A DNA stretch of 64,000 nucleotides from an uncultured Pseudomonadota bacterium (GTDB lineage: Bacteria; Pseudomonadota; Alphaproteobacteria; JACZXZ01). The stretch spans positions 1,120,001 through 1,184,000 of the forward strand of contig CAVVLJ010000016.1 in NCBI GenBank assembly GCA_963749075.1, read 5' to 3'. Under the pieces are notes generated by a model. The model did not search any database and was not told the DNA's origin. It saw only the letters and a list, made by a program, of their open reading frames with translations. Positions 1 to 64,000 of this stretch are shown here, in pieces; positions within the stretch are counted from its first letter, which is position 1, and every line of letters begins with the position of its first letter. The position numbers and the translations under genes were made by a program.

Positions 1-186
1 CTCGCACGACATCGGCCGCGCGCACCGCGTAGCCGTCCATGGCGGAGACCGCGGCCGGTGGCTGCGTCACGCGCGCCACCACATCCTCGGCAAGCACCCG
101 CCCGATGCCCTGGGCCAGGCTCACGCGCTCGGCCGAAAGCGGCATGAAGGCCTTCAGGATGCGGCCCAGCGCCTCCTCGACGGAGA

Positions 187-190
<4 letters not shown>
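1..190 (-). CDS. moeA: molybdopterin molybdotransferase MoeA, N-terminal part (runs off window edge)
   Basis: Manual translation from ATG at 190: [12 protein letters not shown]...[28 protein letters not shown] (SAMDGYA motif); ATGA overlap with moaC stop. Confidence 0.9.
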
Positions 191-666
<476 letters not shown>

Positions 667-671
667 GGCGC

Positions 672-1481
672 TCAGGCCCGCGCCATCGCCGGATGTGCGA
701 GAAGTGCGCGCGTCGCCGCCGCCACATCGGCCTGGGCCATGAGCGATTCGCCGACAAGGAAGCAGGAAGCCCCCGCGCGCGCCATGCGGGCGAGGTCCGA
801 GGGCGCAGCCAGGCCGCTCTCGGAAACCACGATGCGGTCCCCGGGGACCCGCGGTGCAAGCTCTTCAGTCGTTGCAATATCAACGCGCAACGTTTTGAGA
901 TTGCGGTTATTCAGCCCGATCAATTGACATGGCAACCTGAGGGCGCGGGAGAGCTCTTGGGCATCGTGCACTTCGACCAGGGCATCCATTCCGTAGCCGG
1001 CTGCAGCAGCGGCCAGGGCTGCAGCCGAGGCGTCGTCAAGGGCCGCCAGAATGAGCAGCACGCAATCGGCTCCAAGGGCACGGGACTCGGAGACTTGATA
1101 GGAGTCCAGGATGAAGTCCTTGCGCAGCACCGGCAGCTCGACCGCCGAGCGGGCAGCCACGAGATCGCCGTCGCAGCCCTGGAAATAAGGCTCGTCGGTG
1201 AGGACGGAGAGGCAGCTGGCGCCCCCTAGGGCGTAGGCGCGCGCGAGCTCGGCCGGGGCGAAATCCGCGCGGATGAGGCCCTTGCTCGGCGAGGCGCGCT
1301 TTAGCTCGGCGATGAGGCCGTAGCCGCCTGCGGCGACCGCCGCGGCGAGGCGTCTGGCAAAGCCGCGCGGCGGCGGGGCCGCGCGCGCCGCGGCCTCGAC
1401 CTCGGCCAAGGGCCGCAAGCCCTTCCGCCGCTCGACCTCGCGGCGCTTGTCGGCACAGATCCTTGCGAGAACGTCGGCCAT
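672..1481 (-). CDS. trpC: indole-3-glycerol phosphate synthase
   Basis: [50 protein letters not shown]. Confidence 0.97.
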
Positions 1482-1490
1482 GGCGATGAT

Positions 1491-2522
1491 CTACGCCCTG
1501 CCGTTGGTGATGGCTATGAGCAGTTCGAGCGTGCGCCTGGCGTGGCCCTCGTCGATCGCCTTGGCGGCAAGCGCAGCGCCGGCCTTGAGGTCTGCCGCCT
1601 TGCCGGCGACGAGGAGGGCGGCGGCGCTGTTCAAGAGCACGAAATCCCGATAAGGGCCGCGCTCGCCCGCGAAGACGGCCATCATGGCGCGCGCGTTATA
1701 GTCCCCGTCGCCGCCCTTGAGCGCCTCCGCCGTGGCGCCCGGCAAGCCGGCGTCCGCGGGCGACACGGTGAAGCTCGTGACCTTGCCGTCCCTGAGCTCG
1801 CTCACCTGGCTCGGCCCGGTGAGGGTGAGCTCGTCGAGTCCGTCCAAGCCGTGCACGACCCAGGCGCGCTCGGCGCCGAGGTTGCCGAGCACGCGGGCCA
1901 TGGGCTCGACCCACTCCTTGGCAAAGGTGCCGACCAGGTAGCGCTTGACCTTGGCGGGATTGGAGAGGGGGCCGAGAAGGTTGAAGATCGTGCGGGTGCC
2001 GAGCTCGACGCGGGTGGGGCCAACGTTGCGCATGGCGCTGTGGTAGCGCGGCGCCAGCATGAAGCCGATGCCGATCGCGCCGATGGCGCGCTCGACGACC
2101 TCGTAGGGTGCCTCCAAATTGACGCCGAGTGCCGAGAGCACGTCGGCGGCGCCCGACTTGGAGGAGAGCGCCCGGTTGCCGTGCTTGGCGACCGGCACGC
2201 CGCAGCCGGCGACGACCAAGGCACTCGCGGTCGAGACGTTGAAGGTGCCTGCCGCGTCGCCCCCGGTGCCGACCACGTCCATGGCGTCCGCGGGTGCGGC
2301 GACAGGATGGGCCTTGGCGCGCATGATGGTCGCCGCACCCGTGACCTCGTCCACCGTCTCGCCGCGCACGCGCAGCGCCATGAGGAAGCCGCCCATCTGG
2401 GACGGCGTGGCGTTGCCGGACATGATCGTCTCGAACGCCGTCTCGGCCTGTTGCCGGCTCAGGCTGCTGCCGGCCGCGACCACGGCGATGAGCTGCTTGA
2501 GATCGGGCGGTGCGGCGCTCAT
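1491..2522 (-). CDS. trpD: anthranilate phosphoribosyltransferase
   Basis: [49 protein letters not shown]. Confidence 0.97.
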
Positions 2523-3106
2523 GCAGCGAGCGCAGCCGCCTTGGCCAAGGCGAGGAAATTGCTAAGGAGCTTGTAGCCCTCGGTGGTCTCGATGCTCTCC
2601 GGATGGAACTGCACGCCGAAGAGCGGGAAGTCGCGGTGACGGAGGCCCATGACCGCCCCGTCATCGGTCTCGGCGGTGATCTCGAGGCAGGCGGGCAGTC
2701 CCTCCCGCGCCACCACGAGCGAATGGTAGCGCGTGGCCCGGAAGGGATTGGCAAGGCCGTGGAAGAGGTCGCTATCGCGGTGACGGATGCTGCTCACCTT
2801 GCCGTGCATCGGCAGCGGGCCGCGCACGATGCGCCCGCCGAAGGCCTGGCCGAGCGCCTGGTGGCCGAGGCAGACGCCGAGGAGCGGCAGCCGGCCGGCG
2901 GCGGCCTTGACGAGGGCGAGGCAGACGCCGGCGCGGTCGGGATCGCAAGGGCCGGGCGAGAGGATGATGCCCTCGGCACCCGAGGCGAGGGCGTCCTGAA
3001 CCGTGATCGCGTCGTTGCGCGCGACCGTGACCGCGGCGCCGAGCTCGCCCAGGCGATGCACCAGATTGTAGGTGAAGCTGTCGTAGTTATCGATGAGCAG
3101 GTACAT
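2519..3106 (-). CDS. trpG: anthranilate synthase component II (glutamine amidotransferase)
   Basis: [37 protein letters not shown]; start set at ATG 3106. Confidence 0.95.
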
Positions 3107-3293
3107 GGCGGTCGGCAGCGCTTCCAACGTGTCGCGGGCAGCCCGGCGCACTCCGGGAACGGTTATAACAGGTCGCCCGAAATAGCGGAAGACGAGCGGC
3201 GGCGCAGCCGCGCTGCAGTTTGCGCTCGACTTGCCGCCGCTCGTACGTACCCTCGCTCTGCCTGCATGAAGCCCGCGCTGCGATGCTTGGCGT

Positions 3294-3521
3294 TCAGCTC
3301 ATGCAGCCCATCCACACCGGGTACGACAAATTGCCGCCCTCGAACATGACCCAGACCAGGCTTCCGACCGGCGGCACCTTGGTCGACCCGTAGGGGCGGC
3401 ATGGCATCGCCCAGCTGGTCGGGGCAGCGGCGACGGACGGCACAGCGACCTGCACCCGGCCCTTCATCGTCGGGTCTGCCGTGTTCACGACGCTGCCGCG
3501 ATAGAGTCCGCAATGTGCCAT
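3294..3521 (-). CDS. stand-alone Gp5/VgrG OB-fold protein (phage baseplate assembly protein V-like), 75 aa
   Basis: [22 protein letters not shown]...WAMPC.P...[21 protein letters not shown] matches the Gp5 OB-fold pattern; AGGAG RBS upstream of ATG 3521. Confidence 0.8.
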
Positions 3522-3687
3522 GTCATTCTCCTGTGCGCACCGCCCCGCCGTGTTCGCATGCGGCGACATTTACCGCTCATGGCGCACCGAGGGCAACGGC
3601 AATAGGAGCGTCTCGCTGTCAGCTCCGGCGATCTCGGCGCCCCGGGCTCGCGTGCATTCTCGGGCTCTTCGCCCTATATTTCGCGGC

Positions 3688-5052
3688 GTGAAAAGGCGCA
3701 AACGGCAAGACCCTGCGGCAGGCAAGCGCGCGCGGATGAGCGGCATCGGCTGCCAGCTGAGGGCGCTTGCGGCGCGCGCCGAGCGCGGTGGGCAAGCGCC
3801 CCTATTCGGCAAGGGGCAGCGCGCGCGGCTGCTGGCAGGTCTCGCCGCCGCCTTGATGCTGGGTGCCGTCCTTGGCGTCGTTCTCGGCACGCGCGAGCCG
3901 GCGCGGCAGCCGCCGAGCGCGCAACCCCACGCCGCCGCGCAAGCCCCATCGCCCAGCCCTGAGCCCGCCCCGGCCAAGCCGCGCGCCGTTGCCGCGGTGA
4001 CGGAACGGTCGGCACCGCCGATCTCGGAAGGCCGCCTCGCCGGGCCGCTGCCGCTCGTCTCCGAGCCGCGCATGGCGCCGCGCGTGGCGCACGGCAGGGC
4101 AGCGCTGCCGCCCGCAGCGCCAAGCCCGCCGAGGCTCATCACCGCCGAGAAGGATCCGAGCGTCGTCTATGAGGAGGCGGTCGAGGAGCCGGTGCAGCGC
4201 GCTGCACCTCGCCCCTCGGGTGCCGCAAGCGAGCGCAAGCCGCCGCTGCTCGCCGCACTCGGGCATCTCGTGATCAAGCCGGTCGAAGGTGCCAAACCCG
4301 CGTGGCTGCAGAACGCGCTCGCCATGCCCGAGCTCCGCGGCCGGCCCATGGTGGCGCTGGTGATCGACGACTCCGGCGTCGACCGCCGGCGCACCGAGCG
4401 CGCCATGCATCTGCCGCCGCGGGTGACGATGTCCTTCCTCCCCTATGCGCCCGAGGTGGCGAAGCAGGTGGCGCAGGCGCGCGCGCTCGGCCACGAGATC
4501 ATCGTCCACGTGCCCATGGAGCCGCTCAACAGCCAGATCGATGCCGGCCCCAATGTGCTGCGCGTCAAGGACACGAGCGAGGAGACGCTGCGCCGGCTCG
4601 ACTGGGATCTCACGCGTTTTGCGGGCTACGTCGGCATCAACAACCACATGGGCAGCCGCTTCACAGAGGACGCCCAGGGCATGCGCACGGTGCTCGAGGC
4701 GCTCAAGTCGCGCGGGCTCCTCTTCCTCGATTCGCGCACCATCCCGGGCTCGGTCGGCGCCAAACTCTCGCGCGAGCTCGGCCTGCCCACCCTCGAGCGC
4801 GACGTCTTCCTCGACAATGTCGACAGCCGCGCGGAAGTGGCGAGCCGCCTTGCGGAGGTCGTGCGCATCGCGCGCCACGACGGCTATGTCATCGCCATCG
4901 GCCATCCGCGCGACGCCACCCTCGACGAGCTCGAGACCTGGGTCAAAGGGGTGGGGGAGGAGGGTCTCGTGCTGGTCCCCCTGAGCGCCGTCATGCGCGC
5001 CCTCATCGCCGCCGAGCCGGAGCAGGCGAAGGCGCAGCAGCTCCACGGCTGA
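3688..5052 (+). CDS. divergent polysaccharide deacetylase family protein (YibQ-like) with N-terminal TM anchor; start uncertain (3688 GTG or 3736 ATG)
   Basis: ALVIDDSG, SFLPY, GHEIIVHVPMEP, GINNHMGS, FLDSRT, RDVFLDN, IAIGHP; TM segment and Pro-rich linker. Confidence 0.88.
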   Translation: MKRRKRQDPAAGKRARMSGIGCQLRALAARAERGGQAPLFGKGQRARLLAGLAAALMLGAVLGVVLGTREPARQPPSAQPHAAAQAPSPSPEPAPAKPRAVAAVTERSAPPISEGRLAGPLPLVSEPRMAPRVAHGRAALPPAAPSPPRLITAEKDPSVVYEEAVEEPVQRAAPRPSGAASERKPPLLAALGHLVIKPVEGAKPAWLQNALAMPELRGRPMVALVIDDSGVDRRRTERAMHLPPRVTMSFLPYAPEVAKQVAQARALGHEIIVHVPMEPLNSQIDAGPNVLRVKDTSEETLRRLDWDLTRFAGYVGINNHMGSRFTEDAQGMRTVLEALKSRGLLFLDSRTIPGSVGAKLSRELGLPTLERDVFLDNVDSRAEVASRLAEVVRIARHDGYVIAIGHPRDATLDELETWVKGVGEEGLVLVPLSAVMRALIAAEPEQAKAQQLHG

Positions 5053-5112
5053 GGCTCGCCGAGCAAGGCTTTGCCTCAAGTCATTCTCGAAGGGCTTGCA
5101 GAACCATCTTGG

Positions 5113-5220
5113 GTCCTTCGAGACGGGCCTTCGGCCCTCCTCAGGACGAGGAAAATTTGCGTGTGGCAGAAAGACCTTATCTAATCCCGAGGAGCGAGCG
5201 TAGCGGGCGTCTCGAAGGAC
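5113..5220. repeat. palindromic intergenic repeat (REP/MITE-like), copy 1
   Basis: 13-bp terminal inverted repeats GTCCTTCGAGACG/CGTCTCGAAGGAC with inner hairpins; near-identical to 57882-57997 and similar to 13478-13577. Confidence 0.85.
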
Positions 5221-5261
5221 GCACAGGCCACGGTCCGTGACGCCGCTTTTTCTCCCTCGGC

Positions 5262-6765
5262 TTACCCCCCGCTCGCGAAGCGGACCGCCTCCTCGGCGGC
5301 GCGGATGAGGGCGCGCGCCTTGCTGCGCGTCTCCTGGTACTCGGATTCGGGGTCGCTGTCGGCGACGATGCCGCCGCCCGCCTGCACGTACATGGTGCCG
5401 TCCTTGACGAGGGCGGTCCTGAGGGCGATGCAGGTATCCATGGCGCCGTTCGCCGCGAAATAGCCGACGGCGCCCGCGTAGATGCCGCGCTTCTCGGATT
5501 CGAGCTCGTCGATGATCTCCATGGCGCGGATCTTGGGCGCACCCGAGACCGTGCCGGCGGGGAAGCCGGCGACCAGCGTCGCGATGGCATCGTGCTCGGG
5601 TGCCAGCTTGCCCTCGACGTTGGAGGCGATGTGCATGACGTGCGAATAATGCTCGATCGTCATCTTCTCGGTCACCTTGACCGTGCCGATCTCGGCGACG
5701 CGGCCCACGTCGTTGCGCGCCAGGTCGAGGAGCATGAGGTGCTCGGCGAGCTCCTTGGGGTCGGCGAGCAGCTCCTCGGCGAGCGCCTTGTCCTCGGCCG
5801 CGTCCTTGCCGCGCGGTCGGGTGCCGGCGATGGGCCGGATGGTGACGACGCCGTCGCGCAGGCGCACCAGCACCTCCGGGCTCGAGCCCACGATGGCGAA
5901 GCCGCCGAATTCGAGGAAGAAGAGGAAGGGCGAGGGGTTGAGGCGGCGGAGTGCTCGATAGAGGGCGAAGGGCGGCAGGCGGAAGGGCACGGCGAAACGC
6001 TGGGAGGGCACCACCTGGAACACGTCGCCGGCGCGGATGTACTCCTTGGCGCGCTCGACCAAGGCGTGGAACTCGGCGCGCGTCATGTTGGATCGCTCCT
6101 CGCCGTGGCTGGCCGGCCCCAAACCCGTCTCCCTCCGGTAGGTGACGCTGCGCTCGAACTCGGCCACGAGATCGGCCAAGCGCTCCCGCGCCAGGTCGTA
6201 GGCGCGCTCCGGGGAGACGCCTGGCTCCGGCCAGACCGGCGTGATCAGCTTGACCGTATCCTCGATGCTGTCGAAGACGGCGACGGCGGTCGGCCTCAGG
6301 AAGATCGCCTCGGGGATGCCGAGCACGTCGGGGTTCTTGTCCGGCAGACGCTCCATCTGCCGCACCATGTCGTAGCCGAGGTAGCCGAAGAGGCCGGCGG
6401 CCATGGGCGGCAGGCTCGGCGGCAGGGGGAACTGGCATTCCTTGACGAGGGCGCGCAAGGAGTTCGAGCGGGTGCGCGGCGCAAGCCTCGAAGGCGTCGT
6501 GCTCGATGCGGGCGCGGCGGTTGATCTCGGCAGCACCCGCGCGGCAGCGCCAGATGAGATCTGGCTTGAGGCCGACGAAGGAGTAGCGGTTGCGCACGCC
6601 GCGCTCGACGGATTCGAAGAGGAAGGCGTCGGGCCGTCCGTCGGCGAGCTTGAGCATGGCCGAGACGGGCGTGTCGAGATCGGCGATCAGCGTCGTCCAG
6701 ACGACCTGCGCCACGCCGCGGCGGTAGGTCGCGGCGAAATCGTCGAAAGCGGGCGCCGTGGTCAT
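5262..6765 (-). CDS. trpE: anthranilate synthase component I; one +1 frameshift at about 6463
   Basis: N-part DLDTPVSA...FLFESVE...RYSF in one frame; C-part GLFGYLGYD, NPSPF, SSPE, RPIAGTRPRG, EHLMLLDLARND, PAGTVSGAPK, QAGGGIVADS in another; span 1504 nt = 3n+1. Confidence 0.93.
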
Positions 6766-8648
6766 GAGCCGAGCGAGGCGTCGAGCACGCTCTCGTTGAC
6801 CTCGACGCCGTAGCGCGCGCGGAGCGCGTTGACGAAGGCGTTGAGCAGATCGGCGTCCATGGTGCCGGTGAGCTGCTCGTCGATCGACTTGACCCCGGCG
6901 GCGTCCTTGTCCGGATCGGCGGGGATCACGGTCGCAAGCTTGGCGATGACGGCGCCGTCGGGCGTCGCCGCCGACATCACGTCGCCCGGCTTGGCGGCGA
7001 AAAGCTGGGCCACGAGCTCGGGCGGCAGCTCGGCGCCCGCACCCTCGCCGGTCCGCGTCATCGGCTGCGTCTGGGTCACGATGTAGCCGTCCTCCTTCGC
7101 CAGGGCGGCGAAATCGCCGCCGCCCTTGACCTTCTCGACGAAGTCCGCGGCGAGCTTCCCGGCGGCCTTGCGCCGCGCTTCGGCCTGCCACTCCGCGACG
7201 GCTTTGTCGCGCACCTCGGCGAGCGGGCGCAGCGCGCTCGGCGTCACCTTGTCGACGCGCAGGATGAAGTAGCCGCCTTGGCCGTCCTCGGTGAGCTCGC
7301 TCGCGCGTCCGGGCTCGGCCGCGAACGCCGTGGGGAGGAACTTCTGGCTGGCGGGCAGATCCTCCGGACGCTTGCCGCCGGGCGCCAGGCCGCCGGCGTC
7401 GACCGCCGCGATCTTGACGAGCTTGAGCGAGAGCTTTTGCGCCGCCTCCTCGAGCGTCGCCCCGCCGCCGAGCGTATCCTGGAGCTTGTTGCCGAGATCG
7501 TAGACGGCGTCGCCCGCCTCGCGCAGCTGCAGCTCGTGGACGAGCCTGGGCTTCGCCTCCTCGAAGCTTTGCGTGCGGCCGGGAAGGATCTTGACGACCT
7601 GTGCGATGTGCCAGCCGAGCGGCGTCTCGACCGGCGCTGTGACTTCGCCCTCCTTGAGCGCGAAAGCGGCGGCGGCGAGCGCCGGTGCCGCCACGTCGTC
7701 CTGCTTGACCGTGCCGAGCTCGATCGGCGGCTTGCCCGTGAGGTCCTCCGCGACCTTGTCGAGGCTCTGCCCCTGGGTGAGGCGCTCGGACGCCTCCTTG
7801 GCGGCCGCCTCGTCCTTGAGGATGATCTGGCGGAGGTCGCGCTCCTCGGGCACCTTGAACTCGGCGACGCGCGCCTCGTATTCGTCCTTGAGCTTGTCGT
7901 CATCGACCGTCATGCGCGCGGCAACGTCGTCCGGCCTGAGGAGAACCGCGGTGATGGCGCGGTACTCGGGCGCCGTGAAGGCCTTGGCGTGGTCCTTGCG
8001 GTAGGCCGCGATTTCGTCCTCGCTCGGCGCCGGCACCTCCTTGACCGCGGCGGCCGTCAGCTGGACGGTGTCGGCCGTGCGCCGCTCCTCGCGATAGCGG
8101 TAGAGATCGTCGAGCAGCAAATGCGGCACCATGCCGCCCGCGGTGACCGCGCTGACCAGCTGGTTGCGCACGATGTCCTGCCGGGTCAAGACCACGAAAC
8201 GGTCCTCGGTAAAGCCGGCGTTCATGAGCAGGTTCTCGAAGACGTTGCGGTCGAATTTGCCCTCGGCATTGCGGAAGGCGGGATTGTCGAAGATGGCCTG
8301 GCGCACCACCGCGTCGCTCACCGCGACCCCGGCGTCGCGCGAGGCGAGATCGAGAAGGGCGCGGGCGACCATGTCGCGCAGCACGCGCTGCGGGATGCCG
8401 AGCTCGCGCGCGCGCTCGACGGTGATCTCGCTCTGTGCTATGCCCTGGAGACGGCGCAGCTCGCGGCGGTACTGCTCCTGGAACTCCATCGGCATGATGC
8501 GCACGGAACCCACCTGCGCGACCGCCTGGGTGCTGATGCCGCGCCGGAAGATGTCGCCGATGCCCCAGATGGCGAAGCTCAGGATGAGCATGCCGAACAT
8601 CAGGAAGACGACGACGCGCGCCACCAGGGTCTTGAGGCTGATTTTCAT
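6762..8648 (-). CDS. ppiD: PpiD/SurA N-terminal domain peptidyl-prolyl isomerase-like membrane chaperone
   Basis: N-terminal TM LILSFAIWGIGD, SurA-like helical domain, parvulin-like PEERDLRQI...VTAPVETPLGWHI; conserved trpE-ppiD-tpiA context. Confidence 0.85.
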   Translation of the reverse strand: MKISLKTLVARVVVFLMFGMLILSFAIWGIGDIFRRGISTQAVAQVGSVRIMPMEFQEQYRRELRRLQGIAQSEITVERARELGIPQRVLRDMVARALLDLASRDAGVAVSDAVVRQAIFDNPAFRNAEGKFDRNVFENLLMNAGFTEDRFVVLTRQDIVRNQLVSAVTAGGMVPHLLLDDLYRYREERRTADTVQLTAAAVKEVPAPSEDEIAAYRKDHAKAFTAPEYRAITAVLLRPDDVAARMTVDDDKLKDEYEARVAEFKVPEERDLRQIILKDEAAAKEASERLTQGQSLDKVAEDLTGKPPIELGTVKQDDVAAPALAAAAFALKEGEVTAPVETPLGWHIAQVVKILPGRTQSFEEAKPRLVHELQLREAGDAVYDLGNKLQDTLGGGATLEEAAQKLSLKLVKIAAVDAGGLAPGGKRPEDLPASQKFLPTAFAAEPGRASELTEDGQGGYFILRVDKVTPSALRPLAEVRDKAVAEWQAEARRKAAGKLAADFVEKVKGGGDFAALAKEDGYIVTQTQPMTRTGEGAGAELPPELVAQLFAAKPGDVMSAATPDGAVIAKLATVIPADPDKDAAGVKSIDEQLTGTMDADLLNAFVNALRARYGVEVNESVLDASLGS

Positions 8649-8801
8649 GCTCTGCCGTACCGCTCGAAGGTCTGGCCGCCAGGGCCTCGAAGGGGGGGCA
8701 TCATAAGAGCCGCAATGGGGCCGGGCAACTCGGGAATGGGGGTCCCGACGCCCGGCCCGCGCTGGTGCCGCGGGCGTCCGATGTGCTAGAGAGGCGCGGT
8801 C

Positions 8802-9569
8802 ATGGCGCGCCGCCCGCTGATTGCCGGAAACTGGAAGATGAACGGGCTTGGGCCCGGCGGCGCCGGGCTCGACGGGCTGGCGCTTGCGGGCGAGCTCGTG
8901 GCCCTGCTCAAGCGCGGTCCGGCGCTTGCCTGCGACCTCGTTGTGGCGCCGCCGGCGACGCTCCTCTGCCGCGTGGCGGTGCTGCTTGCCGGAAGCGCCA
9001 TCGGCCTTTGCGGCCAGGACTGCCACGCCGACGCGAGCGGCGCCCATACCGGCGACCTGAGCGCCGAGATGCTCAAGGAGGCGGGCTGCCGCTACGTCAT
9101 CGTCGGCCACTCCGAGCGCCGCGCCGATCACGGCGAATCGGATGCGCTGGTGGGCGCCAAGGCGGCGGCGGCGCACCGCGCCGGGCTCGTGGCCATTATT
9201 TGCGTGGGCGAGACGGAAGCCGAGCGGCGTGCCAGCAAGGCCGAGGCGGTGGTGGCGCGGCAGCTCGACGGCTCGCTCCCCGACGGCGCCGTGGCGGCCA
9301 GCACGGTCGTGGCCTACGAGCCGGTGTGGGCGATCGGCAGCGGGCGCGTCCCGAGTGCGGCCGATATCGCCGCCATGCACGGCTTCATCCGCCGGCGCCT
9401 CGCAGGACGGGCGGAGGGCGCCGCGGCCATGCGCATTCTCTACGGCGGCTCGGTCAAGGCGCAGAACGCCGCTGCCATCCTGGCGACGGCCGACGTGGAC
9501 GGCGCGCTCGTGGGCGGTGCCAGCCTCAAGGCCGCGGAGTTCTGGGCGATCGCCCGATCTTGTCCCTAG
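8802..9569 (+). CDS. tpiA: triosephosphate isomerase
   Basis: [46 protein letters not shown]. Confidence 0.97.
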
Positions 9570-9675
9570 GCTTCGGGACGGCGCTCGGCCAAGGGGCCAT
9601 TCATGAAGGCGATAGTGGCGGTGCCGCGCAGCGTGTTAGGATATCTTCCTATAAATACTTGATCGAAAGACGGCT

Positions 9676-10002
9676 ATGTCGACGAGCACAACTGCAGCCT
9701 CGCGCGCGAGCCGTGAGCGGGCGATTGCACTTCTTAGGTCCCACGAGGAGGAAATCCGCGCCCGGGGGGCGATATCGCTTTACCTTTTCGGATCGGTCCG
9801 GCGCGGAGAGGGGCGATCGGAAAGCGACGTGGATCTCTTCATGGACTATGATCGGGCGCGCAAATTCAGTCTGATCGATCAAGTCGGCTTGAAAATTTAT
9901 TTGGAGGAGCTTTTGGAACGCCCGGTCGATCTCCTGACTCGTAATGCCATCCATCGCCGGATGCGGAGCCGGATAGAGGCGGAGACGGAGAGGGTTTTCT
10001 GA
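9676..10002 (+). CDS. minimal nucleotidyltransferase (MntA-type antitoxin)
   Basis: LFGSVRRGE...SDVDL, LEELLERPVDL; directly upstream of a HEPN gene. Confidence 0.88.
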   Translation: MSTSTTAASRASRERAIALLRSHEEEIRARGAISLYLFGSVRRGEGRSESDVDLFMDYDRARKFSLIDQVGLKIYLEELLERPVDLLTRNAIHRRMRSRIEAETERVF

Positions 10003-10371
10003 ATGCCGAGGGACCCGCGTCCTCGCCTTGACGATATCCTACGCTCGATCGAGTGGATTGAAGATGGCACGAAGGGCATGGAGCGGGAGGTCTTTTGGAG
10101 GGATCGGCGGACAAGGCAGCTCGTGGAGCGTAACGTCGAGATCATCTCGGAACCCAGCCGCCACATACCGGACGCCTTGAAGACTAAACATCCCGAAATA
10201 CCCTGGCGCGAGATTGCGGGGATCGGCAGTGTCCTGCGCCATGACTACGTCGAGGTCGACCCCAAGGTACTGTGGGATTTAGTGCGCGGCGACATCGGTC
10301 CATTGAAACGCGCCGTCCGCGCAATGCTGGACGAGGCGGAACGATCGTACGGCGGCGGGGACCCTGTATGA
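10003..10371 (+). CDS. HEPN/DUF86 (HepT-type) toxin
   Basis: LDDILRSI, VERNVEIISE, HPEIPWREIAGIG.VLRHDY.VD..VLW. Confidence 0.85.
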   Translation: MPRDPRPRLDDILRSIEWIEDGTKGMEREVFWRDRRTRQLVERNVEIISEPSRHIPDALKTKHPEIPWREIAGIGSVLRHDYVEVDPKVLWDLVRGDIGPLKRAVRAMLDEAERSYGGGDPV

Positions 10372-10512
10372 TCGCGGCGCAGGCGTGGCGACCGGGCGGC
10401 GCGATGGCCTGCGGCCGGCCCGGCCATGACGTTCAGTCAGAATGTATCAGGCAACTGTGAGTCCAGGTACTGAACGGCCTGGCCGTCTCGTCGCGCCGCT
10501 CGAACTCGGCGC

Positions 10513-10542
10513 TCAGTACGGTATGTTTCAGTACGGTATGTT
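10513..10542. repeat. perfect 15-bp tandem duplication TCAGTACGGTATGTT x2
   Basis: Read directly; duplicates the last four codons plus stop of the 10528-10866 gene. Confidence 0.9.
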
Positions 10543-10866
10543 GAAGACCTGCTGCCACACGATCCCGTTCGCGGTTCCGGGGAGCGAGGGGAAGGTCGCA
10601 AAGAAAGGCTGGACGAAAGTGCCAGTGGGAGAGCCAGAGATCGTGAGATTTCCTTTGAACGTGGCCGGACCTCCCCAATTGATGCCGACGAGTACGAGGC
10701 AATTGCAGCAGCAGCCCGATTTGAGAGCGGGCGTGAGGTCAACGACATCGTTGAAGGTGGCATTGCCCTCCGTCTTTTTGTCGTAGACGGACACGCAGTT
10801 GAGGAAGGCGGCGAGCTCGTTGTCGGCATTGTTCACAGTCAGCGTGACTTTCGTTGGTGCGGGCAT
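10528..10866 (-). CDS. hypothetical small beta-rich protein with CCCNC motif, 112 aa
   Basis: Coding-like composition with alternating hydrophobic beta pattern; GAGG RBS before ATG 10866; AT-rich promoter-like region at about 11010-11045. Confidence 0.65.
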   Translation of the reverse strand: MPAPTKVTLTVNNADNELAAFLNCVSVYDKKTEGNATFNDVVDLTPALKSGCCCNCLVLVGINWGGPATFKGNLTISGSPTGTFVQPFFATFPSLPGTANGIVWQQVFNIPY

Positions 10867-11285
10867 GTTCTTCCTCGCTCTATGGGTCGACATCCCCCCG
10901 ATGACCGACCCACGGGCGCGCCCTCGGAGTCACCGGTCGGGTCAGTCGTCGGCATCGTGTCATTCGGGTCCGCGGGATGGGCGCCCGGCCGTTTCTTGCT
11001 CTGACCTATGGGTGATAGATCAGAATATAATTACTCTTATAGGTTGCTGATCGCATTGGCGCGCAGCAAAGCGGGAGGCTCGCGCCGGGTCAGCACCACC
11101 GCGAGGCCACGGGCGCGTTTCCCGGCCGCATCGCGGTCGGAGATGCCGCGGACGTCGTCCACGGCGGCTCGATCAAGACGCAGACGATGCGAAAGGCCGG
11201 TGCTAAGGGGCAATCATCGCCCTAGCGGAAACAGCACGGAAGCATTACATACCGGTCGGGCGGAAAATCCTCGCGAGTTGAGACG

Positions 11286-11687
11286 ATGCAAGCAGTCCTC
11301 ATCGTGATCCACATGATCCTCGCGGCGGGGCTCATCGCGGTCGTGCTGCTGCAGCGGAGCGAGGGGGGCGCTCTCGGCATCGGCGGCGGCGGCGGCATGA
11401 GCGGCTTCATGACCGGGCGCGGTGCCTCCAACCTGCTCACCCGCACGACGGCCATCCTCGCCCTCGGCTTCATGCTGACGAGCCTGTCGCTCGCCTGGCT
11501 GGCGGGCCGCGCCCCCGCGCACCGCTCGATTCTCGACCAGCCGCCCGGGCAAAGTACCCCGCAGCAGCCGGCACCCGCCACGGCCGCGACTCCGTCGGTT
11601 CCCGCGGCTCCCGCCGCGCCGGCAACGGGTGCCGCACCCGCGGCACCGGCAACGCCGAAGACGCCGGCCCCGCCCATCGGGCAGTAG
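11286..11687 (+). CDS. secG: preprotein translocase subunit SecG
   Basis: VVLLQRSEGGALG.GGG, NLLTRTTAILA; tpiA-secG-pyrG synteny. Confidence 0.95.
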   Translation: MQAVLIVIHMILAAGLIAVVLLQRSEGGALGIGGGGGMSGFMTGRGASNLLTRTTAILALGFMLTSLSLAWLAGRAPAHRSILDQPPGQSTPQQPAPATAATPSVPAAPAAPATGAAPAAPATPKTPAPPIGQ

Positions 11688-11768
11688 CCCTTTGTCAAGC
11701 GCATAATTTTCGCTGGCGCCCCCTAGGGTGTCTCTTTCACGTTGGCTTGGCGCGCGGGCGCGCTATAA

Positions 11769-13406
<1,638 letters not shown>

Positions 13407-13477
13407 CCGACGCGGCTGCAGTGTTGGATGCGTCGCCTGCCATGGCCTTCGCACCCAGCGCCGAGCAGATTTCCTCA

Positions 13478-13577
13478 TCCTTCGAGACGGGCCTGCGGCC
13501 CTCCTCAGGATGAGGAAATCCGCCATGTGTGGGGTCGCCTCACCCTGAGGAGCGCGCGCAGCGCGCGTCTCGAAGGG
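13478..13577. repeat. palindromic intergenic repeat, copy 2
   Basis: TCCTTCGAGACGGGCCTGCGGCCCTCCTCAGGATGAGG...CCTGAGGAGCGCGCGCAGCGCGCGTCTCGAAGGG. Confidence 0.85.
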
Positions 13578-13620
13578 CGAGGCGACCATGGGCGATGTTG
13601 GTGCCTTGTCCGCCATATAA

Positions 13621-13634
13621 ATTGTGCATACAAT
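13621..13634. promoter_or_regulatory. palindrome ATTGT-GCAT-ACAAT, putative operator of the former brnTA operon
   Basis: 5-bp inverted arms in an AT-rich patch just upstream of the brnT remnant. Confidence 0.4.
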
Positions 13635-13645
13635 AAGTTCGCCTT

Positions 13646-13750
13646 ATCGAGACCGACACTGGGATCCGGGTCATCAGCTTCCGCAAGGCCAATGAAAGAG
13701 AGGCCAGGAGACATGGCAAAGCGCAAACCCTTGACCGACGAGGAGGGTGA
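13646..13750 (+). pseudogene. brnT: C-terminal remnant of a BrnT-family toxin
   Basis: Manual translation IETDTGIRVISFRKANEREARRH resembles the BrnT C-terminal RxISxRxA..RE motif; in-frame TAA at 13634 and no start codon; overlaps the brnA start. Confidence 0.75.
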
Positions 13751-14000
13751 GGTCCGCGAGCTGACGGCGGAGGATTTTCGACGTTTTCGAAGAGCATCCG
13801 ACGCGCTGTCGCCATCCCTTGCGGCGAAACTCGCGACACGCAGGCGCGGAGCGCAAAAGGCGCCGACCAAGGAGCGCATCACCATCAGGCTGTCGCGCGA
13901 TGTGGTGATCGAGTTCCGCGCCACGGGCGAGGGCTGGCAGACGCGCATGGATCGAGCCTTGCGGGACTGGCTCGCCGGGCGCTCTTCGTATAAGTCTTAG
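13713..14000 (+). CDS. brnA: BrnA-family antitoxin, 95 aa
   Basis: VRELTAEDF..F, RG.QKAPTKERITIRLSRDVV..FRATGEGWQTRMDRAL. Confidence 0.88.
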   Translation: MAKRKPLTDEEGEVRELTAEDFRRFRRASDALSPSLAAKLATRRRGAQKAPTKERITIRLSRDVVIEFRATGEGWQTRMDRALRDWLAGRSSYKS

Positions 14001-14032
14001 CGCCTAGGTCTTAACGCCGACCGGACGGACCC

Positions 14033-14875
14033 ATGACCTCTCCCCGCAGCGTCCGCATCGGCGCTCTCGAGATCGCCAACGACCGGCCGCTCACCCTCAT
14101 TGCCGGGCCTTGCGCGCTCGAGTCGCGGGCGCACGCGCTCGAGATGTCCCAGGCGCTCAAGGAGATCGCCACGAAGCTCGGCATCGGCCTCATCTACAAG
14201 ACCTCCTTCGACAAGGCCAACCGCACCTCGATCGAGAGCCCGCGCGGCATGGGGCTCTCGGAGAGCCTGCCCATCCTCGCCGAGGTGCGCGAGAGCCGCG
14301 GCATCCCCGTGCTGACCGACGTGCATGAGCCGCCGCAGTGCGCCATCGTGGCGCAAGCCGCCGACGTGCTGCAGATCCCCGCCTATCTCTGCCGGCAGAC
14401 CGATCTCCTCATAGCCGCCGCGCGCACCGGCCGCGCCATCAACGTGAAGAAGGGCCAGTTCCTCGCCCCCTGGGACATGGCGAACGTCGCCGCCAAGATC
14501 ACCCGCGAGGGCAACTACGACCTGCTGCTCACCGAGCGCGGCGCCTCGTTCGGCTACAACACCCTCGTCTCCGACATGAGGGCACTGCCCATCATGGCCG
14601 AGACCGGTTTCCCCGTGGTCTTCGACGCCACCCATTCGGTGCAGCAGCCGGGCGGGCAGGGGACGAAGAGCGGCGGCCAGCGCGAGTTCGTGGCTACCCT
14701 CGCGCGCGCCGCGGTCGCGGTCGGTGTCGCCGCCGTCTTCATGGAGACGCACCAGGACCCCGACAAGGCGCCGTCCGACGGCCCCAATATGATCAAGCTC
14801 AAGGACTTGCCGGAACTTCTTGCGACGCTCCTCGAGCTCGACCGCATCGTCAAGGCGAAGCCGGCCGCCGTCTAG
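14033..14875 (+). CDS. kdsA: 3-deoxy-8-phosphooctulonate (KDO8P) synthase
   Basis: [57 protein letters not shown]. Confidence 0.97.
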
Positions 14876-14957
14876 ACTGAACTTTGCCCAGGCTCGCCGT
14901 GGCTCCTCCCGAGCAAGCGGTTCACGTGACTCGGCTTTTTTGAGCAAAGTTCAGTCT
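14874..14957. mobile_element. 84-bp MITE-like element with 14-bp perfect terminal inverted repeats
   Basis: AGACTGAACTTTGC (14874-14887) / GCAAAGTTCAGTCT (14944-14957); at the kdsA stop and left edge of the pilus island. Confidence 0.5.
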
Positions 14958-15490
14958 GAGGCAGGAGACAATGAAGCGCTGTCTGGGCGATGCCCATGCC
15001 GCCGAGCATTGCTGCCTCATCATTCCCCGCGGCGAGGCGATCAGCGCCTTCGTCCCCTTCGACGGCGCTTTAGAGGGCTCCCGGTGCGTCGCAACGGAGC
15101 GGATCTTCGGCCACGGCAACCGTGTGCACCGCAGCGGGCATGTCCTCAATATCCGCGAGCGGTGCCACCGACGGCATTTCGTCAAGGCGACCGTCCAATA
15201 TCCCGACGGAACCCCGGCCATCTCTCATGCCCGCGCTGGTGCGCCGGCCATCGTTACGACAGCACCATCAATAAACCGTAAGAGAAAACAAAATCCCCGG
15301 CCTCGCTTCGCTGGGAAACCGTCAGACGAGTTGCGGATAATGCTACGCGTTCCTTACGACCTCATAGGGCTCGCCAAAGCAGTAGCGGACATATTTTAGG
15401 TGGCGCCGACAAAGAATCCTTTTTCACTTGCACTTCTAGTTGTGGTGAAATACTGTTGCGCGCGCTCCCTTATTTTGCGGGGCCGTGCTC

Positions 15491-15991
15491 ATGAGATATA
15501 TCGCTCTTGCCTGCGCCGCTGCGATATTGCTCCTTACCGACGGCAGTCTGTCGGTCCCTCTCGCCGTCGCCGCGCCGATGGGACAGGTGACGATTACCGG
15601 CAATGTGCCGATCGCTTGCGATATTGAGGTGCAGCAGGACTCGGGTGCCACCAATATTCCCGATATCTCGGCCGGCGACACCAACCGCCAGGTCGCGACG
15701 ATCACCGAAACTTGCAACAGCCCCGACGGCTATACCGTCACCGTCGTAGGCACCAACTCGGGCGATCATGCCGGCCTGTTCGTCGATATCGTCAGCGGGG
15801 ATTCGCATCCATTCACCATCCGGTACAACGGCAATTCGGTTCCGCCCGGCGGTCTTGTAACGGACAACACCGCGCCGGCCTTCAACGTGCAGAAGATCGT
15901 CGATATCACCTATGCGGCGGATGACACGCTGACCGGCACCGTGGCGGCCACATATGAAGAGACGCTCATCTTCACCATGTTGGCCAAGTAG
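15491..15991 (+). CDS. chaperone-usher pilus major subunit (putative)
   Basis: Signal peptide, VTITGNVPIACDI, second Cys in ETCNS..GYTV, C-terminal TYEETLIFTM strand; first gene of the CU cluster. Confidence 0.75.
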   Translation: MRYIALACAAAILLLTDGSLSVPLAVAAPMGQVTITGNVPIACDIEVQQDSGATNIPDISAGDTNRQVATITETCNSPDGYTVTVVGTNSGDHAGLFVDIVSGDSHPFTIRYNGNSVPPGGLVTDNTAPAFNVQKIVDITYAADDTLTGTVAATYEETLIFTMLAK

Positions 15992-15999
15992 GTGCACAC

Positions 16000-16749
16000 A
16001 TGCGTGTCCCCCTGTTCGTCGCTTTTGTCCTGATCCTTTGCGTCGCAATCGAGCACGACGCTCGCGCTCTTCTATTCTCGCCGTTCCGGGCGAGGTTCGA
16101 ACCGTCCGGCGACGCTGCAAACCAGCTCTTCACGGTCGAGAACAATACCGAACAAGCCGCTTCCGTGCAGATTCGCATCACGACGCGCGAGATTGACGTC
16201 GATGGCGGCGAGCAAGACGTCGATGACGAGAAGGACTTCGTGATTTACCCCGCCCAACTCATACTGCAACCGCATGCCACCCGCGCGGTTCGCGTGCAAT
16301 GGGTGGGAAACCCGAATCTCAAGGAGGAGCGGCCGTATCGCATCATCGCCGAGCAGCTGCCGGTCAACCTCGACAAGGAGAGACCCAAGACCAGCGGCGT
16401 CAAGTTTCTCGTCTCCTACCACGGCGCGCTGTTCGTCACGCCCCCGGGCCTCGCAAGCGACGTAACTCTCGACTTTGCCGGCCAGACGCATGATGCCGCG
16501 GGCAAAAAACTGCTGGACGTCGTGCTGCACAATCGCGGCACACAGCACGCCCTGCTCCGCGATCTGAAACTCGCCGTGAAGGACGACAAGGGCAATACGG
16601 TCACCCTCGCAGGCGAAGAAGAGCTCAAGGGCGTCACCGGGGAAACCATCCTCGCCGGACATCGACGGCAATTCTTGATCCCATGGCCCAACGGGCTCGC
16701 CGGCACGCCAAGGCATATCGACATCACGTTCGACAGGCAGGCATTCTGA
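16000..16749 (+). CDS. PapD-like periplasmic pilus chaperone
   Basis: Signal peptide, FTVENNT, DFVIYPAQLILQP...VRVQW, ERPYRIIAEQLP, LFVTP, HNRGTQH. Confidence 0.88.
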   Translation: MRVPLFVAFVLILCVAIEHDARALLFSPFRARFEPSGDAANQLFTVENNTEQAASVQIRITTREIDVDGGEQDVDDEKDFVIYPAQLILQPHATRAVRVQWVGNPNLKEERPYRIIAEQLPVNLDKERPKTSGVKFLVSYHGALFVTPPGLASDVTLDFAGQTHDAAGKKLLDVVLHNRGTQHALLRDLKLAVKDDKGNTVTLAGEEELKGVTGETILAGHRRQFLIPWPNGLAGTPRHIDITFDRQAF

Positions 16750-16752
16750 GAG

Positions 16753-19398
16753 ATGTCCGAGCGGGGCACCGCAAGGATAACAAAATATGCCCTGACCTCA
16801 CTGATGCTCTATAGCCTGCTCTGCACGGAGGGCATCGCGGCCAACTTTTCGCCTGAGAATGCGGTGCCGATTTCCCTCCCGCTTTATCTCGATAAGCGCC
16901 CCTTGGGCACGGTTCAGATGCTCATGATGCCGGACCCGCAGGCGAGTTATGTCCAGGTCGGCCCCCTCTTGGCGATGCTCAAAAATCTGGTGCCGGCGGA
17001 CCGGCTGAAGGCCTTGCTTGCCGCCGCCACGCGCGGCTTCCTCAATCTGAAAGACGGCGCCAAGGGGGGCGTGGAGCTGCACTTCGACGAGCGCCTGGCC
17101 GCTCTCGTCGTTACGATACCGTCGGAAAGCAAAATGCGTCGGTCGCTGACGTTGCGCGGGAGTTCCACCGCGTCCAACAAGACGATCACGGCGCCAAGTC
17201 CCGTCTCGGCCTATCTGAATGTCTTCGGCGCACAGGACTTCGTGGATAGCGGCCTGCCCGCGCAAGACATGGGGCGGCAACCCTTCCGGACGAGCGTCGA
17301 CGGCGCGCTGAACATGAGCGGTTGGGTGCTGGAGAGCAGCGGCAATTATCTCGAGGGCGACCCGCATTCGTGGCAACGCAATGACACGCGACTGGTGCAT
17401 GACCTGCCGGACAGCATGATGCGCACGGCCATGGGCGATCTCTCCTATCCGATCGAGGGTTTCCAGAGCTTTCAGCCCATGCTCGGCCTGACGCTGGCGC
17501 GCGATTTCGACTTGCAGCCCTACCGTGTCTCCGAGCCGACCGGCCAGACATCCTTCTTCCTCAATTCGCCGTCGCGCGTGGACATCTATGTCAACGACCG
17601 AAAGGTGCAAACCCTGCAGCTGAACTCCGGCCCTTACAACATCTCCGAATTTCCGGTCGTCAACGGCAGCAACAACGTCAAACTGGTCATCACCGATGCT
17701 ACCGGGCGCGTGGAAATCAAGGACGTCGATATCGTCAGCGACTCCAATCTGCTCGCCGCCGGCCTGGGCCAATTCGCCTACAACGTCGGTTTTGTTTCCA
17801 GCACAGCGGACCGCCAGCAGCACTACGATTTCGGTCAACCGGTCCTTTCGGTCTTTCACCGTTATGGCTTCACGGACAGCCTGACGTTGGGCGCCAACAT
17901 GCAGGCTGACGTCAGCCAGCAGATGGCCGGATTCGATACCACCATGGGCACCGCCTGGGGCGTCCTGCGCACCGATCTGGGCGGCAGCCATCTTGGAAGC
18001 GGCAAAAACGGCGTCGCCTGGCAAATTCAATACCAGATCGTCGATCGCGGAGATGTCGGAGCCGATCTGAGCTTCGATGGAACGAAGAATTTCACCATGC
18101 TCGCCGATTATCGCAGCAGAAACTTCGCGCCGCTCGGGCTTTTGCTGCCGGACAATACGTCGTCCTACCAGGTGACTGCACGCTACAGCCAGCAATTGTC
18201 GCCAACAGTGAATGCCGGCGTTGGCACCAGCTACGAGGTCGGCCGCAGCGGGCAGCGCGACGACTCCGACTACACCCTCTCGCTGGACAAGCAGTTTTCC
18301 GCCGGCATCCACGTCAATGTCACTCTCGAACGCCGTACCGTCGGCGGCTATGGCGTTTTCGCGAATCTGAGCTGGACGCCCTGGAATTCGCGCCACTCGG
18401 TCAACAGCAGCTACGACAGCTTCAGCAAGACGGCCCGGGTCGACTGGGACTACGCGCAGGAGAACCAGTCGGACAGCCTCAGCGCCTCCGCCGGCGCCGT
18501 GCGCACGGAAGACCGCTACGACGCCAGCGGCAGCATTACTTACTACGGCGAGCGCGGCCAGGCCTCGGCTAGCCACGATGTCGTCACGCCGTACGGAAGC
18601 GGCAATGGCCAGTTGAGCGCGATCGAATCCGTGACCGAGCTTCGCTTCGCCTCGGCGATCGTCTATAGCGGCGGCCATGTGGCGCTGTCGCGCCCGGTCC
18701 GCGATAGCTTCGCGATCTTCGCGCCCGATCCGTCGATCGAGGATTATCCGATCGGCATCAATCCGCAACTCCGCCCGGGCGGCGAGCGCGGCTACGAAGC
18801 CGCGACAGATGGCTGGGGGCCGGCCGTGCTGCCGGACCTGACGCCCTATCTCTACCGCACGGTTCGGGTGGACGCGAGCAAGCTGCCGCCCGGGTACGAC
18901 GCCGGCGACAGCACCTACACCTTCTTTCCCACTTACCGCAGCGGCACCTTCGTGCGGCTCGGCAGCGATGCTAACGTGCTGCTCGACGGCACGCTGCAAT
19001 ACATGGACAGGACGCCCGTGGCGCTGCAGGCGGGAACGGTCAGCCTTGCGGGGAAGGGAGAGGCCGTTCCCGAAGCCTTCTTCACCAACCGCGCCGGCCG
19101 CTTCCGCATCGAGAAGCTGAAACCGGGTCGGTACGTGCTCGAGCTCTATAGCTTCCCCGGCATTGTCCTTCCTCTCATCGTGCCCGAAGGTGCGGCGGGA
19201 CCGACTGAGGCGGGCATATTGACGCTACCGGTGACATCCGACGGAAATAAGCGCGTCATATCGGCTTCCCCATCGAAACGCGGAACGCCGCCCGTGCCGG
19301 CGGCAAGTCCGGTACCGGCACTTGGCCCTGTGCCTCGCCATGAAAGCGTACCCTTGTCCGCACCTGATCCATCTGAACGGGAGGAAAGCGGCCCATGA
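16753..19398 (+). CDS. outer membrane usher protein
   Basis: 881 aa; PSRVDIYVND...LNSGPYNI, ITDATGR, LLAAG..QFAYNVG, HRYGFTDSLTLG, FFTNRAGRF. Confidence 0.9.
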   Translation: MSERGTARITKYALTSLMLYSLLCTEGIAANFSPENAVPISLPLYLDKRPLGTVQMLMMPDPQASYVQVGPLLAMLKNLVPADRLKALLAAATRGFLNLKDGAKGGVELHFDERLAALVVTIPSESKMRRSLTLRGSSTASNKTITAPSPVSAYLNVFGAQDFVDSGLPAQDMGRQPFRTSVDGALNMSGWVLESSGNYLEGDPHSWQRNDTRLVHDLPDSMMRTAMGDLSYPIEGFQSFQPMLGLTLARDFDLQPYRVSEPTGQTSFFLNSPSRVDIYVNDRKVQTLQLNSGPYNISEFPVVNGSNNVKLVITDATGRVEIKDVDIVSDSNLLAAGLGQFAYNVGFVSSTADRQQHYDFGQPVLSVFHRYGFTDSLTLGANMQADVSQQMAGFDTTMGTAWGVLRTDLGGSHLGSGKNGVAWQIQYQIVDRGDVGADLSFDGTKNFTMLADYRSRNFAPLGLLLPDNTSSYQVTARYSQQLSPTVNAGVGTSYEVGRSGQRDDSDYTLSLDKQFSAGIHVNVTLERRTVGGYGVFANLSWTPWNSRHSVNSSYDSFSKTARVDWDYAQENQSDSLSASAGAVRTEDRYDASGSITYYGERGQASASHDVVTPYGSGNGQLSAIESVTELRFASAIVYSGGHVALSRPVRDSFAIFAPDPSIEDYPIGINPQLRPGGERGYEAATDGWGPAVLPDLTPYLYRTVRVDASKLPPGYDAGDSTYTFFPTYRSGTFVRLGSDANVLLDGTLQYMDRTPVALQAGTVSLAGKGEAVPEAFFTNRAGRFRIEKLKPGRYVLELYSFPGIVLPLIVPEGAAGPTEAGILTLPVTSDGNKRVISASPSKRGTPPVPAASPVPALGPVPRHESVPLSAPDPSEREESGP

Positions 19399-20360
19399 AA
19401 TTCTGGGCCGTTCTCTTTCTCTGGCTTTTCCTCCCGCAGCGAGTGGAGGCGGTATGCGTCAACTTGTCTTTCGGCACCGTACCGTCGGTCGCCATGTTCG
19501 AGGGCGGCAGCGGCGGCTATTCCGTCTACGATCCGGAGGAATACCTTCAGACCGTCGGCTTTCAGGTGCGCGGCGAGGCCTCCGGCGCGACCTGCGAATA
19601 TTTCGTGACGCTGAGTGAGGGACGGTCGGGCAATTTCGACCAGCGCAAGCTATCGGAGATGATCAACACGCTCGACTACAACGCCTACATTAATGCCGGC
19701 AAGAGCAATATCCTCAAGGCGCCGCCGACCGCAACGCAAAGCGAAGTCATTTCGGGAAGCTTTCCCCTGCAACTTTCATTCATGCAGACGAACGCCCATG
19801 AATTCTTCTGGACAATCACGCCCCAACAGGTGGCTCCCGCTTCCGGCCTGCTTTATGCCGACAACAATCTGACGCTCAGCCTCTATAGCGGTCTGCTGCT
19901 TTTCGCCCCGACGCTGGTCGCTACGAAAACTATTACCCTGCAGACGCGCGTGGACAGCAGCGTCGATGTCTCCTTGGTCGAATCCGGGGCACCCTTCGAT
20001 ATCAGCGAGACGACGCAACTGGTGGATTTCGGCACGCTCGAGAGCGGCGAGCAGCGCGGCTTTAACGTCGTAGTGCGCAGCAACAACGGCTATGTCGTGA
20101 CGATGCAATCGCAGAATCATCAGCTGCTGGTCCATTCGCGGGCTCCAGCGGTCCCCGATACCGTCGCCTACAGCGTCGTCTTCAACGGCGGCGGCGTCGA
20201 TCTTTCGACCGGAGCGCCCGTGCAGATCGTCAGCGGCACCGGCACCACGCCCGCGACCGGCACGGCCTATCCCATCGAATTCGTCGTCGGTACATTATCC
20301 GGCACTGAGGCCGCCGGCACTTATTCCGACATCATCGATGTCGAAGTCACGGCTAATTGA
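19395..20360 (+). CDS. two-domain pilus tip/minor subunit (SCPU/Csu-like)
   Basis: Signal peptide, two Ig-like halves, VDFGTL, VRSNNGY, C-terminal AGTYSDIIDVEV; ATGA overlap with the usher. Confidence 0.75.
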   Translation: MKFWAVLFLWLFLPQRVEAVCVNLSFGTVPSVAMFEGGSGGYSVYDPEEYLQTVGFQVRGEASGATCEYFVTLSEGRSGNFDQRKLSEMINTLDYNAYINAGKSNILKAPPTATQSEVISGSFPLQLSFMQTNAHEFFWTITPQQVAPASGLLYADNNLTLSLYSGLLLFAPTLVATKTITLQTRVDSSVDVSLVESGAPFDISETTQLVDFGTLESGEQRGFNVVVRSNNGYVVTMQSQNHQLLVHSRAPAVPDTVAYSVVFNGGGVDLSTGAPVQIVSGTGTTPATGTAYPIEFVVGTLSGTEAAGTYSDIIDVEVTAN

Positions 20361-20656
20361 GGGAGGGGGCTCCAGGAAAGCCAAGTCCCGCCGCATGTTT
20401 GGCCGCACGCCGAGGACGCTTGGAGCGTTCGAGCACCCAGCCGCGGTGGCGTGGCGACTTGACCATGGACATCGGGCAGCAGTGCGGCCATCATTCCGAG
20501 GTGGATAGGCGCGCTCATCTCCGTATATCGCCGCGGTCCGCGGCGGGCCCGGCTCATCGCGGCGTCTTGGGTGAGAGATGCCGCATGTATTCCTGAGCCA
20601 ACTCGCACGGTCGTCCCGCCCATGAGAGAAGTCCGCCCGGTCCGACGGACGCCTAG

Positions 20657-21949
<1,293 letters not shown>

Positions 21950-22130
21950 AGACGCCCGCGACTCGACGGTGCGCGCCGCCGCGGGGAACCTGTTTCCGCC
22001 GCCGCCGGCCGCCGCTAAGCATGGCTTGGCATGCGAAACGCGGGAGATTTTGCCCTGCGCGCGCGCAAAACGCGCGCTTTCGCGACTTGCCTATTGACCG
22101 GCTCGGAGCATCTGTGATTCGATTTCGGCC

Positions 22131-22460
22131 ATGAGCCTCGCGCGCGAGATCACCCGGCGGCTGCCCAACATCTCGGCCCAGCTCGTGCTGGCCTGCGTCG
22201 TATTCTATTTCGCCTACCACGCCGTCGAGGGCGACCGCGGCCTCAACGCCTGGTGGCGGCTCAGCCACAAGATCGAGCTCTCCGAGGCGACGCTCGCCGC
22301 ACTCGACAGCCAGCGCGACAGCCTCGAGGACCGCGTAGCAATCCTGCGCCCGCAGAGCCTCGACCCCGACATGCTCGAGGAGCGCGCGCGCGTGCTGCTC
22401 AACTTCGGCCGGCCCGACGAGATCGTCATCCTCTGGCCCAAGGGGCGGGAGAAGGAGTAG
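22131..22460 (+). CDS. ftsB: septum formation initiator FtsB/DivIC
   Basis: TM ..YFAYHAVEGDRGL, coiled coil, SLDPDMLEERAR..L; downstream of eno. Confidence 0.9.
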   Translation: MSLAREITRRLPNISAQLVLACVVFYFAYHAVEGDRGLNAWWRLSHKIELSEATLAALDSQRDSLEDRVAILRPQSLDPDMLEERARVLLNFGRPDEIVILWPKGREKE

Positions 22461-22499
22461 GGGGCGTCAGGCCACAGGACCTACCTGGGTCTTGCTGAG

Positions 22500-22518
22500 C
22501 ATAACTTACCGTGTTATG
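22500..22518. promoter_or_regulatory. palindrome CATAAC-N7-GTTATG, putative autoregulatory operator
   Basis: Perfect 6-bp arms ending 7 bp before ATG 22526; no Shine-Dalgarno, so possibly leaderless. Confidence 0.5.
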
Positions 22519-22525
22519 TTATCGT

Positions 22526-22897
22526 ATGGATGAAGGCGAGCTTGAGCCGCTGCTTGCCTTGGATGGCGCTGAATTCGAGATGGCCCCTGGGGCCGTCGTC
22601 GAATTCACCGTCCGGCGCACCGAGCCAACGGCAGAGCGCCCGCACGGGATCAGCTATGCCCTCGTCTTGCGTCCGAAGCGCGGCGGCGCGCCCTGGGTGC
22701 GATTTGATAATGCGCACGCAGTTCGACCGCCGGGCCGAGGCTACAAGCGAAAACGTGCAGCCTTTGACCACTGGCACCGCACAGCGAAGGACAAAGGCCA
22801 ACCTTACGACTTCGCAACGGCCATTCAGTTGCTCGAAGATTTCTGGCTGGAGGTGAAAAGGACGCTCGATGAAAAAGGCATCCCCAACGACCTATAA
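22526..22897 (+). CDS. DUF6516/TumE-like putative toxin
   Basis: RPHGISYALVL, VRFDNAH, FDHWH, PYDF....LLEDFW.EV. Confidence 0.8.
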   Translation: MDEGELEPLLALDGAEFEMAPGAVVEFTVRRTEPTAERPHGISYALVLRPKRGGAPWVRFDNAHAVRPPGRGYKRKRAAFDHWHRTAKDKGQPYDFATAIQLLEDFWLEVKRTLDEKGIPNDL

Positions 22898-23309
22898 GAT
22901 CGGCTCGCTCCGCGAGTTCGCCGAGTGGACCAAGCGCATCGTGCGCGATCCGGCCGCTGCCGGAATAACGCCGAAGAGGTGGTTCAACAGCGAGGCGACA
23001 GCGCAGTCCGCCGCGGCCGAGCAAGTGTCGGCCGAAGCCATGGTCAAGTTGCTGTCCGCGGGTAATCTCGCCGTCCTCGATGCGATCCGCCGCCACAAGC
23101 CAGCGTCGTTGCGCGAGCTCGCGGCGCTCACGGGTCGCAAGGAAGCCAGCCTTTCGCGCACGCTCAAGCGCTTCGAAGAGCTCGGCATCATTGCCTTTCA
23201 GGACGGACCCCGCCGCACGCGCATCCCGGCGCTCATTGCTCAGCGCGTGCATCTCGAAATCGACCTTACCGGCCACCATAGCGTGGTTGCCGTGGATGGC
23301 TCTCGCTGA
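22869..23309 (+). CDS. winged-HTH regulator / putative antitoxin (HVO_A0114-like)
   Basis: KLLSAGNLAVLDAI..HKPASLRELAALTGRKEASLSRTLKRFEELGII; overlaps the upstream toxin-like gene. Confidence 0.8.
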   Translation: MKKASPTTYKIGSLREFAEWTKRIVRDPAAAGITPKRWFNSEATAQSAAAEQVSAEAMVKLLSAGNLAVLDAIRRHKPASLRELAALTGRKEASLSRTLKRFEELGIIAFQDGPRRTRIPALIAQRVHLEIDLTGHHSVVAVDGSR

Positions 23310-23379
23310 ACGGGCTGAGCCGATGCGGGAAATTTGCCCGCGGTAACAACGTGAGCCACAGCACGATTGCGAGGCTCCC

Positions 23380-23817
23380 ATGACGTCGAGTATTGCCGCT
23401 CTAATCGCCATCGCCGGAACGCTTTTAGGGACCCTCGGAAGCCAGGTTATCGCGGCCAGAGCAGCCTTGAGGACAAAGCGGCTCGAACTCTTTTATGCGA
23501 GGAGGGCCGATGCCTATAAGGTGCTCTTCGAGAAGGCGGCAGACTTCGGTGTAGACCCAAAGAACCTATCAAAATTTCTTACGTTTCAAGCAGCCCTGCA
23601 TGCAGCTCTAATTGTTGCGTCGGAGAATGTCGCGGACATCCTAGACAACCCTCGACGTGGCGGCTTGCATGCGAGCGCCCTTAGGCTCCGTTTTGCCGAG
23701 AGCGATGACGATATTCTGCGCATCCAAACGCACGAGTGGCACGAAGGGATGGAAGCCACAAAGAGGGCGATGCGGGCCGATCTTGCTGGCCTTGCAACCG
23801 ACCATCATTGGCTATAA
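23380..23817 (+). CDS. hypothetical protein with N-terminal membrane anchor
   Basis: IAALIAIAGTLLGTLGSQVIA then a helical body; GAGG RBS; AT-richer codon usage. Confidence 0.6.
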   Translation: MTSSIAALIAIAGTLLGTLGSQVIAARAALRTKRLELFYARRADAYKVLFEKAADFGVDPKNLSKFLTFQAALHAALIVASENVADILDNPRRGGLHASALRLRFAESDDDILRIQTHEWHEGMEATKRAMRADLAGLATDHHWL

Positions 23818-23851
23818 CCGGAGCAGACGGCGCACCCTACGCCACAATCCG

Positions 23852-24148
23852 TTACCCCGGTGCGGCGGCGAAGAACTGCTTGACGTGCAGCTTCTTGGCG
23901 CGGCGCTTCGCTTGCCATAGATCGTACGCAAGCTGCATCTGCAACCAATGCTCCGGCGTGCTGCCGAAGGCCTGCGACAGGCGCAGGGCCATCTCCGCCG
24001 TGATGCCGGAGCGCCCGTTGAGGATCGACGAGAGTGTCTTGCGCGTGACGCCCAAGCCCTTGGCCGCCTCGGTGACGCTCAGCCCGAGCGCCTTGAGGCA
24101 GTCCTCCCGGACGATCTCGCCGGGGTGCGGGGGATCGTACATCTCCAT
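23852..24148 (-). CDS. higA: HigA-family antitoxin (HTH-XRE)
   Basis: [61 protein letters not shown]; AGGAG RBS before ATG 24148. Confidence 0.92.
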
Positions 24149-24214
24149 GCGTCTTTTCTCCTTTTCGCCGCGGTAGAGCCGATCCAGCCCTTTATGGCGA
24201 AACCGTATTATCAT
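24149..24214 (-). pseudogene. higB: N-terminal remnant of a HigB (RelE-like) toxin, fused in frame to higA
   Basis: [14 protein letters not shown] resembles the HigB start MI.SF.HKGL..F; only 22 codons precede the higA ATG. Confidence 0.7.
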
Positions 24215-24224
24215 TTTCGTGTAG

Positions 24225-24243
24225 TGTAACTACTCAGGTTACA
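24225..24243. promoter_or_regulatory. palindrome TGTAAC-N7-GTTACA, putative HigA operator
   Basis: Perfect 6-bp arms 10 bp upstream of the higB remnant start. Confidence 0.55.
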
Positions 24244-24465
24244 AAAGCACGCCCTAAAGGACAACCCCGGGGAGCCTCGAGCCAATGGTATGACCGCTTG
24301 TTAACCGCAATTCCGTTAATCCAACGTTGTGCATTGCGATACCACGGCTTTTCCCTGGCGCCTCGCTTGAAAACGTCACCCTCGCGCGCTACTAGTCAGA
24401 GGGAGAGCGCGGCGGCAGCACCTCGGCCGCGCTTGCTCTTTCGGGAACCAGCCAGGAGTGACGCG

Positions 24466-25473
24466 ATGGCGACCGCCAAGACCACGCGCGGCAAGCCGCG
24501 GGCCGAGAGTGGTGCCGCCGACGAGCTCGTCGATTTCTACCGCCGCATGCTGCTCATCCGCCGCTTCGAGGAGAAGGCCGGGCAGATGTACGGCATGGGG
24601 CTCATCGGCGGCTTCTGCCACCTCTATATCGGCCAGGAGGCGGTGGTGGTCGGCATCATGGCCGCCGCCGAGACCGGCGATGCGGTGATCACGAGCTACC
24701 GCGACCACGGCCACATGCTGGCCTGCGGCATGGACCCCAAGGGGGTCATGGCCGAGCTCACCGGGCGGCGCACCGGCTACTCCAAGGGCAAGGGCGGCTC
24801 GATGCACATGTTCAGCAAGGAGGCCGCCTTCTTCGGCGGGCACGGCATCGTCGGCGCCCAGGTGCCGATCGGCACGGGCCTCGGCTTCGCCTTCCACTAC
24901 CGCGGCGAGGCCAAGGTCTCGCTCACCTTCCTCGGCGACGGTGCCGTCAATCAGGGTCAGGTCGGCGAGGCCTTCAACATGGCCTCCCTCTGGAAGCTCC
25001 CCGTCGTCTATGTCATCGAGAACAACAAGTACGGCATGGGCACCTCGATCGAGCGCGCCTCGGCGCGCACCGACCTCTACCACCGCGGCGTGCCCTACGG
25101 CATTGCCGGCGAGCCGGTGGACGGCATGGACGTGGCGGCCGTCAAGGCGGCGGGCGACAAGGCGCTGGCCTATGCGCGCTCCGGCAAGGGCCCCTACATT
25201 CTCGAGATGAAGACCTACCGCTACCGCGGCCACTCCATGTCCGACCCTGCCAAGTACCGCTCGCGGGAGGAGGTGCAGCGCGTGCGCCAGGAGCGCGACC
25301 CGATCGACCATTTGCGCCAGCGTCTCGAGTCCGAGCACGTCATCGAGGAGGACGGCCTCAAGAAGATCGACCGCGAGGTGAAGGACCAGATCCAGGCGGC
25401 CGCCGACTTCGCGCAACAGAGCCCGGAGCCCGACCCCGCCGAGCTTTATACTGACGTTCTGGCCGAGGCCTGA
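24466..25473 (+). CDS. pdhA: pyruvate dehydrogenase E1 alpha subunit
   Basis: GFCHLYIGQEA, YRDHGH, GKGGSMH, GDGA.NQGQ, ENN.YGMGT, TYRYRGHSMSDP; AGGAG RBS. Confidence 0.97.
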   Translation: MATAKTTRGKPRAESGAADELVDFYRRMLLIRRFEEKAGQMYGMGLIGGFCHLYIGQEAVVVGIMAAAETGDAVITSYRDHGHMLACGMDPKGVMAELTGRRTGYSKGKGGSMHMFSKEAAFFGGHGIVGAQVPIGTGLGFAFHYRGEAKVSLTFLGDGAVNQGQVGEAFNMASLWKLPVVYVIENNKYGMGTSIERASARTDLYHRGVPYGIAGEPVDGMDVAAVKAAGDKALAYARSGKGPYILEMKTYRYRGHSMSDPAKYRSREEVQRVRQERDPIDHLRQRLESEHVIEEDGLKKIDREVKDQIQAAADFAQQSPEPDPAELYTDVLAEA

Positions 25474-25505
25474 GGGCCAAGGTCTGAAGGGAGCGGGAGG
25501 ACGCC

Positions 25506-26894
<1,389 letters not shown>

Positions 26895-26923
26895 GCGGGA
26901 GGCAGCCGAGAGAGGGAAGGGCC

Positions 26924-28313
26924 ATGCCCACAGAAGTTCTGATGCCGGCGCTGTCGCCCACCATGACCGAGGGCAAGCTCGCCAAGTGGCTCAAGAAGGA
27001 AGGCGACGAGGTGCGCGCGGGCGACGTGCTGGCGGAGATCGAGACCGACAAGGCGACCATGGAGGTCGAGGCCGTCGACGAGGGCAAGCTCGGCAGGCTC
27101 CTGGTGGCCGAGGGCACCGAGGGCGTCAAGGTCAATACCCCGATCGCGGTGCTGCTCGGCGAGGGCGAAGACGCGGAGGCGCTCGGCGCCGCACCGCCGC
27201 CGCCCAAGCCCGCAGCCGCGGCACCACCGGCCAAGCCCGCAGCCGCGGCACCACCGGCCAAGCCCGCAGCCGCTCCGGCCGCCGCCCCGGCCCAAACCGC
27301 CCCGGCGCAAGCAGCACCAGCTCCGGCCGCGAAGCCGGCACCGTCCGCGATGGCTGCGGCAGCCGAAAGCGGCAACGGCCATGACCGCGTCTTCGCGAGC
27401 CCGCTCGCGCGGCGCATGGCCCAGCAAGCCGGCCTCGAGCTTGCGGCCTTGCGCGGCAGCGGCCCGCACGGCCGCATCGTCAAGGCGGACATCGAGGCAG
27501 CACTCGGCGCCCCCGCGGCGGCAGCGCCGCGTCCGGCCGCAGCACCTCCGCCGGCAGCTGCCTCCAGGCCGTCACCGCCGCCCGCTGCGGAGCTTCCCGG
27601 AGCCGCACCCTATACCGAGGTGCCGCACAGCTCGATCCGCAAGATCATCGCGCGCCGGCTCACCGAGGCCAAGCAGCAGCAGCCGCACTTCTACCTCACG
27701 CTCGACTGCGAGATCGACGCGCTCCTCAAGCTGCGCCAGGAGCTCAATGCCAAGGCGCCAGAGGAAAAGAGTCCAGGGAAGGGCGGCTACAAGCTCTCGG
27801 TCAATGATTTCGTCATCCGTGCCGTCGCACTCGCCTTGCGCAAGGTCCCGGCGGCCAACGCCTCATGGACGGACGAGGCCGTGCGCCTCTACCAGCGCGC
27901 CGACATCTCGGTCGCGGTCGCCATTCCGAACGGCCTCATCACGCCGATCATCCGCGGCGCCGAGCGCAAGGGGCTCGCCGAGATCTCGAACGAGATGCGC
28001 GAGCTCGCCGGCCGCGCGCGCGAGGGCAAGCTCAAGCCCGAGGAGTTCCAGGGCGGCACCTTCTCGATCTCGAACCTCGGCATGTACGGCATCCGCGAGT
28101 TCGCCGCGGTGCATCAACCCGCCGCAGGGCGCCATCCTCGCCGTCGGCGCCGGCGAGAAGCGCCCGATCGTCAAGGAGGGTGCGCTTGCCATCGCAACCG
28201 TGATGAGCTGCACGCTCTCGGTCGATCACCGCGTCATCGACGGCGTCATCGGCGCCGAGTTCTTCGCCGCCTTCAAAAGGCTCATCGAGGACCCGCTCAC
28301 GATGCTGCTGTGA
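26924..28313 (+). CDS. pdhC: dihydrolipoamide acetyltransferase E2; one +1 frameshift at about 28111
   Basis: Lipoyl ETDKA, ASPLARR binding domain, GGTFSISNLGM; INPPQ.AILAVG...DHRVIDG continues in the next frame; span 1390 nt = 3n+1. Confidence 0.93.
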
Positions 28314-28322
28314 GGGTGCATC

Positions 28323-29723
28323 ATGGCTGAGACAGCCTTCGACATCGTCATCGTGGGCGGCGGGCCGGGCGGCTACGTGGCCGCCATCCGCGCGGCCCAG
28401 CTCGGCATGAAGGCCGCCGTGGTGGAGCGCGAGGATTTGGGCGGCATCTGCCTCAACTGGGGCTGCATTCCGACGAAGGCGCTTCTGCGCTCGGCCGAGG
28501 TCTATCACCTGGCCAAGCGCGCCGACGAGTTCGGCATCACCGTAGAAGGCGTCGCCTACGACGCCAAGAAGATCGTCGAGCGCTCGCGGAAAGTCGCGGA
28601 CCGGCTGTCGTCCGGGGTCAAGTTTCTCTTGAAGAAGAACAAGGTCCCGGTGTTCGACGGCCACGGCAGGCTCGCCGGCCGCGGCAAGCTCGCGGTGGCG
28701 AAGGACGGCAAACCCGTGGCCGAGCTCTCCGCCAGGCACATCGTGCTGGCGACGGGCGCCAGGGCGCGCTCGCTTCCCGGCCTCGAGCCGGACGGCAAGC
28801 TCGTCTGGACCTACAAGGAGGCCATGGTGCCGCCGGCGCTGCCGAAGTCGCTCCTGGTCATCGGCTCGGGCGCCATCGGCATCGAGTTCGCGAGCTTCTA
28901 CCGCACGCTCGGCTCAGCCGTGAGCGTGGTCGAGGTGCTGCCCCGCATCCTTCCCGTCGAGGACGAGGAGATCTCCGCCTTCGCGCTCAAGGCCTTCGAG
29001 AAGCAGGGCATGAAGATCTTCACCTCTGCCACGGTCAAGGGCCTCAAGAGGGGCGCCGACAGCGTGACCGCGACCATCGAGGCCGAGGGCAAGACGCGCG
29101 AGGAGAGCTTCGAGCGGGTCATCCTCGCCGTCGGCATTGCCGGCAACGTGGAGGATATCGGCTTAGACGGCACCAAGGCGAAGGTCGAGAAGAGCCATGT
29201 GGTGGTGAACGAGTGGCTGGAGACCGGCGAGCCGGGCGTCTATGCCATCGGCGATCTCGTGGGGCCGCCCTGGCTCGCGCACAAGGCGAGCCACGAGGGC
29301 GTCGTCTGCGTCGAGAAGATCGCGGGCTTGAATGACGTGCACCCGCTCGACACCACGAACGTCCCGGGCTGCACCTATTGCATGCCGCAGGTGGCGAGCG
29401 TGGGGCTCTCCGAGGCCGCGGCCAAGGCCAAGGGCCATCAGGTCAAGGTCGGCCATTTCCCCTTCGTGGGCAACGGCAAGGCGATCGCACTCGGCGAGCT
29501 CGAAGGCATGGTCAAGACCGTGTTCGACGCCAAGACCGGCGAGCTCCTCGGCGCCCACATGATCGGCGCCGAGGTGACCGAGCTCATCCAGGGCTTCGCC
29601 GTCGCCAAGACGCTCGAATCGACCGAGGCCGAGCTCATGCACGCCATTTTCCCGCACCCGACCTTGAGCGAGATGATGCACGAGGCCGTGCTTGACGCCT
29701 ACGGCCGGGCCATCCATTTCTAA
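28323..29723 (+). CDS. lpdA: dihydrolipoyl dehydrogenase
   Basis: GGGPGGY, GGICLNWGCIPTK, GSGAIG.E, AIGD, HPTLSE. Confidence 0.97.
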   Translation: MAETAFDIVIVGGGPGGYVAAIRAAQLGMKAAVVEREDLGGICLNWGCIPTKALLRSAEVYHLAKRADEFGITVEGVAYDAKKIVERSRKVADRLSSGVKFLLKKNKVPVFDGHGRLAGRGKLAVAKDGKPVAELSARHIVLATGARARSLPGLEPDGKLVWTYKEAMVPPALPKSLLVIGSGAIGIEFASFYRTLGSAVSVVEVLPRILPVEDEEISAFALKAFEKQGMKIFTSATVKGLKRGADSVTATIEAEGKTREESFERVILAVGIAGNVEDIGLDGTKAKVEKSHVVVNEWLETGEPGVYAIGDLVGPPWLAHKASHEGVVCVEKIAGLNDVHPLDTTNVPGCTYCMPQVASVGLSEAAAKAKGHQVKVGHFPFVGNGKAIALGELEGMVKTVFDAKTGELLGAHMIGAEVTELIQGFAVAKTLESTEAELMHAIFPHPTLSEMMHEAVLDAYGRAIHF

Positions 29724-29752
29724 GGCCTGGAATCATTGATGCACAGCACAAC

Positions 29753-29799
29753 CCCCCTCCCTAACCCTCCGCCTCAAGGGGGGAGGGTTAGGGAGGGGG
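29753..29799. repeat. perfect 18-bp-arm palindrome (REP-like hairpin)
   Basis: CCCCCTCCCTAACCCTCC (29753-29770) / GGAGGGTTAGGGAGGGGG (29782-29799) between lpdA and lipA. Confidence 0.8.
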
Positions 29800-29857
29800 T
29801 GGCGCACGTTTCTGCGATGGTGAGCACCAGACTGTCCTTTGTGGAGTCCCGTTGCCG

Positions 29858-30808
29858 ATGACCGCCGACCCCGCCTTGCTGCGGCCCCGCCATCCCGAGA
29901 AGGTCAGGCGGCCGGATCACCCGATCCCGCGCAAGCCCGAGTGGATCCGCGTGAAGGCGCCGGTCTCGCGCGCCTATCACGAGACGCGCCAGCTCATGCG
30001 CGAGCTGCGTCTCAATACGGTGTGCGAGGAGGCGGCCTGCCCCAACATCGGCGAATGCTGGGCCAAGAAGCACGCGACCGTGATGATTCTCGGCAGCGTC
30101 TGCACGCGCGCCTGCGCCTTCTGCAACGTGGCGACGGGGCTTCCCGGCCCGCTCGACCCGCACGAGCCAGGCCACGTGGGCGAGGCGGCCAAGGGCCTCG
30201 GCCTCTCCCACATCGTGGTGACCTCGGTCGACCGCGACGATCTTCCCGACGGCGGTGCCGCGCATTTCGCGGCGACCATCCGCGCCATCCGCGAGGCGGC
30301 ACCCGCCACCACCATCGAGGTGCTGACGCCCGATTTCCTGCGCAAGACGGGGGCGGCCGAGTGCGTCGTCGCGGCGCGGCCCGACGTCTACAACCACAAC
30401 CTCGAGACCGTGCCGCGCCTTTACCCGACGATCCGGCCGGGTGCTCGCTATTTCGCCTCGCTCCGCCTCCTCCAGCGCGTCAAGGAGCTCGATCCCGCGC
30501 TCTTCACCAAGTCCGGCCTCATGCTCGGCCTCGGCGAGACGAGGGAGGAGGTGCATCAGGTGATGGACGACCTGCGCAGCGCCGACGTGGATTTCCTCAC
30601 CATCGGCCAGTATCTGCAGCCGACCCCAAAGCATGCGCCGATCGCCCGCTTTGCAGCACCCGAGGAGTTCGCGGCACTGGCGTCGATCGCCTACGGCAAG
30701 GGCTTCCTCATGGTGGCGAGCTCGCCGCTGACGCGCTCGTCCTATCACGCGGGCGACGACTTCGCTCGGCTGCGGCAGGCGCGCGACGCCAGGCTCAAGG
30801 CGCTCTGA
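29858..30808 (+). CDS. lipA: lipoyl synthase
   Basis: [47 protein letters not shown]. Confidence 0.97.
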
Positions 30809-30814
30809 CGCGCC

Positions 30815-31264
30815 ATGCCGACCCACGCGGAGCGGCGGCGCCTGCCTTACCGGGCGGATCAGCTTTTCGATCTCGTGGCCGACATCGAGCGCTACCCGGA
30901 ATTCCTGCCCTGGTGCCGCGCCGCGCGCGTCCGCAAGCGCGAGGGCAACGTGCTCATCGCCGACATGGCGATCGGCTGGCGCATGATCAGCGAGCGCTTC
31001 ACCTCGCGCGACGTGCTGCAGCGGCCCGAGCGCATCGATATCACATACGAGCGCGGGCCATTCAAGTATCTCGACAACCACTGGATCTTCGAGGCCCAGG
31101 CCGACGGCAGCTGCATCGTCGATTTCTACGTGGACTTCGAGTTCCACTCGCGCTTCCTGCAGAAGGCGATGATGCTCCTCTTCAACGAGGCGGTGCGCCG
31201 CATGGTGCGGGCCTTCGAGGAGCGCGCGCGCGTGCTCTACGGGGATCGGCGGCCGGCGGCCTAG
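30815..31264 (+). CDS. ratA: RatA/Coq10 START-domain protein
   Basis: LFDLVADIERYPEFLPWC, GPFKYL.N.W.F, VDF.VDFEF, AFEERA; follows lipA. Confidence 0.88.
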   Translation: MPTHAERRRLPYRADQLFDLVADIERYPEFLPWCRAARVRKREGNVLIADMAIGWRMISERFTSRDVLQRPERIDITYERGPFKYLDNHWIFEAQADGSCIVDFYVDFEFHSRFLQKAMMLLFNEAVRRMVRAFEERARVLYGDRRPAA

Positions 31265-31419
31265 TCGGGCGCCTCGGCTCTCGGACGAAATCGGTCCGAT
31301 AGGCACGGCGATACAGATATTTCCTGGATGGAGCAATACAGCCGGTGCGCTGGATTCCGGCTCGATGCGGCGGCGCAGCATGCAGCCGGACGGCCGCCAG
31401 TGAGACACGCGGCTCGTGC

Positions 31420-31600
31420 AATAGACTGCTTTTTCATGCAATTTTTGCGGCGGAAGGACCGTGCGGCCGCGCACTCTTTTGAATAATATTAAACTGCGCA
31501 TTATTCCAAAAATGAAAGATATTGCAGTGCAATAAGTAAGAAAATCCCCGATTGCCGGCAAATTTCATAAAGAATAGCATAATGTATGGTCTGCATTCAA
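31420..31600. promoter_or_regulatory. AT-rich intergenic region, probable promoter for the PAS-GGDEF-EAL genes
   Basis: Strongly AT-rich stretch (e.g. TTTTGAATAATATTAAA, TTATTCCAAAAATGAAAGATATT) in a GC-rich background. Confidence 0.45.
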
Positions 31601-31840
31601 GGCGACGCGGCCGCGGGGAACGATGCAATGCTCGGGCTCCGCTGCATAACGTCAGCTGAACGGGTCTTTGCAACTCTGGTGCGATGACCGTCTTCGGTGG
31701 AGAGCTTCATTGTGAAGCCACACGACTTGGTCCATGCCCTGTCGAACGCGCGGCGCCGAGATGCTGCTGACGCGATCCGGCAAACTCCGTCCGCCGGGTC
31801 GACGGGCGGCTCCGGCCTGCCGATCGCGCGGGATTGCGGC

Positions 31841-34678
31841 ATGAGCGAGACCGCCGAATTCGAGGAGCGCTATCGCCGTGCCTTCATCGCTTACGTGAAG
31901 GACCAGGGCGGCGAAGCGCGGCACCTCGCCGCCCACGAGCTGGGCAAGGCGGCGATGGAAGAAGGCCGCAGCGTGCTGGACATGCTCTCGCTGCACCACT
32001 CCATCATGCCCTCCTTTCTCTCGCGCGCGCGCAAGGGAAGGGGCTTCGGCGAGCTCGTCGCCAAATCGGAAGCCTTCCTCGCCGAGGTCGCAGCGCCCTT
32101 CGAGACGATCCACCGCGCCTGGCACGACATCGTCGTGCAGTTGCGCCAGGCCAACGAAGTGCTCGAGCTGCAGCTGGCACAGCGCAGCGCAGCCTTGCAC
32201 GAGAGCGAGCAGCGCTTCCGCGACATCGCCGAGGTCTCCGAGGACTGGATCTGGGAAACCGACACCCGGCACCGCTTCAAGAGCGTCATTGGCGAAAGCA
32301 TGAGGCCGACCGGCTACGCGGCGAAAGAGATCGTCGCCCGTACGCGCTGGGCGCTCGCCGGCGGCGATTCCGAACGTGATGAGCATTGGCGGCGGCACAA
32401 GGCCGATCTGGACGCCCATCGTCCCTTTCACGCCTTCCACTACTCGATGACCGACAAGGAGGACCGGCCGCTCCACCTCTCGATCAGCGGCAAACCGGTG
32501 TTCGACGCCGAAGGCGGCTTCCGCGGCTACCGCGGCACCGCGACCAACGAGACCCACATCGTCGAGGCGCTGCGCCGGGCGGAGGCGGCGGAGGCTCTCT
32601 TGCGCGACGCCGTCGAGACCATCTCGGAAGGCTTCGTCATCTTCGACCGCGACGATCGCTTCGTCATGTGCAACGAGGCCTATCGCCGGATGTTCAGCCC
32701 GGTCGCGCATCTCCTCAAGGCGGGCACCCCCTATGAAGCCATCGCTCGCCACTCCATTGAAACTCGCCTCTACGCCGACGCCGCCGATCGCGAGGAGGAA
32801 TGGCTTGCCGAGCGCCTGTCCCAGCATCGCGACGCCACGGCTGCCGTCGAGCGGAGCTTGGCCGACGGGCGGACCATTCTCCTCACGGACCGCCGCATGG
32901 CCAACGGCGGCAACGCCGGGCTGCGCATCGACATCACGGCGCTCAAGCGCGCCGAGGCGGCGCGGCGCGAGAGCGAGGAGCAGCTCCGCGGCATCGCCGA
33001 GAATCTGCCGGGCGCCATCTTCCGGCGCCTGCTCAAGCCGGACGGGACCGCCAGTTATGCCTACGTGAGCGACGGCTTGCGCGACCTCTACGGCGTCGAG
33101 CCGAGCCGCCTGGTGAGCGGCGAAATCCACTTGCGCGATCTCATGCCGCCCGCCGACCGCCTTGTCTATGAGGAGGCCACGCGCCGCTCGATTGCCGGAT
33201 TGACCCCGTTGGAGCTCGAGTTTCGCATCGAGACGAAGAAGGCCGGGATGCGCTGGATAAGGTCGGTGTCGAAGCCTCGGCGCCGCGATGACGGCACGAT
33301 CATCTGGGACGGCGTGGCGCTCGACATCACGGAACTCAAGAAACTGGAGGCCGATCGCGACTACCTCGCCTATTACGACCAGCTCACCAGGCTGCCCAAT
33401 CGCGCGCTTTTCGTCGACCGCCTCGCCCGCACGCTTGAGGGTGCCGAGGGCTCGGGCACCTCCGCGGTCGTCATCGCCGCGGCCCTTGTCTCGCTCAGGG
33501 ACATCCGCGACGGCGCCAGCTTCGCCGCCGGCGACGCGGCCATCGGCGAGACCGCCAGGCGTCTCGCCGCGGTCGTGCAAGGCCGCGGCACGGTCGCGCA
33601 CGTGGGCGAGGGCGACTTCTTCGTCCTCCTCACGGACGTGGCCGAAAACGCGGACCATGCAGCCATCCTCGGCGAGATCGCGCGGCGCTGCGAGTCCTCG
33701 CTCAGGCTGGAAGGACGGGAGTTCAGGCTCAAGCTTTCCATGGGTGTGAGCGTCGCTCCCGCGGACGGCGAGCGGGCGGATACGCTCATCCGCAATGCGA
33801 CCACCGCACTGCACGAGGCGAGGGCGCTTCCCGGCCGCCCCGTCCGGTTCTACAGCGCGCAGATGACGGAGCACGCGGCGGCGCGCCTCGTTGTCGAGGC
33901 CGAATTGCGCCGCGCCATCGAGCGGCAGGAGCTTGTCCTTTTCTATCAGCCGCTGGTCGATGCGCGGACGCTCCGGATCACCGGCTGCGAAGCCCTCATG
34001 CGCTGGCGCCATCCGGAACGCGGCCTCATTCCGCCCGGCAAGTTCATCCCGGTCGCCGAGGAGAGCGGCCTGATCGTACCGCTCGGCGAATTCGCGCTGC
34101 GCTCGGCCTGCGCCCAGGCGCGCGACTGGGAGCGCATGGGCCTCGCGGCCATTCCGGTCTCGGTCAACCTCTCGGGTTGGCAGCTTCTTGCCGACGGTCT
34201 CGCCGAGCGCATCTTGGCGGTGCTCGAAGAGGTCGGCCTTGCGCCCGCACTGCTCAAGCTCGAGCTCACCGAAAGCACCATCCTCCACAACGTGGACGCC
34301 GCCAGGCGCACGATGGAGCGGCTGGCCGAGGCGGGCGTGCGCTTCGCAATCGACGACTTCGGCATCGAGCATTCGGCGCTCAGCCATCTCAGCCGCTTGC
34401 CCATCGAGACGCTCAAGATCGACTACTCCTTCGTCTCGCAGATGACCCACGACACCGCCCATGCCGCCCTCGTCCAGGCCATCATCTCGATGACCCATGC
34501 GATGGGCAAGCTCGCGGTCGCCGAAGGTGTGGAAACCAAGGTGCAGCTCACCTACCTGCAGGCTTATCAGTGCGATACGCTGCAGGGCTTCCTCTTCAGC
34601 CGCGCGGTGCCGCCCGAGCGCTTCCTGCCGCTCCTCCAGCGCCACATCCTCGATCCGGTCGAGGAAGCCGAGACCTGA
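31841..34678 (+). CDS. RsbU_N-like-PAS-PAS-PAS-degenerate GGDEF-EAL c-di-GMP phosphodiesterase
   Basis: DWIWETD PAS, ISEGFVIFD PAS, WDGVALDITE, YYDQLTRLPNR, GEGDF in place of GGDEF, EALMRW, VNLS, LELTES, DDFG, LKID, AEGVET, QG. Confidence 0.9.
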   Translation: MSETAEFEERYRRAFIAYVKDQGGEARHLAAHELGKAAMEEGRSVLDMLSLHHSIMPSFLSRARKGRGFGELVAKSEAFLAEVAAPFETIHRAWHDIVVQLRQANEVLELQLAQRSAALHESEQRFRDIAEVSEDWIWETDTRHRFKSVIGESMRPTGYAAKEIVARTRWALAGGDSERDEHWRRHKADLDAHRPFHAFHYSMTDKEDRPLHLSISGKPVFDAEGGFRGYRGTATNETHIVEALRRAEAAEALLRDAVETISEGFVIFDRDDRFVMCNEAYRRMFSPVAHLLKAGTPYEAIARHSIETRLYADAADREEEWLAERLSQHRDATAAVERSLADGRTILLTDRRMANGGNAGLRIDITALKRAEAARRESEEQLRGIAENLPGAIFRRLLKPDGTASYAYVSDGLRDLYGVEPSRLVSGEIHLRDLMPPADRLVYEEATRRSIAGLTPLELEFRIETKKAGMRWIRSVSKPRRRDDGTIIWDGVALDITELKKLEADRDYLAYYDQLTRLPNRALFVDRLARTLEGAEGSGTSAVVIAAALVSLRDIRDGASFAAGDAAIGETARRLAAVVQGRGTVAHVGEGDFFVLLTDVAENADHAAILGEIARRCESSLRLEGREFRLKLSMGVSVAPADGERADTLIRNATTALHEARALPGRPVRFYSAQMTEHAAARLVVEAELRRAIERQELVLFYQPLVDARTLRITGCEALMRWRHPERGLIPPGKFIPVAEESGLIVPLGEFALRSACAQARDWERMGLAAIPVSVNLSGWQLLADGLAERILAVLEEVGLAPALLKLELTESTILHNVDAARRTMERLAEAGVRFAIDDFGIEHSALSHLSRLPIETLKIDYSFVSQMTHDTAHAALVQAIISMTHAMGKLAVAEGVETKVQLTYLQAYQCDTLQGFLFSRAVPPERFLPLLQRHILDPVEEAET

Positions 34679-34755
34679 AGCGGCGCGCGCTCCGCTCCCG
34701 CGCCGGGCGAGGTCCGCCAACATATTGACGAATCTATGGATTTTCGGCCGCCATT

Positions 34756-37362
34756 GTGGCACTCTGGCGCCGGTCGAAGCATGATTGGCGGGACATGTTC
34801 ATCCACTTGCGCCCGAAAGGTGCGGCACTCGAACGGCAGTTGAGCGAAAGGACCTCCGCCCTCGAAGAGAGCGAGCGGCGGTTCCGCGATTTTGCCGAGA
34901 TGGCGGCGGACTGGCTGTGGGAGACCGATGCGGCGCATCGCTTTACCTTCATCGCAGGGGCGGGCAGCGATGCCGCTGGCATCCGGTCGGAAGACATCAT
35001 TGGCCGCAGGCGCTGGGAACTTGCCGGCGCCGACCCGGAGAGCGACGAGACGTGGCGCCGCCATAAGGGCGATCTCGACGCGCGCCGACCCTTTCGCGGC
35101 TTCCGCTATTCCTTCGTCACGGCGCTCGGCCGCCGCATGCATTTCTCGGTCAGCGGCAAGCCGACCTTCGATGCCGAGGGAACCTTCCTCGGCTACCGCG
35201 GCGCCGTAAGGAACGAGACCGAGGCCGTCGAAGCGCTCGCGCGCGTGGCGGAAGCCGATGCCTTTCTCAGCGACGCCATCGAGAACATGACGGACGGCTT
35301 CGTGATCTACGACCGCGAGGATCGTTTCGTCATGTGCAATGCGGCCCATCGGCGCTTTTATCCCGAGCTTGCCGAGGTGATGGTCCCCGGCGCGTCGTTC
35401 GAGGAAGTCCACCGCCGCGGGCTGCAATTGGGCATTTATGCGGCGGCGGGCGGCCGCGAGGACGAATGGCTGGCCGAGCGGCTCGAGCAGCATCGCAATC
35501 CGAAGGGGCCGATCGAGCAGCGCTTGAAGAGCGGCGCCGTCATCGTCATATCCGAGCGGCGCATGAGCGACGGCGGCATCCTCGGCGTGCGCATGGACGT
35601 GAGCGCCCTCAAGAAGGCGGAGGAGGCGCGGCGCGAGGAGGAGGAGCGGCTCCTCAGCATCGCGGACAATCTGCCGGGCGCCATATTCCGGCGCCTTCTC
35701 AAGACGGACGGCACGTTCTCTTACCTCTATATCAGCCCGCGCATGCACGAGCTTTACGGCATCGATCAGGACGCCCTCGTTCGGGGGGACGGGGACCCGC
35801 TTCGACACCTCCACCCCGACGACCGCGAGATGTACCGGGCGGCACTTGCACGTTCGGCGAGCGAGCTCACGCCGATGGTGGTCGAGTTGCGCCTCCTGAC
35901 GCCGGACGGGCAGACGCGCTGGCTGCGCAGCTCGTCGCGGCCGCGCAAGCTCGAGAACGGGGACATCCAGTGGGACGGCATCACGCTGGACATCACCGAT
36001 CTGAAGGCCGCGGAGGCGCACCGCGACCGCCTCGCCTATTACGATCAGTTGACCGGCCTGCCCAATCAGGACCTCTTCGCGGACCGCCTCGCCCAAGCCC
36101 TGACCCAGGCGGCCCGCTCGCGGGACAGCGTTGCCGTGCTGTGCATCGAGCTGGCCTCGCTCAAGGACGTGCGGGCAAGCCAGGGGATGGCGGCGGGCGA
36201 CCAGGCGGTGCGCGAAGCGGGACGGCGGATCCAGACGGCGCTGCGCTCCGGCGATTCGGTCGCCTATGCCGGCGGCGGCCAGTTCCTGACGCTCCTCATG
36301 GGTCTGCGCAAGCGCGAGGATGGACGCATCCCCGTTGCCAAGATCATCGGCGCATTCGAGGAGAAATACGAGATTGGCGGCGTCGAGGTCCCGCTCAAGG
36401 TCTCGCTCGGGATCAGCCTCGGTCCGGGCGACGGCGACGCGGCCGAGGCGCTCATCCGCAACGCCACGACCGCCCTCAACATGGCGCGGACCAATCCGAG
36501 CCAGCCGTATCAGTTCTACGACGTGCGCATGACGAAGACCGCCGTGGCGCGGCTCAGCGTCGAGGCCGAGCTGCGCCATGCCGTCGAGCGGCAGGAGTTC
36601 GTCATCTTCTACCAGCCGGTCGTCGAGGCGCGAAGCTTCCGCATCGTCGGCGCCGAGGCGCTCGTCCGCTGGCGCCAGGCGGACGGCACGTTGGCGCCGG
36701 TCGGCGAGTTCATGTCGATCGCCGAAGAGAGCGGCCTTGCCGTGCCGATCGGCGAGTTGGTGCTGGCCGCGGCCTGCGGCCAGGCGCGGGCCTGGCGCGA
36801 CGCGGATGCGGCAAATATCGGCCTCAGCGTCTCGCTCAACGTGTCGGGCGCGCAGCTCGTGGACCCGGGCTTCGCCGCGAGCGTGCTTGGCATCCTCGAG
36901 CGTACGGGCTTGCCGCCGAGCGGCCTCAAGCTCGAGCTCGCCGAGAGCACCTTCGCGCGCAAGGCCGCGTCCGCCGCGCGCGCCATGGAGCAGCTCGCCG
37001 AGGCGGGCGTTCAATTCGCGGTCGACGACTTCGGCGTCGAGTACTCGGTGCTCAGCCATTTGGCGCATCTGCCCATCGATACGCTCAAGATCGCGCAGCC
37101 CTTCATCGCGCGCATGACGACCGACCGGGCGCACGGCGCCTTGGTCCAGGCCGTCATCTCCATGGCGCACGCGATCGGCAAGAATACCGTGGCCGAGGGT
37201 GTCGAGACCCAGGAGCAGCTCACCTATCTGCAGGCGTTCCAGTGCAATGCGCTGCAGGGCTCCCTCTTCAGCGAGCCCGTGCCGGCGGAGAACCTCTTGC
37301 CGCTGCTGCGGCAGGGCGCGTTGCGGCCGCCGCCGACGAAGCATCAATCGGCGGGATCGTAG
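34756..37362 (+). CDS. PAS-PAS-PAS-degenerate GGDEF-EAL protein, tandem paralogue; start uncertain (34756 GTG or 34795 ATG)
   Basis: Colinear with the upstream gene; GGGQF in place of GGDEF, EALVRW, LNVS, LELAES, DDFG, LKIA, AEGVET, QG. Confidence 0.9.
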   Translation: MALWRRSKHDWRDMFIHLRPKGAALERQLSERTSALEESERRFRDFAEMAADWLWETDAAHRFTFIAGAGSDAAGIRSEDIIGRRRWELAGADPESDETWRRHKGDLDARRPFRGFRYSFVTALGRRMHFSVSGKPTFDAEGTFLGYRGAVRNETEAVEALARVAEADAFLSDAIENMTDGFVIYDREDRFVMCNAAHRRFYPELAEVMVPGASFEEVHRRGLQLGIYAAAGGREDEWLAERLEQHRNPKGPIEQRLKSGAVIVISERRMSDGGILGVRMDVSALKKAEEARREEEERLLSIADNLPGAIFRRLLKTDGTFSYLYISPRMHELYGIDQDALVRGDGDPLRHLHPDDREMYRAALARSASELTPMVVELRLLTPDGQTRWLRSSSRPRKLENGDIQWDGITLDITDLKAAEAHRDRLAYYDQLTGLPNQDLFADRLAQALTQAARSRDSVAVLCIELASLKDVRASQGMAAGDQAVREAGRRIQTALRSGDSVAYAGGGQFLTLLMGLRKREDGRIPVAKIIGAFEEKYEIGGVEVPLKVSLGISLGPGDGDAAEALIRNATTALNMARTNPSQPYQFYDVRMTKTAVARLSVEAELRHAVERQEFVIFYQPVVEARSFRIVGAEALVRWRQADGTLAPVGEFMSIAEESGLAVPIGELVLAAACGQARAWRDADAANIGLSVSLNVSGAQLVDPGFAASVLGILERTGLPPSGLKLELAESTFARKAASAARAMEQLAEAGVQFAVDDFGVEYSVLSHLAHLPIDTLKIAQPFIARMTTDRAHGALVQAVISMAHAIGKNTVAEGVETQEQLTYLQAFQCNALQGSLFSEPVPAENLLPLLRQGALRPPPTKHQSAGS

Positions 37363-37429
37363 ACCGGCGGGAGAGCCGCCCGCCCGCACAAGATGCCGTT
37401 CCGCGATCGGAGGCGCCTGAGGAGCGGGA

Positions 37430-37927
37430 TCAGCCGCCGCAGGCCTGCGCCAGGAGCAGCTCGAGCGCCAGGAGGACGGAGGCCGCGCGCACGGCGCCGC
37501 GGTCGCCGGGAAAGACGCGGCGCTCGCAGAGGGTTGTGCCGCCGCGCCGCGCCGCCGCGATGTAGACGAGGCCAACCGGCTTCAGAGCCGTGCCGCCGCC
37601 CGGCCCGGCGACGCCGGTGACCGAGACGCCGAGATCGGCAGCCGGCGCGCGCGACAGGGCGCCCTCGGCCATGGCACGCGCCACGGGCTCGCTCACGGCG
37701 CCCTGCGCCGCGATGAGCGAGGGCGGCACGCCGAGGAGCGCCACCTTGGCCTCGTTCGAGTAGGCGACGAGCCCGCACTCGACGACGTCCGAGCTGCCGG
37801 CGATCTCCGTCAAGGCCGCGGCGACCAAGCCGCCCGTGCACAATTCGGCCGTCGCCACGCGCAGCCCCCGCGCGCGGCAGGCATCGAGCACCGCTCGAGC
37901 GCGTTCGCGCGTTTGCTCAGGAACCAC
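37430..37927 (-). CDS. cinA: CinA C-terminal / NMN deamidase PncC-family protein
   Basis: ATAE(L)CTGG, IAGSS, YSNEAK, GAVSE.VA.AMA.G, SVTGVAGPGG...KPVGLV. Confidence 0.9.
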   Translation of the reverse strand: MVPEQTRERARAVLDACRARGLRVATAELCTGGLVAAALTEIAGSSDVVECGLVAYSNEAKVALLGVPPSLIAAQGAVSEPVARAMAEGALSRAPAADLGVSVTGVAGPGGGTALKPVGLVYIAAARRGGTTLCERRVFPGDRGAVRAASVLLALELLLAQACGG

Positions 37928-38444
37928 CGGCGAGCCGTCCTACGAAGGCGATCGCCTGGGAGACGAACACCACGGCGATGAAGACCACGAGCGCATAGAG
38001 CGCTGCCACGGTGTCGTCCGCCATCACGGCGAAGGCGCCGTCGCGCCGATCGAGGAGATTGACGGGCCACGGCTTGAAGATGTCGAAGATGCGAAAGAGG
38101 ACGAAGCCGAGCGGCCAATGCCACCACACGTGGGGATCGGCGAAGACGAGGGCTAGCCACTGCCCCGAGACCTCGTCGATGACCGTCTCCTGCGGGTCCT
38201 TGGCGCGCGCGTAGCGCATGTAATGGGCGGTCGCCCACCAGCCGATGAGGAAGGCGAGGAGGGCCGCGGCGCCGAGGAGGCGGGGGCTGCCCAGCGCCAG
38301 CATCGCCCAGGCGAAGGGAAGGGCGGCGAGCGAGCCCCAGGTGCCGGGTGCCAGCGGCAGAAGGCCGGTGCCGAACCAGGTCGAGACGAGCGTCGCGGGA
38401 TGGCGCAAGGGGAGGGCGGGGCGCAGGAGGGAGAAGCTGCGCAC
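37917..38444 (-). CDS. pgpA: phosphatidylglycerophosphatase A
   Basis: TWFGTGL.P.APGTWGS, DP.ETVIDEV.GQ, FRIFDIFKPWP, VMADD.VA (C-terminal part of ORF 37917-39383; GTG 38444). Confidence 0.9.
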   Translation of the reverse strand: MRSFSLLRPALPLRHPATLVSTWFGTGLLPLAPGTWGSLAALPFAWAMLALGSPRLLGAAALLAFLIGWWATAHYMRYARAKDPQETVIDEVSGQWLALVFADPHVWWHWPLGFVLFRIFDIFKPWPVNLLDRRDGAFAVMADDTVAALYALVVFIAVVFVSQAIAFVGRLAGGS

Positions 38445-38446
38445 GC

Positions 38447-39604
38447 TCAGGCCTCGAGCGGCAGGCGCACGGTCGCGACGGCCTGCGCCGAGATGCCCTC
38501 GCCGCGGCCGGCGAAGCCGAGCGTATCGGTGGTCGTCGCCTTGACGCTCACGCGCTCCGCGGCGATGCCGAGGATGCCGGCCACGCGGGCCGCCATCGCC
38601 GCACGGTGCGGCCCGACCTTCGGGCGCTCGCAGATGATCGTCACGTCGACGTTGACGATCGAGCCCCCGCGCGCGGCGACCAGTGCGGCCGCGTGACGGA
38701 GGAAGCGCTCCGACGCGACGCCCTTCCAGCGCGGGTCCGACGGCGGGAAATGGCTGCCGATGTCGCCGGCGCCGATGGTGCCGAGAAGGGCGTCGGTGAG
38801 GGCATGGAGGCCCACGTCGGCATCGGAGTGTCCGACGGCGCCGCGGTCGTGGGGGACCGCGAGGCCGCACAGCATGACGCTTTGGCCGGGCCCGAAGCGG
38901 TGCACATCGAAGCCGGTGCCGACGCGCTGCTCCGAGGCGCCCGCAAGGATGCGCTCGGCGCGGCGGAAGTCGGCTTCCGTCGTCACCTTGAAATTCTCCT
39001 CCCCGGCGGCAACGAGGGCGACCGGCAGCCCGGCGCGCTCCGCCACTGCCGCATCGTCGGTGAGGGCCTCGCCCGCCGCCGCGCGGTGGGCGGCGAGGAT
39101 GGCCGCGAAGCGGAAGCCTTGCGGAGTCTGGGCGCACCACAGGCCGGCGCGCTCGAGCGTGCCGGCGCTCAGCCCCTCGTTCGCGCGCTTGAGCGTGTCG
39201 GTCACGGGGATCGCGGCGATCGCCGCCGGCACCTCGTCGAGCGCTGCGATGACGCGGCCGATGGTGGCCTGATCGATGAAGGGGCGCGCCGCGTCGTGGA
39301 TGAGCACGCGCTCCGGCGCCAGCTCGACCAGGCTCTCGAGGCCAAGGCGCGCCGAGTCCTGCCGCTGGGGTCCGCCCGCGCACGGTGCCAGCAGCGAGAG
39401 CCCGCCGACCGCCGCGTCATAGAGCGCGCGGTCGCCGGGATGAATGACCACGCGCACCGCGGCAACGCCCGGATGGCGAAGAAAGGCTTCGAGCGAATGG
39501 CGGATGAGGGCGCTGCCGCCAAGCGCACGGTACTGCTTCGGCACCTCGCCGCCCATTCGCGAGCCGCGTCCTCCGGCCACCACGAGTGCAATGCAGTCCG
39601 CCAT
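38447..39604 (-). CDS. ispDF: bifunctional IspD/IspF
   Basis: VAGGRGSRMG..PKQY, RQDS, LIHDAARPF, AQTPQGF, TDD; GTGFDVHRF, GHSDADV.LHALTDALLG, GDIG.HFPP, VSVKATT. Confidence 0.96.
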   Translation of the reverse strand: MADCIALVVAGGRGSRMGGEVPKQYRALGGSALIRHSLEAFLRHPGVAAVRVVIHPGDRALYDAAVGGLSLLAPCAGGPQRQDSARLGLESLVELAPERVLIHDAARPFIDQATIGRVIAALDEVPAAIAAIPVTDTLKRANEGLSAGTLERAGLWCAQTPQGFRFAAILAAHRAAAGEALTDDAAVAERAGLPVALVAAGEENFKVTTEADFRRAERILAGASEQRVGTGFDVHRFGPGQSVMLCGLAVPHDRGAVGHSDADVGLHALTDALLGTIGAGDIGSHFPPSDPRWKGVASERFLRHAAALVAARGGSIVNVDVTIICERPKVGPHRAAMAARVAGILGIAAERVSVKATTTDTLGFAGRGEGISAQAVATVRLPLEA

Positions 39605-39759
39605 TCGTCCCGCCCATCCGCCCGCTCGCCGCGGCGCCGGCCACCCTATCGCGGGCCATTGCCGCTTGCCAAGTCCGGGCACGCCATTCCGCGGCCCGTG
39701 CCGGGCGTCCCTCTGCGGTGGCTCTGCCTGCGGGCGCGAAGGATGCTATATAAGGGCCC

Positions 39760-40557
39760 ATGGCGAACCACCTCCTGCTCAGCCTCGCAGCGCTTGCGGC
39801 ACTGGTGCCGGCCGCGGTGGTCACGGCGCGCGGCACCGCACGGCGCGACGGCCGCTTCTGGCTCCTGCTCGCGGTCGCCTTTGCCGGAGCGCTCGCGCGC
39901 GCGACGACGGCATTGGCGCCGGCCTGGAACACCAGCCTCTCGGGCGCCCTGTGGATCACCATTGCCGCCAGCGTGGCACTCTTCATCCTGCTCTGCGCCT
40001 TGACGGCGGATGCCTGGCGGCTGACGCCGCTCCTCTTTCCCTACCTCATCCTGCTCGGCGCCTTGGCGGCGGTGTATCAGCAGGCGCCGGAGCGCCCGCT
40101 CATCCCGGCGCCCGCCGTGTGGCTCGACCTGCACATCCTGGTCTCGGTCGCGACTTACGGCTTGCTCACCATCGCGGCGGTTGCCGGCTTCGCCGTCCTC
40201 ATCCAGGAGCGCGCGCTCAAGAGCAAGCGGCGGGGCGGGCTCAATCAACGGCTCCCTGCCGTGGCCGCCTGCGAGAGGCTGCAGGTCCTGCTGCTCGCGG
40301 CCTCCGAGGTCGTGCTCGGCTGCGGTCTCCTGACCGGCATGGCGACGCAATATTTCGTCTCGGGCACTCTGCTTGCCCTGGACCACAAGACGCTCTTCTC
40401 CCTCCTCGCTTTCGCGGTGATCGGCGTGCTGCTTGCCGTCCAGTGGCGGAGCGGCGTCGGCGGGCGGCGCGCGGCCCGCTTCGTGCTGCTTGCCTATCTC
40501 CTCGTGACCCTCGCCTATCCCGGCGTCAAATTCGTTACCGATGTGCTGCTCGCCTGA
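39760..40557 (+). CDS. CcsA/YpjD-like cytochrome c assembly family membrane protein
   Basis: Multiple TM helices; LHILVSVATYGL, QERALK, LP.V...E, LLTG, DHKTLFSL, LAYPGVKFV. Confidence 0.8.
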   Translation: MANHLLLSLAALAALVPAAVVTARGTARRDGRFWLLLAVAFAGALARATTALAPAWNTSLSGALWITIAASVALFILLCALTADAWRLTPLLFPYLILLGALAAVYQQAPERPLIPAPAVWLDLHILVSVATYGLLTIAAVAGFAVLIQERALKSKRRGGLNQRLPAVAACERLQVLLLAASEVVLGCGLLTGMATQYFVSGTLLALDHKTLFSLLAFAVIGVLLAVQWRSGVGGRRAARFVLLAYLLVTLAYPGVKFVTDVLLA

Positions 40558-40748
40558 AGCCCTTGCGCGGCTCTGCACAAGGTTCCACTATGACTTTATA
40601 TATGACATGTAACATATTGATATAAAATTTATTTGTTCGGCGGCGCGTTTTGGAATATGGACTGGGGGATTGCCTCGTCGAAATCACCGCGCGGCATGTT
40701 CCTTCCCACTTATTTCGCACTTGCGTAACAATACAAACGCCGCCATGA

Positions 40749-40793
40749 TGCCTAATAAATCGCCAGCCCGCGTTCGCGTCTAATTATTGAGCA
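40749..40793. promoter_or_regulatory. two imperfect 17-bp boxes upstream of ntrB, possible NtrC autoregulatory sites
   Basis: TGCCTAATAAATCGCCA (40749-40765) and CGTCTAATTATTGAGCA (40777-40793) resemble TGC-N11-GCA with AT-rich centres; each has only one good half-site. Confidence 0.3.
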
Positions 40794-40809
40794 GAAATAG
40801 AGGCGAGAG

Positions 40810-41994
40810 TTGCCCGGAAATTCGAAGCCTTCGCGGCCCTGGCACCCTGGTCCGTTGACGCGCGCCGCCCAGAAGGATGCGCGCGGCGCCGCGGAGGTAG
40901 ACGCGGCTACCGTACTCGGCGGCCTGCCCGACGTGGTTCTCGTCATCGGCCCGAAGGACGACATCCGTTTCGTCAACATGGCGGGCGAGGACTTCTTCGA
41001 CGCCAGCGCCTTCTGGCTCGCCGGCCGTCCGCTTGCCGATCTGCTGCCCGCCGACAGCCCGCTCTTCGCCCTCATAGCGCAGGTGCGGGCCGGGCTCTCC
41101 AGCGTCTCGGAATACGGCGTCATCCTTCACACCCCGCGCATCGGCGAGCATTTCGTGACGGCTCAGGTGGCGCCGCTGCCGGAGCAGCCGCTATCCGTCA
41201 TCGTCTCGCTGCACGAGCAATCGATCGCGCGCAAGATCGACCACCAGCTCACCCACCGCAACGCGGCGCGCTCGGTGACCGCGATGGCCTCGCTCCTGGC
41301 GCACGAGGTGAAGAACCCGCTCTCCGGCATCCGCGGCGCGGCACAGCTCCTCGAGCAGTCGGCCACCGCCGAGGACCGCGAGCTCACGCGCCTCATCTGC
41401 GACGAGACCGACCGCATCTGCGCCCTCATCGACCGCATGGAGGAATTCTCGGACGGGCGGCCGATCGAGAAGGGGCCGGTCAACATCCACGCGGTGCTCG
41501 AGCATGTGCGCAAGGTGGCGCAGAACGGCTTCGCCCGCCACGTGCGCTTCGTCGAGTCCTACGATCCCTCGCTGCCGGCGGTCGAGGGCAACCGCGATCT
41601 CCTCGTGCAGCTCTTCCTCAACCTGGTCAAGAACGCCGCCGAGGCGACACCCGACCAGGGTGGCGAGATCGTCCTCGCGAGCGCCTATCAGCACGGCGTG
41701 CGCCTCGCGGTCGCGGGCAGCGAGAGCCGCCTTGAGCTCCCGCTCGTGGTCAGCGTGCAGGACAACGGCGACGGCATTCCCGAGGACCTGCGCTCGCATC
41801 TCTTCGATCCCTTCGTCACGACCAAGAACAACGGCAGCGGCCTGGGCCTGGCGCTGGTCGCCAAAATCGTCGGCGACCACGGCGGCATCATCGAGTTCGA
41901 CAGCGAGCCGCGGCGCACCGTCTTCAAGGTCATGCTGCCCATCCATCGCCCGGCCGGCGCCGCAAGCGAGGCCGGCCAAGGAGACGAGCCGTGA
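40810..41994 (+). CDS. ntrB: nitrogen regulation sensor histidine kinase NtrB (start uncertain)
   Basis: PAS; [43 protein letters not shown]. Confidence 0.95.
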
Positions 41995-43433
41995 GCGATG
42001 CCACCATCCTCGTGGCGGACGACGATCGCGCCATCCGCACGGTGCTGAACCAGGCCCTGGGGCGTGCCGGCTACAGCGTGCGCACCACCGGGAACGCGGC
42101 CACGCTGTGGCGCTGGGTGTCGGACGGGGAGGGGGATCTCGTCATCACCGACGTGCTGATGCCGGACGAGAACGGCCTCGACCTCATCCCGCGCATCAAG
42201 AAGGTCCGCCCCGACCTGCGCATCATCGTGATGAGCGCGCAGAACAACCTTCTCACCGCCGTGAAGGCGACCGAGCGCGGCGCCTTCGAGTATCTGCCCA
42301 AGCCTTTCGACCTGCGCGAGCTCGTCGGCATGGTCGAGCGCGCCCTCACCAGCCGGCCCGCCAACGAGGACACCGCCTCGCCGCTCGACACCGAGGAGCA
42401 GCTTCCCCTCATCGGCCGCTCGGCGGCGATGCAGGAAATCTACCGCGTGCTCGCGCGCCTCATGGGCACGGACCTGACCGTGACGATCACCGGCGAGTCG
42501 GGCACCGGCAAGGAGCTCGTCGCGCGCGCGCTCCACGACTACGGCAAGCGCCGCGCCGGCCCCTTCGTCGCCATCAACATGGCGGCGATCCCGCGCGAGC
42601 TCATCGAGAGCGAGCTCTTCGGCCATGAGAAAGGCGCCTTCACCGGCGCCAACGCCCGCTACGCCGGCCGCTTCGAGCAGGCCGACCGCGGCACGCTCTT
42701 CCTCGACGAGATCGGCGACATGCCGCTCGAGGCCCAGACCCGGCTCCTGCGCGTGCTGCAGGCGGGCGAGTACACCACGGTCGGCGGCCGCACGCCCATC
42801 CGCGCCGACGTGCGCATCATCGCCGCCACCCACCGCGACCTGCGGCAATACATCCGCCAGGGCCTCTTCCGCGAGGACCTGTTCTACCGCCTGAACGTCG
42901 TGCCGATGAGGCTGCCCCCCTTGCGCGAGCGCAGCGAGGACATCCCGGCGCTCGCCCGCCACTTCCTCAACCGCGCCGCCCAGCAGGGCCTGCCCGCCAA
43001 GACCATCGACCAGGTCGCCATGGAGCGCTTGAAGCAGCACCGCTGGCCGGGCAACGTGCGCGAGCTCGAGAACCTCATCCAGCGGCTCGCAGCGCTCTAT
43101 GCCCAGGAGGTCATCGGGGTCGACGTGATCGAGGCCGAGCTCGCCGACGTGAGTCCGCACGCCGCGGGCGCCAAGGCGCCCGTCGACGACAGCTTAGGCA
43201 CCTCCGTAGAGCGCCACCTCAAGGATTATTTCGCGGCGCACAAGGACGGTCTCCCGGCGGCCGGGCTCTACGACCGCATCCTGAGGGAGGTCGAGCGGCC
43301 GCTGCTCTCCTTGAGCCTCGCGGCCACGCGCGGCAACCAGATCAAGGCGGCCCGGCTCTTGGGCCTCAACCGCAACACCCTGCGCAAGAAAATCCGCGAG
43401 TTGGACATCCAGGTTTTGCGCGGCGTAAAATAG
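41991..43433 (+). CDS. ntrC: sigma54-type response regulator NtrC
   Basis: REC; [14 protein letters not shown] intact, [16 protein letters not shown]; Fis [21 protein letters not shown]. Confidence 0.96.
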
Positions 43434-43483
43434 CGCCTTTCCACGGATGAGGCGGACTCCCCCGCCTGGCCGGGATGCGGACC

Positions 43484-45811
43484 ATGACGGGCAGCAAGAG
43501 CGAGCGCAACGCCGCCAAGCCGATCGGCAAGTGGACGAGCTGGTTCGCCCGCAGCGGACTGCGGCGCACGCTTGCCATTGCGCTCGCCGCCTGTGCGGCA
43601 CTCTCCGGGCTCGCCACCTACGCGGCGTTGACCAAGGCGCTGCCGGTCGAGGTTTCGCCCAACCTCATTCTCGTCCTCCTCTACATCGACCTCATCTTTC
43701 TCCTCCTCCTCGTCGCGGTGGTGGCGCGGCGCATCACGATGATCTGGATGGAGCGGCGCCGCGGCTCGGCCGGCTCGCGGCTTCACGTCCGGCTCGTGGT
43801 GCTCTTCAGCCTGATCACGGTGGCGCCCACCATCATCGTCGCCGTCTTTTCCAGCTTCTTCTTCAACTTCGGCCTGCAATCGTGGTTCAGCGAGAAGGTG
43901 CGCACGGCGATCCAGGAGTCCGTGGCGGTGGCCAACGCCTATCTCGACGAGAACGTGCGCAACATCAAGGCCGACGCGACCTCGCTCGGCGCCCATCTGC
44001 AGGGCAGCCTCGCGCTGCTGGAGAGCGGCGATCCCCAGAAGATCGCCCAGTTCGAGCGCATCCTCAACGACGACGTCGACCAGCTCTCGCTCACCGAGGC
44101 GGTGATCTTCGACGATTCGTTCCGCGTGCTCGCGCGCGCGCGCCTGAGCTTCGACATGGAGCAGGAAGGCATTCCCGACCAGGCCCTGGACAAGGCGAAA
44201 AGCGGCGAAGTGGCGCTGCTCAGGAGCGAGGCGGACGACCGGGTGAGGGCGCTCCTGCGCATCGAGCCGCCGAGCGGCACCATCATGCCGAACCTCTATC
44301 TCTTCGTCGGCCGCTTCGTGGAGCCGGGCGTCCTCCAGCACGTCGAGCGCGCCCAGGCCGCGCTCAGCGATTACCGCGCGCTCGAGGTCGCGCGCGCCGA
44401 CATCGAGATCACCTTTGCCCTCATCTTCGGCGTCGTGGCGCTCCTGCTGCTGCTCGCCGCCGTGTGGGTCGGGCTCTATTTCGCGACCCAGCTCGTGCGC
44501 CCCATCTCGGTGCTGATCGCCGCTGCCGAGCGCGTGCGTGCGGGCGATCTCTCGGCGCGCGTGCCCGAGGCGGACGCCAAGGCGGACGAGATCGGCTCCT
44601 TGAGCCGCGCCTTCAACCGCATGACCGGCCAGCTCGAGGAGCAGCGCCGCGAGCTCGTCGAGGCCAACCGCCAGCTCGACGCGCGCCGCCGCTTCACCGA
44701 GGCGGTGCTCTCCGGCGTCTCCGCGGGCGTCATCGGCCTCGATCCGCGCGGCCGGGTCAACCTGCCGAACCGCTCGGCCTGCGAGCTGCTCTCGACGAAC
44801 GCCGAGCATCTCATCGGCCATCTCCTCGAGGAGGTGGTGCCCGAGGTGCAGGAGCTTCTGCGCGAGGCGCGCCGCCGCCCGCGGCAGCTCGTCGAGTCCG
44901 AGCTCAAGATCGCGCGCAAGGGCCGTACCCGCACGCTTCTGGTACGCATCGCGGCGGAGCGCGTCAATCGCGAGACCAAGGGCTTCGTCGTCACCTTCGA
45001 CGACATCTCCGAGCTCCTCGCCGCCCAGCGCACGGCCGCCTGGGGCGACGTGGCGCGGCGCATCGCGCACGAGATCAAGAACCCGTTGACGCCGATCCAG
45101 CTCTCGGCCGAGCGGCTCAAGCGCAAGTACCTCAAGGAGATCGTGAGCGACCCGGAGACCTTCCTCAACTGCACCGAGACGATCGTGCGCCAGGTCGGCG
45201 ACATCGGCCGCATGGTCGACGAATTCTCCGCCTTCGCGCGCATGCCGGCGCCCGTCATGCGCGAGGAGGATCTGGTCGAGCTCTGCCGGCAGGCGCTGTT
45301 CCTCCAACGCCAGGGCAATCCCGACATCGCCTACGAGAGCGTGCTGCCGGAAGGCCCGCTCCGCTTTCGCTGCGACGCGCGGCAGCTCGGCCAGGCGCTG
45401 ACCAACCTTCTCAAGAACGCCGCGGAGTCGATTCACGCCGAGCCCGCGCGGCCGGAGGACGGCCCGGCGCAGCGCGGCACGATCGCGCTGCGCCTCGCCA
45501 CGGGCGAGGGCTACGCCGAGGTCGCCGTCGAGGACAACGGCAAGGGCCTGCCGGCGGCCGACCGGGAGCGGCTGACGGAGCCCTACGTGACGACGCGCGA
45601 GAAGGGCACGGGCCTGGGGCTCGCCATCGTGCGCAAGATCATGGAAGATCATCACGGCGACCTGGTGCTCGGCGATCGCGAAGGCGGCGGGGCGCGCGTG
45701 GTGCTGCGCTTCGCACTTGCCGAGCCGCCGCCCGCCGAGGACGAGGAAGAGAAGGGGACGGAGAGCAGCGCGCCGTCCAGCGTCGAACCGGCAACCGCCC
45801 ATGGCTCATGA
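43484..45811 (+). CDS. ntrY: sensor histidine kinase NtrY
   Basis: TMs, GSRLH.RLV.LF, HAMP DEIG.L.RAFN.M, PAS, AWGDVARRIAHEIKNPLTPIQLSAERL, EPYVTTREKGTGLGL. Confidence 0.95.
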   Translation: MTGSKSERNAAKPIGKWTSWFARSGLRRTLAIALAACAALSGLATYAALTKALPVEVSPNLILVLLYIDLIFLLLLVAVVARRITMIWMERRRGSAGSRLHVRLVVLFSLITVAPTIIVAVFSSFFFNFGLQSWFSEKVRTAIQESVAVANAYLDENVRNIKADATSLGAHLQGSLALLESGDPQKIAQFERILNDDVDQLSLTEAVIFDDSFRVLARARLSFDMEQEGIPDQALDKAKSGEVALLRSEADDRVRALLRIEPPSGTIMPNLYLFVGRFVEPGVLQHVERAQAALSDYRALEVARADIEITFALIFGVVALLLLLAAVWVGLYFATQLVRPISVLIAAAERVRAGDLSARVPEADAKADEIGSLSRAFNRMTGQLEEQRRELVEANRQLDARRRFTEAVLSGVSAGVIGLDPRGRVNLPNRSACELLSTNAEHLIGHLLEEVVPEVQELLREARRRPRQLVESELKIARKGRTRTLLVRIAAERVNRETKGFVVTFDDISELLAAQRTAAWGDVARRIAHEIKNPLTPIQLSAERLKRKYLKEIVSDPETFLNCTETIVRQVGDIGRMVDEFSAFARMPAPVMREEDLVELCRQALFLQRQGNPDIAYESVLPEGPLRFRCDARQLGQALTNLLKNAAESIHAEPARPEDGPAQRGTIALRLATGEGYAEVAVEDNGKGLPAADRERLTEPYVTTREKGTGLGLAIVRKIMEDHHGDLVLGDREGGGARVVLRFALAEPPPAEDEEEKGTESSAPSSVEPATAHGS

Positions 45812-47204
45812 CATCCTGATCGTCGACGACGAGGCGGACATCCGCCTGCTCATCGCGGAAATCCTGCGCGACGAAGGCTACGACACGCGCGAGGCGGTCA
45901 ACAGCACCGAGGCCTTCGCGGCCATGAAGGCGCGCCGCCCGAGCCTCGTCGTGCTCGACATCTGGCTGCAGGGCAGCGAGCTCGACGGCCTCGGCATTCT
46001 CGAGGTGGTGCGCGAGAGCCATCCCAGCGTTCCGGTGCTGATGATCTCGGGGCACGGCACGATCGAGACCGCGGTCAATGCCATCAAGCGCGGCGCCTAC
46101 GACTTCATCGAGAAGCCCTTCAAGACCGACCGGCTCCTGCTCATGGTCGAGCGCGCCATCGAGGCGGCGCGGCTTAAGCGCGAGAACGAGGAGCTGCGCG
46201 TGCGCGCGGGCGGCGAGGTCGAGCTGATCGGCCGCTCGCCGGTGGTGAGCCAGCTCCGCCAGTCGATCGACAAGGTGGCGCCGACGGGGAGCCGCGTGCT
46301 CATCACCGGCCCGGCGGGCTCGGGCAAGGAGGTGGTGGCGCGCCTCATCCACGCGAGCTCGCGGCGCTCGGAGGGGCCGTTCATCGTGCTCAACTGTGCC
46401 ACCATGCGGCCCGAGAACCTCGAGAGCGAGCTCTTCGGCGTCGACGGCGGCGGCAAGGAGGGCGGCGTCGGCAAGGTCGGCACGCTCGAGCAGGCGCACA
46501 ACGGCACGCTCCTCCTCGACGAGGTCGCCGACATGCCGCTCGAGACCCAGGGCAAGATCGTGCGCGCGCTGCAGGAGCAGACCTTCGAGCGCGTCGGCGG
46601 CAAGACCCGCGTCAAGGTCGACGTGCGCGTCATCGCCTCGACCAACCGCGATCTGCGCGAGGAGATCGTCGCCGCGCGCTTCCGCGAGGATCTCTATTAC
46701 CGGCTCAACGTGGTGCCGCTCCGCGTGCCGGCGCTGCGCGAGCGGCGCGAGGACATTCCGTTGCTCGCGCGCGCCTTCATGACGCGCTACGCGAGCGCCT
46801 CCGGCCTCTCGGAGCGGCAGATCGGCGAGGACGCCATGGCGGCGCTGCAGTCCTACGACTGGCCCGGCAGCGTGCGCCAGCTGCGCAACGTCATCGAGTG
46901 GCTGCTCATCATGGCGCCGGGCGAGGCGCGCGATCCCATCCACGCCGACATGCTGCCGCCCGAGATCGGCGCCATCGCACCTCCCGTGCTCAAGTGGGAC
47001 CGCGCCGGCGAGATCATGGCGCTGCCCTTGCGCGACGCGCGCGAGCTCTTCGAGCGGCAGTATCTCCTCGCCCAGGTGACGCGCTTCGGCGGCAACATCT
47101 CGCGCACGGCGGCCTTCATCGGCATGGAGCGCTCCGCCCTCCATCGCAAGCTCAAGACGCTCGGCGTGCATACGAGCGACAAGGGACCGGCCTATGACGC
47201 TTAA
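45801..47204 (+). CDS. ntrX: response regulator NtrX
   Basis: [39 protein letters not shown], no GAFTGA loop, [12 protein letters not shown]. Confidence 0.95.
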
Positions 47205-47206
47205 GC

Positions 47207-47300
47207 CGGACGACGGACGGCGGACGACGGAGGACAGACGCTTCCGGTTCGCCAATCGAATTCCGTCTTCTGTCGTCCGTCGTCCGTCGTCCGCCGTCTG
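47207..47300. repeat. two inverted arrays of a 7-bp unit (CGGACGA / TCGTCCG) forming a long hairpin
   Basis: CGGACGA CGGACGG CGGACGA CGGAGGA CAGA ... TCTG TCGTCCG TCGTCCG TCGTCCG CCGTCTG; fills the whole ntrX-dat spacer. Confidence 0.85.
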
Positions 47301-48164
47301 ATGTCCCGCCTCGCCTACGTCAACGGGCGCTACCTGCCGCACCGGGCGGCGGCGGTCCACATCGAGGACCGCGGCTACCAGTTCGCCGACGGCGTCTACG
47401 AGGTGATCGCGGTCGAGGGCGGACGGCTCGTCGACGAGGAGCCGCATCTCGAGCGCCTGGCGCGCTCGCTGGGCGAGCTCAGTATCCGTCCGCCGATGCC
47501 GCCCGCGGCCCTCAAGTCGGTGATGCGCGAGGTGCTGCGCCGCAACCGCGTGCGGAACGGCAGCATCTACATCCAGATGACGCGCGGGGTGGCGCCGCGC
47601 GACCATCCCTTCCCGGCGGCGAGCGAGACCTCGGTCGTGATGACGGCCAAGCGCCTCCGCCGGCAGCCGCGGCACGCGGTCGAGGACGGCATCCGAGTCA
47701 TCACGCTGCCGGACAACCGCTGGGCGCGCTGCGACATCAAGTCGGTGAGCCTGTTGCCGAACGTGCTCGCCAAGCAGCGCGCGCGCGAGGCGGGGGCCTA
47801 CGAGGCGTGGTTCGTCGATGCCGCAGGCCTCGTCACCGAGGGCAGCTCGACCAACGCCTGGATCGTCACCAAGGACGGCAAGCTCGTCACGCGCTCGGCC
47901 AACCATGCCATCCTCAACGGCATCACGCGGCAATCGACCATCAGGCTCGCCCACGAGAACGGCCTTCTCCTGGAACAGCGCGCCTTCAGCGTGGCCGAGG
48001 CCCAGGCCGCGCGCGAAGCCTTCCTCACCAGCACCACCTCCCTCGTGCTGCCGGTGACCGAGATCGACGGCAAGGCGATCGGCAACGGCAAGGCCGGCTC
48101 CTTCGCCCTCAAGTTGCGCGCCATCTATCTCGACTACGCGGGCGGTGCGGGGGCGCGCGCGTGA
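47301..48164 (+). CDS. dat: D-amino acid aminotransferase (class IV PLP)
   Basis: YVNG.Y, EDRGYQFADGVYEV, RW.RCDIKSV.LLPNVL, TEGSSTN, IL.GITR, EAFLTST. Confidence 0.9.
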   Translation: MSRLAYVNGRYLPHRAAAVHIEDRGYQFADGVYEVIAVEGGRLVDEEPHLERLARSLGELSIRPPMPPAALKSVMREVLRRNRVRNGSIYIQMTRGVAPRDHPFPAASETSVVMTAKRLRRQPRHAVEDGIRVITLPDNRWARCDIKSVSLLPNVLAKQRAREAGAYEAWFVDAAGLVTEGSSTNAWIVTKDGKLVTRSANHAILNGITRQSTIRLAHENGLLLEQRAFSVAEAQAAREAFLTSTTSLVLPVTEIDGKAIGNGKAGSFALKLRAIYLDYAGGAGARA

Positions 48165-48856
48165 GCGGCACGGGCGGGCTCGAGGGGCGCGCGGCGATTC
48201 CCTTGCCGCGCGCGCTGCTCTTCGATTGGGACAGCACCCTCGTCGACAACTGGCGCAGCATCGAGGAGGCGCTCAACGTCACCCTCGTGGCCATGGGACA
48301 GCGGCCCTGGACGGCGGAGGAGACGCGCGCGCGGGTGCGCGCCTCGCTCCGCGAGAGCTTTCCCGAGCTCTTCGGCGAGCGCTGGGTCGAGGCGCGGCAA
48401 ATTTTCTACGAGGCCATCACCGAGCGGCATTTGACGCACCTCGCCCCGCTGCCCGGTGCCGAGGAGATGCTCGCCGAGCTCCACGGGCGCGGCCACTATC
48501 TCGGCATCGTGAGCAACAAGACCGGAGCGCTCCTGCGCAAGGAGGCGGCGCATCTCGGCTGGGAGCGCTACTTCGGCCGCCTGATCGGGGGAGGGGACGC
48601 CGAGCGCGACAAGCCCGATGCGGCGCCGGTGGCGCTGGCACTCGCGGGCAGCGGCATCGCCCCGGGCGCCGAGGTGTGGCTCGTCGGCGATACGGCGCTC
48701 GACATGCTCTGCGCGCGCAATGCCGGCTGCGTCGCCGTGCTCATCGCAGGCGCCGGCCAGGGGCGCGACGACTTCTCGGCGGCCCCCCCGGCGCGCCAGG
48801 TCCCCGACTGCTTTTCGCTGGGCGCCCTTGTCCGCGAACTCGCCGAGCCCATATAA
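48161..48856 (+). CDS. HAD-superfamily hydrolase (phosphoglycolate phosphatase-like)
   Basis: LFDWDSTLVD, VSNK, KPD, VGDT..D; GTG overlaps the dat stop. Confidence 0.88.
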   Translation: MSGTGGLEGRAAIPLPRALLFDWDSTLVDNWRSIEEALNVTLVAMGQRPWTAEETRARVRASLRESFPELFGERWVEARQIFYEAITERHLTHLAPLPGAEEMLAELHGRGHYLGIVSNKTGALLRKEAAHLGWERYFGRLIGGGDAERDKPDAAPVALALAGSGIAPGAEVWLVGDTALDMLCARNAGCVAVLIAGAGQGRDDFSAAPPARQVPDCFSLGALVRELAEPI

Positions 48857-48937
48857 GGCTGGTCGCACTCCGGGACGGCCGTTCGCCGGTCGTTCCGAGG
48901 GATAGCCGCATGGTCAAATATAAGAGGGGATCGATCC

Positions 48938-49189
48938 ATGTCCTCCGAGAAGACGCAAAACTTGCAGGATGTATTCCTGAATCACATACGGAAAAATAAG
49001 ACGCCGGTTACGATATTTCTTGTCAATGGCGTGAAATTGCAAGGAATCGTGACTTGGTTCGACAACTTCTCTGTTCTCCTCCGGCGTGATCACCATTCGC
49101 AGCTCGTTTACAAGCATGCGATCTCCACTGTGATGCCGACGGGCCCGATTCAGCTCTTCGAGCAGGACAAGGAGGTCGCCGAGGCGTGA
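48938..49189 (+). CDS. hfq: RNA chaperone Hfq
   Basis: [38 protein letters not shown]. Confidence 0.98.
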
Positions 49190-49190
49190 T

Positions 49191-50516
49191 TTGCCGCCGC
49201 TAGAGCGCATGGAGGCCGCGCGCGGCGAGGGCGGGGCGACAGTTCACGCTCTTGTGATCCATCCGGCTCCCAAGTCCCACGCGAGCAACGGCAGGACTCC
49301 CGAGGCGCGGCTCGAGGAGGCGGTGGCGCTTGCCCGCGCCATCGGCCTTGCCGTCGTTCATGCCGAGGTGGTGCGCATCGCCGAGCGCCGCCCGGCGAGC
49401 CTTTTCGGCAAGGGGACCGTAGCCCGCCTCGGCGAGCGCGTGGCCGCGGAGGAGGCCGCCGTCGTGGTGGTCAACGGCGCGCTCAGCCCGGTGCAGCAGC
49501 GCAATCTCGAGCGGGCGTGGAAGTGCAAGGTCATCGACCGCACGGCGCTCATCCTCGAGATTTTCGGCGAGCGGGCGCGCACGCGCGAGGGCCGCCTCCA
49601 GGTCGAGCTCGCCCATCTCTCCTACCAGAGGAGCCGCCTGGTGCGCAGCTGGACGCATCTCGAGCGCCAGCGCGGCGGCTTCGGCTTCCTCGGCGGGCCG
49701 GGCGAGAGCCAGATCGAGCTCGACCGCCGTCTCATCGGCGAGCGCATCATCAAGATCAAGCGCGAGCTCGAAAGCGTCGTCAGGCGGCGCGAGCTGCAGC
49801 GCGCCGCGCGCCGGCGCGTGCCCTATCCGGTGGTGGCGCTCGTCGGCTACACCAATGCCGGCAAGTCGACGCTCTTCAACCGCCTGACCAACGCCGCGGT
49901 GCTGGCGGAAGACCTCCTCTTCGCGACCCTCGATCCGACCATGCGCTCGCTCGAGCTGCCCTCGGGCCGCAGCGTCATCCTCTCCGACACGGTCGGCTTC
50001 ATCTCGGAGCTGCCGGTCGAGCTCGTCGCCGCCTTCCGCGCCACCCTCGAGGAGGTGCGCGAGGCCGATACGATCGTGCACGTGCGCGATGCGGCACACC
50101 CCGAGAGCGAGGCGCAGAAGGAGGACGTCCACACCGTGCTGAAGGCACTCGGCCTCGGCAGCGCGGTCGACGAAGGGCTCATCGAGGTGCTCAACAAGAT
50201 CGATTGCCTCTCGCGCGAGGAGCTGCAGCGCCTGCGCGAGGTTGCCCTGCGCAGCAACCGCAGCGTGATCCCGCTCTCCGCACTCAGCGGCGAGGGCTGC
50301 GACGCGCTCCTTCGCGTCCTCGACGAGCGGCTCGCAGAGGGGCGCGGCATCGTGGCCCTCGAGGTGCCGCTTGCCGACGGCGCCACGCTCGCCTGGCTCT
50401 ACCGGCGCGGCGAGGTGCTGAGCCGCACCGACGACGAGGCGCACGCCCATCTCACCGTGCGGCTCGAGCCCGCCGACCAGGCCCGGCTCGCGCACCGGGG
50501 CGTGCGCGCGATCTGA
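49191..50516 (+). CDS. hflX: GTPase HflX (start 49191 TTG or 49209 ATG)
   Basis: LSPVQQRNLE, DRT.LILEIF, HLERQRGG, GYTNAGKS, LFATLDPT, DTVGF, NKID. Confidence 0.96.
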   Translation: MPPLERMEAARGEGGATVHALVIHPAPKSHASNGRTPEARLEEAVALARAIGLAVVHAEVVRIAERRPASLFGKGTVARLGERVAAEEAAVVVVNGALSPVQQRNLERAWKCKVIDRTALILEIFGERARTREGRLQVELAHLSYQRSRLVRSWTHLERQRGGFGFLGGPGESQIELDRRLIGERIIKIKRELESVVRRRELQRAARRRVPYPVVALVGYTNAGKSTLFNRLTNAAVLAEDLLFATLDPTMRSLELPSGRSVILSDTVGFISELPVELVAAFRATLEEVREADTIVHVRDAAHPESEAQKEDVHTVLKALGLGSAVDEGLIEVLNKIDCLSREELQRLREVALRSNRSVIPLSALSGEGCDALLRVLDERLAEGRGIVALEVPLADGATLAWLYRRGEVLSRTDDEAHAHLTVRLEPADQARLAHRGVRAI

Positions 50517-50540
50517 GCGGCCGCCCGGCCGCCCGCCGGC

Positions 50541-51281
50541 TCAGCCGCCGTCCTCCTTCGCGCATTGCACGAGCGCCGCGATGCGGCGGAGCTCCGCGTC
50601 CGCCCCGCCCGCGGCTGCCGCGGCCGAGCGGAATGCTATGCCGTGGGCGGCGAGGAAACGCTTGATGTCGCCGGCGGGCACCGCGACGCTCTCGTCGGGC
50701 CGGGCGACGAATTGGCCGATGATCATGCCTCGGAGGATGCCCGCCTCGTCGAGGACGGGTCCGCCGCTGTTGCCCTCGCGGAGGCTCGCCTCGATCACCA
50801 GCACGCGGCGGCCCGACGGCACGGCCGCCATGCCGACCACGGTGCCCTCCGTCAGCACCGCCGCCTCGGGATTGTCGGGGACCAGGCCGTAACCGATGAC
50901 CGTCACGGAGCTGCCGGTGGGCAACGCCGGGCGGCGGGGGAGTAGGGCCGCCGCCGCGCGCGCGCCGGACGTGCTGAGAAGCGCCAGGTCGCGCGCCGCG
51001 TCGAGTGCTACGAGCTTGGCGTCCTGCGGCGGCCGCTGCGGCTGCCAGAGCGAGATGCGGCGGCACGCGGCCACCACATGCGCGCTCGTCAGGAGATAGC
51101 CGGCACTCGACACGAAGAAGGCGGTGCCGCTGCGCACGAGGGGCGCCGACGGCGTGGTCCCGGCGGCAAGCGCGCTTGCGAGGGTGCTCGACAGAAGCCA
51201 AAGAGCAAGCACGGCCCGGGCGTGCGCGGCCCGCCGGCGCCAGGCTGCCGCACGCCCCGCGGCCGCCGCGGCGCTCCTCAC
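50541..51281 (-). CDS. exported trypsin-like serine protease, 246 aa
   Basis: GTG overlaps the kinase stop; Arg-rich n-region plus hydrophobic signal ending ALA; SGTAFFV, LLTSAHVV (His), DLALL (Asp), GNSGGP (Ser). Confidence 0.85.
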   Translation of the reverse strand: MRSAAAAAGRAAAWRRRAAHARAVLALWLLSSTLASALAAGTTPSAPLVRSGTAFFVSSAGYLLTSAHVVAACRRISLWQPQRPPQDAKLVALDAARDLALLSTSGARAAAALLPRRPALPTGSSVTVIGYGLVPDNPEAAVLTEGTVVGMAAVPSGRRVLVIEASLREGNSGGPVLDEAGILRGMIIGQFVARPDESVAVPAGDIKRFLAAHGIAFRSAAAAAGGADAELRRIAALVQCAKEDGG

Positions 51282-53425
51282 ATTGCCCAGATGCCGCGCC
51301 GCGCCGCCTTCGCCTGCTGCTCGGCAACGCGGTACTTCGAGGGTGCGCCGGGCCGCACGCGGGCGGCCCCATTGAGCACGGCGGCCTCGGCGAGGTCGAC
51401 TTTGCCCACGTGGCACTCGAAGGAGCGCCCCGGCCGCGCGAAGCAGCTCACGCGATTGCCCATCTGCTCGATGTAGTGCTGCATGGCGGTCGCGAGCTGT
51501 CCGGTCTCGCCGCGAATGCCGTAGAGGTTGACGACCTTTCCGGCCACCACCAGCGCCGCCGAGTTGAGCACGGCGCTGACCTCGCCCTCGATGTCCGGGG
51601 TCGCGCCCGAGACGGCAGGCGGTTGCGCGGTGTTGGGCGGCAGCGAGGCGACTTGCGGCGGATGCGTTTGCTCGCTCGACGGCAGTCCCGTCGCCGCGGG
51701 CGCTTGCGAGCCCGATGCCGCGGGCGATGGCGTGCCTGTGGCGGCGGGCTGGGAGCCGGCGGCCGGAGCGGCCGGTTGCGGCGCCAAGGACGTGTTCGTC
51801 GCGATCACCAACGAGTTGTCCGGCTTCGCAGGCGCCTGGATGGCGGCGGGCGGCTGCGCCGGCGGATTCGTGCTCGCGACGGGCGTCGTGGGCGCGGCTG
51901 GCGTCGCCGTCGGCGCAGCTGCGGATGCCGGCGACGGCGCCGCGGCCGGCGGCGATGCCGAGGCTACGGGAGTTGACGGGGGGGCGGCGGGCGGTGCTGT
52001 CGTGGCCGGCTGCGTCGGCGCCGTTGCCGGCGGCGAGGCCGAAGCCGCGGGGGCAGCTGGCGGCGCGGTTGCACTCGGCGATGATGTGGCGGCCGCAGGC
52101 GCCGGTGCCGCGGGCGGCGAAGCGGGCGGCGCCACGGCGCTTGCCGGCGGCGAGGCCGGGGCGCTCGGCAGCGGGGAGGCGGGCGCCTCCTTGGCGGCCG
52201 GCGCCGGCTCCGCCGCCGCGCTCCGAAGCGGATGAGCCGGCGCCGGCGGCTCTTGCGTTTCCTTGGCCGCGGAGGCGGTGGCCGCCGGCGGCGCCTGCTC
52301 GGCGACGACGGGCTTGGCCGTCGGTCCCGATGCCAGGACCACGTAGCCGAGCCCGGCGAGCAGCACCGCCGCGACGCCGCCGAGGACCATGGCCGGCATT
52401 CGCATGGCCGGCGGCAGCGCGCTCAGGAGGGGGAGGGTCGCTTTCTTCGCCCCTTGTCCCGGGCGGTCGGCGACCGCGCTCTGGGCGGCGGTGGCCTGCG
52501 CGGGCGCCTCGAGCGACAGCGAGCCGCCGGTGCTCATCAGCCGGGTGGCCGGCGGCGGCAAGGCACCCCAGCGCGCCACCACCGTCTCCTTGACGATGTC
52601 GGCGGCCTCGCCCTGGATCGCCGCGGCGCCGAGCGCGCGGCCGAACTCGTCGACGGAGGCGTAGCGCTCCTCGGGTTTCTTGGCCAGCGCCCGCATCATC
52701 ACGCTCTCGACGTTGGGATCGAGGTCGGGCACCTGGCCGGCGAGGGGCGGCGGTCGCTGCTCGACCTGGGCGCGGATGAGCTCGTATTCGCTGGTGGCAT
52801 TGAAGGCGCAATTGCCGGAGAGGAGCTCGTAGAGCACCATCGAGAGGCTGTAGAGGTCGCTGCGCGCGTCGCCCTCGGCACCCTGGAGCTGCTCCGGCGA
52901 CATGTAGGCGAGCGTGCCGATGAGGTCGCCCTGCCGCGTCATGCGCTGCGAGCCCTGGATGCGGGCGATGCCGAAATCCATGATCTTGAGCAGCCCGCTG
53001 TCGGTGACCATGAGATTGGCGGGCTTGATGTCGCGGTGGATGACGCCCATGCGGTGAGCGTAGGAGAGGCCGGCCACCGTCTGCGCCATGATGGCGAGGC
53101 ACTCGCGCACGCCGAGGCGGCCGGCCTTGCCGAGGATCGCCTCGAGCGTGTTGCCGCGCACCAGCTCCATCACCATGAAGAGCTCGTCGCCTTCCTTGTG
53201 CAGCGAAAAGAGCGTGGTGATGTTGGGGTGGTTGAGGCGGGCGAGGTTGGTGGCCTCGCCGCGGAAGCGCTCGAGGAAGCCGCGGTCGCGGCTGAACTCC
53301 GGGCGCAGCGCCTTGATCGCCACGGGCCGGCCGAGCAGCTGATCCACCCCGGCATAGACCTCGCCGATGCCGCCCTTGCCGAGCTGCTCGTGGATCTCGT
53401 AGGGGCCGATGACGCGAAAGCTCAT
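51278..53425 (-). CDS. Hanks-type Ser/Thr kinase with TM, Pro/Ala linker and C-terminal SNase-like domain, 715 aa
   Basis: LGKGGIGEVY, VAIK, HRDIKPAN, DFGIAR, GTLAYMSPEQ, SDLYSL; TM AMVLGGVAAVLLAGLGYVVL; C-terminus LYGI...VSC...C...DLAEAAVLNGAA...Y..AEQQAKAARRGIW. Confidence 0.9.
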   Translation of the reverse strand: MSFRVIGPYEIHEQLGKGGIGEVYAGVDQLLGRPVAIKALRPEFSRDRGFLERFRGEATNLARLNHPNITTLFSLHKEGDELFMVMELVRGNTLEAILGKAGRLGVRECLAIMAQTVAGLSYAHRMGVIHRDIKPANLMVTDSGLLKIMDFGIARIQGSQRMTRQGDLIGTLAYMSPEQLQGAEGDARSDLYSLSMVLYELLSGNCAFNATSEYELIRAQVEQRPPPLAGQVPDLDPNVESVMMRALAKKPEERYASVDEFGRALGAAAIQGEAADIVKETVVARWGALPPPATRLMSTGGSLSLEAPAQATAAQSAVADRPGQGAKKATLPLLSALPPAMRMPAMVLGGVAAVLLAGLGYVVLASGPTAKPVVAEQAPPAATASAAKETQEPPAPAHPLRSAAAEPAPAAKEAPASPLPSAPASPPASAVAPPASPPAAPAPAAATSSPSATAPPAAPAASASPPATAPTQPATTAPPAAPPSTPVASASPPAAAPSPASAAAPTATPAAPTTPVASTNPPAQPPAAIQAPAKPDNSLVIATNTSLAPQPAAPAAGSQPAATGTPSPAASGSQAPAATGLPSSEQTHPPQVASLPPNTAQPPAVSGATPDIEGEVSAVLNSAALVVAGKVVNLYGIRGETGQLATAMQHYIEQMGNRVSCFARPGRSFECHVGKVDLAEAAVLNGAARVRPGAPSKYRVAEQQAKAARRGIWAM

Positions 53426-54330
53426 GAGGGACCTCCGGCCGGAGGTGCAGCGCTCAGGGAGCGCGTGATGCCGGCCGGCGACGCCGGCGGCGGCAAGTCG
53501 CTCAAGGCGAAGACGCCGACCGAGACGTTGTCGTGGCCGCCGGCCGCGAGTGCCGCGGCGATCAGCGCTTCGCAGGCGCCTGCGGGCGGCAGGTGCGCTA
53601 TGGTCTCGCCGATCGCGGCGCTCTCCACCAAGTCGCTGAGGCCGTCCGAGCATAGCACGAAGATGTCGCCCGGAGAGAGCGGCATGCCGTCGCGCCAGAT
53701 CGCCGGATCGGCATGCGGCGCCGTGCCGAGCGCCTTGAGGATGACGTTGCGGTCGGCGCGGCTGCGGGCCTCCTCGGCGCTGATGGCTCCCATGCGCACG
53801 AGCTCGCCGACGAGGGAATCGTCGTGGCTGATCTGGCGGAGCTCGCTGCCGCGCAGCAGATAGGCGCGGCTGTCCCCGATGTGTCCGAGGAATGCCCGAT
53901 CGCCGAGCAGGGCGAGCGCCGTGCAGGTCGTCCCCATGCCGGCGCACACCGGATCGCTGCGGCTCTTCTCGAAGATCGCGCGGTTCGCGGCGGTGAAGCC
54001 CGCTGCGAGCGCCTTCTGCGGACTGCCGGCGTCGGCGAAATAGACGCGCATCAGCGTCTCGGCGGCAAGCAGGCTCGCCACCTCGCCCGCGGCGTGTCCG
54101 CCCATGCCGTCGGCGACCACCGCGAGGAGCCCGCGGCCGGTGGCGATGTCGCCCTCGCGCGGGATGACGTAGGCCACGCTGTCCTCGTTGTTGCTGCGCA
54201 CGCGGCCGGGATCGCTGCGCATGGCACCGCTGACGAAGAGCCCAGTGCCCGCAGGCCTTTCCGCCGTCACCATCGCCATGGGTCGTGCGCTCGCTCCGCC
54301 ATCCGCCGCAGCCTCGCTCGCCCGGCTCAC
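53422..54330 (-). CDS. PP2C/Stp1-family Ser/Thr phosphatase
   Basis: SDPGRVR.NNED, VADGMGGH.AGEVAS, GMGTT, HIGDSRAY, LCSDGL, GGHDN. Confidence 0.93.
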   Translation of the reverse strand: MSRASEAAADGGASARPMAMVTAERPAGTGLFVSGAMRSDPGRVRSNNEDSVAYVIPREGDIATGRGLLAVVADGMGGHAAGEVASLLAAETLMRVYFADAGSPQKALAAGFTAANRAIFEKSRSDPVCAGMGTTCTALALLGDRAFLGHIGDSRAYLLRGSELRQISHDDSLVGELVRMGAISAEEARSRADRNVILKALGTAPHADPAIWRDGMPLSPGDIFVLCSDGLSDLVESAAIGETIAHLPPAGACEALIAAALAAGGHDNVSVGVFALSDLPPPASPAGITRSLSAAPPAGGPS

Positions 54331-56072
54331 TGCACCTTTTGCAATTGCATGATGTCGCGGCCGTACTTGATCGGCACGGCGAAGGTCACGCGCTCGCTGC
54401 CGCGCGTGCGCGAATAGGTGAAGAGTCCGATGACCTTGCCGGCCGAATCGAAGACGGGTCCGCCGCTGTTGCCGGCGCCGGTTGCCAGCACGGTGAGCTG
54501 GTACACGTCGCCCGTCTGGCTGAGCGTCGTGACGTTGCCTTGCCGCTGCACCCCGGAGCCGAATTTGGCGATGATGCCGTCCGTCACGGTGGGCTCGGGC
54601 AGGAGCTCCTGGCGCTCCTGCGTCTGGGTGTTCTCCCGCGATTGGACCACCGCGAACTTCTTCTCGGAGATGCCTGGATAGCCGAGCACGGTGATCGGCT
54701 CGCCCAGCGTCACCTTGTCGTTGGGGTCGATCAGCTCCGTCGATGTCAGTTTCTGCGGCACGTCGATGCGGATCAAGGCCACGTCCGCGTCGGTCGAGGC
54801 GCGGATGAGCCGTGCCGCAAAGCTCAGGCGGTTGTCGGGGAAGCGGACCTCGAGCGTGTCGTTGCGGCCCTCGAAGATTTCGTCTCCCGTGAGGATCGGT
54901 CGCGGCTCGGCGCCGTCGAACATCGTGCCGCCCTCATCCGGGATCCAGTCGACGAGGCTCGCAATGGCGCTCGGGTCGATGGCCCCTCTGCCGGAGAGCG
55001 TCAGCTTGCCCTGGGGATCGCGCGTCAGCAGGTAGAGCATGCCGGCCTTGCCTTCCTCGTAGGGCGCGTCATAGCTCACCATCCAGCCCGCGGCGACATG
55101 CTTGTTGGTCAGGATGAAGCCGTCGGGGCCGACCACGAAGCCGCTGCCCGAGCCCTCGCCGCCGATGAGGTAGTTGGCATGGTTGTTGTCGTCGGTGGTG
55201 AGCCAGCGCACGACTTTGCCATTGGGCAATTTCACATAGCCGAGGTAGCCCTTGCCGCCTTCCGTCACGACCTTGTGGTAGACCGGCTTCCCGGTATCCT
55301 TGTCGAAGAGCCGCCAGCCCAGGCGGACATAGACCGTGGCGTCGCCGTACTTGGCGGCAATCTCCTTGGGGCTCATGCCCAGGCGCTTGTTGAGCTCCGC
55401 CGCTTGCCCCTTGGCCTCCTCGGCCTGCTGGCGCTTGAGCTCCGCCTCCGACTGGACGCTGTGATAGTAGAGGGCGCCGCCGACGATGCCGACGAGGACG
55501 AGGATGCCGGCAAGGGTGTAAATCCATATGCGGCTGGTCGCCTGGCGCTCGGCCGAGAGCATGCGCTGCACGGTCTCGCGTCCCACGGCCTGGCGCGGCG
55601 GCGAGGCGGGCGGCTGGGCGGCGGCCGGCTCGCCCGCCGAGATCACCCGCGTGGCCTCGGGTGCCGCCGAGACGACGCGCGTCGCCTCCGCGGCGCCCGT
55701 GCGGATGACGCGCGTGCGCGCCATCAGATGGGAGGGCCGCGGCTCCACGTCGAACGTCATCTTGGGACCGCCGGCGCCGAGCTCGATGGTATCGCCGGGC
55801 AACAGCTCGCTTTCGCCGCTGATCTTGCTGCCGTTGACCAGCGTGCCGTTGCTGCTCTGCAAATCGGCGATCTTGAAGCTGAGCTCCGGCGTCTTGACGA
55901 TGCGGATGGCGGCATGGCGGCGGCTCACCAGATCGTCCCGCTGCGAGTCGAAGGTGACCGCCACGTTGGGATCTCGGCCTAACGTGAGCTCCTCGAAGCT
56001 GTCGAGCGGGAACTGCTCGATCTGGTTGGCCTTGGAACCGCTGAGATGATGGATGACGATGCGACCGGGCAT
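54327..56072 (-). CDS. FHA domain-TM-trypsin-like serine protease fusion, 581 aa
   Basis: FHA: LGRD, VSRRHA, DL.SSNGTLVNG; TM IWIYTLAGILVLVGIVGGALYY; protease GSGFVV, LTNKHV, DVALI, GNSGGP. Confidence 0.9.
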   Translation of the reverse strand: MPGRIVIHHLSGSKANQIEQFPLDSFEELTLGRDPNVAVTFDSQRDDLVSRRHAAIRIVKTPELSFKIADLQSSNGTLVNGSKISGESELLPGDTIELGAGGPKMTFDVEPRPSHLMARTRVIRTGAAEATRVVSAAPEATRVISAGEPAAAQPPASPPRQAVGRETVQRMLSAERQATSRIWIYTLAGILVLVGIVGGALYYHSVQSEAELKRQQAEEAKGQAAELNKRLGMSPKEIAAKYGDATVYVRLGWRLFDKDTGKPVYHKVVTEGGKGYLGYVKLPNGKVVRWLTTDDNNHANYLIGGEGSGSGFVVGPDGFILTNKHVAAGWMVSYDAPYEEGKAGMLYLLTRDPQGKLTLSGRGAIDPSAIASLVDWIPDEGGTMFDGAEPRPILTGDEIFEGRNDTLEVRFPDNRLSFAARLIRASTDADVALIRIDVPQKLTSTELIDPNDKVTLGEPITVLGYPGISEKKFAVVQSRENTQTQERQELLPEPTVTDGIIAKFGSGVQRQGNVTTLSQTGDVYQLTVLATGAGNSGGPVFDSAGKVIGLFTYSRTRGSERVTFAVPIKYGRDIMQLQKVQ

Positions 56073-56218
56073 TAAGCCCCCCTCCCGCGATTAGACGCCG
56101 ACGCGCAAAGAACGTGCGGCGTAATATGCCATAGAATGAGGCGCGTGTGCACCGCTTGCTGGCAGGTCCACGGCCCGGGCGCGGCCCGTGCGATTACTAG
56201 CCGCCCCGGGTGCCGGCG

Positions 56219-56240
56219 CCCTGTGACGCCCGTCACAGGG
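56219..56240. promoter_or_regulatory. perfect palindrome containing a CRP-type box TGTGA-N6-TCACA
   Basis: CCCTGTGACG-CC-CGTCACAGGG; TGTGA at 56222, TCACA at 56233; between the divergent FHA operon and terC. Confidence 0.45.
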
Positions 56241-56327
56241 GGCGGCCGATGGCCTGGGCAGCCGGCTTGACTTGAGCGGGCGATCGCGGGGCTAATCGCC
56301 GGCGACGAACGCGGGGTTGGGTGCCGC

Positions 56328-56939
56328 ATGGAGATTTCCCTCGATCACGCCGCCATCCTCGAGCTCGCTGCCGTCGTCGTGATCGACGTCGTCCTCTCGG
56401 GCGACAACGCCGTGATCCTCGGCCTGGCAACCATGGGCTTGCCCGAAGCCAGGCGCGGACGCGCGCTTACGGCCGGCGTGGCGCTCGCAGCACTCCTCCG
56501 CGTGGCATTGGCGCTCGTCGCCGTGCCGCTTCTCGCCGTCATCGGCCTCACGCTCGCCGGCGGCATCCTTCTGCTTGGCGTGGCCTGGAAGATCTGGCGC
56601 GAGGTGCGCGAGGCATCCCGCCGGGCGGGCGGCGGGCAGCACCAGGCGGCGCGCGGTGCCGCCAAGAGCGACACCGCCGCTATCCTGCAGATAGCACTCG
56701 CCGACCTCGCCATGTCGCTCGACAACGTGCTCGCCGTGGCCGGGGCCGCGCACCGCCACCCCTGGGTCATGGTCAGCGGCCTGGCACTCTCGGTGGCGCT
56801 CATGGCCTTCGCGGCACGGCTCGTCGCGCGCTTCCTCGAGCGCTATCCCTGGCTCGTCTATCTCGGCCTCGCCGTCATCACGGCGGTGGCCCTCAAGATG
56901 ATCTGGGAGGGCAGTGCCGACGTGCTGCGCGCGATTTAG
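56328..56939 (+). CDS. TerC/YjbE-family membrane protein
   Basis: IDVVLSGDNAVIL, LRV, GGILLL.VAWK, I.LADLAMSLDNVLAVAGAA, GLALSV.LM. Confidence 0.92.
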   Translation: MEISLDHAAILELAAVVVIDVVLSGDNAVILGLATMGLPEARRGRALTAGVALAALLRVALALVAVPLLAVIGLTLAGGILLLGVAWKIWREVREASRRAGGGQHQAARGAAKSDTAAILQIALADLAMSLDNVLAVAGAAHRHPWVMVSGLALSVALMAFAARLVARFLERYPWLVYLGLAVITAVALKMIWEGSADVLRAI

Positions 56940-56972
56940 CGGCGGCCCCGGTTGTGTGCTAGCCTGCCAGGC

Positions 56973-57812
56973 ATGCTCATGCGACACGACGCGGCCGAGG
57001 TCGCCGCCATCATGCGCGAGGTGGCGGCCGAGGAGATACTCCCGCGCTTCGGCAAGCTCGCCAAGGCCGATATCCTGCCCAAGGGCGGACGCGGCGATTT
57101 CGCGACGACGGCCGATCTCGAGGCCGAGCGCGCGCTGGCGCGGCGGCTCGCAGCACTCCTGCCGGGCTCGCTCGTGGTGGGCGAGGAGGCCGCGGCGAAA
57201 GACCCAGCACTTCTGCAGGCGATCGCCGGCGAGGCCCCGGTGTGGATCGTCGATCCGCTCGACGGCACGCACAATTTCGCGCAAGGGATCGCGCATTTCA
57301 CCGTGATCGTGGCGCTGGCGCGCGCGGGCGCGACGGTCGCCGGATGGATTCACGATCCGCTCGCGGACCGCACGGCCGCGGCGGAGGAGGGGGCCGGCGC
57401 CTGGGAAGCGGGGCGCCGCCTCGCGGTCGCTCCTCCGGCACCGCTCGCCGAGATGCGCGGCGCCATTTACGGCAAGGCGGGGCGGCCCGGCATCTCCCCG
57501 CGGCTCGACGAGGTGCGGCAGCGCTTCGCGGGCACGACGAACAGCCGCTGCGCCGGGCACGAGCACTTGGCGCTCGCCCGCGCGGAAAGCCATTTCGCGC
57601 TCTTCAGCCGGCTTCTCCCATGGGATCACGCGGCGGGCGCCCTCATCCATGCCGAGGCGGGCGGCTACAACGCCTGCTGGGACGGCACGCCCTACCGGCC
57701 GACGCGCCACACGGGCGGCTTGCTCCTTGCCCCGGATGCCGCGAGCTGGACGGCACTTGCCGAGCTTCTCCTGGTGCGCGAGCCGGCGGCCGCGGCGCCG
57801 GGGGCTCAATAG
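56973..57812 (+). CDS. inositol monophosphatase family protein
   Basis: TTAD..AE, GEE, WIVDPLDGT.NF, PWDHAAGALI..EAGG. Confidence 0.92.
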   Translation: MLMRHDAAEVAAIMREVAAEEILPRFGKLAKADILPKGGRGDFATTADLEAERALARRLAALLPGSLVVGEEAAAKDPALLQAIAGEAPVWIVDPLDGTHNFAQGIAHFTVIVALARAGATVAGWIHDPLADRTAAAEEGAGAWEAGRRLAVAPPAPLAEMRGAIYGKAGRPGISPRLDEVRQRFAGTTNSRCAGHEHLALARAESHFALFSRLLPWDHAAGALIHAEAGGYNACWDGTPYRPTRHTGGLLLAPDAASWTALAELLLVREPAAAAPGAQ

Positions 57813-57881
57813 CCCATCTCGCTCAGCAACGCCTCCGGGCTCTGAAGGGGCACACAGATCGAGAGGGCTTGCAGTGCCGTC

Positions 57882-57997
57882 GTGGGTCCTTCGAGACGGG
57901 CCTTCGGCCCTCCTCAGGATGAGGTGAATTCGCGTGTGGCAGAAAGACTTCACCTCGTCCTGAGGAGCGAGCGCAGCGAGCGTCTCGAAGGACCCAC
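57882..57997. repeat. palindromic intergenic repeat, copy 3
   Basis: 17-bp terminal inverted repeats GTGGGTCCTTCGAGACG/CGTCTCGAAGGACCCAC; shares loop GCGTGTGGCAGAAAGAC with copy 1. Confidence 0.87.
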
Positions 57998-58068
57998 CGC
58001 GGCCGGTCCGGGACAGCTGCGCGCAGGGCGACATTACGATCGGCAAGTATATTCATAAGATCAACCGC

Positions 58069-58935
58069 TTATTGACCTGTCTTGCTGCGCTCCTCGAGCT
58101 TCGCCAGGTCCCACAGCGCGTCCATCTCGGCGAGCGAGGCGTCGGCGGTCGCCTTGCCGCGCTCGGCCAAGAGGGATTCCACCCGGCGGAAGCGGCGCTC
58201 GAACTTGGCGTTGGCCCGGCGCAGCGCCGCCTCGGGGTCGAGGGCGAGCCGGCGCGCCAGATTGACGAGGCTGAAGAGCACGTCGCCGAGCTCGTCCTCG
58301 AGCCGCGCGGGCGGGGCCGCGGCGGCAAGCTCGGCGTTGAGCTCGCGCATCTCTTCCGCGACCTTGTCGAGGATGGGTGCGAGCTCGCCCCAATCGAAGC
58401 CGACGCGCGCCGCGCGGCGCTGCAGCTTGAGCGCGCGCGTAAGCGCGGGGAGGGCGAGGGCGACGCCGTCGAGGGCGCTCGCCGCCCGCTCGCCGGCCGC
58501 TCTCGCCTTGGCCGCCCGCTCGGCCGCCTTGTGGCCCTCCCAGGCCAGGCGCTGGCTCTCGCCGTCCTTGATGTCCTCCTCGCCGAAGACGTGAGGATGT
58601 CGCCGTATCATCTTGTCGGCGATGGCTCCGGCAATGGCGTCGAAATCGAAGGTGCCGGCCTCCTCGGCAATGCGTGCGTGGAAGACGACCTGGAGGAGGA
58701 GGTCGCCGAGCTCGTCGCGCAAGCCCTCGAGGTCCTGGCGCTCGATGGCGTCCGCGACCTCGTAGGCCTCCTCGATCGTGTAGGGGGCGATGGTCGCGAA
58801 GCTCTGCGCCGCGTCCCACGGACAGCCGCGCTCCGGATGGCGGAGACGCGCCATGATCTCGATGAGGCGGTCGATGTTGCGCCGGTCGATGTTGCGCCGG
58901 TCGATGTTGCGCCGGTCGATGTTGCTCTGGGACAT
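58069..58935 (-). CDS. mazG: nucleoside triphosphate pyrophosphohydrolase MazG
   Basis: LR.PE.GCPWD..Q, IEEAYEV, DELGDLLLQVVFH, RRHPHVF, GFDW, DELGD.LF, N.KF.RRF; start set at MSQS. Confidence 0.95.
   Translation of the reverse strand: MSQSNIDRRNIDRRNIDRRNIDRLIEIMARLRHPERGCPWDAAQSFATIAPYTIEEAYEVADAIERQDLEGLRDELGDLLLQVVFHARIAEEAGTFDFDAIAGAIADKMIRRHPHVFGEEDIKDGESQRLAWEGHKAAERAAKARAAGERAASALDGVALALPALTRALKLQRRAARVGFDWGELAPILDKVAEEMRELNAELAAAAPPARLEDELGDVLFSLVNLARRLALDPEAALRRANAKFERRFRRVESLLAERGKATADASLAEMDALWDLAKLEERSKTGQ
58868..58925. repeat. 15-bp coding tandem repeat, nearly 4 copies (NIDRR) at the MazG N-terminus
   Basis: CGGTCGATGTTGCGC x3 followed by CGGTCGATGTTGC. Confidence 0.92.
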
Positions 58936-59032
58936 GGTCAAGGGCTGCTGCCGGAGGGGGAGGGGCATGGTTGCGCCGCGCGACACTCATAGCGCAGGAT
59001 CGGCCGCCGGGAAAGCAAGGAGGGTGGCCAAG

Positions 59033-59836
59033 ATGAGCGAGCCCGTCGTCCTTTGCGCGCGCGACGCGCGCGGTGTCGCTACCGTGACGCTCAACCGTCC
59101 GGCCGTGAACAACGCCTATGACCGCGCCATGATCGCAAGCCTCGCGGAGGCGCTCGCCGGCCTCGCCGCCGATCCCGCGGTGAGGCTCGTGGTGCTGCGC
59201 GGCGCCGGCCGTCACTTCCAGGCGGGCGCCGACCTCGGCTTCCTCCAGGAGGCGGCCGCCATGCCGCCCGAGGAGAACCTCGAGGTGTCGCGTCTCACGG
59301 TCGCCGCCGTGGGCGCCCTCTACCGCCATGCCAAGCCGACCCTGGCGCTCGTCCACGGCGGCTGCTTCGGGGGCGGCGCCGGCATGGTGGCCGCCTGCGA
59401 CATGGCGATCGCCACCGAGGATGCCACCTTCTCGATCACCGAGGTGCGCTGGGGTGTGACGCCGGCGCCGATCCTGCCGATGCTGGTGGCGAAGATCGGG
59501 CTCGGCGGTGTGGCGCGCTACGCGCTCACGGCGGAGCGCTTCTCCGCCGCGGAGGCGCTGCGGCTCGGCCTCGTGCAGCAGCTTTGCCCGCCGGGCAGCC
59601 TCGACGTGGCGGCGGCACCGCTCATCGACAGTCTTCTCATGGCGGCACCCGGGGCGGTCGCCGTCACCAAGCGCATCGCCCACGAGATCGCGGCAGGGGC
59701 GCTCGCGGGCGCGGACGCTGCCGAGAGGCTCGCGGCAGAGGCCGCGGCGCGGCGCCGCTCGCCCGAGGCCGCCGAGGGCCTCGCCAGCTTCTTCGCCAAG
59801 CGCAAGCCGAGCTGGTATCCGGGCGGCAAGCCTTAG
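59033..59836 (+). CDS. enoyl-CoA hydratase/isomerase (methylglutaconyl-CoA hydratase-like)
   Basis: VATVTLNRP.V.NA, G.HFQAGADL, VHG.CFGGG.G, FSITEVRWG, EA.EGL.SF..KRKP.W. Confidence 0.9.
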   Translation: MSEPVVLCARDARGVATVTLNRPAVNNAYDRAMIASLAEALAGLAADPAVRLVVLRGAGRHFQAGADLGFLQEAAAMPPEENLEVSRLTVAAVGALYRHAKPTLALVHGGCFGGGAGMVAACDMAIATEDATFSITEVRWGVTPAPILPMLVAKIGLGGVARYALTAERFSAAEALRLGLVQQLCPPGSLDVAAAPLIDSLLMAAPGAVAVTKRIAHEIAAGALAGADAAERLAAEAAARRRSPEAAEGLASFFAKRKPSWYPGGKP

Positions 59837-59863
59837 CCCCTGCGCGGCGCGCGGCGGAGGCGT

Positions 59864-60658
59864 TCAGACGATCGAGCGGACCACGCCGCCGTCGACGCGG
59901 AGGGCAGCGCCGTTGGTCGCCGAGGCCTGCTCGGAGGCGACATAGACCACCATGTTGGCGACCTCCTCGACCGAGGCGAAGCGCTTCAAGAGCGAGCTCG
60001 GCCGCATCTCCGCGAAGAAGCCGCGCTCGACCTCCGCCTCGGAGAGGCCGCGCTCCTTGGCGAGGCCGCGCACGAACTCGGCGACGCCCTCCGAGCGGGT
60101 GGGCCCGGGCAGGACGGCATTGACCGTGACGACGGTGCCGGCCGTGAGCTCGGCCAGGCCGCGCGAGACGGCGAGCTCGGCCGTCTTGGTCATGCCGTAA
60201 TGGATCATCTCGGCCGGGATATTGAGCGCCGATTCGCTCGAGATGAAGACGATGCGGCCCCAGTTCGCGGCGAGCATGCGCGGGAAGTAATGGCGCGCGA
60301 GGCGGACGCCGCTCATGACGTTGACCTCGAAGAAGCGCAGCCAGTCCTCGTCGGTGATGTCGGCGAATTTCTTGGGCTCGAAGATGCCGAGATTGTTGAC
60401 GAGGATGTCGGCCTCGCCGGCGGCCGCAACGAAACGCTCGACCCCGGGAGCGCTCCCGAGATCCCCGGCCGCGCCGAGGAGCTTGGCACCGGGGACGAGG
60501 GCCCCAAGACGCGCCACGGCCTTGCCCGTCGAGCCTTCGCTGCGCCCGTTCAGCACAACCGCGGCGCCCGCGCGCGCGAGGCCCGCGGCAATGGCGAAGC
60601 CGATGCCGGCCGACGAGCCGCTGACCACGGCCCGGTGCTTGCTCAGGTCGATCCTCAT
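59864..60658 (-). CDS. short-chain dehydrogenase/reductase
   Basis: SGSSAGIG, DILVNNLG, FISSES, HYGMTK, VNAVLPGPT, LRVDGG. Confidence 0.93.
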   Translation of the reverse strand: MRIDLSKHRAVVSGSSAGIGFAIAAGLARAGAAVVLNGRSEGSTGKAVARLGALVPGAKLLGAAGDLGSAPGVERFVAAAGEADILVNNLGIFEPKKFADITDEDWLRFFEVNVMSGVRLARHYFPRMLAANWGRIVFISSESALNIPAEMIHYGMTKTAELAVSRGLAELTAGTVVTVNAVLPGPTRSEGVAEFVRGLAKERGLSEAEVERGFFAEMRPSSLLKRFASVEEVANMVVYVASEQASATNGAALRVDGGVVRSIV

Positions 60659-60748
60659 GAGTGCCTCGCGGATGCCCGGTCGTAGATGAGCGGGGGAAGG
60701 TGCCGGCGCTTAGCTAATGCCGCGGCGGCCCATGTCCAGCTGGCCCTT

Positions 60749-60776
60749 AGATCGCATAATGCATATTATGGAAAAT
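60749..60776. other. XerC/XerD dif site candidate
   Basis: AGATCGCATAA-TGCATA-TTATGGAAAAT, 22/28 identical to E. coli dif GGTGCGCATAA-TGTATA-TTATGTTAAAT; intergenic and AT-rich. Confidence 0.8.
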
Positions 60777-60984
60777 ACGCGGGCGATGTTTCACTTCACA
60801 TACCCACCCACAAAATCTATGGCTCGCCACCGCAAGAGCTCGCACCCTCATGCTGGGCGCACTTTTGGCGCGGACATGAAAACCGCGCGGTTCCTCGAGC
60901 CGCGGCCTCGGGCGCGCGCCGCTGGCTGACCCCGCGCGCTTCATCTAAGCTCGTGCGCATGCCCGATGCGAGACGCGTGAGATC

Positions 60985-61776
60985 ATGAAGCTCCTTCACT
61001 TGCTCGTCCTGATGATGGCGATGCTGCCCCTTCCGGCGCGCGCCACCTACTATGCCGTCGCCTTTTCGAAGGATTTCCTGGTCGTCGCGATCGACAGCCG
61101 CACGGTCGATCTGTTGGACCCCTCTCAACCCCCCAACGACCGCTATTGCAAGATCCATCCGCTCTCCGACCAGACCGTGTTCTTCAGCACGGGCATCGTC
61201 GCGATGAAGGACCGCCTCGCCTCCTTCGATGCCAACGCGCTCGCCGAGAAGGTCTACGCCGATGTGGTGCATGCGCCGGATTTCGCCGCGCTGGCCGAGA
61301 ACTGGAGCGCCCTCATGGAGGCCGCCTACGGGAAATTTCTCGCGGCCCACCCGGCTTTGGCACAGAGCCTCGACGACAAGGTGATGATCAAGGGATATTT
61401 CGCCGGCATCGACGACTATGCAAAGGTCGTCCTCGAGTCGGCCGAGATCAGCCGGCGCAGCGGGGAATTCAGCACGTCGTTCTCGCACCGGCAGCAGTCC
61501 GGAGACGCCATCCCGATCGTCCACGGCGGGCATAGCGAGATCATCGACGAGTTTGCCGATGGCGGCACGACCGCGCGGGCAAAGAAGGTCCTGGCCCAAA
61601 TCGACGCCGAGGGTGCTCGCGAATCGAGCGCCGACAAGATGGCGCTCCTCGTCGAGGCGTTCGTCAGGGCGGTCAGGGACTGGAGCGGCGACGACACCGT
61701 CGGCGGCGACGTTGCCGTGTTGATCCTGGAGCGCGGCAAATACCCGCGCTGGTTCCGCCGCCCGAGCTTCTGCTGA
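60985..61776 (+). CDS. exported proteasome-beta/HslV-like Ntn-hydrolase fold protein (hypothetical)
   Basis: Signal peptide ending ARA, then T..AV..KD..VVAIDSR (T1, D17), CKI..L, FSTG, C-terminal DDTVGGDV.V. Confidence 0.7.
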   Translation: MKLLHLLVLMMAMLPLPARATYYAVAFSKDFLVVAIDSRTVDLLDPSQPPNDRYCKIHPLSDQTVFFSTGIVAMKDRLASFDANALAEKVYADVVHAPDFAALAENWSALMEAAYGKFLAAHPALAQSLDDKVMIKGYFAGIDDYAKVVLESAEISRRSGEFSTSFSHRQQSGDAIPIVHGGHSEIIDEFADGGTTARAKKVLAQIDAEGARESSADKMALLVEAFVRAVRDWSGDDTVGGDVAVLILERGKYPRWFRRPSFC

Positions 61777-61897
61777 CCAAGGCGCTGCCGACCCTGGGCG
61801 CCGCCATGGCCGCTCGCGATGCCCGCCATCGCGACAAAGCATTTCCCATGCGCCCGGCTTCGTCCTAACTCATGGCTGCCTGCAGCGGAGCCGCACG

Positions 61898-63113
61898 ATG
61901 CCCATCTCGTACGATGAGGCCGACCCCTACTTGAGCCGAGCCGGGCTGTGGCGCGCCGCCTTCGCGGGCCTGAGCGCGAGCCTGGTCGGCATCGGCTTGG
62001 CACGCTTCGCCTATACGCCGCTCATCCCCGCCCTCATCTCGGACCACTGGTTCAGCCAGGGCCAGGCCGTCTATCTCGGTGCCGCCAATCTGGCCGGCTA
62101 TCTCGTGGGCGCCGTGTTCGGCGCCGGCCTGCTCAAGCCGCTCGGTGCCGCCCGCGCGTTGCGCGCCATGATGCTGCTCACGGCGGTGAGCCTCTTCGCC
62201 TGCGAGCTGCGCGAGCTCGGCTTCCTCTGGTTCTCCTTCTGGCGTCTCCTCTCGGGCTGCACCGGCGGCGCCATCATGGTGCTCGCGGCGCCGACCGTGC
62301 TGGCGCGCACGCCGGCTGCGCGCCGCGGGCTCGTGGGCGGTGCGGTCTTCACCGGGGTCGGGCTCGGCATCGCCGCCTCGGGCACCCTCGTGCCGCTGCT
62401 GCTCCAGGTGGGCGGGCTCCAGGCGGCGTGGGCCGGGCTCGGCGGGGCCTCGCTCCTGCTCACGCTCGCCGCCTGGTCCGGCTGGCCCCGGGAGAGCGCC
62501 GCCGCCGCGGCCGAGGCGGCGCCGGCACCGCGGCCCGCCGCCATCCGCTTTCCCCTGCCGGCCGTGGCCGTGCTCGCGGAGTACGGCCTCAATGCGGTCG
62601 GGCTCGTGCCGCACATGCTCTTCCTTGTCGTCTTCGTGGCCCACGGGCTCGGCCGCGGCCTCGCCGCCGCCGCCGTCTACTGGACGATCTTCGGGCTCGC
62701 CGCGGTGGCAGGCCCCCTCCTCGCCGGCAACCTCGCGGACCGCGTCGGCTTCCGCGCGGCGCTGCGCCTCGTCTTTCTCGTCCAGACCGTGGCGATAGCA
62801 CTCCCCGCCGTCACCGCGGCGCCCTCTCTGGCTCGCTCTCTCGAGCGCCATCGCCGGCGCCTTCACCCCGGGCGTCGTGCCGCTGGCGCTCGGCCGGCTG
62901 CACGAGCTGATCGCGAGCGACGCCGGCCGGCGCCGCGCCTGGAGCCATGCCACCACCGCCTGGGCGCTCGGCCAGGCGCTCGCCGCCTACGGCTATTCCT
63001 ATCTCCTCGAGCGCACGGAAAGTTACGCGCTGCTCTTCGGCTCGGGCGCCGCCGTGCTCCTCGCAGCACTGCTCCTCGACCTCGTTGCAGGCGCCGGCCG
63101 CGCGCGCGCGTGA
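61898..63113 (+). CDS. YbfB/YjiJ-family MFS transporter; one +1 frameshift at about 62824
   Basis: VGIGLARFAYTPLIP, GAANLAGYL.GA, WRLLSG..G, FTGVG.GI; C-terminal TMs continue in the 62877-63113 frame; span 1216 nt = 3n+1. Confidence 0.87.
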
Positions 63114-63884
63114 TCAGAGCTCCACGGTCAGGCCGTCGTAGGCCGGCTCGACGCCGGGCGGGCAGCAGGCCGAGAGCGCGTCGTAGTCGAGGCTGTGGTT
63201 CATGTGGGTGAGGATGGCGCGCTCGGGCCGGACGCGCGCGATCCAGCCGAGCGTGCGGTCGAGCCAGGCATGGGTCGGGTGCGGGGCTAAGCGCAGGCAG
63301 TCGACGATCCACACCCGGACGCCGGCGAGGACCGCGAAGGCGCGCTCGTCGAGGCCGACCACATCCGTCGAATAGGCGAGCGGGCCGAAGCGGAAGCCGA
63401 GCGTCGCGCCGAAGCCGTGATCCTGCTCGAAGGGCTCGACCGCGACCGTCTTCGCCCGGAAGGGGCCCGCTATCGGCCGCATGACGAGGCAAGGGCGGTA
63501 GAGATAGCTCTCGTCTCCCGGCTCGCCCGAGGCGAGCGCATAAGCGAAGCGCGCGCGGATCTGCGCGATCGTCGCGGGCGTGGCGTAGGCGTCGATGGCG
63601 CTCCGGCGTAGCGTGTTGACGGCACGCAAATCGTCGATGCCGTGGAGATGATCGGCGTGGGCGTGAGTATAGAGGACCGCGTCGAGCCAGCCGTTGCCGG
63701 TGGCGAGGAGCTGCTGGCGGAGATCCGGCGAGGTATCGACGAGGAGGCGCGTCTCGCCGTCCTCGACGAGGATCGAGGCGCGGAGGCGCCGGTTGCGCGG
63801 ATTGCGCGGATCGCAGAGGCCCCAATTGCCGCCGATGAGCGGCACGCCCGTCGAGCCGCCGCAGCCGAGGATGGTGACCTTCAT
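63114..63884 (-). CDS. MBL-fold metallo-hydrolase (PhnP-like)
   Basis: ILGCG.S.GVP, N.RLRASI, DTSPDLR.Q, THAHADHLHG, AYSTD, HPTH, LTHM, AYDG. Confidence 0.92.
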   Translation of the reverse strand: MKVTILGCGGSTGVPLIGGNWGLCDPRNPRNRRLRASILVEDGETRLLVDTSPDLRQQLLATGNGWLDAVLYTHAHADHLHGIDDLRAVNTLRRSAIDAYATPATIAQIRARFAYALASGEPGDESYLYRPCLVMRPIAGPFRAKTVAVEPFEQDHGFGATLGFRFGPLAYSTDVVGLDERAFAVLAGVRVWIVDCLRLAPHPTHAWLDRTLGWIARVRPERAILTHMNHSLDYDALSACCPPGVEPAYDGLTVEL

Positions 63885-64000
63885 TGCGTGGCGGTTGCGG
63901 GTTTCGCCTTGGCGAAGAGGCGGAAGAAGTTGGCCGTGGTGGCGGCGGCCAGCTCCTCGAGGCCGACCTCCTTGAGCGCCGCCAGCGCCGCTGCGGTGTG
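63881..64000 (-). CDS. tatD: TatD-family hydrolase, C-terminal part (runs off window edge)
   Basis: HTAAALAALKEV.LEELAAATTANFFRLF.KA; ATGA overlap with the MBL gene, the usual tatD-MBL order. Confidence 0.75.
   Translation of the reverse strand, partial: HTAAALAALKEVGLEELAAATTANFFRLFAKAKPATATQ

Follow-up and report, generated by a model that had tools for sequence, protein, structure and literature searches.

The window analyzed here, a stretch of 64,000 nucleotides, contains four consecutive minus-strand genes whose products, taken from the open reading frames and their translations, are 581, 302, 715 and 246 amino acids (aa) long. Adjacent genes share 4-nt overlaps, GTGA at 54327-54330 (genes 1 and 2), ATGA at 53422-53425 (genes 2 and 3) and GTGA at 51278-51281 (genes 3 and 4), and the four-gene run with three start/stop overlaps reported in the initial annotation is thus present as described. 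Genes 2 and 4 probably use GTG as their start codon, and the ATG of gene 1 is preceded by a GGGAGG Shine-Dalgarno sequence within the intergenic region that separates gene 1 from the divergently oriented TerC gene (56073..56327, no strand assigned). The gene 1 promoter presumably lies in this intergenic region; a promoter scan of the region returned no sigma-70 consensus and no promoter-like site, and terminator-like sites in the same scan occurred at chance frequency. The operon is convergent with hflX, with genes for an NtrX-like protein, aminotransferase IV, Hfq and HflX on that side and genes for TerC, IMPase, MazG and an SDR protein on the other, so that its placement after hflX in a housekeeping region is borne out by both flanks. 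One genome from a different genus in the family has the IMPase gene directly after hflX, consistent with insertion or deletion at the cassette site. Fragments of the region, differing at few positions or none, are present in two soil-metagenome DNA runs, one of which may be the sample of origin. In one soil metatranscriptome, each of the four genes is partly covered by short contigs of low depth, one of which matches 187 nt of the PP2C gene with 0 differences; such contigs could be DNA carry-over and cannot establish transcription, operon structure or strand. Pfam searches assigned FHA and Trypsin_2 to gene 1, PP2C_2 to gene 2, Pkinase to gene 3 and Trypsin_2 to gene 4, and the kinase, PP2C and protease catalytic motifs said to be intact are all found in the sequence.

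Gene 1 (54327..56072, minus strand) encodes a 581-aa protein in which an FHA domain (Pfam FHA, 5e-14) is joined through a transmembrane (TM) helix to an HtrA-like serine protease (Trypsin_2, 4e-20) without a PDZ domain, an arrangement based on the translation, Pfam, an AF2 model (pLDDT 86.4) and Foldseek, where the best matches were DegS, AlgW, Deg1, HtrA1 and DegP. Searches at E<=1e-30 returned 405 relatives (50% clusters). The cytoplasmic FHA domain comprises residues 1-112 (55737..56072, minus strand), with pLDDT values of 91-98 over the key residues. In a 40-row alignment, the phosphopeptide-binding residues G32, R33, H53 and S73 are invariant and N75 is kept in at least 90% of rows; the phosphate-contacting Ser50, read by eye, is replaced by Gly in 7 of the 40. 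The following cytoplasmic linker (residues 113-183, 55524..55736, minus strand) is predicted to be disordered, with pLDDT below 50 over residues 120-164, and ends in a conserved juxtamembrane GRETVQRM helix. It carries three TRV motifs, at T120 (55707-55715), T131 (55674-55682) and T141 (55644-55652), all on the minus strand, which are candidate phospho-acceptor and FHA-docking sites; despite the predicted disorder, T131 is invariant and T120 is kept in at least 90% of the 40 rows. A hydropathy scan places the TM helix at residues 182-204 (55461..55529, minus strand), within a long helix of the AF2 model (residues 182-231). The periplasmic HtrA-like protease domain extends over residues 235-575 (54348..55370, minus strand), as judged from the alignment, AF2 and Foldseek, and contains the triad H325/D430/S536, of which H and S are invariant and D is present in at least 90% of rows. 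His and Asp are separated by about 105 residues, a stretch where the model puts extra strands and a helix and where W376 is invariant. Pfam detected no PDZ domain, and the protease barrel, ending at residue 575 of 581, is the last element of the AF2 model, which implies that the protease needs another regulatory input.

Gene 2 (53422..54330, minus strand) encodes a soluble 302-aa phosphatase that is clearly a PP2C enzyme, probably of the Stp1/PstP type, with a Pfam PP2C_2 match at 9e-14 and the metal-binding motifs NEDS48, DGMGG74, SDGL228 and HDN266; against NF033484 (Stp1/IreP/PstP) it aligned over 230 of 232 model positions and scored 218.3 bits, just under the equivalog threshold of 230. 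Gene 3 (51278..53425, minus strand) encodes a 715-aa Hanks Ser/Thr kinase (Pfam Pkinase, 2e-51) whose kinase domain (52661-53401) retains VAIK35, HRDIK130 and DFG150. All further gene 3 features are likewise on the minus strand: the activation loop RMTRQ with T163 (52931-52939), the juxtamembrane ATRL with T294 (52538-52546), the TM helix (52316-52399) and, between the membrane and the ectodomain, an Ala/Pro-rich spacer of about 240 aa with 78 Ala and 63 Pro (51596-52318). The periplasmic ectodomain (residues 612-715, 51281..51592, minus strand), delimited by alignment, AF2, Foldseek and Pfam, had been called SNase-like. The fold stands, with an AF2 pLDDT of 87.3 and top Foldseek PDB matches that are staphylococcal nuclease almost throughout and SND1 SNase domains for the rest (TM-score 0.58-0.67); the sequence match is marginal, at 15.2 bits against a PF00565 cut-off of 21, a relative at locus L013 reaching 23. 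Among eight homologues, only G15, L35, C62, C72, G87 and A89 of the ectodomain are invariant, and the GI(R/D/H)GE(T/D) stretch aligned to the nuclease motif varies, so that the motif is not conserved. We propose that the ectodomain is an inactive-looking SNase fold serving as a putative sensor. Hydropathy and AF2 support the predicted topology, with the FHA and kinase domains in the cytoplasm and the protease and sensor in the periplasm.

To define the linkage of these genes, we surveyed 80 loci that encode full-length gene 1 relatives and carry eight phylum labels, including Pseudomonadota, Acidobacteriota, Bacteroidota, Rhodothermota, Abditibacteriota and Thermodesulfobacteriota. A kinase or PP2C gene lies directly downstream on the same strand in 77 of the 80, which bears out the suggestion that kinase, PP2C and FHA-protease form a conserved, co-inherited unit; the next most common flanking family occurs at no more than 14 loci. 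The order is protease-PP2C-kinase at 30 loci and protease-kinase1-PP2C-kinase2 at 47, including 4 that run into a contig end. Three loci depart from this: at L021 no kinase or PP2C gene is adjacent even though 8 kb of downstream sequence is available, at L026 the gene lies on the opposite strand, and at L063 there is no room for it. The gene 1 tree mostly follows phylum, with 9 label changes against a minimum of 7, implying that the trio has been kept together over long evolutionary distances. The extra kinase (K1) has a conserved ectodomain of about 100 aa and retains HRD and DFG in 41 of 42 sequences, on which grounds a pseudokinase was rejected, whereas the ectodomain of the main kinase swaps among SNase fold, Sel1 repeats and other types, and is highly variable and often short. 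Gene 1 relatives are rare in the class (3 of 401 sampled genomes at E<=1e-30) and occur in 8 of 301 genomes of Acidobacteriota at E<=1e-40; presence of the cassette differs even within the genus, among five sister genomes in which contig breaks mask part of the picture. Harmless bacteria in culture also have the module, among them Xanthobacter oligotrophicus, Cupriavidus ulmosensis and species of Spirosoma and Methylosinus.

Gene 4 behaves differently from this trio. It encodes a 246-aa exported trypsin-like protease (50541..51281, minus strand; Pfam Trypsin_2, 9e-23, and alignment) whose triad H68/D98/S172 is invariant in all eight alignment rows, as are C73 and C240, and whose N-terminus is signal-peptide-like only. 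Its match to the MarP family, which has an N-terminal multi-pass membrane domain, covers the protease part alone (NF033740 model positions 202-376) and reaches 74.5 bits against a cut-off of 250, and an identity as MarP was rejected on the low score and the missing membrane domain. An exported trypsin gene is present at only three of the 80 related loci (L025, L027 and L050), each with an SNase-type kinase and with a Gly-zipper lipoprotein gene intervening between the trypsin and kinase genes. In a sister genome the trypsin gene adjoins hflX by itself, the kinase (1e-40) and FHA-protease genes not being found there. These distributions speak against the self-contained four-gene unit of the initial annotation and leave the two-protease cascade suggested with it unsupported; on sequence evidence, the conserved unit is genes 1-3, and gene 4 is a lineage-specific accessory outside this core. 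We propose that gene 4, together with the Gly-zipper lipoprotein in relatives, is an envelope accessory of the SNase-type subgroup, which may serve the kinase ectodomain as client or partner. Complex prediction for gene 4 residues 46-246 with the SNase-fold ectodomain gave a median score of 0.18 against a mark of 0.32, a result that is neutral on binding.

The TRV motifs of the linker belong to a pattern that recurs in the relatives. TR[LIVM] is present in 60 of 81 gene 1 linkers (96 motifs in total), where 500 shuffles averaged 5.8 and never exceeded 13, and in 35 of 55 main-kinase juxtamembrane segments (57 motifs), where shuffles averaged 3.6 and never exceeded 10; since related sequences are not independent, the shuffle comparison overstates the significance. 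K1 juxtamembrane segments show no enrichment (3 of 39). The strict motif is absent from 21 of 81 linkers and from 20 of 55 main-kinase segments, while the looser T[RQK] is found in 79 of 81 linkers. In gene 3 and in 17 of the 57 main kinases from relatives, the residue after the central activation-loop Thr is Arg in 16 of 18 cases (RMTR, RLTR) and Gln or Lys in two. FHA specificity is usually set by the pT+3 position, which is not conserved around the TR motifs, suggesting that the motif may reflect the preference of the kinase rather than that of the FHA domain. The enrichment in both linker and juxtamembrane segment lends support to the earlier idea that phosphothreonine may recruit or cluster the FHA protein.

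The module is a variant of the kinase/PP2C/FHA theme. In the T6SS pathway of Pseudomonas and Agrobacterium (PpkA, PppA, Fha1/TagH), the kinase has a periplasmic vWA domain, the FHA protein is a soluble scaffold, and the kinase is thought to recruit this protein and phosphorylate a Thr in its disordered region. Joint coding of a single-pass Hanks receptor kinase with a PP2C and an FHA protein is common to both systems, but here the FHA protein is membrane-spanning, with a protease on its periplasmic side, and in place of vWA, of which Pfam detected none, the kinase has an ectodomain of SNase fold, Sel1 repeats or another type (for the T6SS threonine phosphorylation pathway see also PMC5995506). 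As initially noted, there are no T6SS or cell-wall genes at this locus, and tblastn found no T6SS structural genes within 8 kb of any of the 80 loci; when 52 ORFs (>=120 aa) from 19 kb around the TssC matches in the T6SS cluster of this genome were compared by tblastn with these loci, the hits were kinase cross-hits at 78 and OmpA-like hits at 2. The actinobacterial locus, in the order fhaA-fhaB-pstP-rodA-pbpA-pknA-pknB, likewise has a PknB-like kinase, a PstP/Stp1-like PP2C and FHA readers, and FhaB/FipA is also a small FHA protein with a membrane anchor; the present locus differs in lacking rodA and pbpA, with hflX and TerC as neighbors, and in having a protease as output domain. Gene 3 scored 312.8 bits against NF033483 (cut-off 450), over residues 8-299 only and without a PASTA domain, and the NF049868 score was 39.5 (cut-off 125); FhaB_Rv0019c and PknB_PASTA_kin are NCBIfam models for this system.

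The protease domain resembles the S1C proteases DegS, AlgW and HtrA, its best structural matches (TM-score up to 0.77, normalized to the target), in its chymotrypsin fold, His-Asp-Ser triad, N-terminal membrane anchor and periplasmic face. It differs from them in lacking a PDZ domain, in the long stretches inserted ahead of the GSGF strand and between His and Asp, and in its cytoplasmic FHA domain, and gene 1 scores 69.9 bits against TIGR02037 (cut-off 416.2); to our knowledge, no characterized HtrA protease carries a cytoplasmic FHA domain. In the actinobacterial proteins GarA/OdhI and Rv1747, the FHA domain binds phosphothreonines in the protein's own flexible segment, the phosphorylation motif of the GarA/OdhI type being ETTS. 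An FHA domain beside a disordered segment with kinase-target threonines, and self- or cross-binding as the switch, are features in common; GarA/OdhI and Rv1747 regulate cytoplasmic enzymes or an ABC transporter, whereas the wiring predicted here passes through a TM helix to a periplasmic protease and uses a TR-hydrophobic motif in place of ETTS, and the OdhI NCBIfam model matched the gene set weakly. KKP of Pf prophages (PMC11341870) is a small operon that comprises a PP2C and two cytoplasmic kinases fused to CSD or FHA (order PP2C-kinase-kinase), is prophage-borne and has neither a protease nor membrane spans. It resembles the two-kinase form at 47 of the 80 loci in having two Hanks kinases and a PP2C with FHA involved, but the order here is FHA-protease, PP2C, kinase, Pfam detects no CSD or FHA on the kinase, and the flanks are housekeeping genes. 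Our search of the openly accessible literature found no published description of an FHA-trypsin/HtrA protein with kinase and PP2C, and passages of PMC7159879, PMC8195603, PMC11341870 and PMC1262709 do not describe the FHA-protease/kinase/PP2C module; within this scope, the statement that the architecture is not a characterized system holds.

On the strength of what is shown above, namely the gene set with its domains and topology, the intact catalytic residues, the conserved gene order and the enriched motifs, we consider there to be an even chance that genes 1-3 form a phosphothreonine-switched membrane protease module, in which the kinase writes, the FHA domain reads, PP2C erases, and a periplasmic, PDZ-less HtrA-type protease is gated. 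The receptor-type kinase with its variable periplasmic sensor would autophosphorylate the activation loop at RMT163RQ and also the juxtamembrane AT294RL, on which the gene 1 FHA domain may then dock. The kinase, with gene 1 as its presumed target, would next phosphorylate the linker TRV threonines T120, T131 and T141, and FHA, by binding the phosphorylated linkers of other molecules or the kinase, would draw the single-pass gene 1 proteins into clusters or change their orientation. Either change could switch the protease domain in the periplasm, with cleavage of a substrate as the presumed output, and the gene 2 PP2C would reset the system.

The same parts could be wired from the outside in, which we consider unlikely: the HtrA-like domain would sense, for example, unfolded or cleaved envelope proteins and pass the signal through the TM helix into the FHA domain and linker; these in turn would bring in the kinase(s) or alter their activity, and phosphorylation of cytoplasmic targets would be the actual output. 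The protease domain is indeed the most conserved periplasmic element, compared to the highly variable and often short main-kinase ectodomain, and the HtrA proteases DegS and DegP are known sensors of misfolded proteins. A downstream client could be a second protein encoded in the genome, in which an FHA domain 42% identical to that of gene 1 is fused to an adenylate/guanylate cyclase domain, with TRQ in its linker. The strictly kept triad, however, argues for real proteolysis rather than sensing alone, and the kinases have ectodomains of their own (SNase fold, Sel1 repeats, the K1 domain), as is typical of self-sensing receptor kinases. A protease acting at site 1 in the manner of DegS would cut a membrane regulator, for example an anti-sigma factor or the kinase's own Ala/Pro-rich tether. 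Phosphorylation would gate this initial cleavage, so that the reading amounts to the phosphothreonine-switched protease with a named substrate class. We regard it as distinctly unlikely: DegS and AlgW, both membrane-anchored site-1 proteases, are among the top structural matches, an ECF-type sigma factor gene (identity judged from sequence by eye) lies near 9 of 80 loci, mostly acidobacterial, an extra kinase gene is nearby at 11 of 80, and the long gene 3 spacer lies between membrane and ectodomain, but no sigma/anti-sigma gene is found near the operon in the window or at most of the 80 loci, and an RseP-type site-2 protease is not linked.

The rare, patchy distribution, variable within a genus, would also fit anti-phage defense or programmed cell death, with the kinase sensing infection and the protease(s) as effector. 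The PADLOC models PD-T4-6, mad6 kinase and RT-protease match, and genes of patatin-like and PIN-like type, assigned by reading the ORF sequences, are close to the Cupriavidus cassette. Yet the PADLOC matches (E 1e-93 for the kinase) cover mainly generic kinase or trypsin domains, gene 3 scores 163.9 against the mad6 NCBIfam model with its cut-off of 460, and the operon has housekeeping flanks with no methylation or defense neighbors. No defense family recurs in the flanks of the 80 loci, the tree largely tracks phyla rather than rapid exchange, and the protease is turned toward the periplasm and not toward the site of phage replication, making a role in defense improbable. The writer/eraser/reader logic is shared with the T6SS (PpkA/PppA/Fha) and cell-wall (PknB/PstP/FhaA) regulators, of which the module might be a detached copy acting in trans, and the genome has T6SS genes with a kinase and no FHA match on that contig. 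TssC (PF05943) matches are confined to this other contig, with the separate kinase 5 kb off; it is the second of only two Pkinase genes found in the whole genome and is 35% identical to gene 3, so the T6SS genes have a kinase of their own. As PASTA, vWA, RodA and PBP genes are lacking and the FHA protein is a transmembrane protease, unlike Fha1/TagH or FhaA/FhaB, we consider a detached regulator barely plausible.

Returning to the phosphothreonine-switched protease, we tentatively propose, at somewhat less than an even chance, that the module represents an unrecognized mode of transmembrane signaling across at least eight phylum labels, in which Ser/Thr phosphorylation in the cytoplasm would govern an HtrA-type protease outside it through a TR-hydrophobic 'phospho-zipper', that is, sites in the kinase juxtamembrane segment and the protease linker that would be read by the protease's own FHA domain. 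Envelope quality control and stress signaling depend centrally on HtrA-family proteases, whose known switches, PDZ domains and peptide ligands, are periplasmic. The three genes offer a module with defined, mutable candidate sites (T120/T131/T141, T294, R33 and S536). If the proposal is true, ATP-dependent kinase signaling would be coupled to ATP-independent periplasmic proteolysis, Hanks kinases would gain a direct, non-transcriptional output, and bacteria would be able to control proteolysis in the periplasm from inside the cell, a phosphothreonine reader in the cytoplasm taking the place of the PDZ domain.

Four minus-strand genes, delineated from their ORFs and translations, sit between hflX and the divergent TerC gene on contig C16 of a 5.5-Mb genome (G000, 70% G+C): P0001 (54327–56072, 581 aa; Pfam FHA and Trypsin_2), P0002 (53422–54330, 302 aa; PP2C_2), P0003 (51278–53425, 715 aa; Pkinase) and P0004 (50541–51281, 246 aa; Trypsin_2). 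The three 4-nt start/stop overlaps that the initial annotation described as joining them are all present in the sequence, a GGGAGG Shine-Dalgarno sequence lies ahead of P0001, and none of the four proteins reaches an NCBIfam equivalog cut-off. The neighbours are housekeeping genes, with an NtrX-like activator, a class IV aminotransferase, Hfq and HflX on one side and TerC, inositol monophosphatase, MazG and SDR on the other; parts of the region are also present, identical or nearly so, in contigs from soil-metagenome DNA runs. In the 5′ part of the MazG gene (window 58069–58986, minus strand), the predicted N-terminus is a tandem peptide repeat, NIDRR three times and then NIDRL, encoded by a direct repeat of 15 nt; it may come from a misplaced start site or represent an N-terminal extension that varies.

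The AF2 model of P0001, calculated with a 40-row alignment as input (mean pLDDT 86.4), comprises an FHA domain (residues 1–112), a disordered segment (residues 120–164, pLDDT <50), a short helix at the conserved GRETVQRM motif, a long helix (residues 182–231) that includes the membrane span (182–204), and a confidently modelled two-barrel protease domain (residues 235–575). Foldseek matched the latter to DegS, AlgW, Deg1, HtrA1 and DegP, yet the protein, although HtrA-like, falls outside the canonical family: it has no PDZ domain, and its TIGR02037 score is 69.9 compared to a cut-off of 416. The catalytic His and Asp are about 105 residues apart, with extra strands and a helix modelled between them around the invariant W376. 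The phosphopeptide-binding residues of the FHA domain are kept, G32, R33, H53 and S73 being invariant and N75 present in at least 90% of the 40 rows; the Ser50 position, read by eye from the alignment, is Gly in 7 of them.

The phosphatase P0002 is a soluble, Stp1/PstP-type PP2C (218 bits, cut-off 230). In P0003, a Hanks kinase whose VAIK, HRD and DFG motifs are intact, the kinase domain is followed by a juxtamembrane segment, one TM helix, an Ala/Pro-rich spacer of ~240 residues and a C-terminal domain of 104 residues, which adopts a staphylococcal-nuclease-like OB fold in the AF2 model (pLDDT 87.3; Foldseek TM 0.58–0.67). Among eight homologues, two cysteines of this domain never vary and the nuclease-type motif is not kept. 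The earlier description of the kinase tail as SNase-like is thus right as to the fold, while the domain itself is probably no nuclease. The trypsin-like, exported protease P0004 has its triad intact and carries two invariant cysteines; it is predicted to be translationally coupled to the kinase in G000.

Relatives of P0001 number more than 500 in a search of 5.8 billion proteins; among the 120 matches listed, most are full-length and their names are only 'FHA/trypsin-like peptidase domain-containing protein' or 'serine protease Do'. At E ≤ 1e-30, 405 clusters were obtained when 1.84 billion representatives were scanned exhaustively, and the ESM Atlas contains several functionally unnamed clusters that have this pair of Pfam domains. 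Mapping the four proteins by tblastn onto 80 loci encoding P0001 relatives, taken from one-genome-per-species contigs, revealed a kinase or PP2C gene immediately 3′ of the protease gene and on the same strand in 77 of the 80. The gene order is protease–PP2C–kinase in 30 loci, including the whole Pseudomonadota clade to which the window belongs, and protease–kinase1–PP2C–kinase2 in 47, four of which are cut by a contig end. The exceptions are L021, with neither kinase nor PP2C, L026, with both on the opposite strand, and L063, where the sequence stops 25 bases past the protease gene. No other flanking gene family is common to more than 14 of the 80 loci.

In a maximum-likelihood tree of 78 gene-1 proteins, from which L042 (frameshifted), L028 and L044 (both 5′-cut) were excluded, sequences group largely by phylum label, with nine label changes against a minimum of seven; among the exceptions are Cupriavidus, which lies within the alphaproteobacterial clade, and Accumulibacter and Competibacter, which lie within the two-kinase clade. 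The module is rare. Sampling 401 genomes of the window's class gave three occurrences at E ≤ 1e-30, with G000 and one partial match included, and sampling 301 Acidobacteriota gave eight at E ≤ 1e-40, six of them full-length. Cultured strains that carry it include Xanthobacter oligotrophicus 29k, Cupriavidus ulmosensis CV2 and Spirosoma panaciterrae DSM 21099. Some MAG labels are suspect: the 'Actinomycetota' locus L036 is almost the same as the Blastocatellia locus L038 (end branch lengths 0.0065 and 0.023), the 'Heliobacteriaceae' locus L085 is nested among Acidobacteriota in the tree, and the linker of the 'Clostridia' locus L044, which is outside the tree, is almost identical to that of Blastocatellia L030. 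Such odd labels are likely binning errors, not gene transfers. In the alphaproteobacterial MAG locus L042 (7980–12580), the protease, PP2C and kinase genes each appear to be split over two frames; the copy is either degenerating or carries indels from long-read assembly. An ECF-type sigma factor gene, its identity judged by sequence, lies near the cassette in nine loci (L051, L053, L054, L063, L066, L074, L082, L083 and L091), usually together with an extra Hanks kinase gene (found in 11 of the 80 loci), mostly upstream and mostly in Acidobacteriota.

The exported trypsin is an independent resident of the hflX site and lies outside the conserved core, because no more than 3 of the 80 loci (L025, L027 and L050) have a relative of it and because in two other genomes of the window's genus no kinase or kinase tail accompanies the trypsin gene. 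In one of these, G003 (100% complete), hflX is followed by trypsin and then groES-groEL, with no kinase found at 1e-40 and no FHA-protease; in the other, G005, trypsin is present without the kinase tail. Two further genomes of the genus have hflX, trypsin and the kinase tail, with kinase and PP2C also visible up to the contig end in G001 and the FHA-protease on another short contig in G002; in G007, from another genus of the family, IMPase directly follows hflX. The four genes had been read as a self-contained unit with a possible two-protease cascade; the 3-in-80 count does not support the former, and the position of trypsin outside the core speaks against the latter as a general scheme. In the three loci with P0004 relatives, a gene for a Gly-zipper/17-kDa-antigen-type lipoprotein lies between the trypsin and kinase genes (L025, 9299–9823; L027, 12268–12888; L050, 12430–12960); in G002 it is upstream of the FHA-protease gene (L103, 1542–1919), and tblastn detected none in the window.

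These three loci all belong to the SNase-fold group of kinase ectodomains (n = 7: the window, L013, L015, L025, L027, L035 and L050), one of many unrelated groups found on the main kinase, i.e. the counterpart of P0003; others are a Sel1-repeat group (n = 8), a Bacteroidota group (n = 8) and many singletons. Unlike this variable ectodomain, that of the extra kinase K1, encoded directly after the protease gene in the two-kinase form of the module, is a domain of ~100 aa conserved across phyla in 36 loci (within L029–L090) from Acidobacteriota, Abditibacteriota, Bacteroidota, Rhodothermota and Accumulibacter. Its sole Pfam match is a weak one to PEGA (E 0.019), and K1 may be a periplasmic partner of the FHA-protease.

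The linker between the FHA domain and the membrane varies in length and sequence, yet T131 is invariant and T120 is found in at least 90% of the 40 rows, which span all phyla. Nearly all loci have two [A/P]-T-[R/Q] sites in this linker, and in P0001 itself TRV occurs three times (T120, T131 and T141). The same motif recurs in the juxtamembrane segment of the main kinase, as ATRL in the window and other SNase-type kinases and as two to three copies of KETRL/I in Acidobacteriota. Counting TR[LIVM] gave 96 motifs in 60 of 81 gene-1 linkers (shuffled mean 5.8, maximum 13), 57 in 35 of 55 main-kinase juxtamembrane segments (mean 3.6, maximum 10) and 3 in 3 of 39 K1 juxtamembrane segments (mean 1.1, maximum 5), with 500 shuffles each, which overstate significance owing to the non-independence of related sequences; even so, such distant lineages as Alphaproteobacteria, Acidobacteriota and Bacteroidota share the motif. 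Activation loops were read for P0003 and for 17 of the relatives' 57 main kinases; Arg comes directly after the central Thr in 16 of these 18 loops (RMTR, RLTR), and Gln or Lys in the other two. A second FHA protein is encoded on contig C17 of G000 (L104, 797–1834, minus strand), its FHA domain 42% identical to that of P0001 over residues 1–174, with a fused adenylate/guanylate cyclase domain and a TRQ site in the linker; as G000 has only two Hanks kinases, this protein may be another client of the cassette kinase.

Receptor Hanks kinases such as PknB and PpkA autophosphorylate threonines in the activation loop and juxtamembrane segment; FHA proteins (FhaA/GarA, Fha1) dock on these phosphosites and are then phosphorylated themselves, and PP2C reverses both reactions. 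Considering the observed genes, domains, topology, catalytic residues, conserved linkage and motif enrichment, we infer by analogy that the kinase would phosphorylate TR-hydrophobic sites both in its own sequence and in the protease linker, and that the FHA domain would bind these phosphosites, either on another protease molecule in trans or on the kinase. The protease would thereby cluster or be re-oriented, and this would gate the PDZ-less HtrA-type domain across the membrane, with proteolysis of a putative substrate as the output. Signalling could also start at the protease domain, acting as the sensor, and run the opposite way, or the protease could act in a DegS-like site-1 role; we consider both less probable than kinase-driven gating. 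The same holds for a role in defence, for which PADLOC returned matches (PD-T4-6, mad6 and RT-protease models), but these are confined to generic catalytic domains.

The cassette shares its logic of kinase, phosphatase and FHA reader with two known systems, the T6SS threonine phosphorylation pathway and the actinobacterial PknB/PstP/FhaA-FhaB locus, but it lacks the features that define each of them. The T6SS genes of G000, with two TssC matches and their own Hanks kinase, are on the separate contig C20 at about 500–508 kb (L105); no FHA-domain match was found on that contig, the other G000 matches being on C17 and C21. When the 52 ORFs of a 19-kb stretch around the TssC matches were compared with 8 kb around each of the 80 loci, we found relatives only of the kinase (78 of 80 loci) and of one OmpA-like ORF (2 of 80), in agreement with the original placement of the cassette outside T6SS clusters. 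Its placement outside cell-wall clusters likewise stands, as Pfam, NCBIfam and the flanks of the 80 loci yielded no PASTA, rodA or pbpA features, nor any vWA. A full-text search, with subscription journals and supplements outside its scope, found no published description of the FHA-TM-protease/PP2C/kinase architecture. We class the cassette as a kinase/PP2C/FHA module with an unprecedented output domain, of interest in that it is widespread, compact and directly testable.

Follow-up and report, generated by a model that had tools for sequence, protein, structure and literature searches.

The last 104 residues of a Hanks-type Ser/Thr kinase encoded in the window (the whole 64,000-nucleotide stretch of DNA analysed here) are a minimal derivative of the staphylococcal nuclease (SNase) OB fold. 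On balance, we consider this dead nuclease fold to be a non-catalytic extracytoplasmic binding or sensor module of the kinase, probably stapled by a disulfide, because the catalytic residues appear to be gone and the same domain is found on cell-wall synthases and on TIR proteins.

Layout of the kinase

The kinase ORF is genuine, with an ATG at position 53425 and a stop codon at 51280..51278 (Table 1). The hallmarks of Hanks-type Ser/Thr kinases are all in place, namely the Lys of VAIK (residue 35), the HRD loop (HRDIKPAN, 130), DFG (150) and an APE-like motif (SPE, 176). There is no match to PASTA in the protein (P0001) at E ≤ 10 (Pfam), so that it does not qualify as a PASTA kinase, and the NF033483 model matches only the kinase part, its 312.8 bits falling short of the 450-bit cut-off. 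The kinase domain is followed by a TM segment with basic residues ahead of it and then by a low-complexity tether, in which Tandem Repeats Finder detects no DNA tandem repeat and the length of which varies among the orthologues of the kinase (679–684 aa overall). The C-terminal domain occupies residues 612–715 (51592..51281 of the window), with the motif string IEGEVSAVLNSAALVVAGKVVNLYGIRGE...VSC...FEC.VGKVDLAEAAVLNGAA...AEQQAKAARRGIW. The single TM segment and an invariant pair of cysteines, predicted to lie on adjacent strands, indicate that this ectodomain is extracytoplasmic.

Table 1. Features of the kinase and of the adjacent genes (positions in the window).
Feature	Position	Strand	Basis or remark
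Gene 1, FHA-TM-Trypsin_2 protein, 581 aa	54327..56072	minus	Domain matches and hydrophobicity
Gene 2, PP2C-type Ser/Thr phosphatase, 302 aa from the longest start	53422..54330	minus	PF13672, 8.8e-14
Gene 3, Hanks-type Ser/Thr kinase, 715 aa and stop	51278..53425	minus	Holds the SNase-like domain
Cytoplasmic kinase domain, residues 9–255	52661..53401	minus	Pkinase PF00069, 1.6e-51
Single TM segment, residues ~346–364	52334..52390	minus	Kyte-Doolittle 19-residue maximum 2.34 at residue 346
Low-complexity tether, residues 367–611, 245 aa	51593..52327	minus	A 32%, P 26%, S 11%, T 9%
SNase-like, probably non-catalytic OB-fold ectodomain, residues 612–715	51281..51592	minus	Profile, fold and structure matches
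Codons of Cys661 and Cys671 with the intervening hairpin	51413..51445	minus	Family-invariant cysteines
Gene 4, Trypsin_2 protease, 246 aa	50541..51281	minus	N-terminal signal-like hydrophobic segment

Fold and homology of the ectodomain

No Pfam model is dedicated to the ectodomain. The Pfam SNase model (PF00565) matches only the last ~37 aa, below its 21-bit cut-off (E = 0.029, 15.3 bits), and is matched at E ≤ 1 by 22 of 59 relatives, with 0.0082 as the best value. NCBIfam does not cover it with a family either, its best match (E = 0.036) being to a ‘hypothetical protein’ model; searches of PDB by sequence, with the domain alone or with the A1 profile, yield weak matches to SNase and SND1 on the C-terminal helix (best E = 0.047), and the nearest clusters in the ESM Atlas bear SNase or thermonuclease names at a cosine of 0.88–0.89, under the 0.9 level that counts.

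When compared with hhalign, the family profile aligns with P0158, an SNase paralogue from the same genome that is itself Pfam-positive (35.7 bits on PF00565), with 97.2% probability (E = 4e-11, 105 columns), and with P0156, which matches S. aureus nuclease at 1.2e-5, with 88.3% probability (E = 2.9e-6). The A3 family profile retrieves SNase paralogues of the same genome at 3.5e-6 and 5.9e-6.

The AlphaFold2 model of the ectodomain (pLDDT 96.1, pTM 0.86; 59-row alignment) is a five-stranded OB barrel with three helices, the elements of which follow the SNase order, β1-β2-β3-α1-β4-β5-α2-α3. The best 50 Foldseek matches listed are all to SNase or SND1 (E from 7.4e-6, TM 0.63–0.71). In a VIA-align search of 48,161 chains, the top match is SNase 1sta_A (Z 13.4, rmsd 2.3 Å, 106 of 114 residues aligned), the SND1-type structures 4qmg_A (Z 12.8) and 3bdl_A (Z 12.7) and a further match (Z 12.4) also score highly, and beyond the SNase/Tudor-SN group no fold, other OB folds included, exceeds Z 3.4. 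By fold and by homology, the ectodomain is a member of the SNase-like OB-fold superfamily. A preliminary description of the locus had placed an SNase fold at the end of the kinase, after a TM segment and a long Pro/Ala/Thr tether; AlphaFold2, Foldseek, VIA-align and hhalign bear out the fold, with structure prediction and structural search returning the SNase OB fold rather than a non-OB fold, and the protein indeed has one TM segment and a 245-aa linker of Pro, Ala, Ser and Thr in front of the domain.

Loss of the active site and the cysteine pair

The catalytic residues were mapped by profile (hhalign) alignment, not by coordinate superposition, in the S. aureus numbering, where we take D21, D40 and T41 to be the Ca2+ ligands and R35, E43 and R87 to be the catalytic or phosphate-binding residues, with the loop residues given below numbered likewise. 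In these alignments, D19/G20/D21/T22 correspond to N621/S622/A623/A624, R35 to N633, D40 to R638 and R87 to C671. Accordingly aligned, the three Ca2+ ligands fall on A623, R638 and G639, and E43 falls on T641 or, given a one-residue shift, on E640, so that neither the metal site nor this catalytic position is that of a thermonuclease. Each of the substitutions read in the preliminary description (DGDT to NSAA, the catalytic Arg to Asn, IDAPE to IRGE and the loss of D.YGR) is recovered by hhalign, and the comparison of catalytic positions across homologues that it proposed extends the replacements to the family. Among 200 aligned domains, the D21 column contains 136 Ala and 34 Gly, Arg persists in the R35 column in just 36, and Cys occupies the R87 column in 199. 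As judged from the alignments, the canonical Ca2+-binding and catalytic positions are all replaced, both in the kinase and across the family, and the ectodomain probably no longer cuts nucleic acid.

That the domain is still a nuclease, with a non-canonical active site, is therefore extremely improbable: the positions of D21, R35, D40 and R87 are non-catalytic here and are variable, or Ala or Cys, across the family. What can be cited for such an activity is the Glu of the GI.GE motif (E640), which is kept in 10 of the 11 members of a clade of domains from kinases, TIR proteins and a DUF4145 protein, and the IMG label of tandem members of the family, ‘endonuclease YncB (thermonuclease family)’. 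The latter is an automatic name and, as a statement of function for the SNase-like domain family, is probably wrong.

Two cysteines, C60 and C70 of the aligned domains (Cys661 and Cys671 of the kinase), are each found in 199 of the 200 aligned domains and lie on the neighbouring strands β4 and β5 (model strands 57–63 and 67–72), Cys671 being aligned with R87 in DRYGR of SNase; the two probably form a disulfide. In total, 11 columns of the 59-row alignment are near-invariant or invariant, and this conservation, along with the 635 cluster representatives of the family detected at E ≤ 0.001, points to selection for a role other than catalysis. In the secondary structure of the model, the loops that line the nucleotide pocket of SNase (the omega loop after E43, K84-Y85-R87 and Y113/Y115) are cut to tight turns.

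A conserved gene module

The kinase gene is tightly packed between its neighbours: its ATG overlaps the stop codon of the PP2C gene as ATGA, and the GTG start of gene 4 overlaps the kinase stop. The product of gene 1 consists of a cytoplasmic FHA domain (residues 30–99), a TM segment (~182–200) and a periplasmic Trypsin_2 domain (394–550) with the His, Asp and Ser motifs present. The kinase locus of a same-genus genome (G001) is syntenic and has gene 4 at the same place. In a genome from another family of the same class (G079), the order FHA-trypsin, PP2C, kinase is kept, the ATGA overlap included, and gene 4 is replaced by a lipobox protein. The identity with the G079 counterparts is 34% for the FHA-trypsin protein (E = 6e-79; same layout and position), 56% for PP2C, and 59% for the catalytic domain of the kinase vs 34% for its ectodomain. 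The module of an FHA-TM-trypsin-like protein, PP2C and the kinase is, then, conserved between two families of the class. Within the genus, a strong match is found in just 2 of the 5 other genomes, and the kinase system is therefore dispensable. A locus search with the single kinase protein gave two loci, both in MAGs titled ‘Alphaproteobacteria bacterium’. Two minus-strand ORFs (56292..58046 and 58061..59683) were considered as operon genes and rejected, given that they have no Pfam match and that codon-position GC favours plus-strand frames. The scanned neighbours of the kinase include no type VI genes.

The architecture of the module suggests how it might work. A periplasmic or envelope ligand on the ectodomain would change the clustering or conformation of the kinase, the kinase would autophosphorylate, the FHA domain of the membrane-anchored protease would dock on its phospho-threonines, and PP2C would reset the system. 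A prediction of the ectodomain as a homodimer scored 0.01 (mark 0.42), without controls, and speaks neither way on dimerisation.

An alternative is that the ectodomain docks a peptide or protein, as the non-catalytic SN domains of eukaryotic SND1/Tudor-SN do; its partner would be either the trypsin-like periplasmic part of the FHA protein or the adjacent secreted protease. The FHA-TM-trypsin gene is kept with the kinase across the two families, an SND1 structure, the MTDH-SND1 complex 4qmg_A, ranks high in the structural search, with 27% identity across 105 residues, and vWA, TPR and Ank, which accompany the domain in other proteins, are protein-binding modules. Nevertheless, we regard such docking as distinctly unlikely, with the secreted protease of the fourth gene not conserved and most members of the family lacking a protease in the same protein.

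Distribution of the domain and its possible ligands

Of 105 single-domain proteins, 91 have the domain at their very C-terminal end, and a Pro/Ala-rich stretch directly precedes it in 48 of 153 proteins. Among the matches listed (the first 25 families per Pfam scan), the partners are Ser/Thr kinases, TIR, DUF4145, vWA, SH3_3, PG_binding_1 and class A penicillin-binding proteins (PBPs), and further TPR, Ank and LCCL; histidine kinases, chemoreceptors and cyclases do not occur among these first 25 families. One class A PBP (P0098) has eight PASTA repeats followed by the SNase-like domain.

These are also the features on which a passive anchor could be argued, that is, a domain that fixes its host protein to peptidoglycan or to an outer-membrane component and determines location only, with no regulation of the kinase. 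The extreme C-terminal site and the mostly non-signalling partners (vWA, SH3_3, TPR, PBPs) fit anchoring equally well, as do the Pro/Ala-rich stretch and the great variety of partners, many of them enzymes or adhesive modules (LCCL, Ank and PG_binding_1 along with those just named), and a tether of 245 aa far exceeds the need of a membrane-proximal sensor. Two observations make anchoring rather unlikely as the whole explanation. First, it leaves unexplained an 11-leaf clade (support 0.93), made up exclusively of domains from eight kinases, two TIR proteins and one DUF4145 protein. All members of this dedicated subclade are joined through a TM segment to cytoplasmic outputs, and the nearest relatives of the kinase ectodomain are those on the TIR and DUF4145 proteins. 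Second, the divergence of the ectodomain outpaces that of the kinase domain (34% vs 59% identity, see above), as would befit a sensor that tracks its ligand.

With regard to the ligand of such a sensor, the preliminary description had envisaged a nuclease-derived sensor on a long tether that might bind nucleic acid or another polyanion. The dead SNase fold on its tether is borne out, whereas the proposed ligand finds no support: charge varies, the nucleotide-binding loops are trimmed, and the partners are mostly envelope and cell-wall modules. The descent from SNase and the OB fold are compatible with retained binding and with sensing of periplasmic DNA or RNA, for instance, from phage or conjugation, and so are the net charge of the kinase's own copy (+7 over the last 100 residues) and the nearest relatives on TIR and DUF4145 proteins, both of which we take to be immune-type modules. 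This charge, however, is not conserved, being -1 in the closest orthologue (P0003), 0 in P0054 and -4 in the tandem copies, with a median of -2 over 200 family domains. The loops with what we take to be K84/Y85/R87 and Y113/Y115, as well as the omega loop, have shrunk to short turns, the cell-wall company of the domain is extensive (SH3_3, PG_binding_1, class A PBPs, PASTA), and no defence genes are seen near the kinase in the window. The kinase is matched by PADLOC PD-T4-6 models at up to 1.2e-93, yet many such models match, mainly across the generic kinase domain, and they match Hanks kinases in general. All told, sensing of nucleic acid appears very unlikely.

Under the sensor or binding function that we prefer, the company of the domain (class A PBPs, PASTA, PG_binding_1, SH3_3) makes nucleic acid a less likely ligand than material from the envelope or peptidoglycan, or than a protein partner in the periplasm, and the kinase is possibly a sensor of cell-envelope material. 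A bolder reading, which we put forward only tentatively, is that the SNase-derived, Cys-stapled domain is the counterpart of PASTA in Gram-negatives, providing wall or muropeptide sensing for Hanks kinases and class A PBPs as well as for TM-coupled TIR and DUF4145 outputs. If true, damage to the envelope would thereby be coupled to phospho-signalling as well as to effectors of the immune type.

To our knowledge, few bacterial Hanks kinases other than the Gram-positive PASTA kinases have an extracytoplasmic domain with an established stimulus. The domain described here defines a compact, confidently modelled class of ectodomains for proteobacterial kinases, in which an enzyme fold is reused as a non-enzyme, and the conserved three-gene module (FHA-protease, PP2C and kinase) offers a setting in which the ectodomain can be tested. 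Class A PBPs (in one case behind PASTA repeats) and TIR proteins terminate in the domain as well, and the identity of its ligand would therefore inform several protein families together.

Comparison with known systems

The ectodomain shares the fold, the order of elements and homology with the SNase/thermonuclease family (PF00565; S. aureus Nuc, B. subtilis YncB), including the C-terminal helix motif A...RRGIW. It differs in falling under the Pfam cut-off, in the apparent replacement of the Ca2+ ligands and of the catalytic Arg/Glu/Arg, in the invariant Cys pair and in its occurrence as a module at the C-terminus of envelope and signalling proteins with several domains. Furthermore, it is shorter (~104 aa vs the 149-residue chain of S. 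aureus nuclease) owing to the trimming of the three loops of the active site.

The SN domains of SND1/Tudor-SN are not known to retain the nuclease residues. Together with the SN-like halves of extended Tudor domains, they represent SNase folds used as binding scaffolds and are structurally as close to the ectodomain as SNase itself (Z 12.8, 12.7 and 12.4), but they are eukaryotic, cytoplasmic or nuclear, and have no Cys pair. An SND1-like pairing of the tandem copies was rejected: the two-domain arrangement of a bacterial two-copy member (P0052; model with pLDDT 82.3 and pTM 0.63) is not superposable on SND1 over both domains (rmsd 19 Å, 218–223 residues).

In the open-access passages searched (those of PMC7159879, PMC12419801 and PMC6213207 among them), no bacterial kinase is described with an SNase-like ectodomain. 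The portion of a 2018 review of Hanks kinases accessible to us names PASTA and beta-propeller sensor domains and does not contain the word ‘nuclease’ (PMC6213207). According to the same portion, PASTA kinases are co-transcribed with a PP2C phosphatase, and the PASTA fold has the beta3-alpha topology (PMC6213207). Like the PASTA domains of the PknB/PrkC kinases and of PBP2x, the SNase-like domain is an extracytoplasmic C-terminal module of Hanks kinases and penicillin-binding proteins, and like the PASTA kinases, the present one adjoins a PP2C gene, with the ATGA overlap. The PASTA fold, however, is unrelated to the SNase-like domain, and the hosts here are Proteobacteria; the likeness is one of distribution only.

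The PpkA-PppA-Fha1 set of type VI secretion is another cassette of FHA, PP2C and Hanks kinase. It resembles the module described here in grouping the genes for an FHA protein, a PP2C and a membrane kinase that has a periplasmic domain, but, unlike in that system, the FHA domain here is fused, via a TM segment, to a periplasmic trypsin-like domain.

The kinase and the fold of its ectodomain

The kinase (P0001) is of the Hanks type, with the VAIK, HRDIKPAN, DFG and SPE motifs in its catalytic domain. A single strongly hydrophobic segment is followed by a long tether, under which no tandem DNA repeat was found, and then by the C-terminal ectodomain, for which the sequence had been quoted correctly in the preliminary description (see the table).

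Coordinates of the kinase, its neighbors and related loci (window positions unless a locus or residues are named)
Feature	Position	Strand	Remarks
FHA-TM-Trypsin_2 protein (gene 1)	56072..54327	minus	581 aa
PP2C (gene 2)	54330..53422	minus	
Hanks-type kinase (gene 3)	ATG 53425, stop codon 51280..51278	minus	715 aa; plausible start chosen
Kinase domain	residues 9-255		PF00069, 1.6e-51 (Pfam)
Hydrophobic segment	residues ~346-364		
Tether	after the hydrophobic segment		245 aa; Ala 32%, Pro 26%, Ser 11%, Thr 9%
SNase-like ectodomain	residues 612-715 (51592..51281)	minus	
Trypsin_2 protein (gene 4)	51281..50541	minus	246 aa; signal-like N-terminus; GTG overlaps kinase stop
Stretch with ntrB/ntrC/ntrY/ntrX-like and aminotransferase-like genes, hfq and hflX	40801-50513	plus	genes named from translations alone
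hfq	48938..49189	plus	named from translation alone
hflX	49191..50516	plus	named from translation alone
SNase paralogue	L001:1195-2010	minus	Pfam SNase
SNase paralogue	L002:1435-1929	minus	Pfam SNase
SNase paralogue	L003:1408-1974	minus	Pfam SNase
Multi-vWA protein	L036:2723-9409	plus	
G079 FHA-TM-trypsin-like orthologue	L037:2655-4232	plus	
Class A PBP	L040:8667-11204	minus	846-aa frame; Transgly + Transpeptidase + SNase-like domain

By sequence alone, the staphylococcal nuclease (SNase) signal is weak: the Pfam SNase match is limited to the final ~37 residues (15.3 bits, E = 0.029, under the 21-bit cut-off), and the best E-value in PDB sequence searches, profile query included, was 0.047. Structure prediction settles the question of the fold. 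The AlphaFold2 model of the ectodomain, based on a 59-row alignment (A1), has a mean pLDDT of 96.1 and a pTM of 0.86, and the predicted elements, b(11-20) b(23-26) b(29-33) b(36-38) a(42-53) b(57-63) b(67-72) a(77-83) b(87-89) a(95-106), counted on the 114-aa query segment, come in the SNase order. All 50 rows listed in the Foldseek comparison with PDB are SNase variants or SND1/Tudor-SN (E from 7.4e-6, TM 0.63-0.71). The independent VIA-align search of 48,161 representative chains ranks 1sta_A at the top (Z 13.4, rmsd 2.3 Å, 106 residues), with 4qmg_A (Z 12.8), 3bdl_A (Z 12.7) and 2wac_B (Z 12.4) among the further matches, followed by extended-Tudor SN-like halves (Z 9.4-4.8), and the first OB fold of another kind appears at Z 3.4. 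The SNase-type fold proposed in the preliminary description is thus borne out by the predicted model.

Homology, beyond likeness of fold, is supported by profile comparisons with the three Pfam-positive SNase paralogues in the same genome: in hhalign, the family profile matches P0158 (97.2% probability, E = 4e-11, 105 columns) and P0156 (88.3%, E = 2.9e-6), P0156 itself matches the S. aureus nuclease at 1.2e-5, and the profile of a nine-sequence family alignment (A3) recovers two of the genome's SNase paralogues (3.5e-6 and 5.9e-6). In none of the three paralogues is the canonical catalytic set complete: P0156 keeps DGDT and DRYGR but has GILAPK at the expected IDAPE, P0157 has DGST and AVAPG, and P0158 has DATH, Lys at R35 and a Cys pair as in the ectodomain family.

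Loss of the catalytic residues

The canonical residues, in S. aureus SNase numbering, are the Ca2+ ligands D21, D40 and T41, along with R35, E43 and R87. In the hhalign alignments to P0158 and P0156, from which all equivalences were read, DGDT is aligned with N621-S622-A623-A624 of the kinase, R35 with N633, D40-T41 with R638-G639, E43 with T641 (or E640, given a one-residue shift) and, within D-x-Y-G-R, Y85 with F669 and R87 with C671. Of 200 aligned family domains, 136 have Ala and 34 have Gly at the D21 position, and 36 have Arg at the R35 position; the D40 column includes Glu (43), Gln (27) and Val (24), and 199 domains have Cys at the R87 position. The replacements are no peculiarity of this one gene.

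In the predicted secondary structure, three SNase loops (the omega loop after E43, the K84/Y85/R87 loop and the Y113/Y115 loop) are cut to turns of 3-5 residues, which accounts for the small size of the domain (~104 residues). C661 and C671, the invariant cysteine pair, face each other on the b4-b5 hairpin, and a putative disulfide between them would fit a periplasmic location.

A sizeable, unnamed domain family

The family to which the domain belongs is sizeable, has no name of its own and is mis-annotated in part. When 1.84 billion cluster representatives were searched exhaustively with phmmer, 635 proteins matched at E ≤ 0.001, of which 150 reached ≤ 1e-10 and 1 reached ≤ 1e-30. Neither Pfam nor NCBIfam has a dedicated model, and the Pfam SNase model gives weak matches to the relatives (at E ≤ 1 in 22 of 59, the best at 0.0082; at E ≤ 0.001 in 3 of 69). 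Among 153 re-scanned proteins (the 150 listed and those from an earlier search), 105 have one copy, at the extreme C-terminus in 91, and 48 have two adjacent copies; a hydrophobic segment precedes the domain in 85 of the 153. Tandem members are named 'endonuclease YncB (thermonuclease family)' in IMG; those scanned (P0008, P0009, P0015) have no Pfam match at all. In the tandem proteins (A4; e.g. P0008, P0009, P0052), both copies are acidic (median net charge -4) and are followed by a conserved His/Trp/Tyr-rich stretch, consensus GWGYYDHxHHWHxAPxRY, itself without a Pfam match.

Among genomes, the family is rare. Matches above 100 bits occur in only 4 of the 61 relatives' genomes (G000, G001, G002, G008), and 6 of the 401 genomes in a class-wide sample, for which no more than 11 candidates were scored in any genome, match at E ≤ 1e-18. 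The looser tally of 28 of the 61 genomes at E ≤ 1e-5 (G050, flagged as unpublished, among them) consists mostly of ordinary SNase relatives. The window's genome has one copy.

The partners are diverse: Ser/Thr kinases (P0003, P0004, P0005, P0019, P0023, P0024, P0054, P0064, P0136 and the G079 kinase), TIR_2 (P0011, P0021), DUF4145 (P0017), vWA either alone or together with PG_binding_1 (P0006, P0059, P0065, P0075, P0114 and the L036 protein), SH3_3 (14 of 69 in A2), TPR, Ank, LCCL, F5/8 type C and class A PBPs (the L040 frame and P0098, both with Transgly and Transpeptidase; in P0098, 8 PASTA stretches stand between the transpeptidase and the terminal SNase-like domain). The domain is likewise the C-terminal part of very large secreted proteins (1,235-2,229 aa) that have several vWA domains (L036, P0114, P0065, P0075), some with F5/8 type C (L036, P0114), TPR (P0114) or PG_binding_1 (P0075).

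In a FastTree phylogeny (LG+gamma, 200 domain segments, 114 trimmed columns, midpoint root; two segments <80 aa left out before alignment), the query falls in an 11-leaf clade (support 0.93) composed only of kinase (8, query counted), TIR (2) and DUF4145 (1) ectodomains; in every one of the proteins, a hydrophobic segment separates the ectodomain from the cytoplasmic domain. Members have in common the motif VLDS.A..V.GK.VNL(Y/F)GI.GE.G and a C-terminal ...AE.EAR.A..G(V/I)W; the query alone has Asn for the Asp of VLDS. Because the P0064 and G079 kinases carry more distant versions, the domain has been joined to kinases more than once. That one ectodomain type is connected across the membrane to several cytoplasmic outputs is the best argument for a sensor over a mere anchor.

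An operon with a conserved core

Four genes run in one direction with ends that overlap or abut, and the kinase gene is the third of them; genes upstream of 56271 have the opposite orientation. A start codon lies over the preceding stop at 51278-51281 (GTG/TGA), 53422-53425 (ATG/TGA, as ATGA between PP2C and kinase) and 54327-54330 (GTG with the stop), which suggests translational coupling in a four-gene operon. The same gene order adjoins hflX in the same-genus genome G001, where the ntr-like, aminotransferase-like and hfq neighbors, located just past the operon's end in the window, are also found.

G079 represents another family within the class; in it, the order FHA-TM-trypsin-like (34% identity, E = 6e-79), PP2C (56%) and kinase (59% in the catalytic domain, 34% in the ectodomain) recurs, and so does the overlap of the PP2C stop with the kinase ATG, so that these three genes form a conserved core unit; the fourth gene there encodes a lipobox protein and no protease. 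The G079 orthologue of the first protein has GADGGP vs GNSGGP in the window and, because Asp replaces the nucleophile Ser, its protease may be inactive. Given the established function of FHA domains, the one encoded here would be the natural candidate for reading phospho-threonines on the kinase.

What the ectodomain might sense

The observation is confirmed and the structural part of the preliminary interpretation is supported, but its other part, a nucleic-acid or polyanion ligand, is not supported and has a low probability. As judged by alignment and model, the canonical nucleotide pocket is gone, and charge is not kept across the family: counted over its last 100 residues, the query has a net charge of +7, against -1, +4, +4, +5, +3, +4 and 0 for the remaining kinases of the clade, with a median of -2 for the family and -4 for the tandem copies. 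The TIR and DUF4145 partners point to an immune role. The kinase's matches to the PADLOC PD-T4-6 models are generic to Hanks kinases. A protein partner, by analogy with the SN domains of SND1, is possible as well, with the conserved periplasmic protease domain linked to FHA as the obvious candidate.

An envelope ligand is a likelier candidate than nucleic acid, given that two class A PBPs carry the domain, one of them immediately behind its eight PASTA repeats, and that it also accompanies PG_binding_1 and SH3_3. PASTA was named for its joint occurrence in PBPs and Ser/Thr kinases, and the likeness to PASTA is one of distribution only. In a review, PASTA repeats are described as binding peptidoglycan and so promoting kinase dimerisation.

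Comparison with known systems

No description of an SNase-like ectodomain on a bacterial kinase was found in the literature, subscription journals and supplementary files being outside the scope of the search. Non-catalytic SNase folds are already known in eukaryotes, and bacterial Hanks kinases are known to have C-terminal ectodomains, but of other kinds; the novelty is the non-catalytic SNase fold in the role of such an ectodomain.
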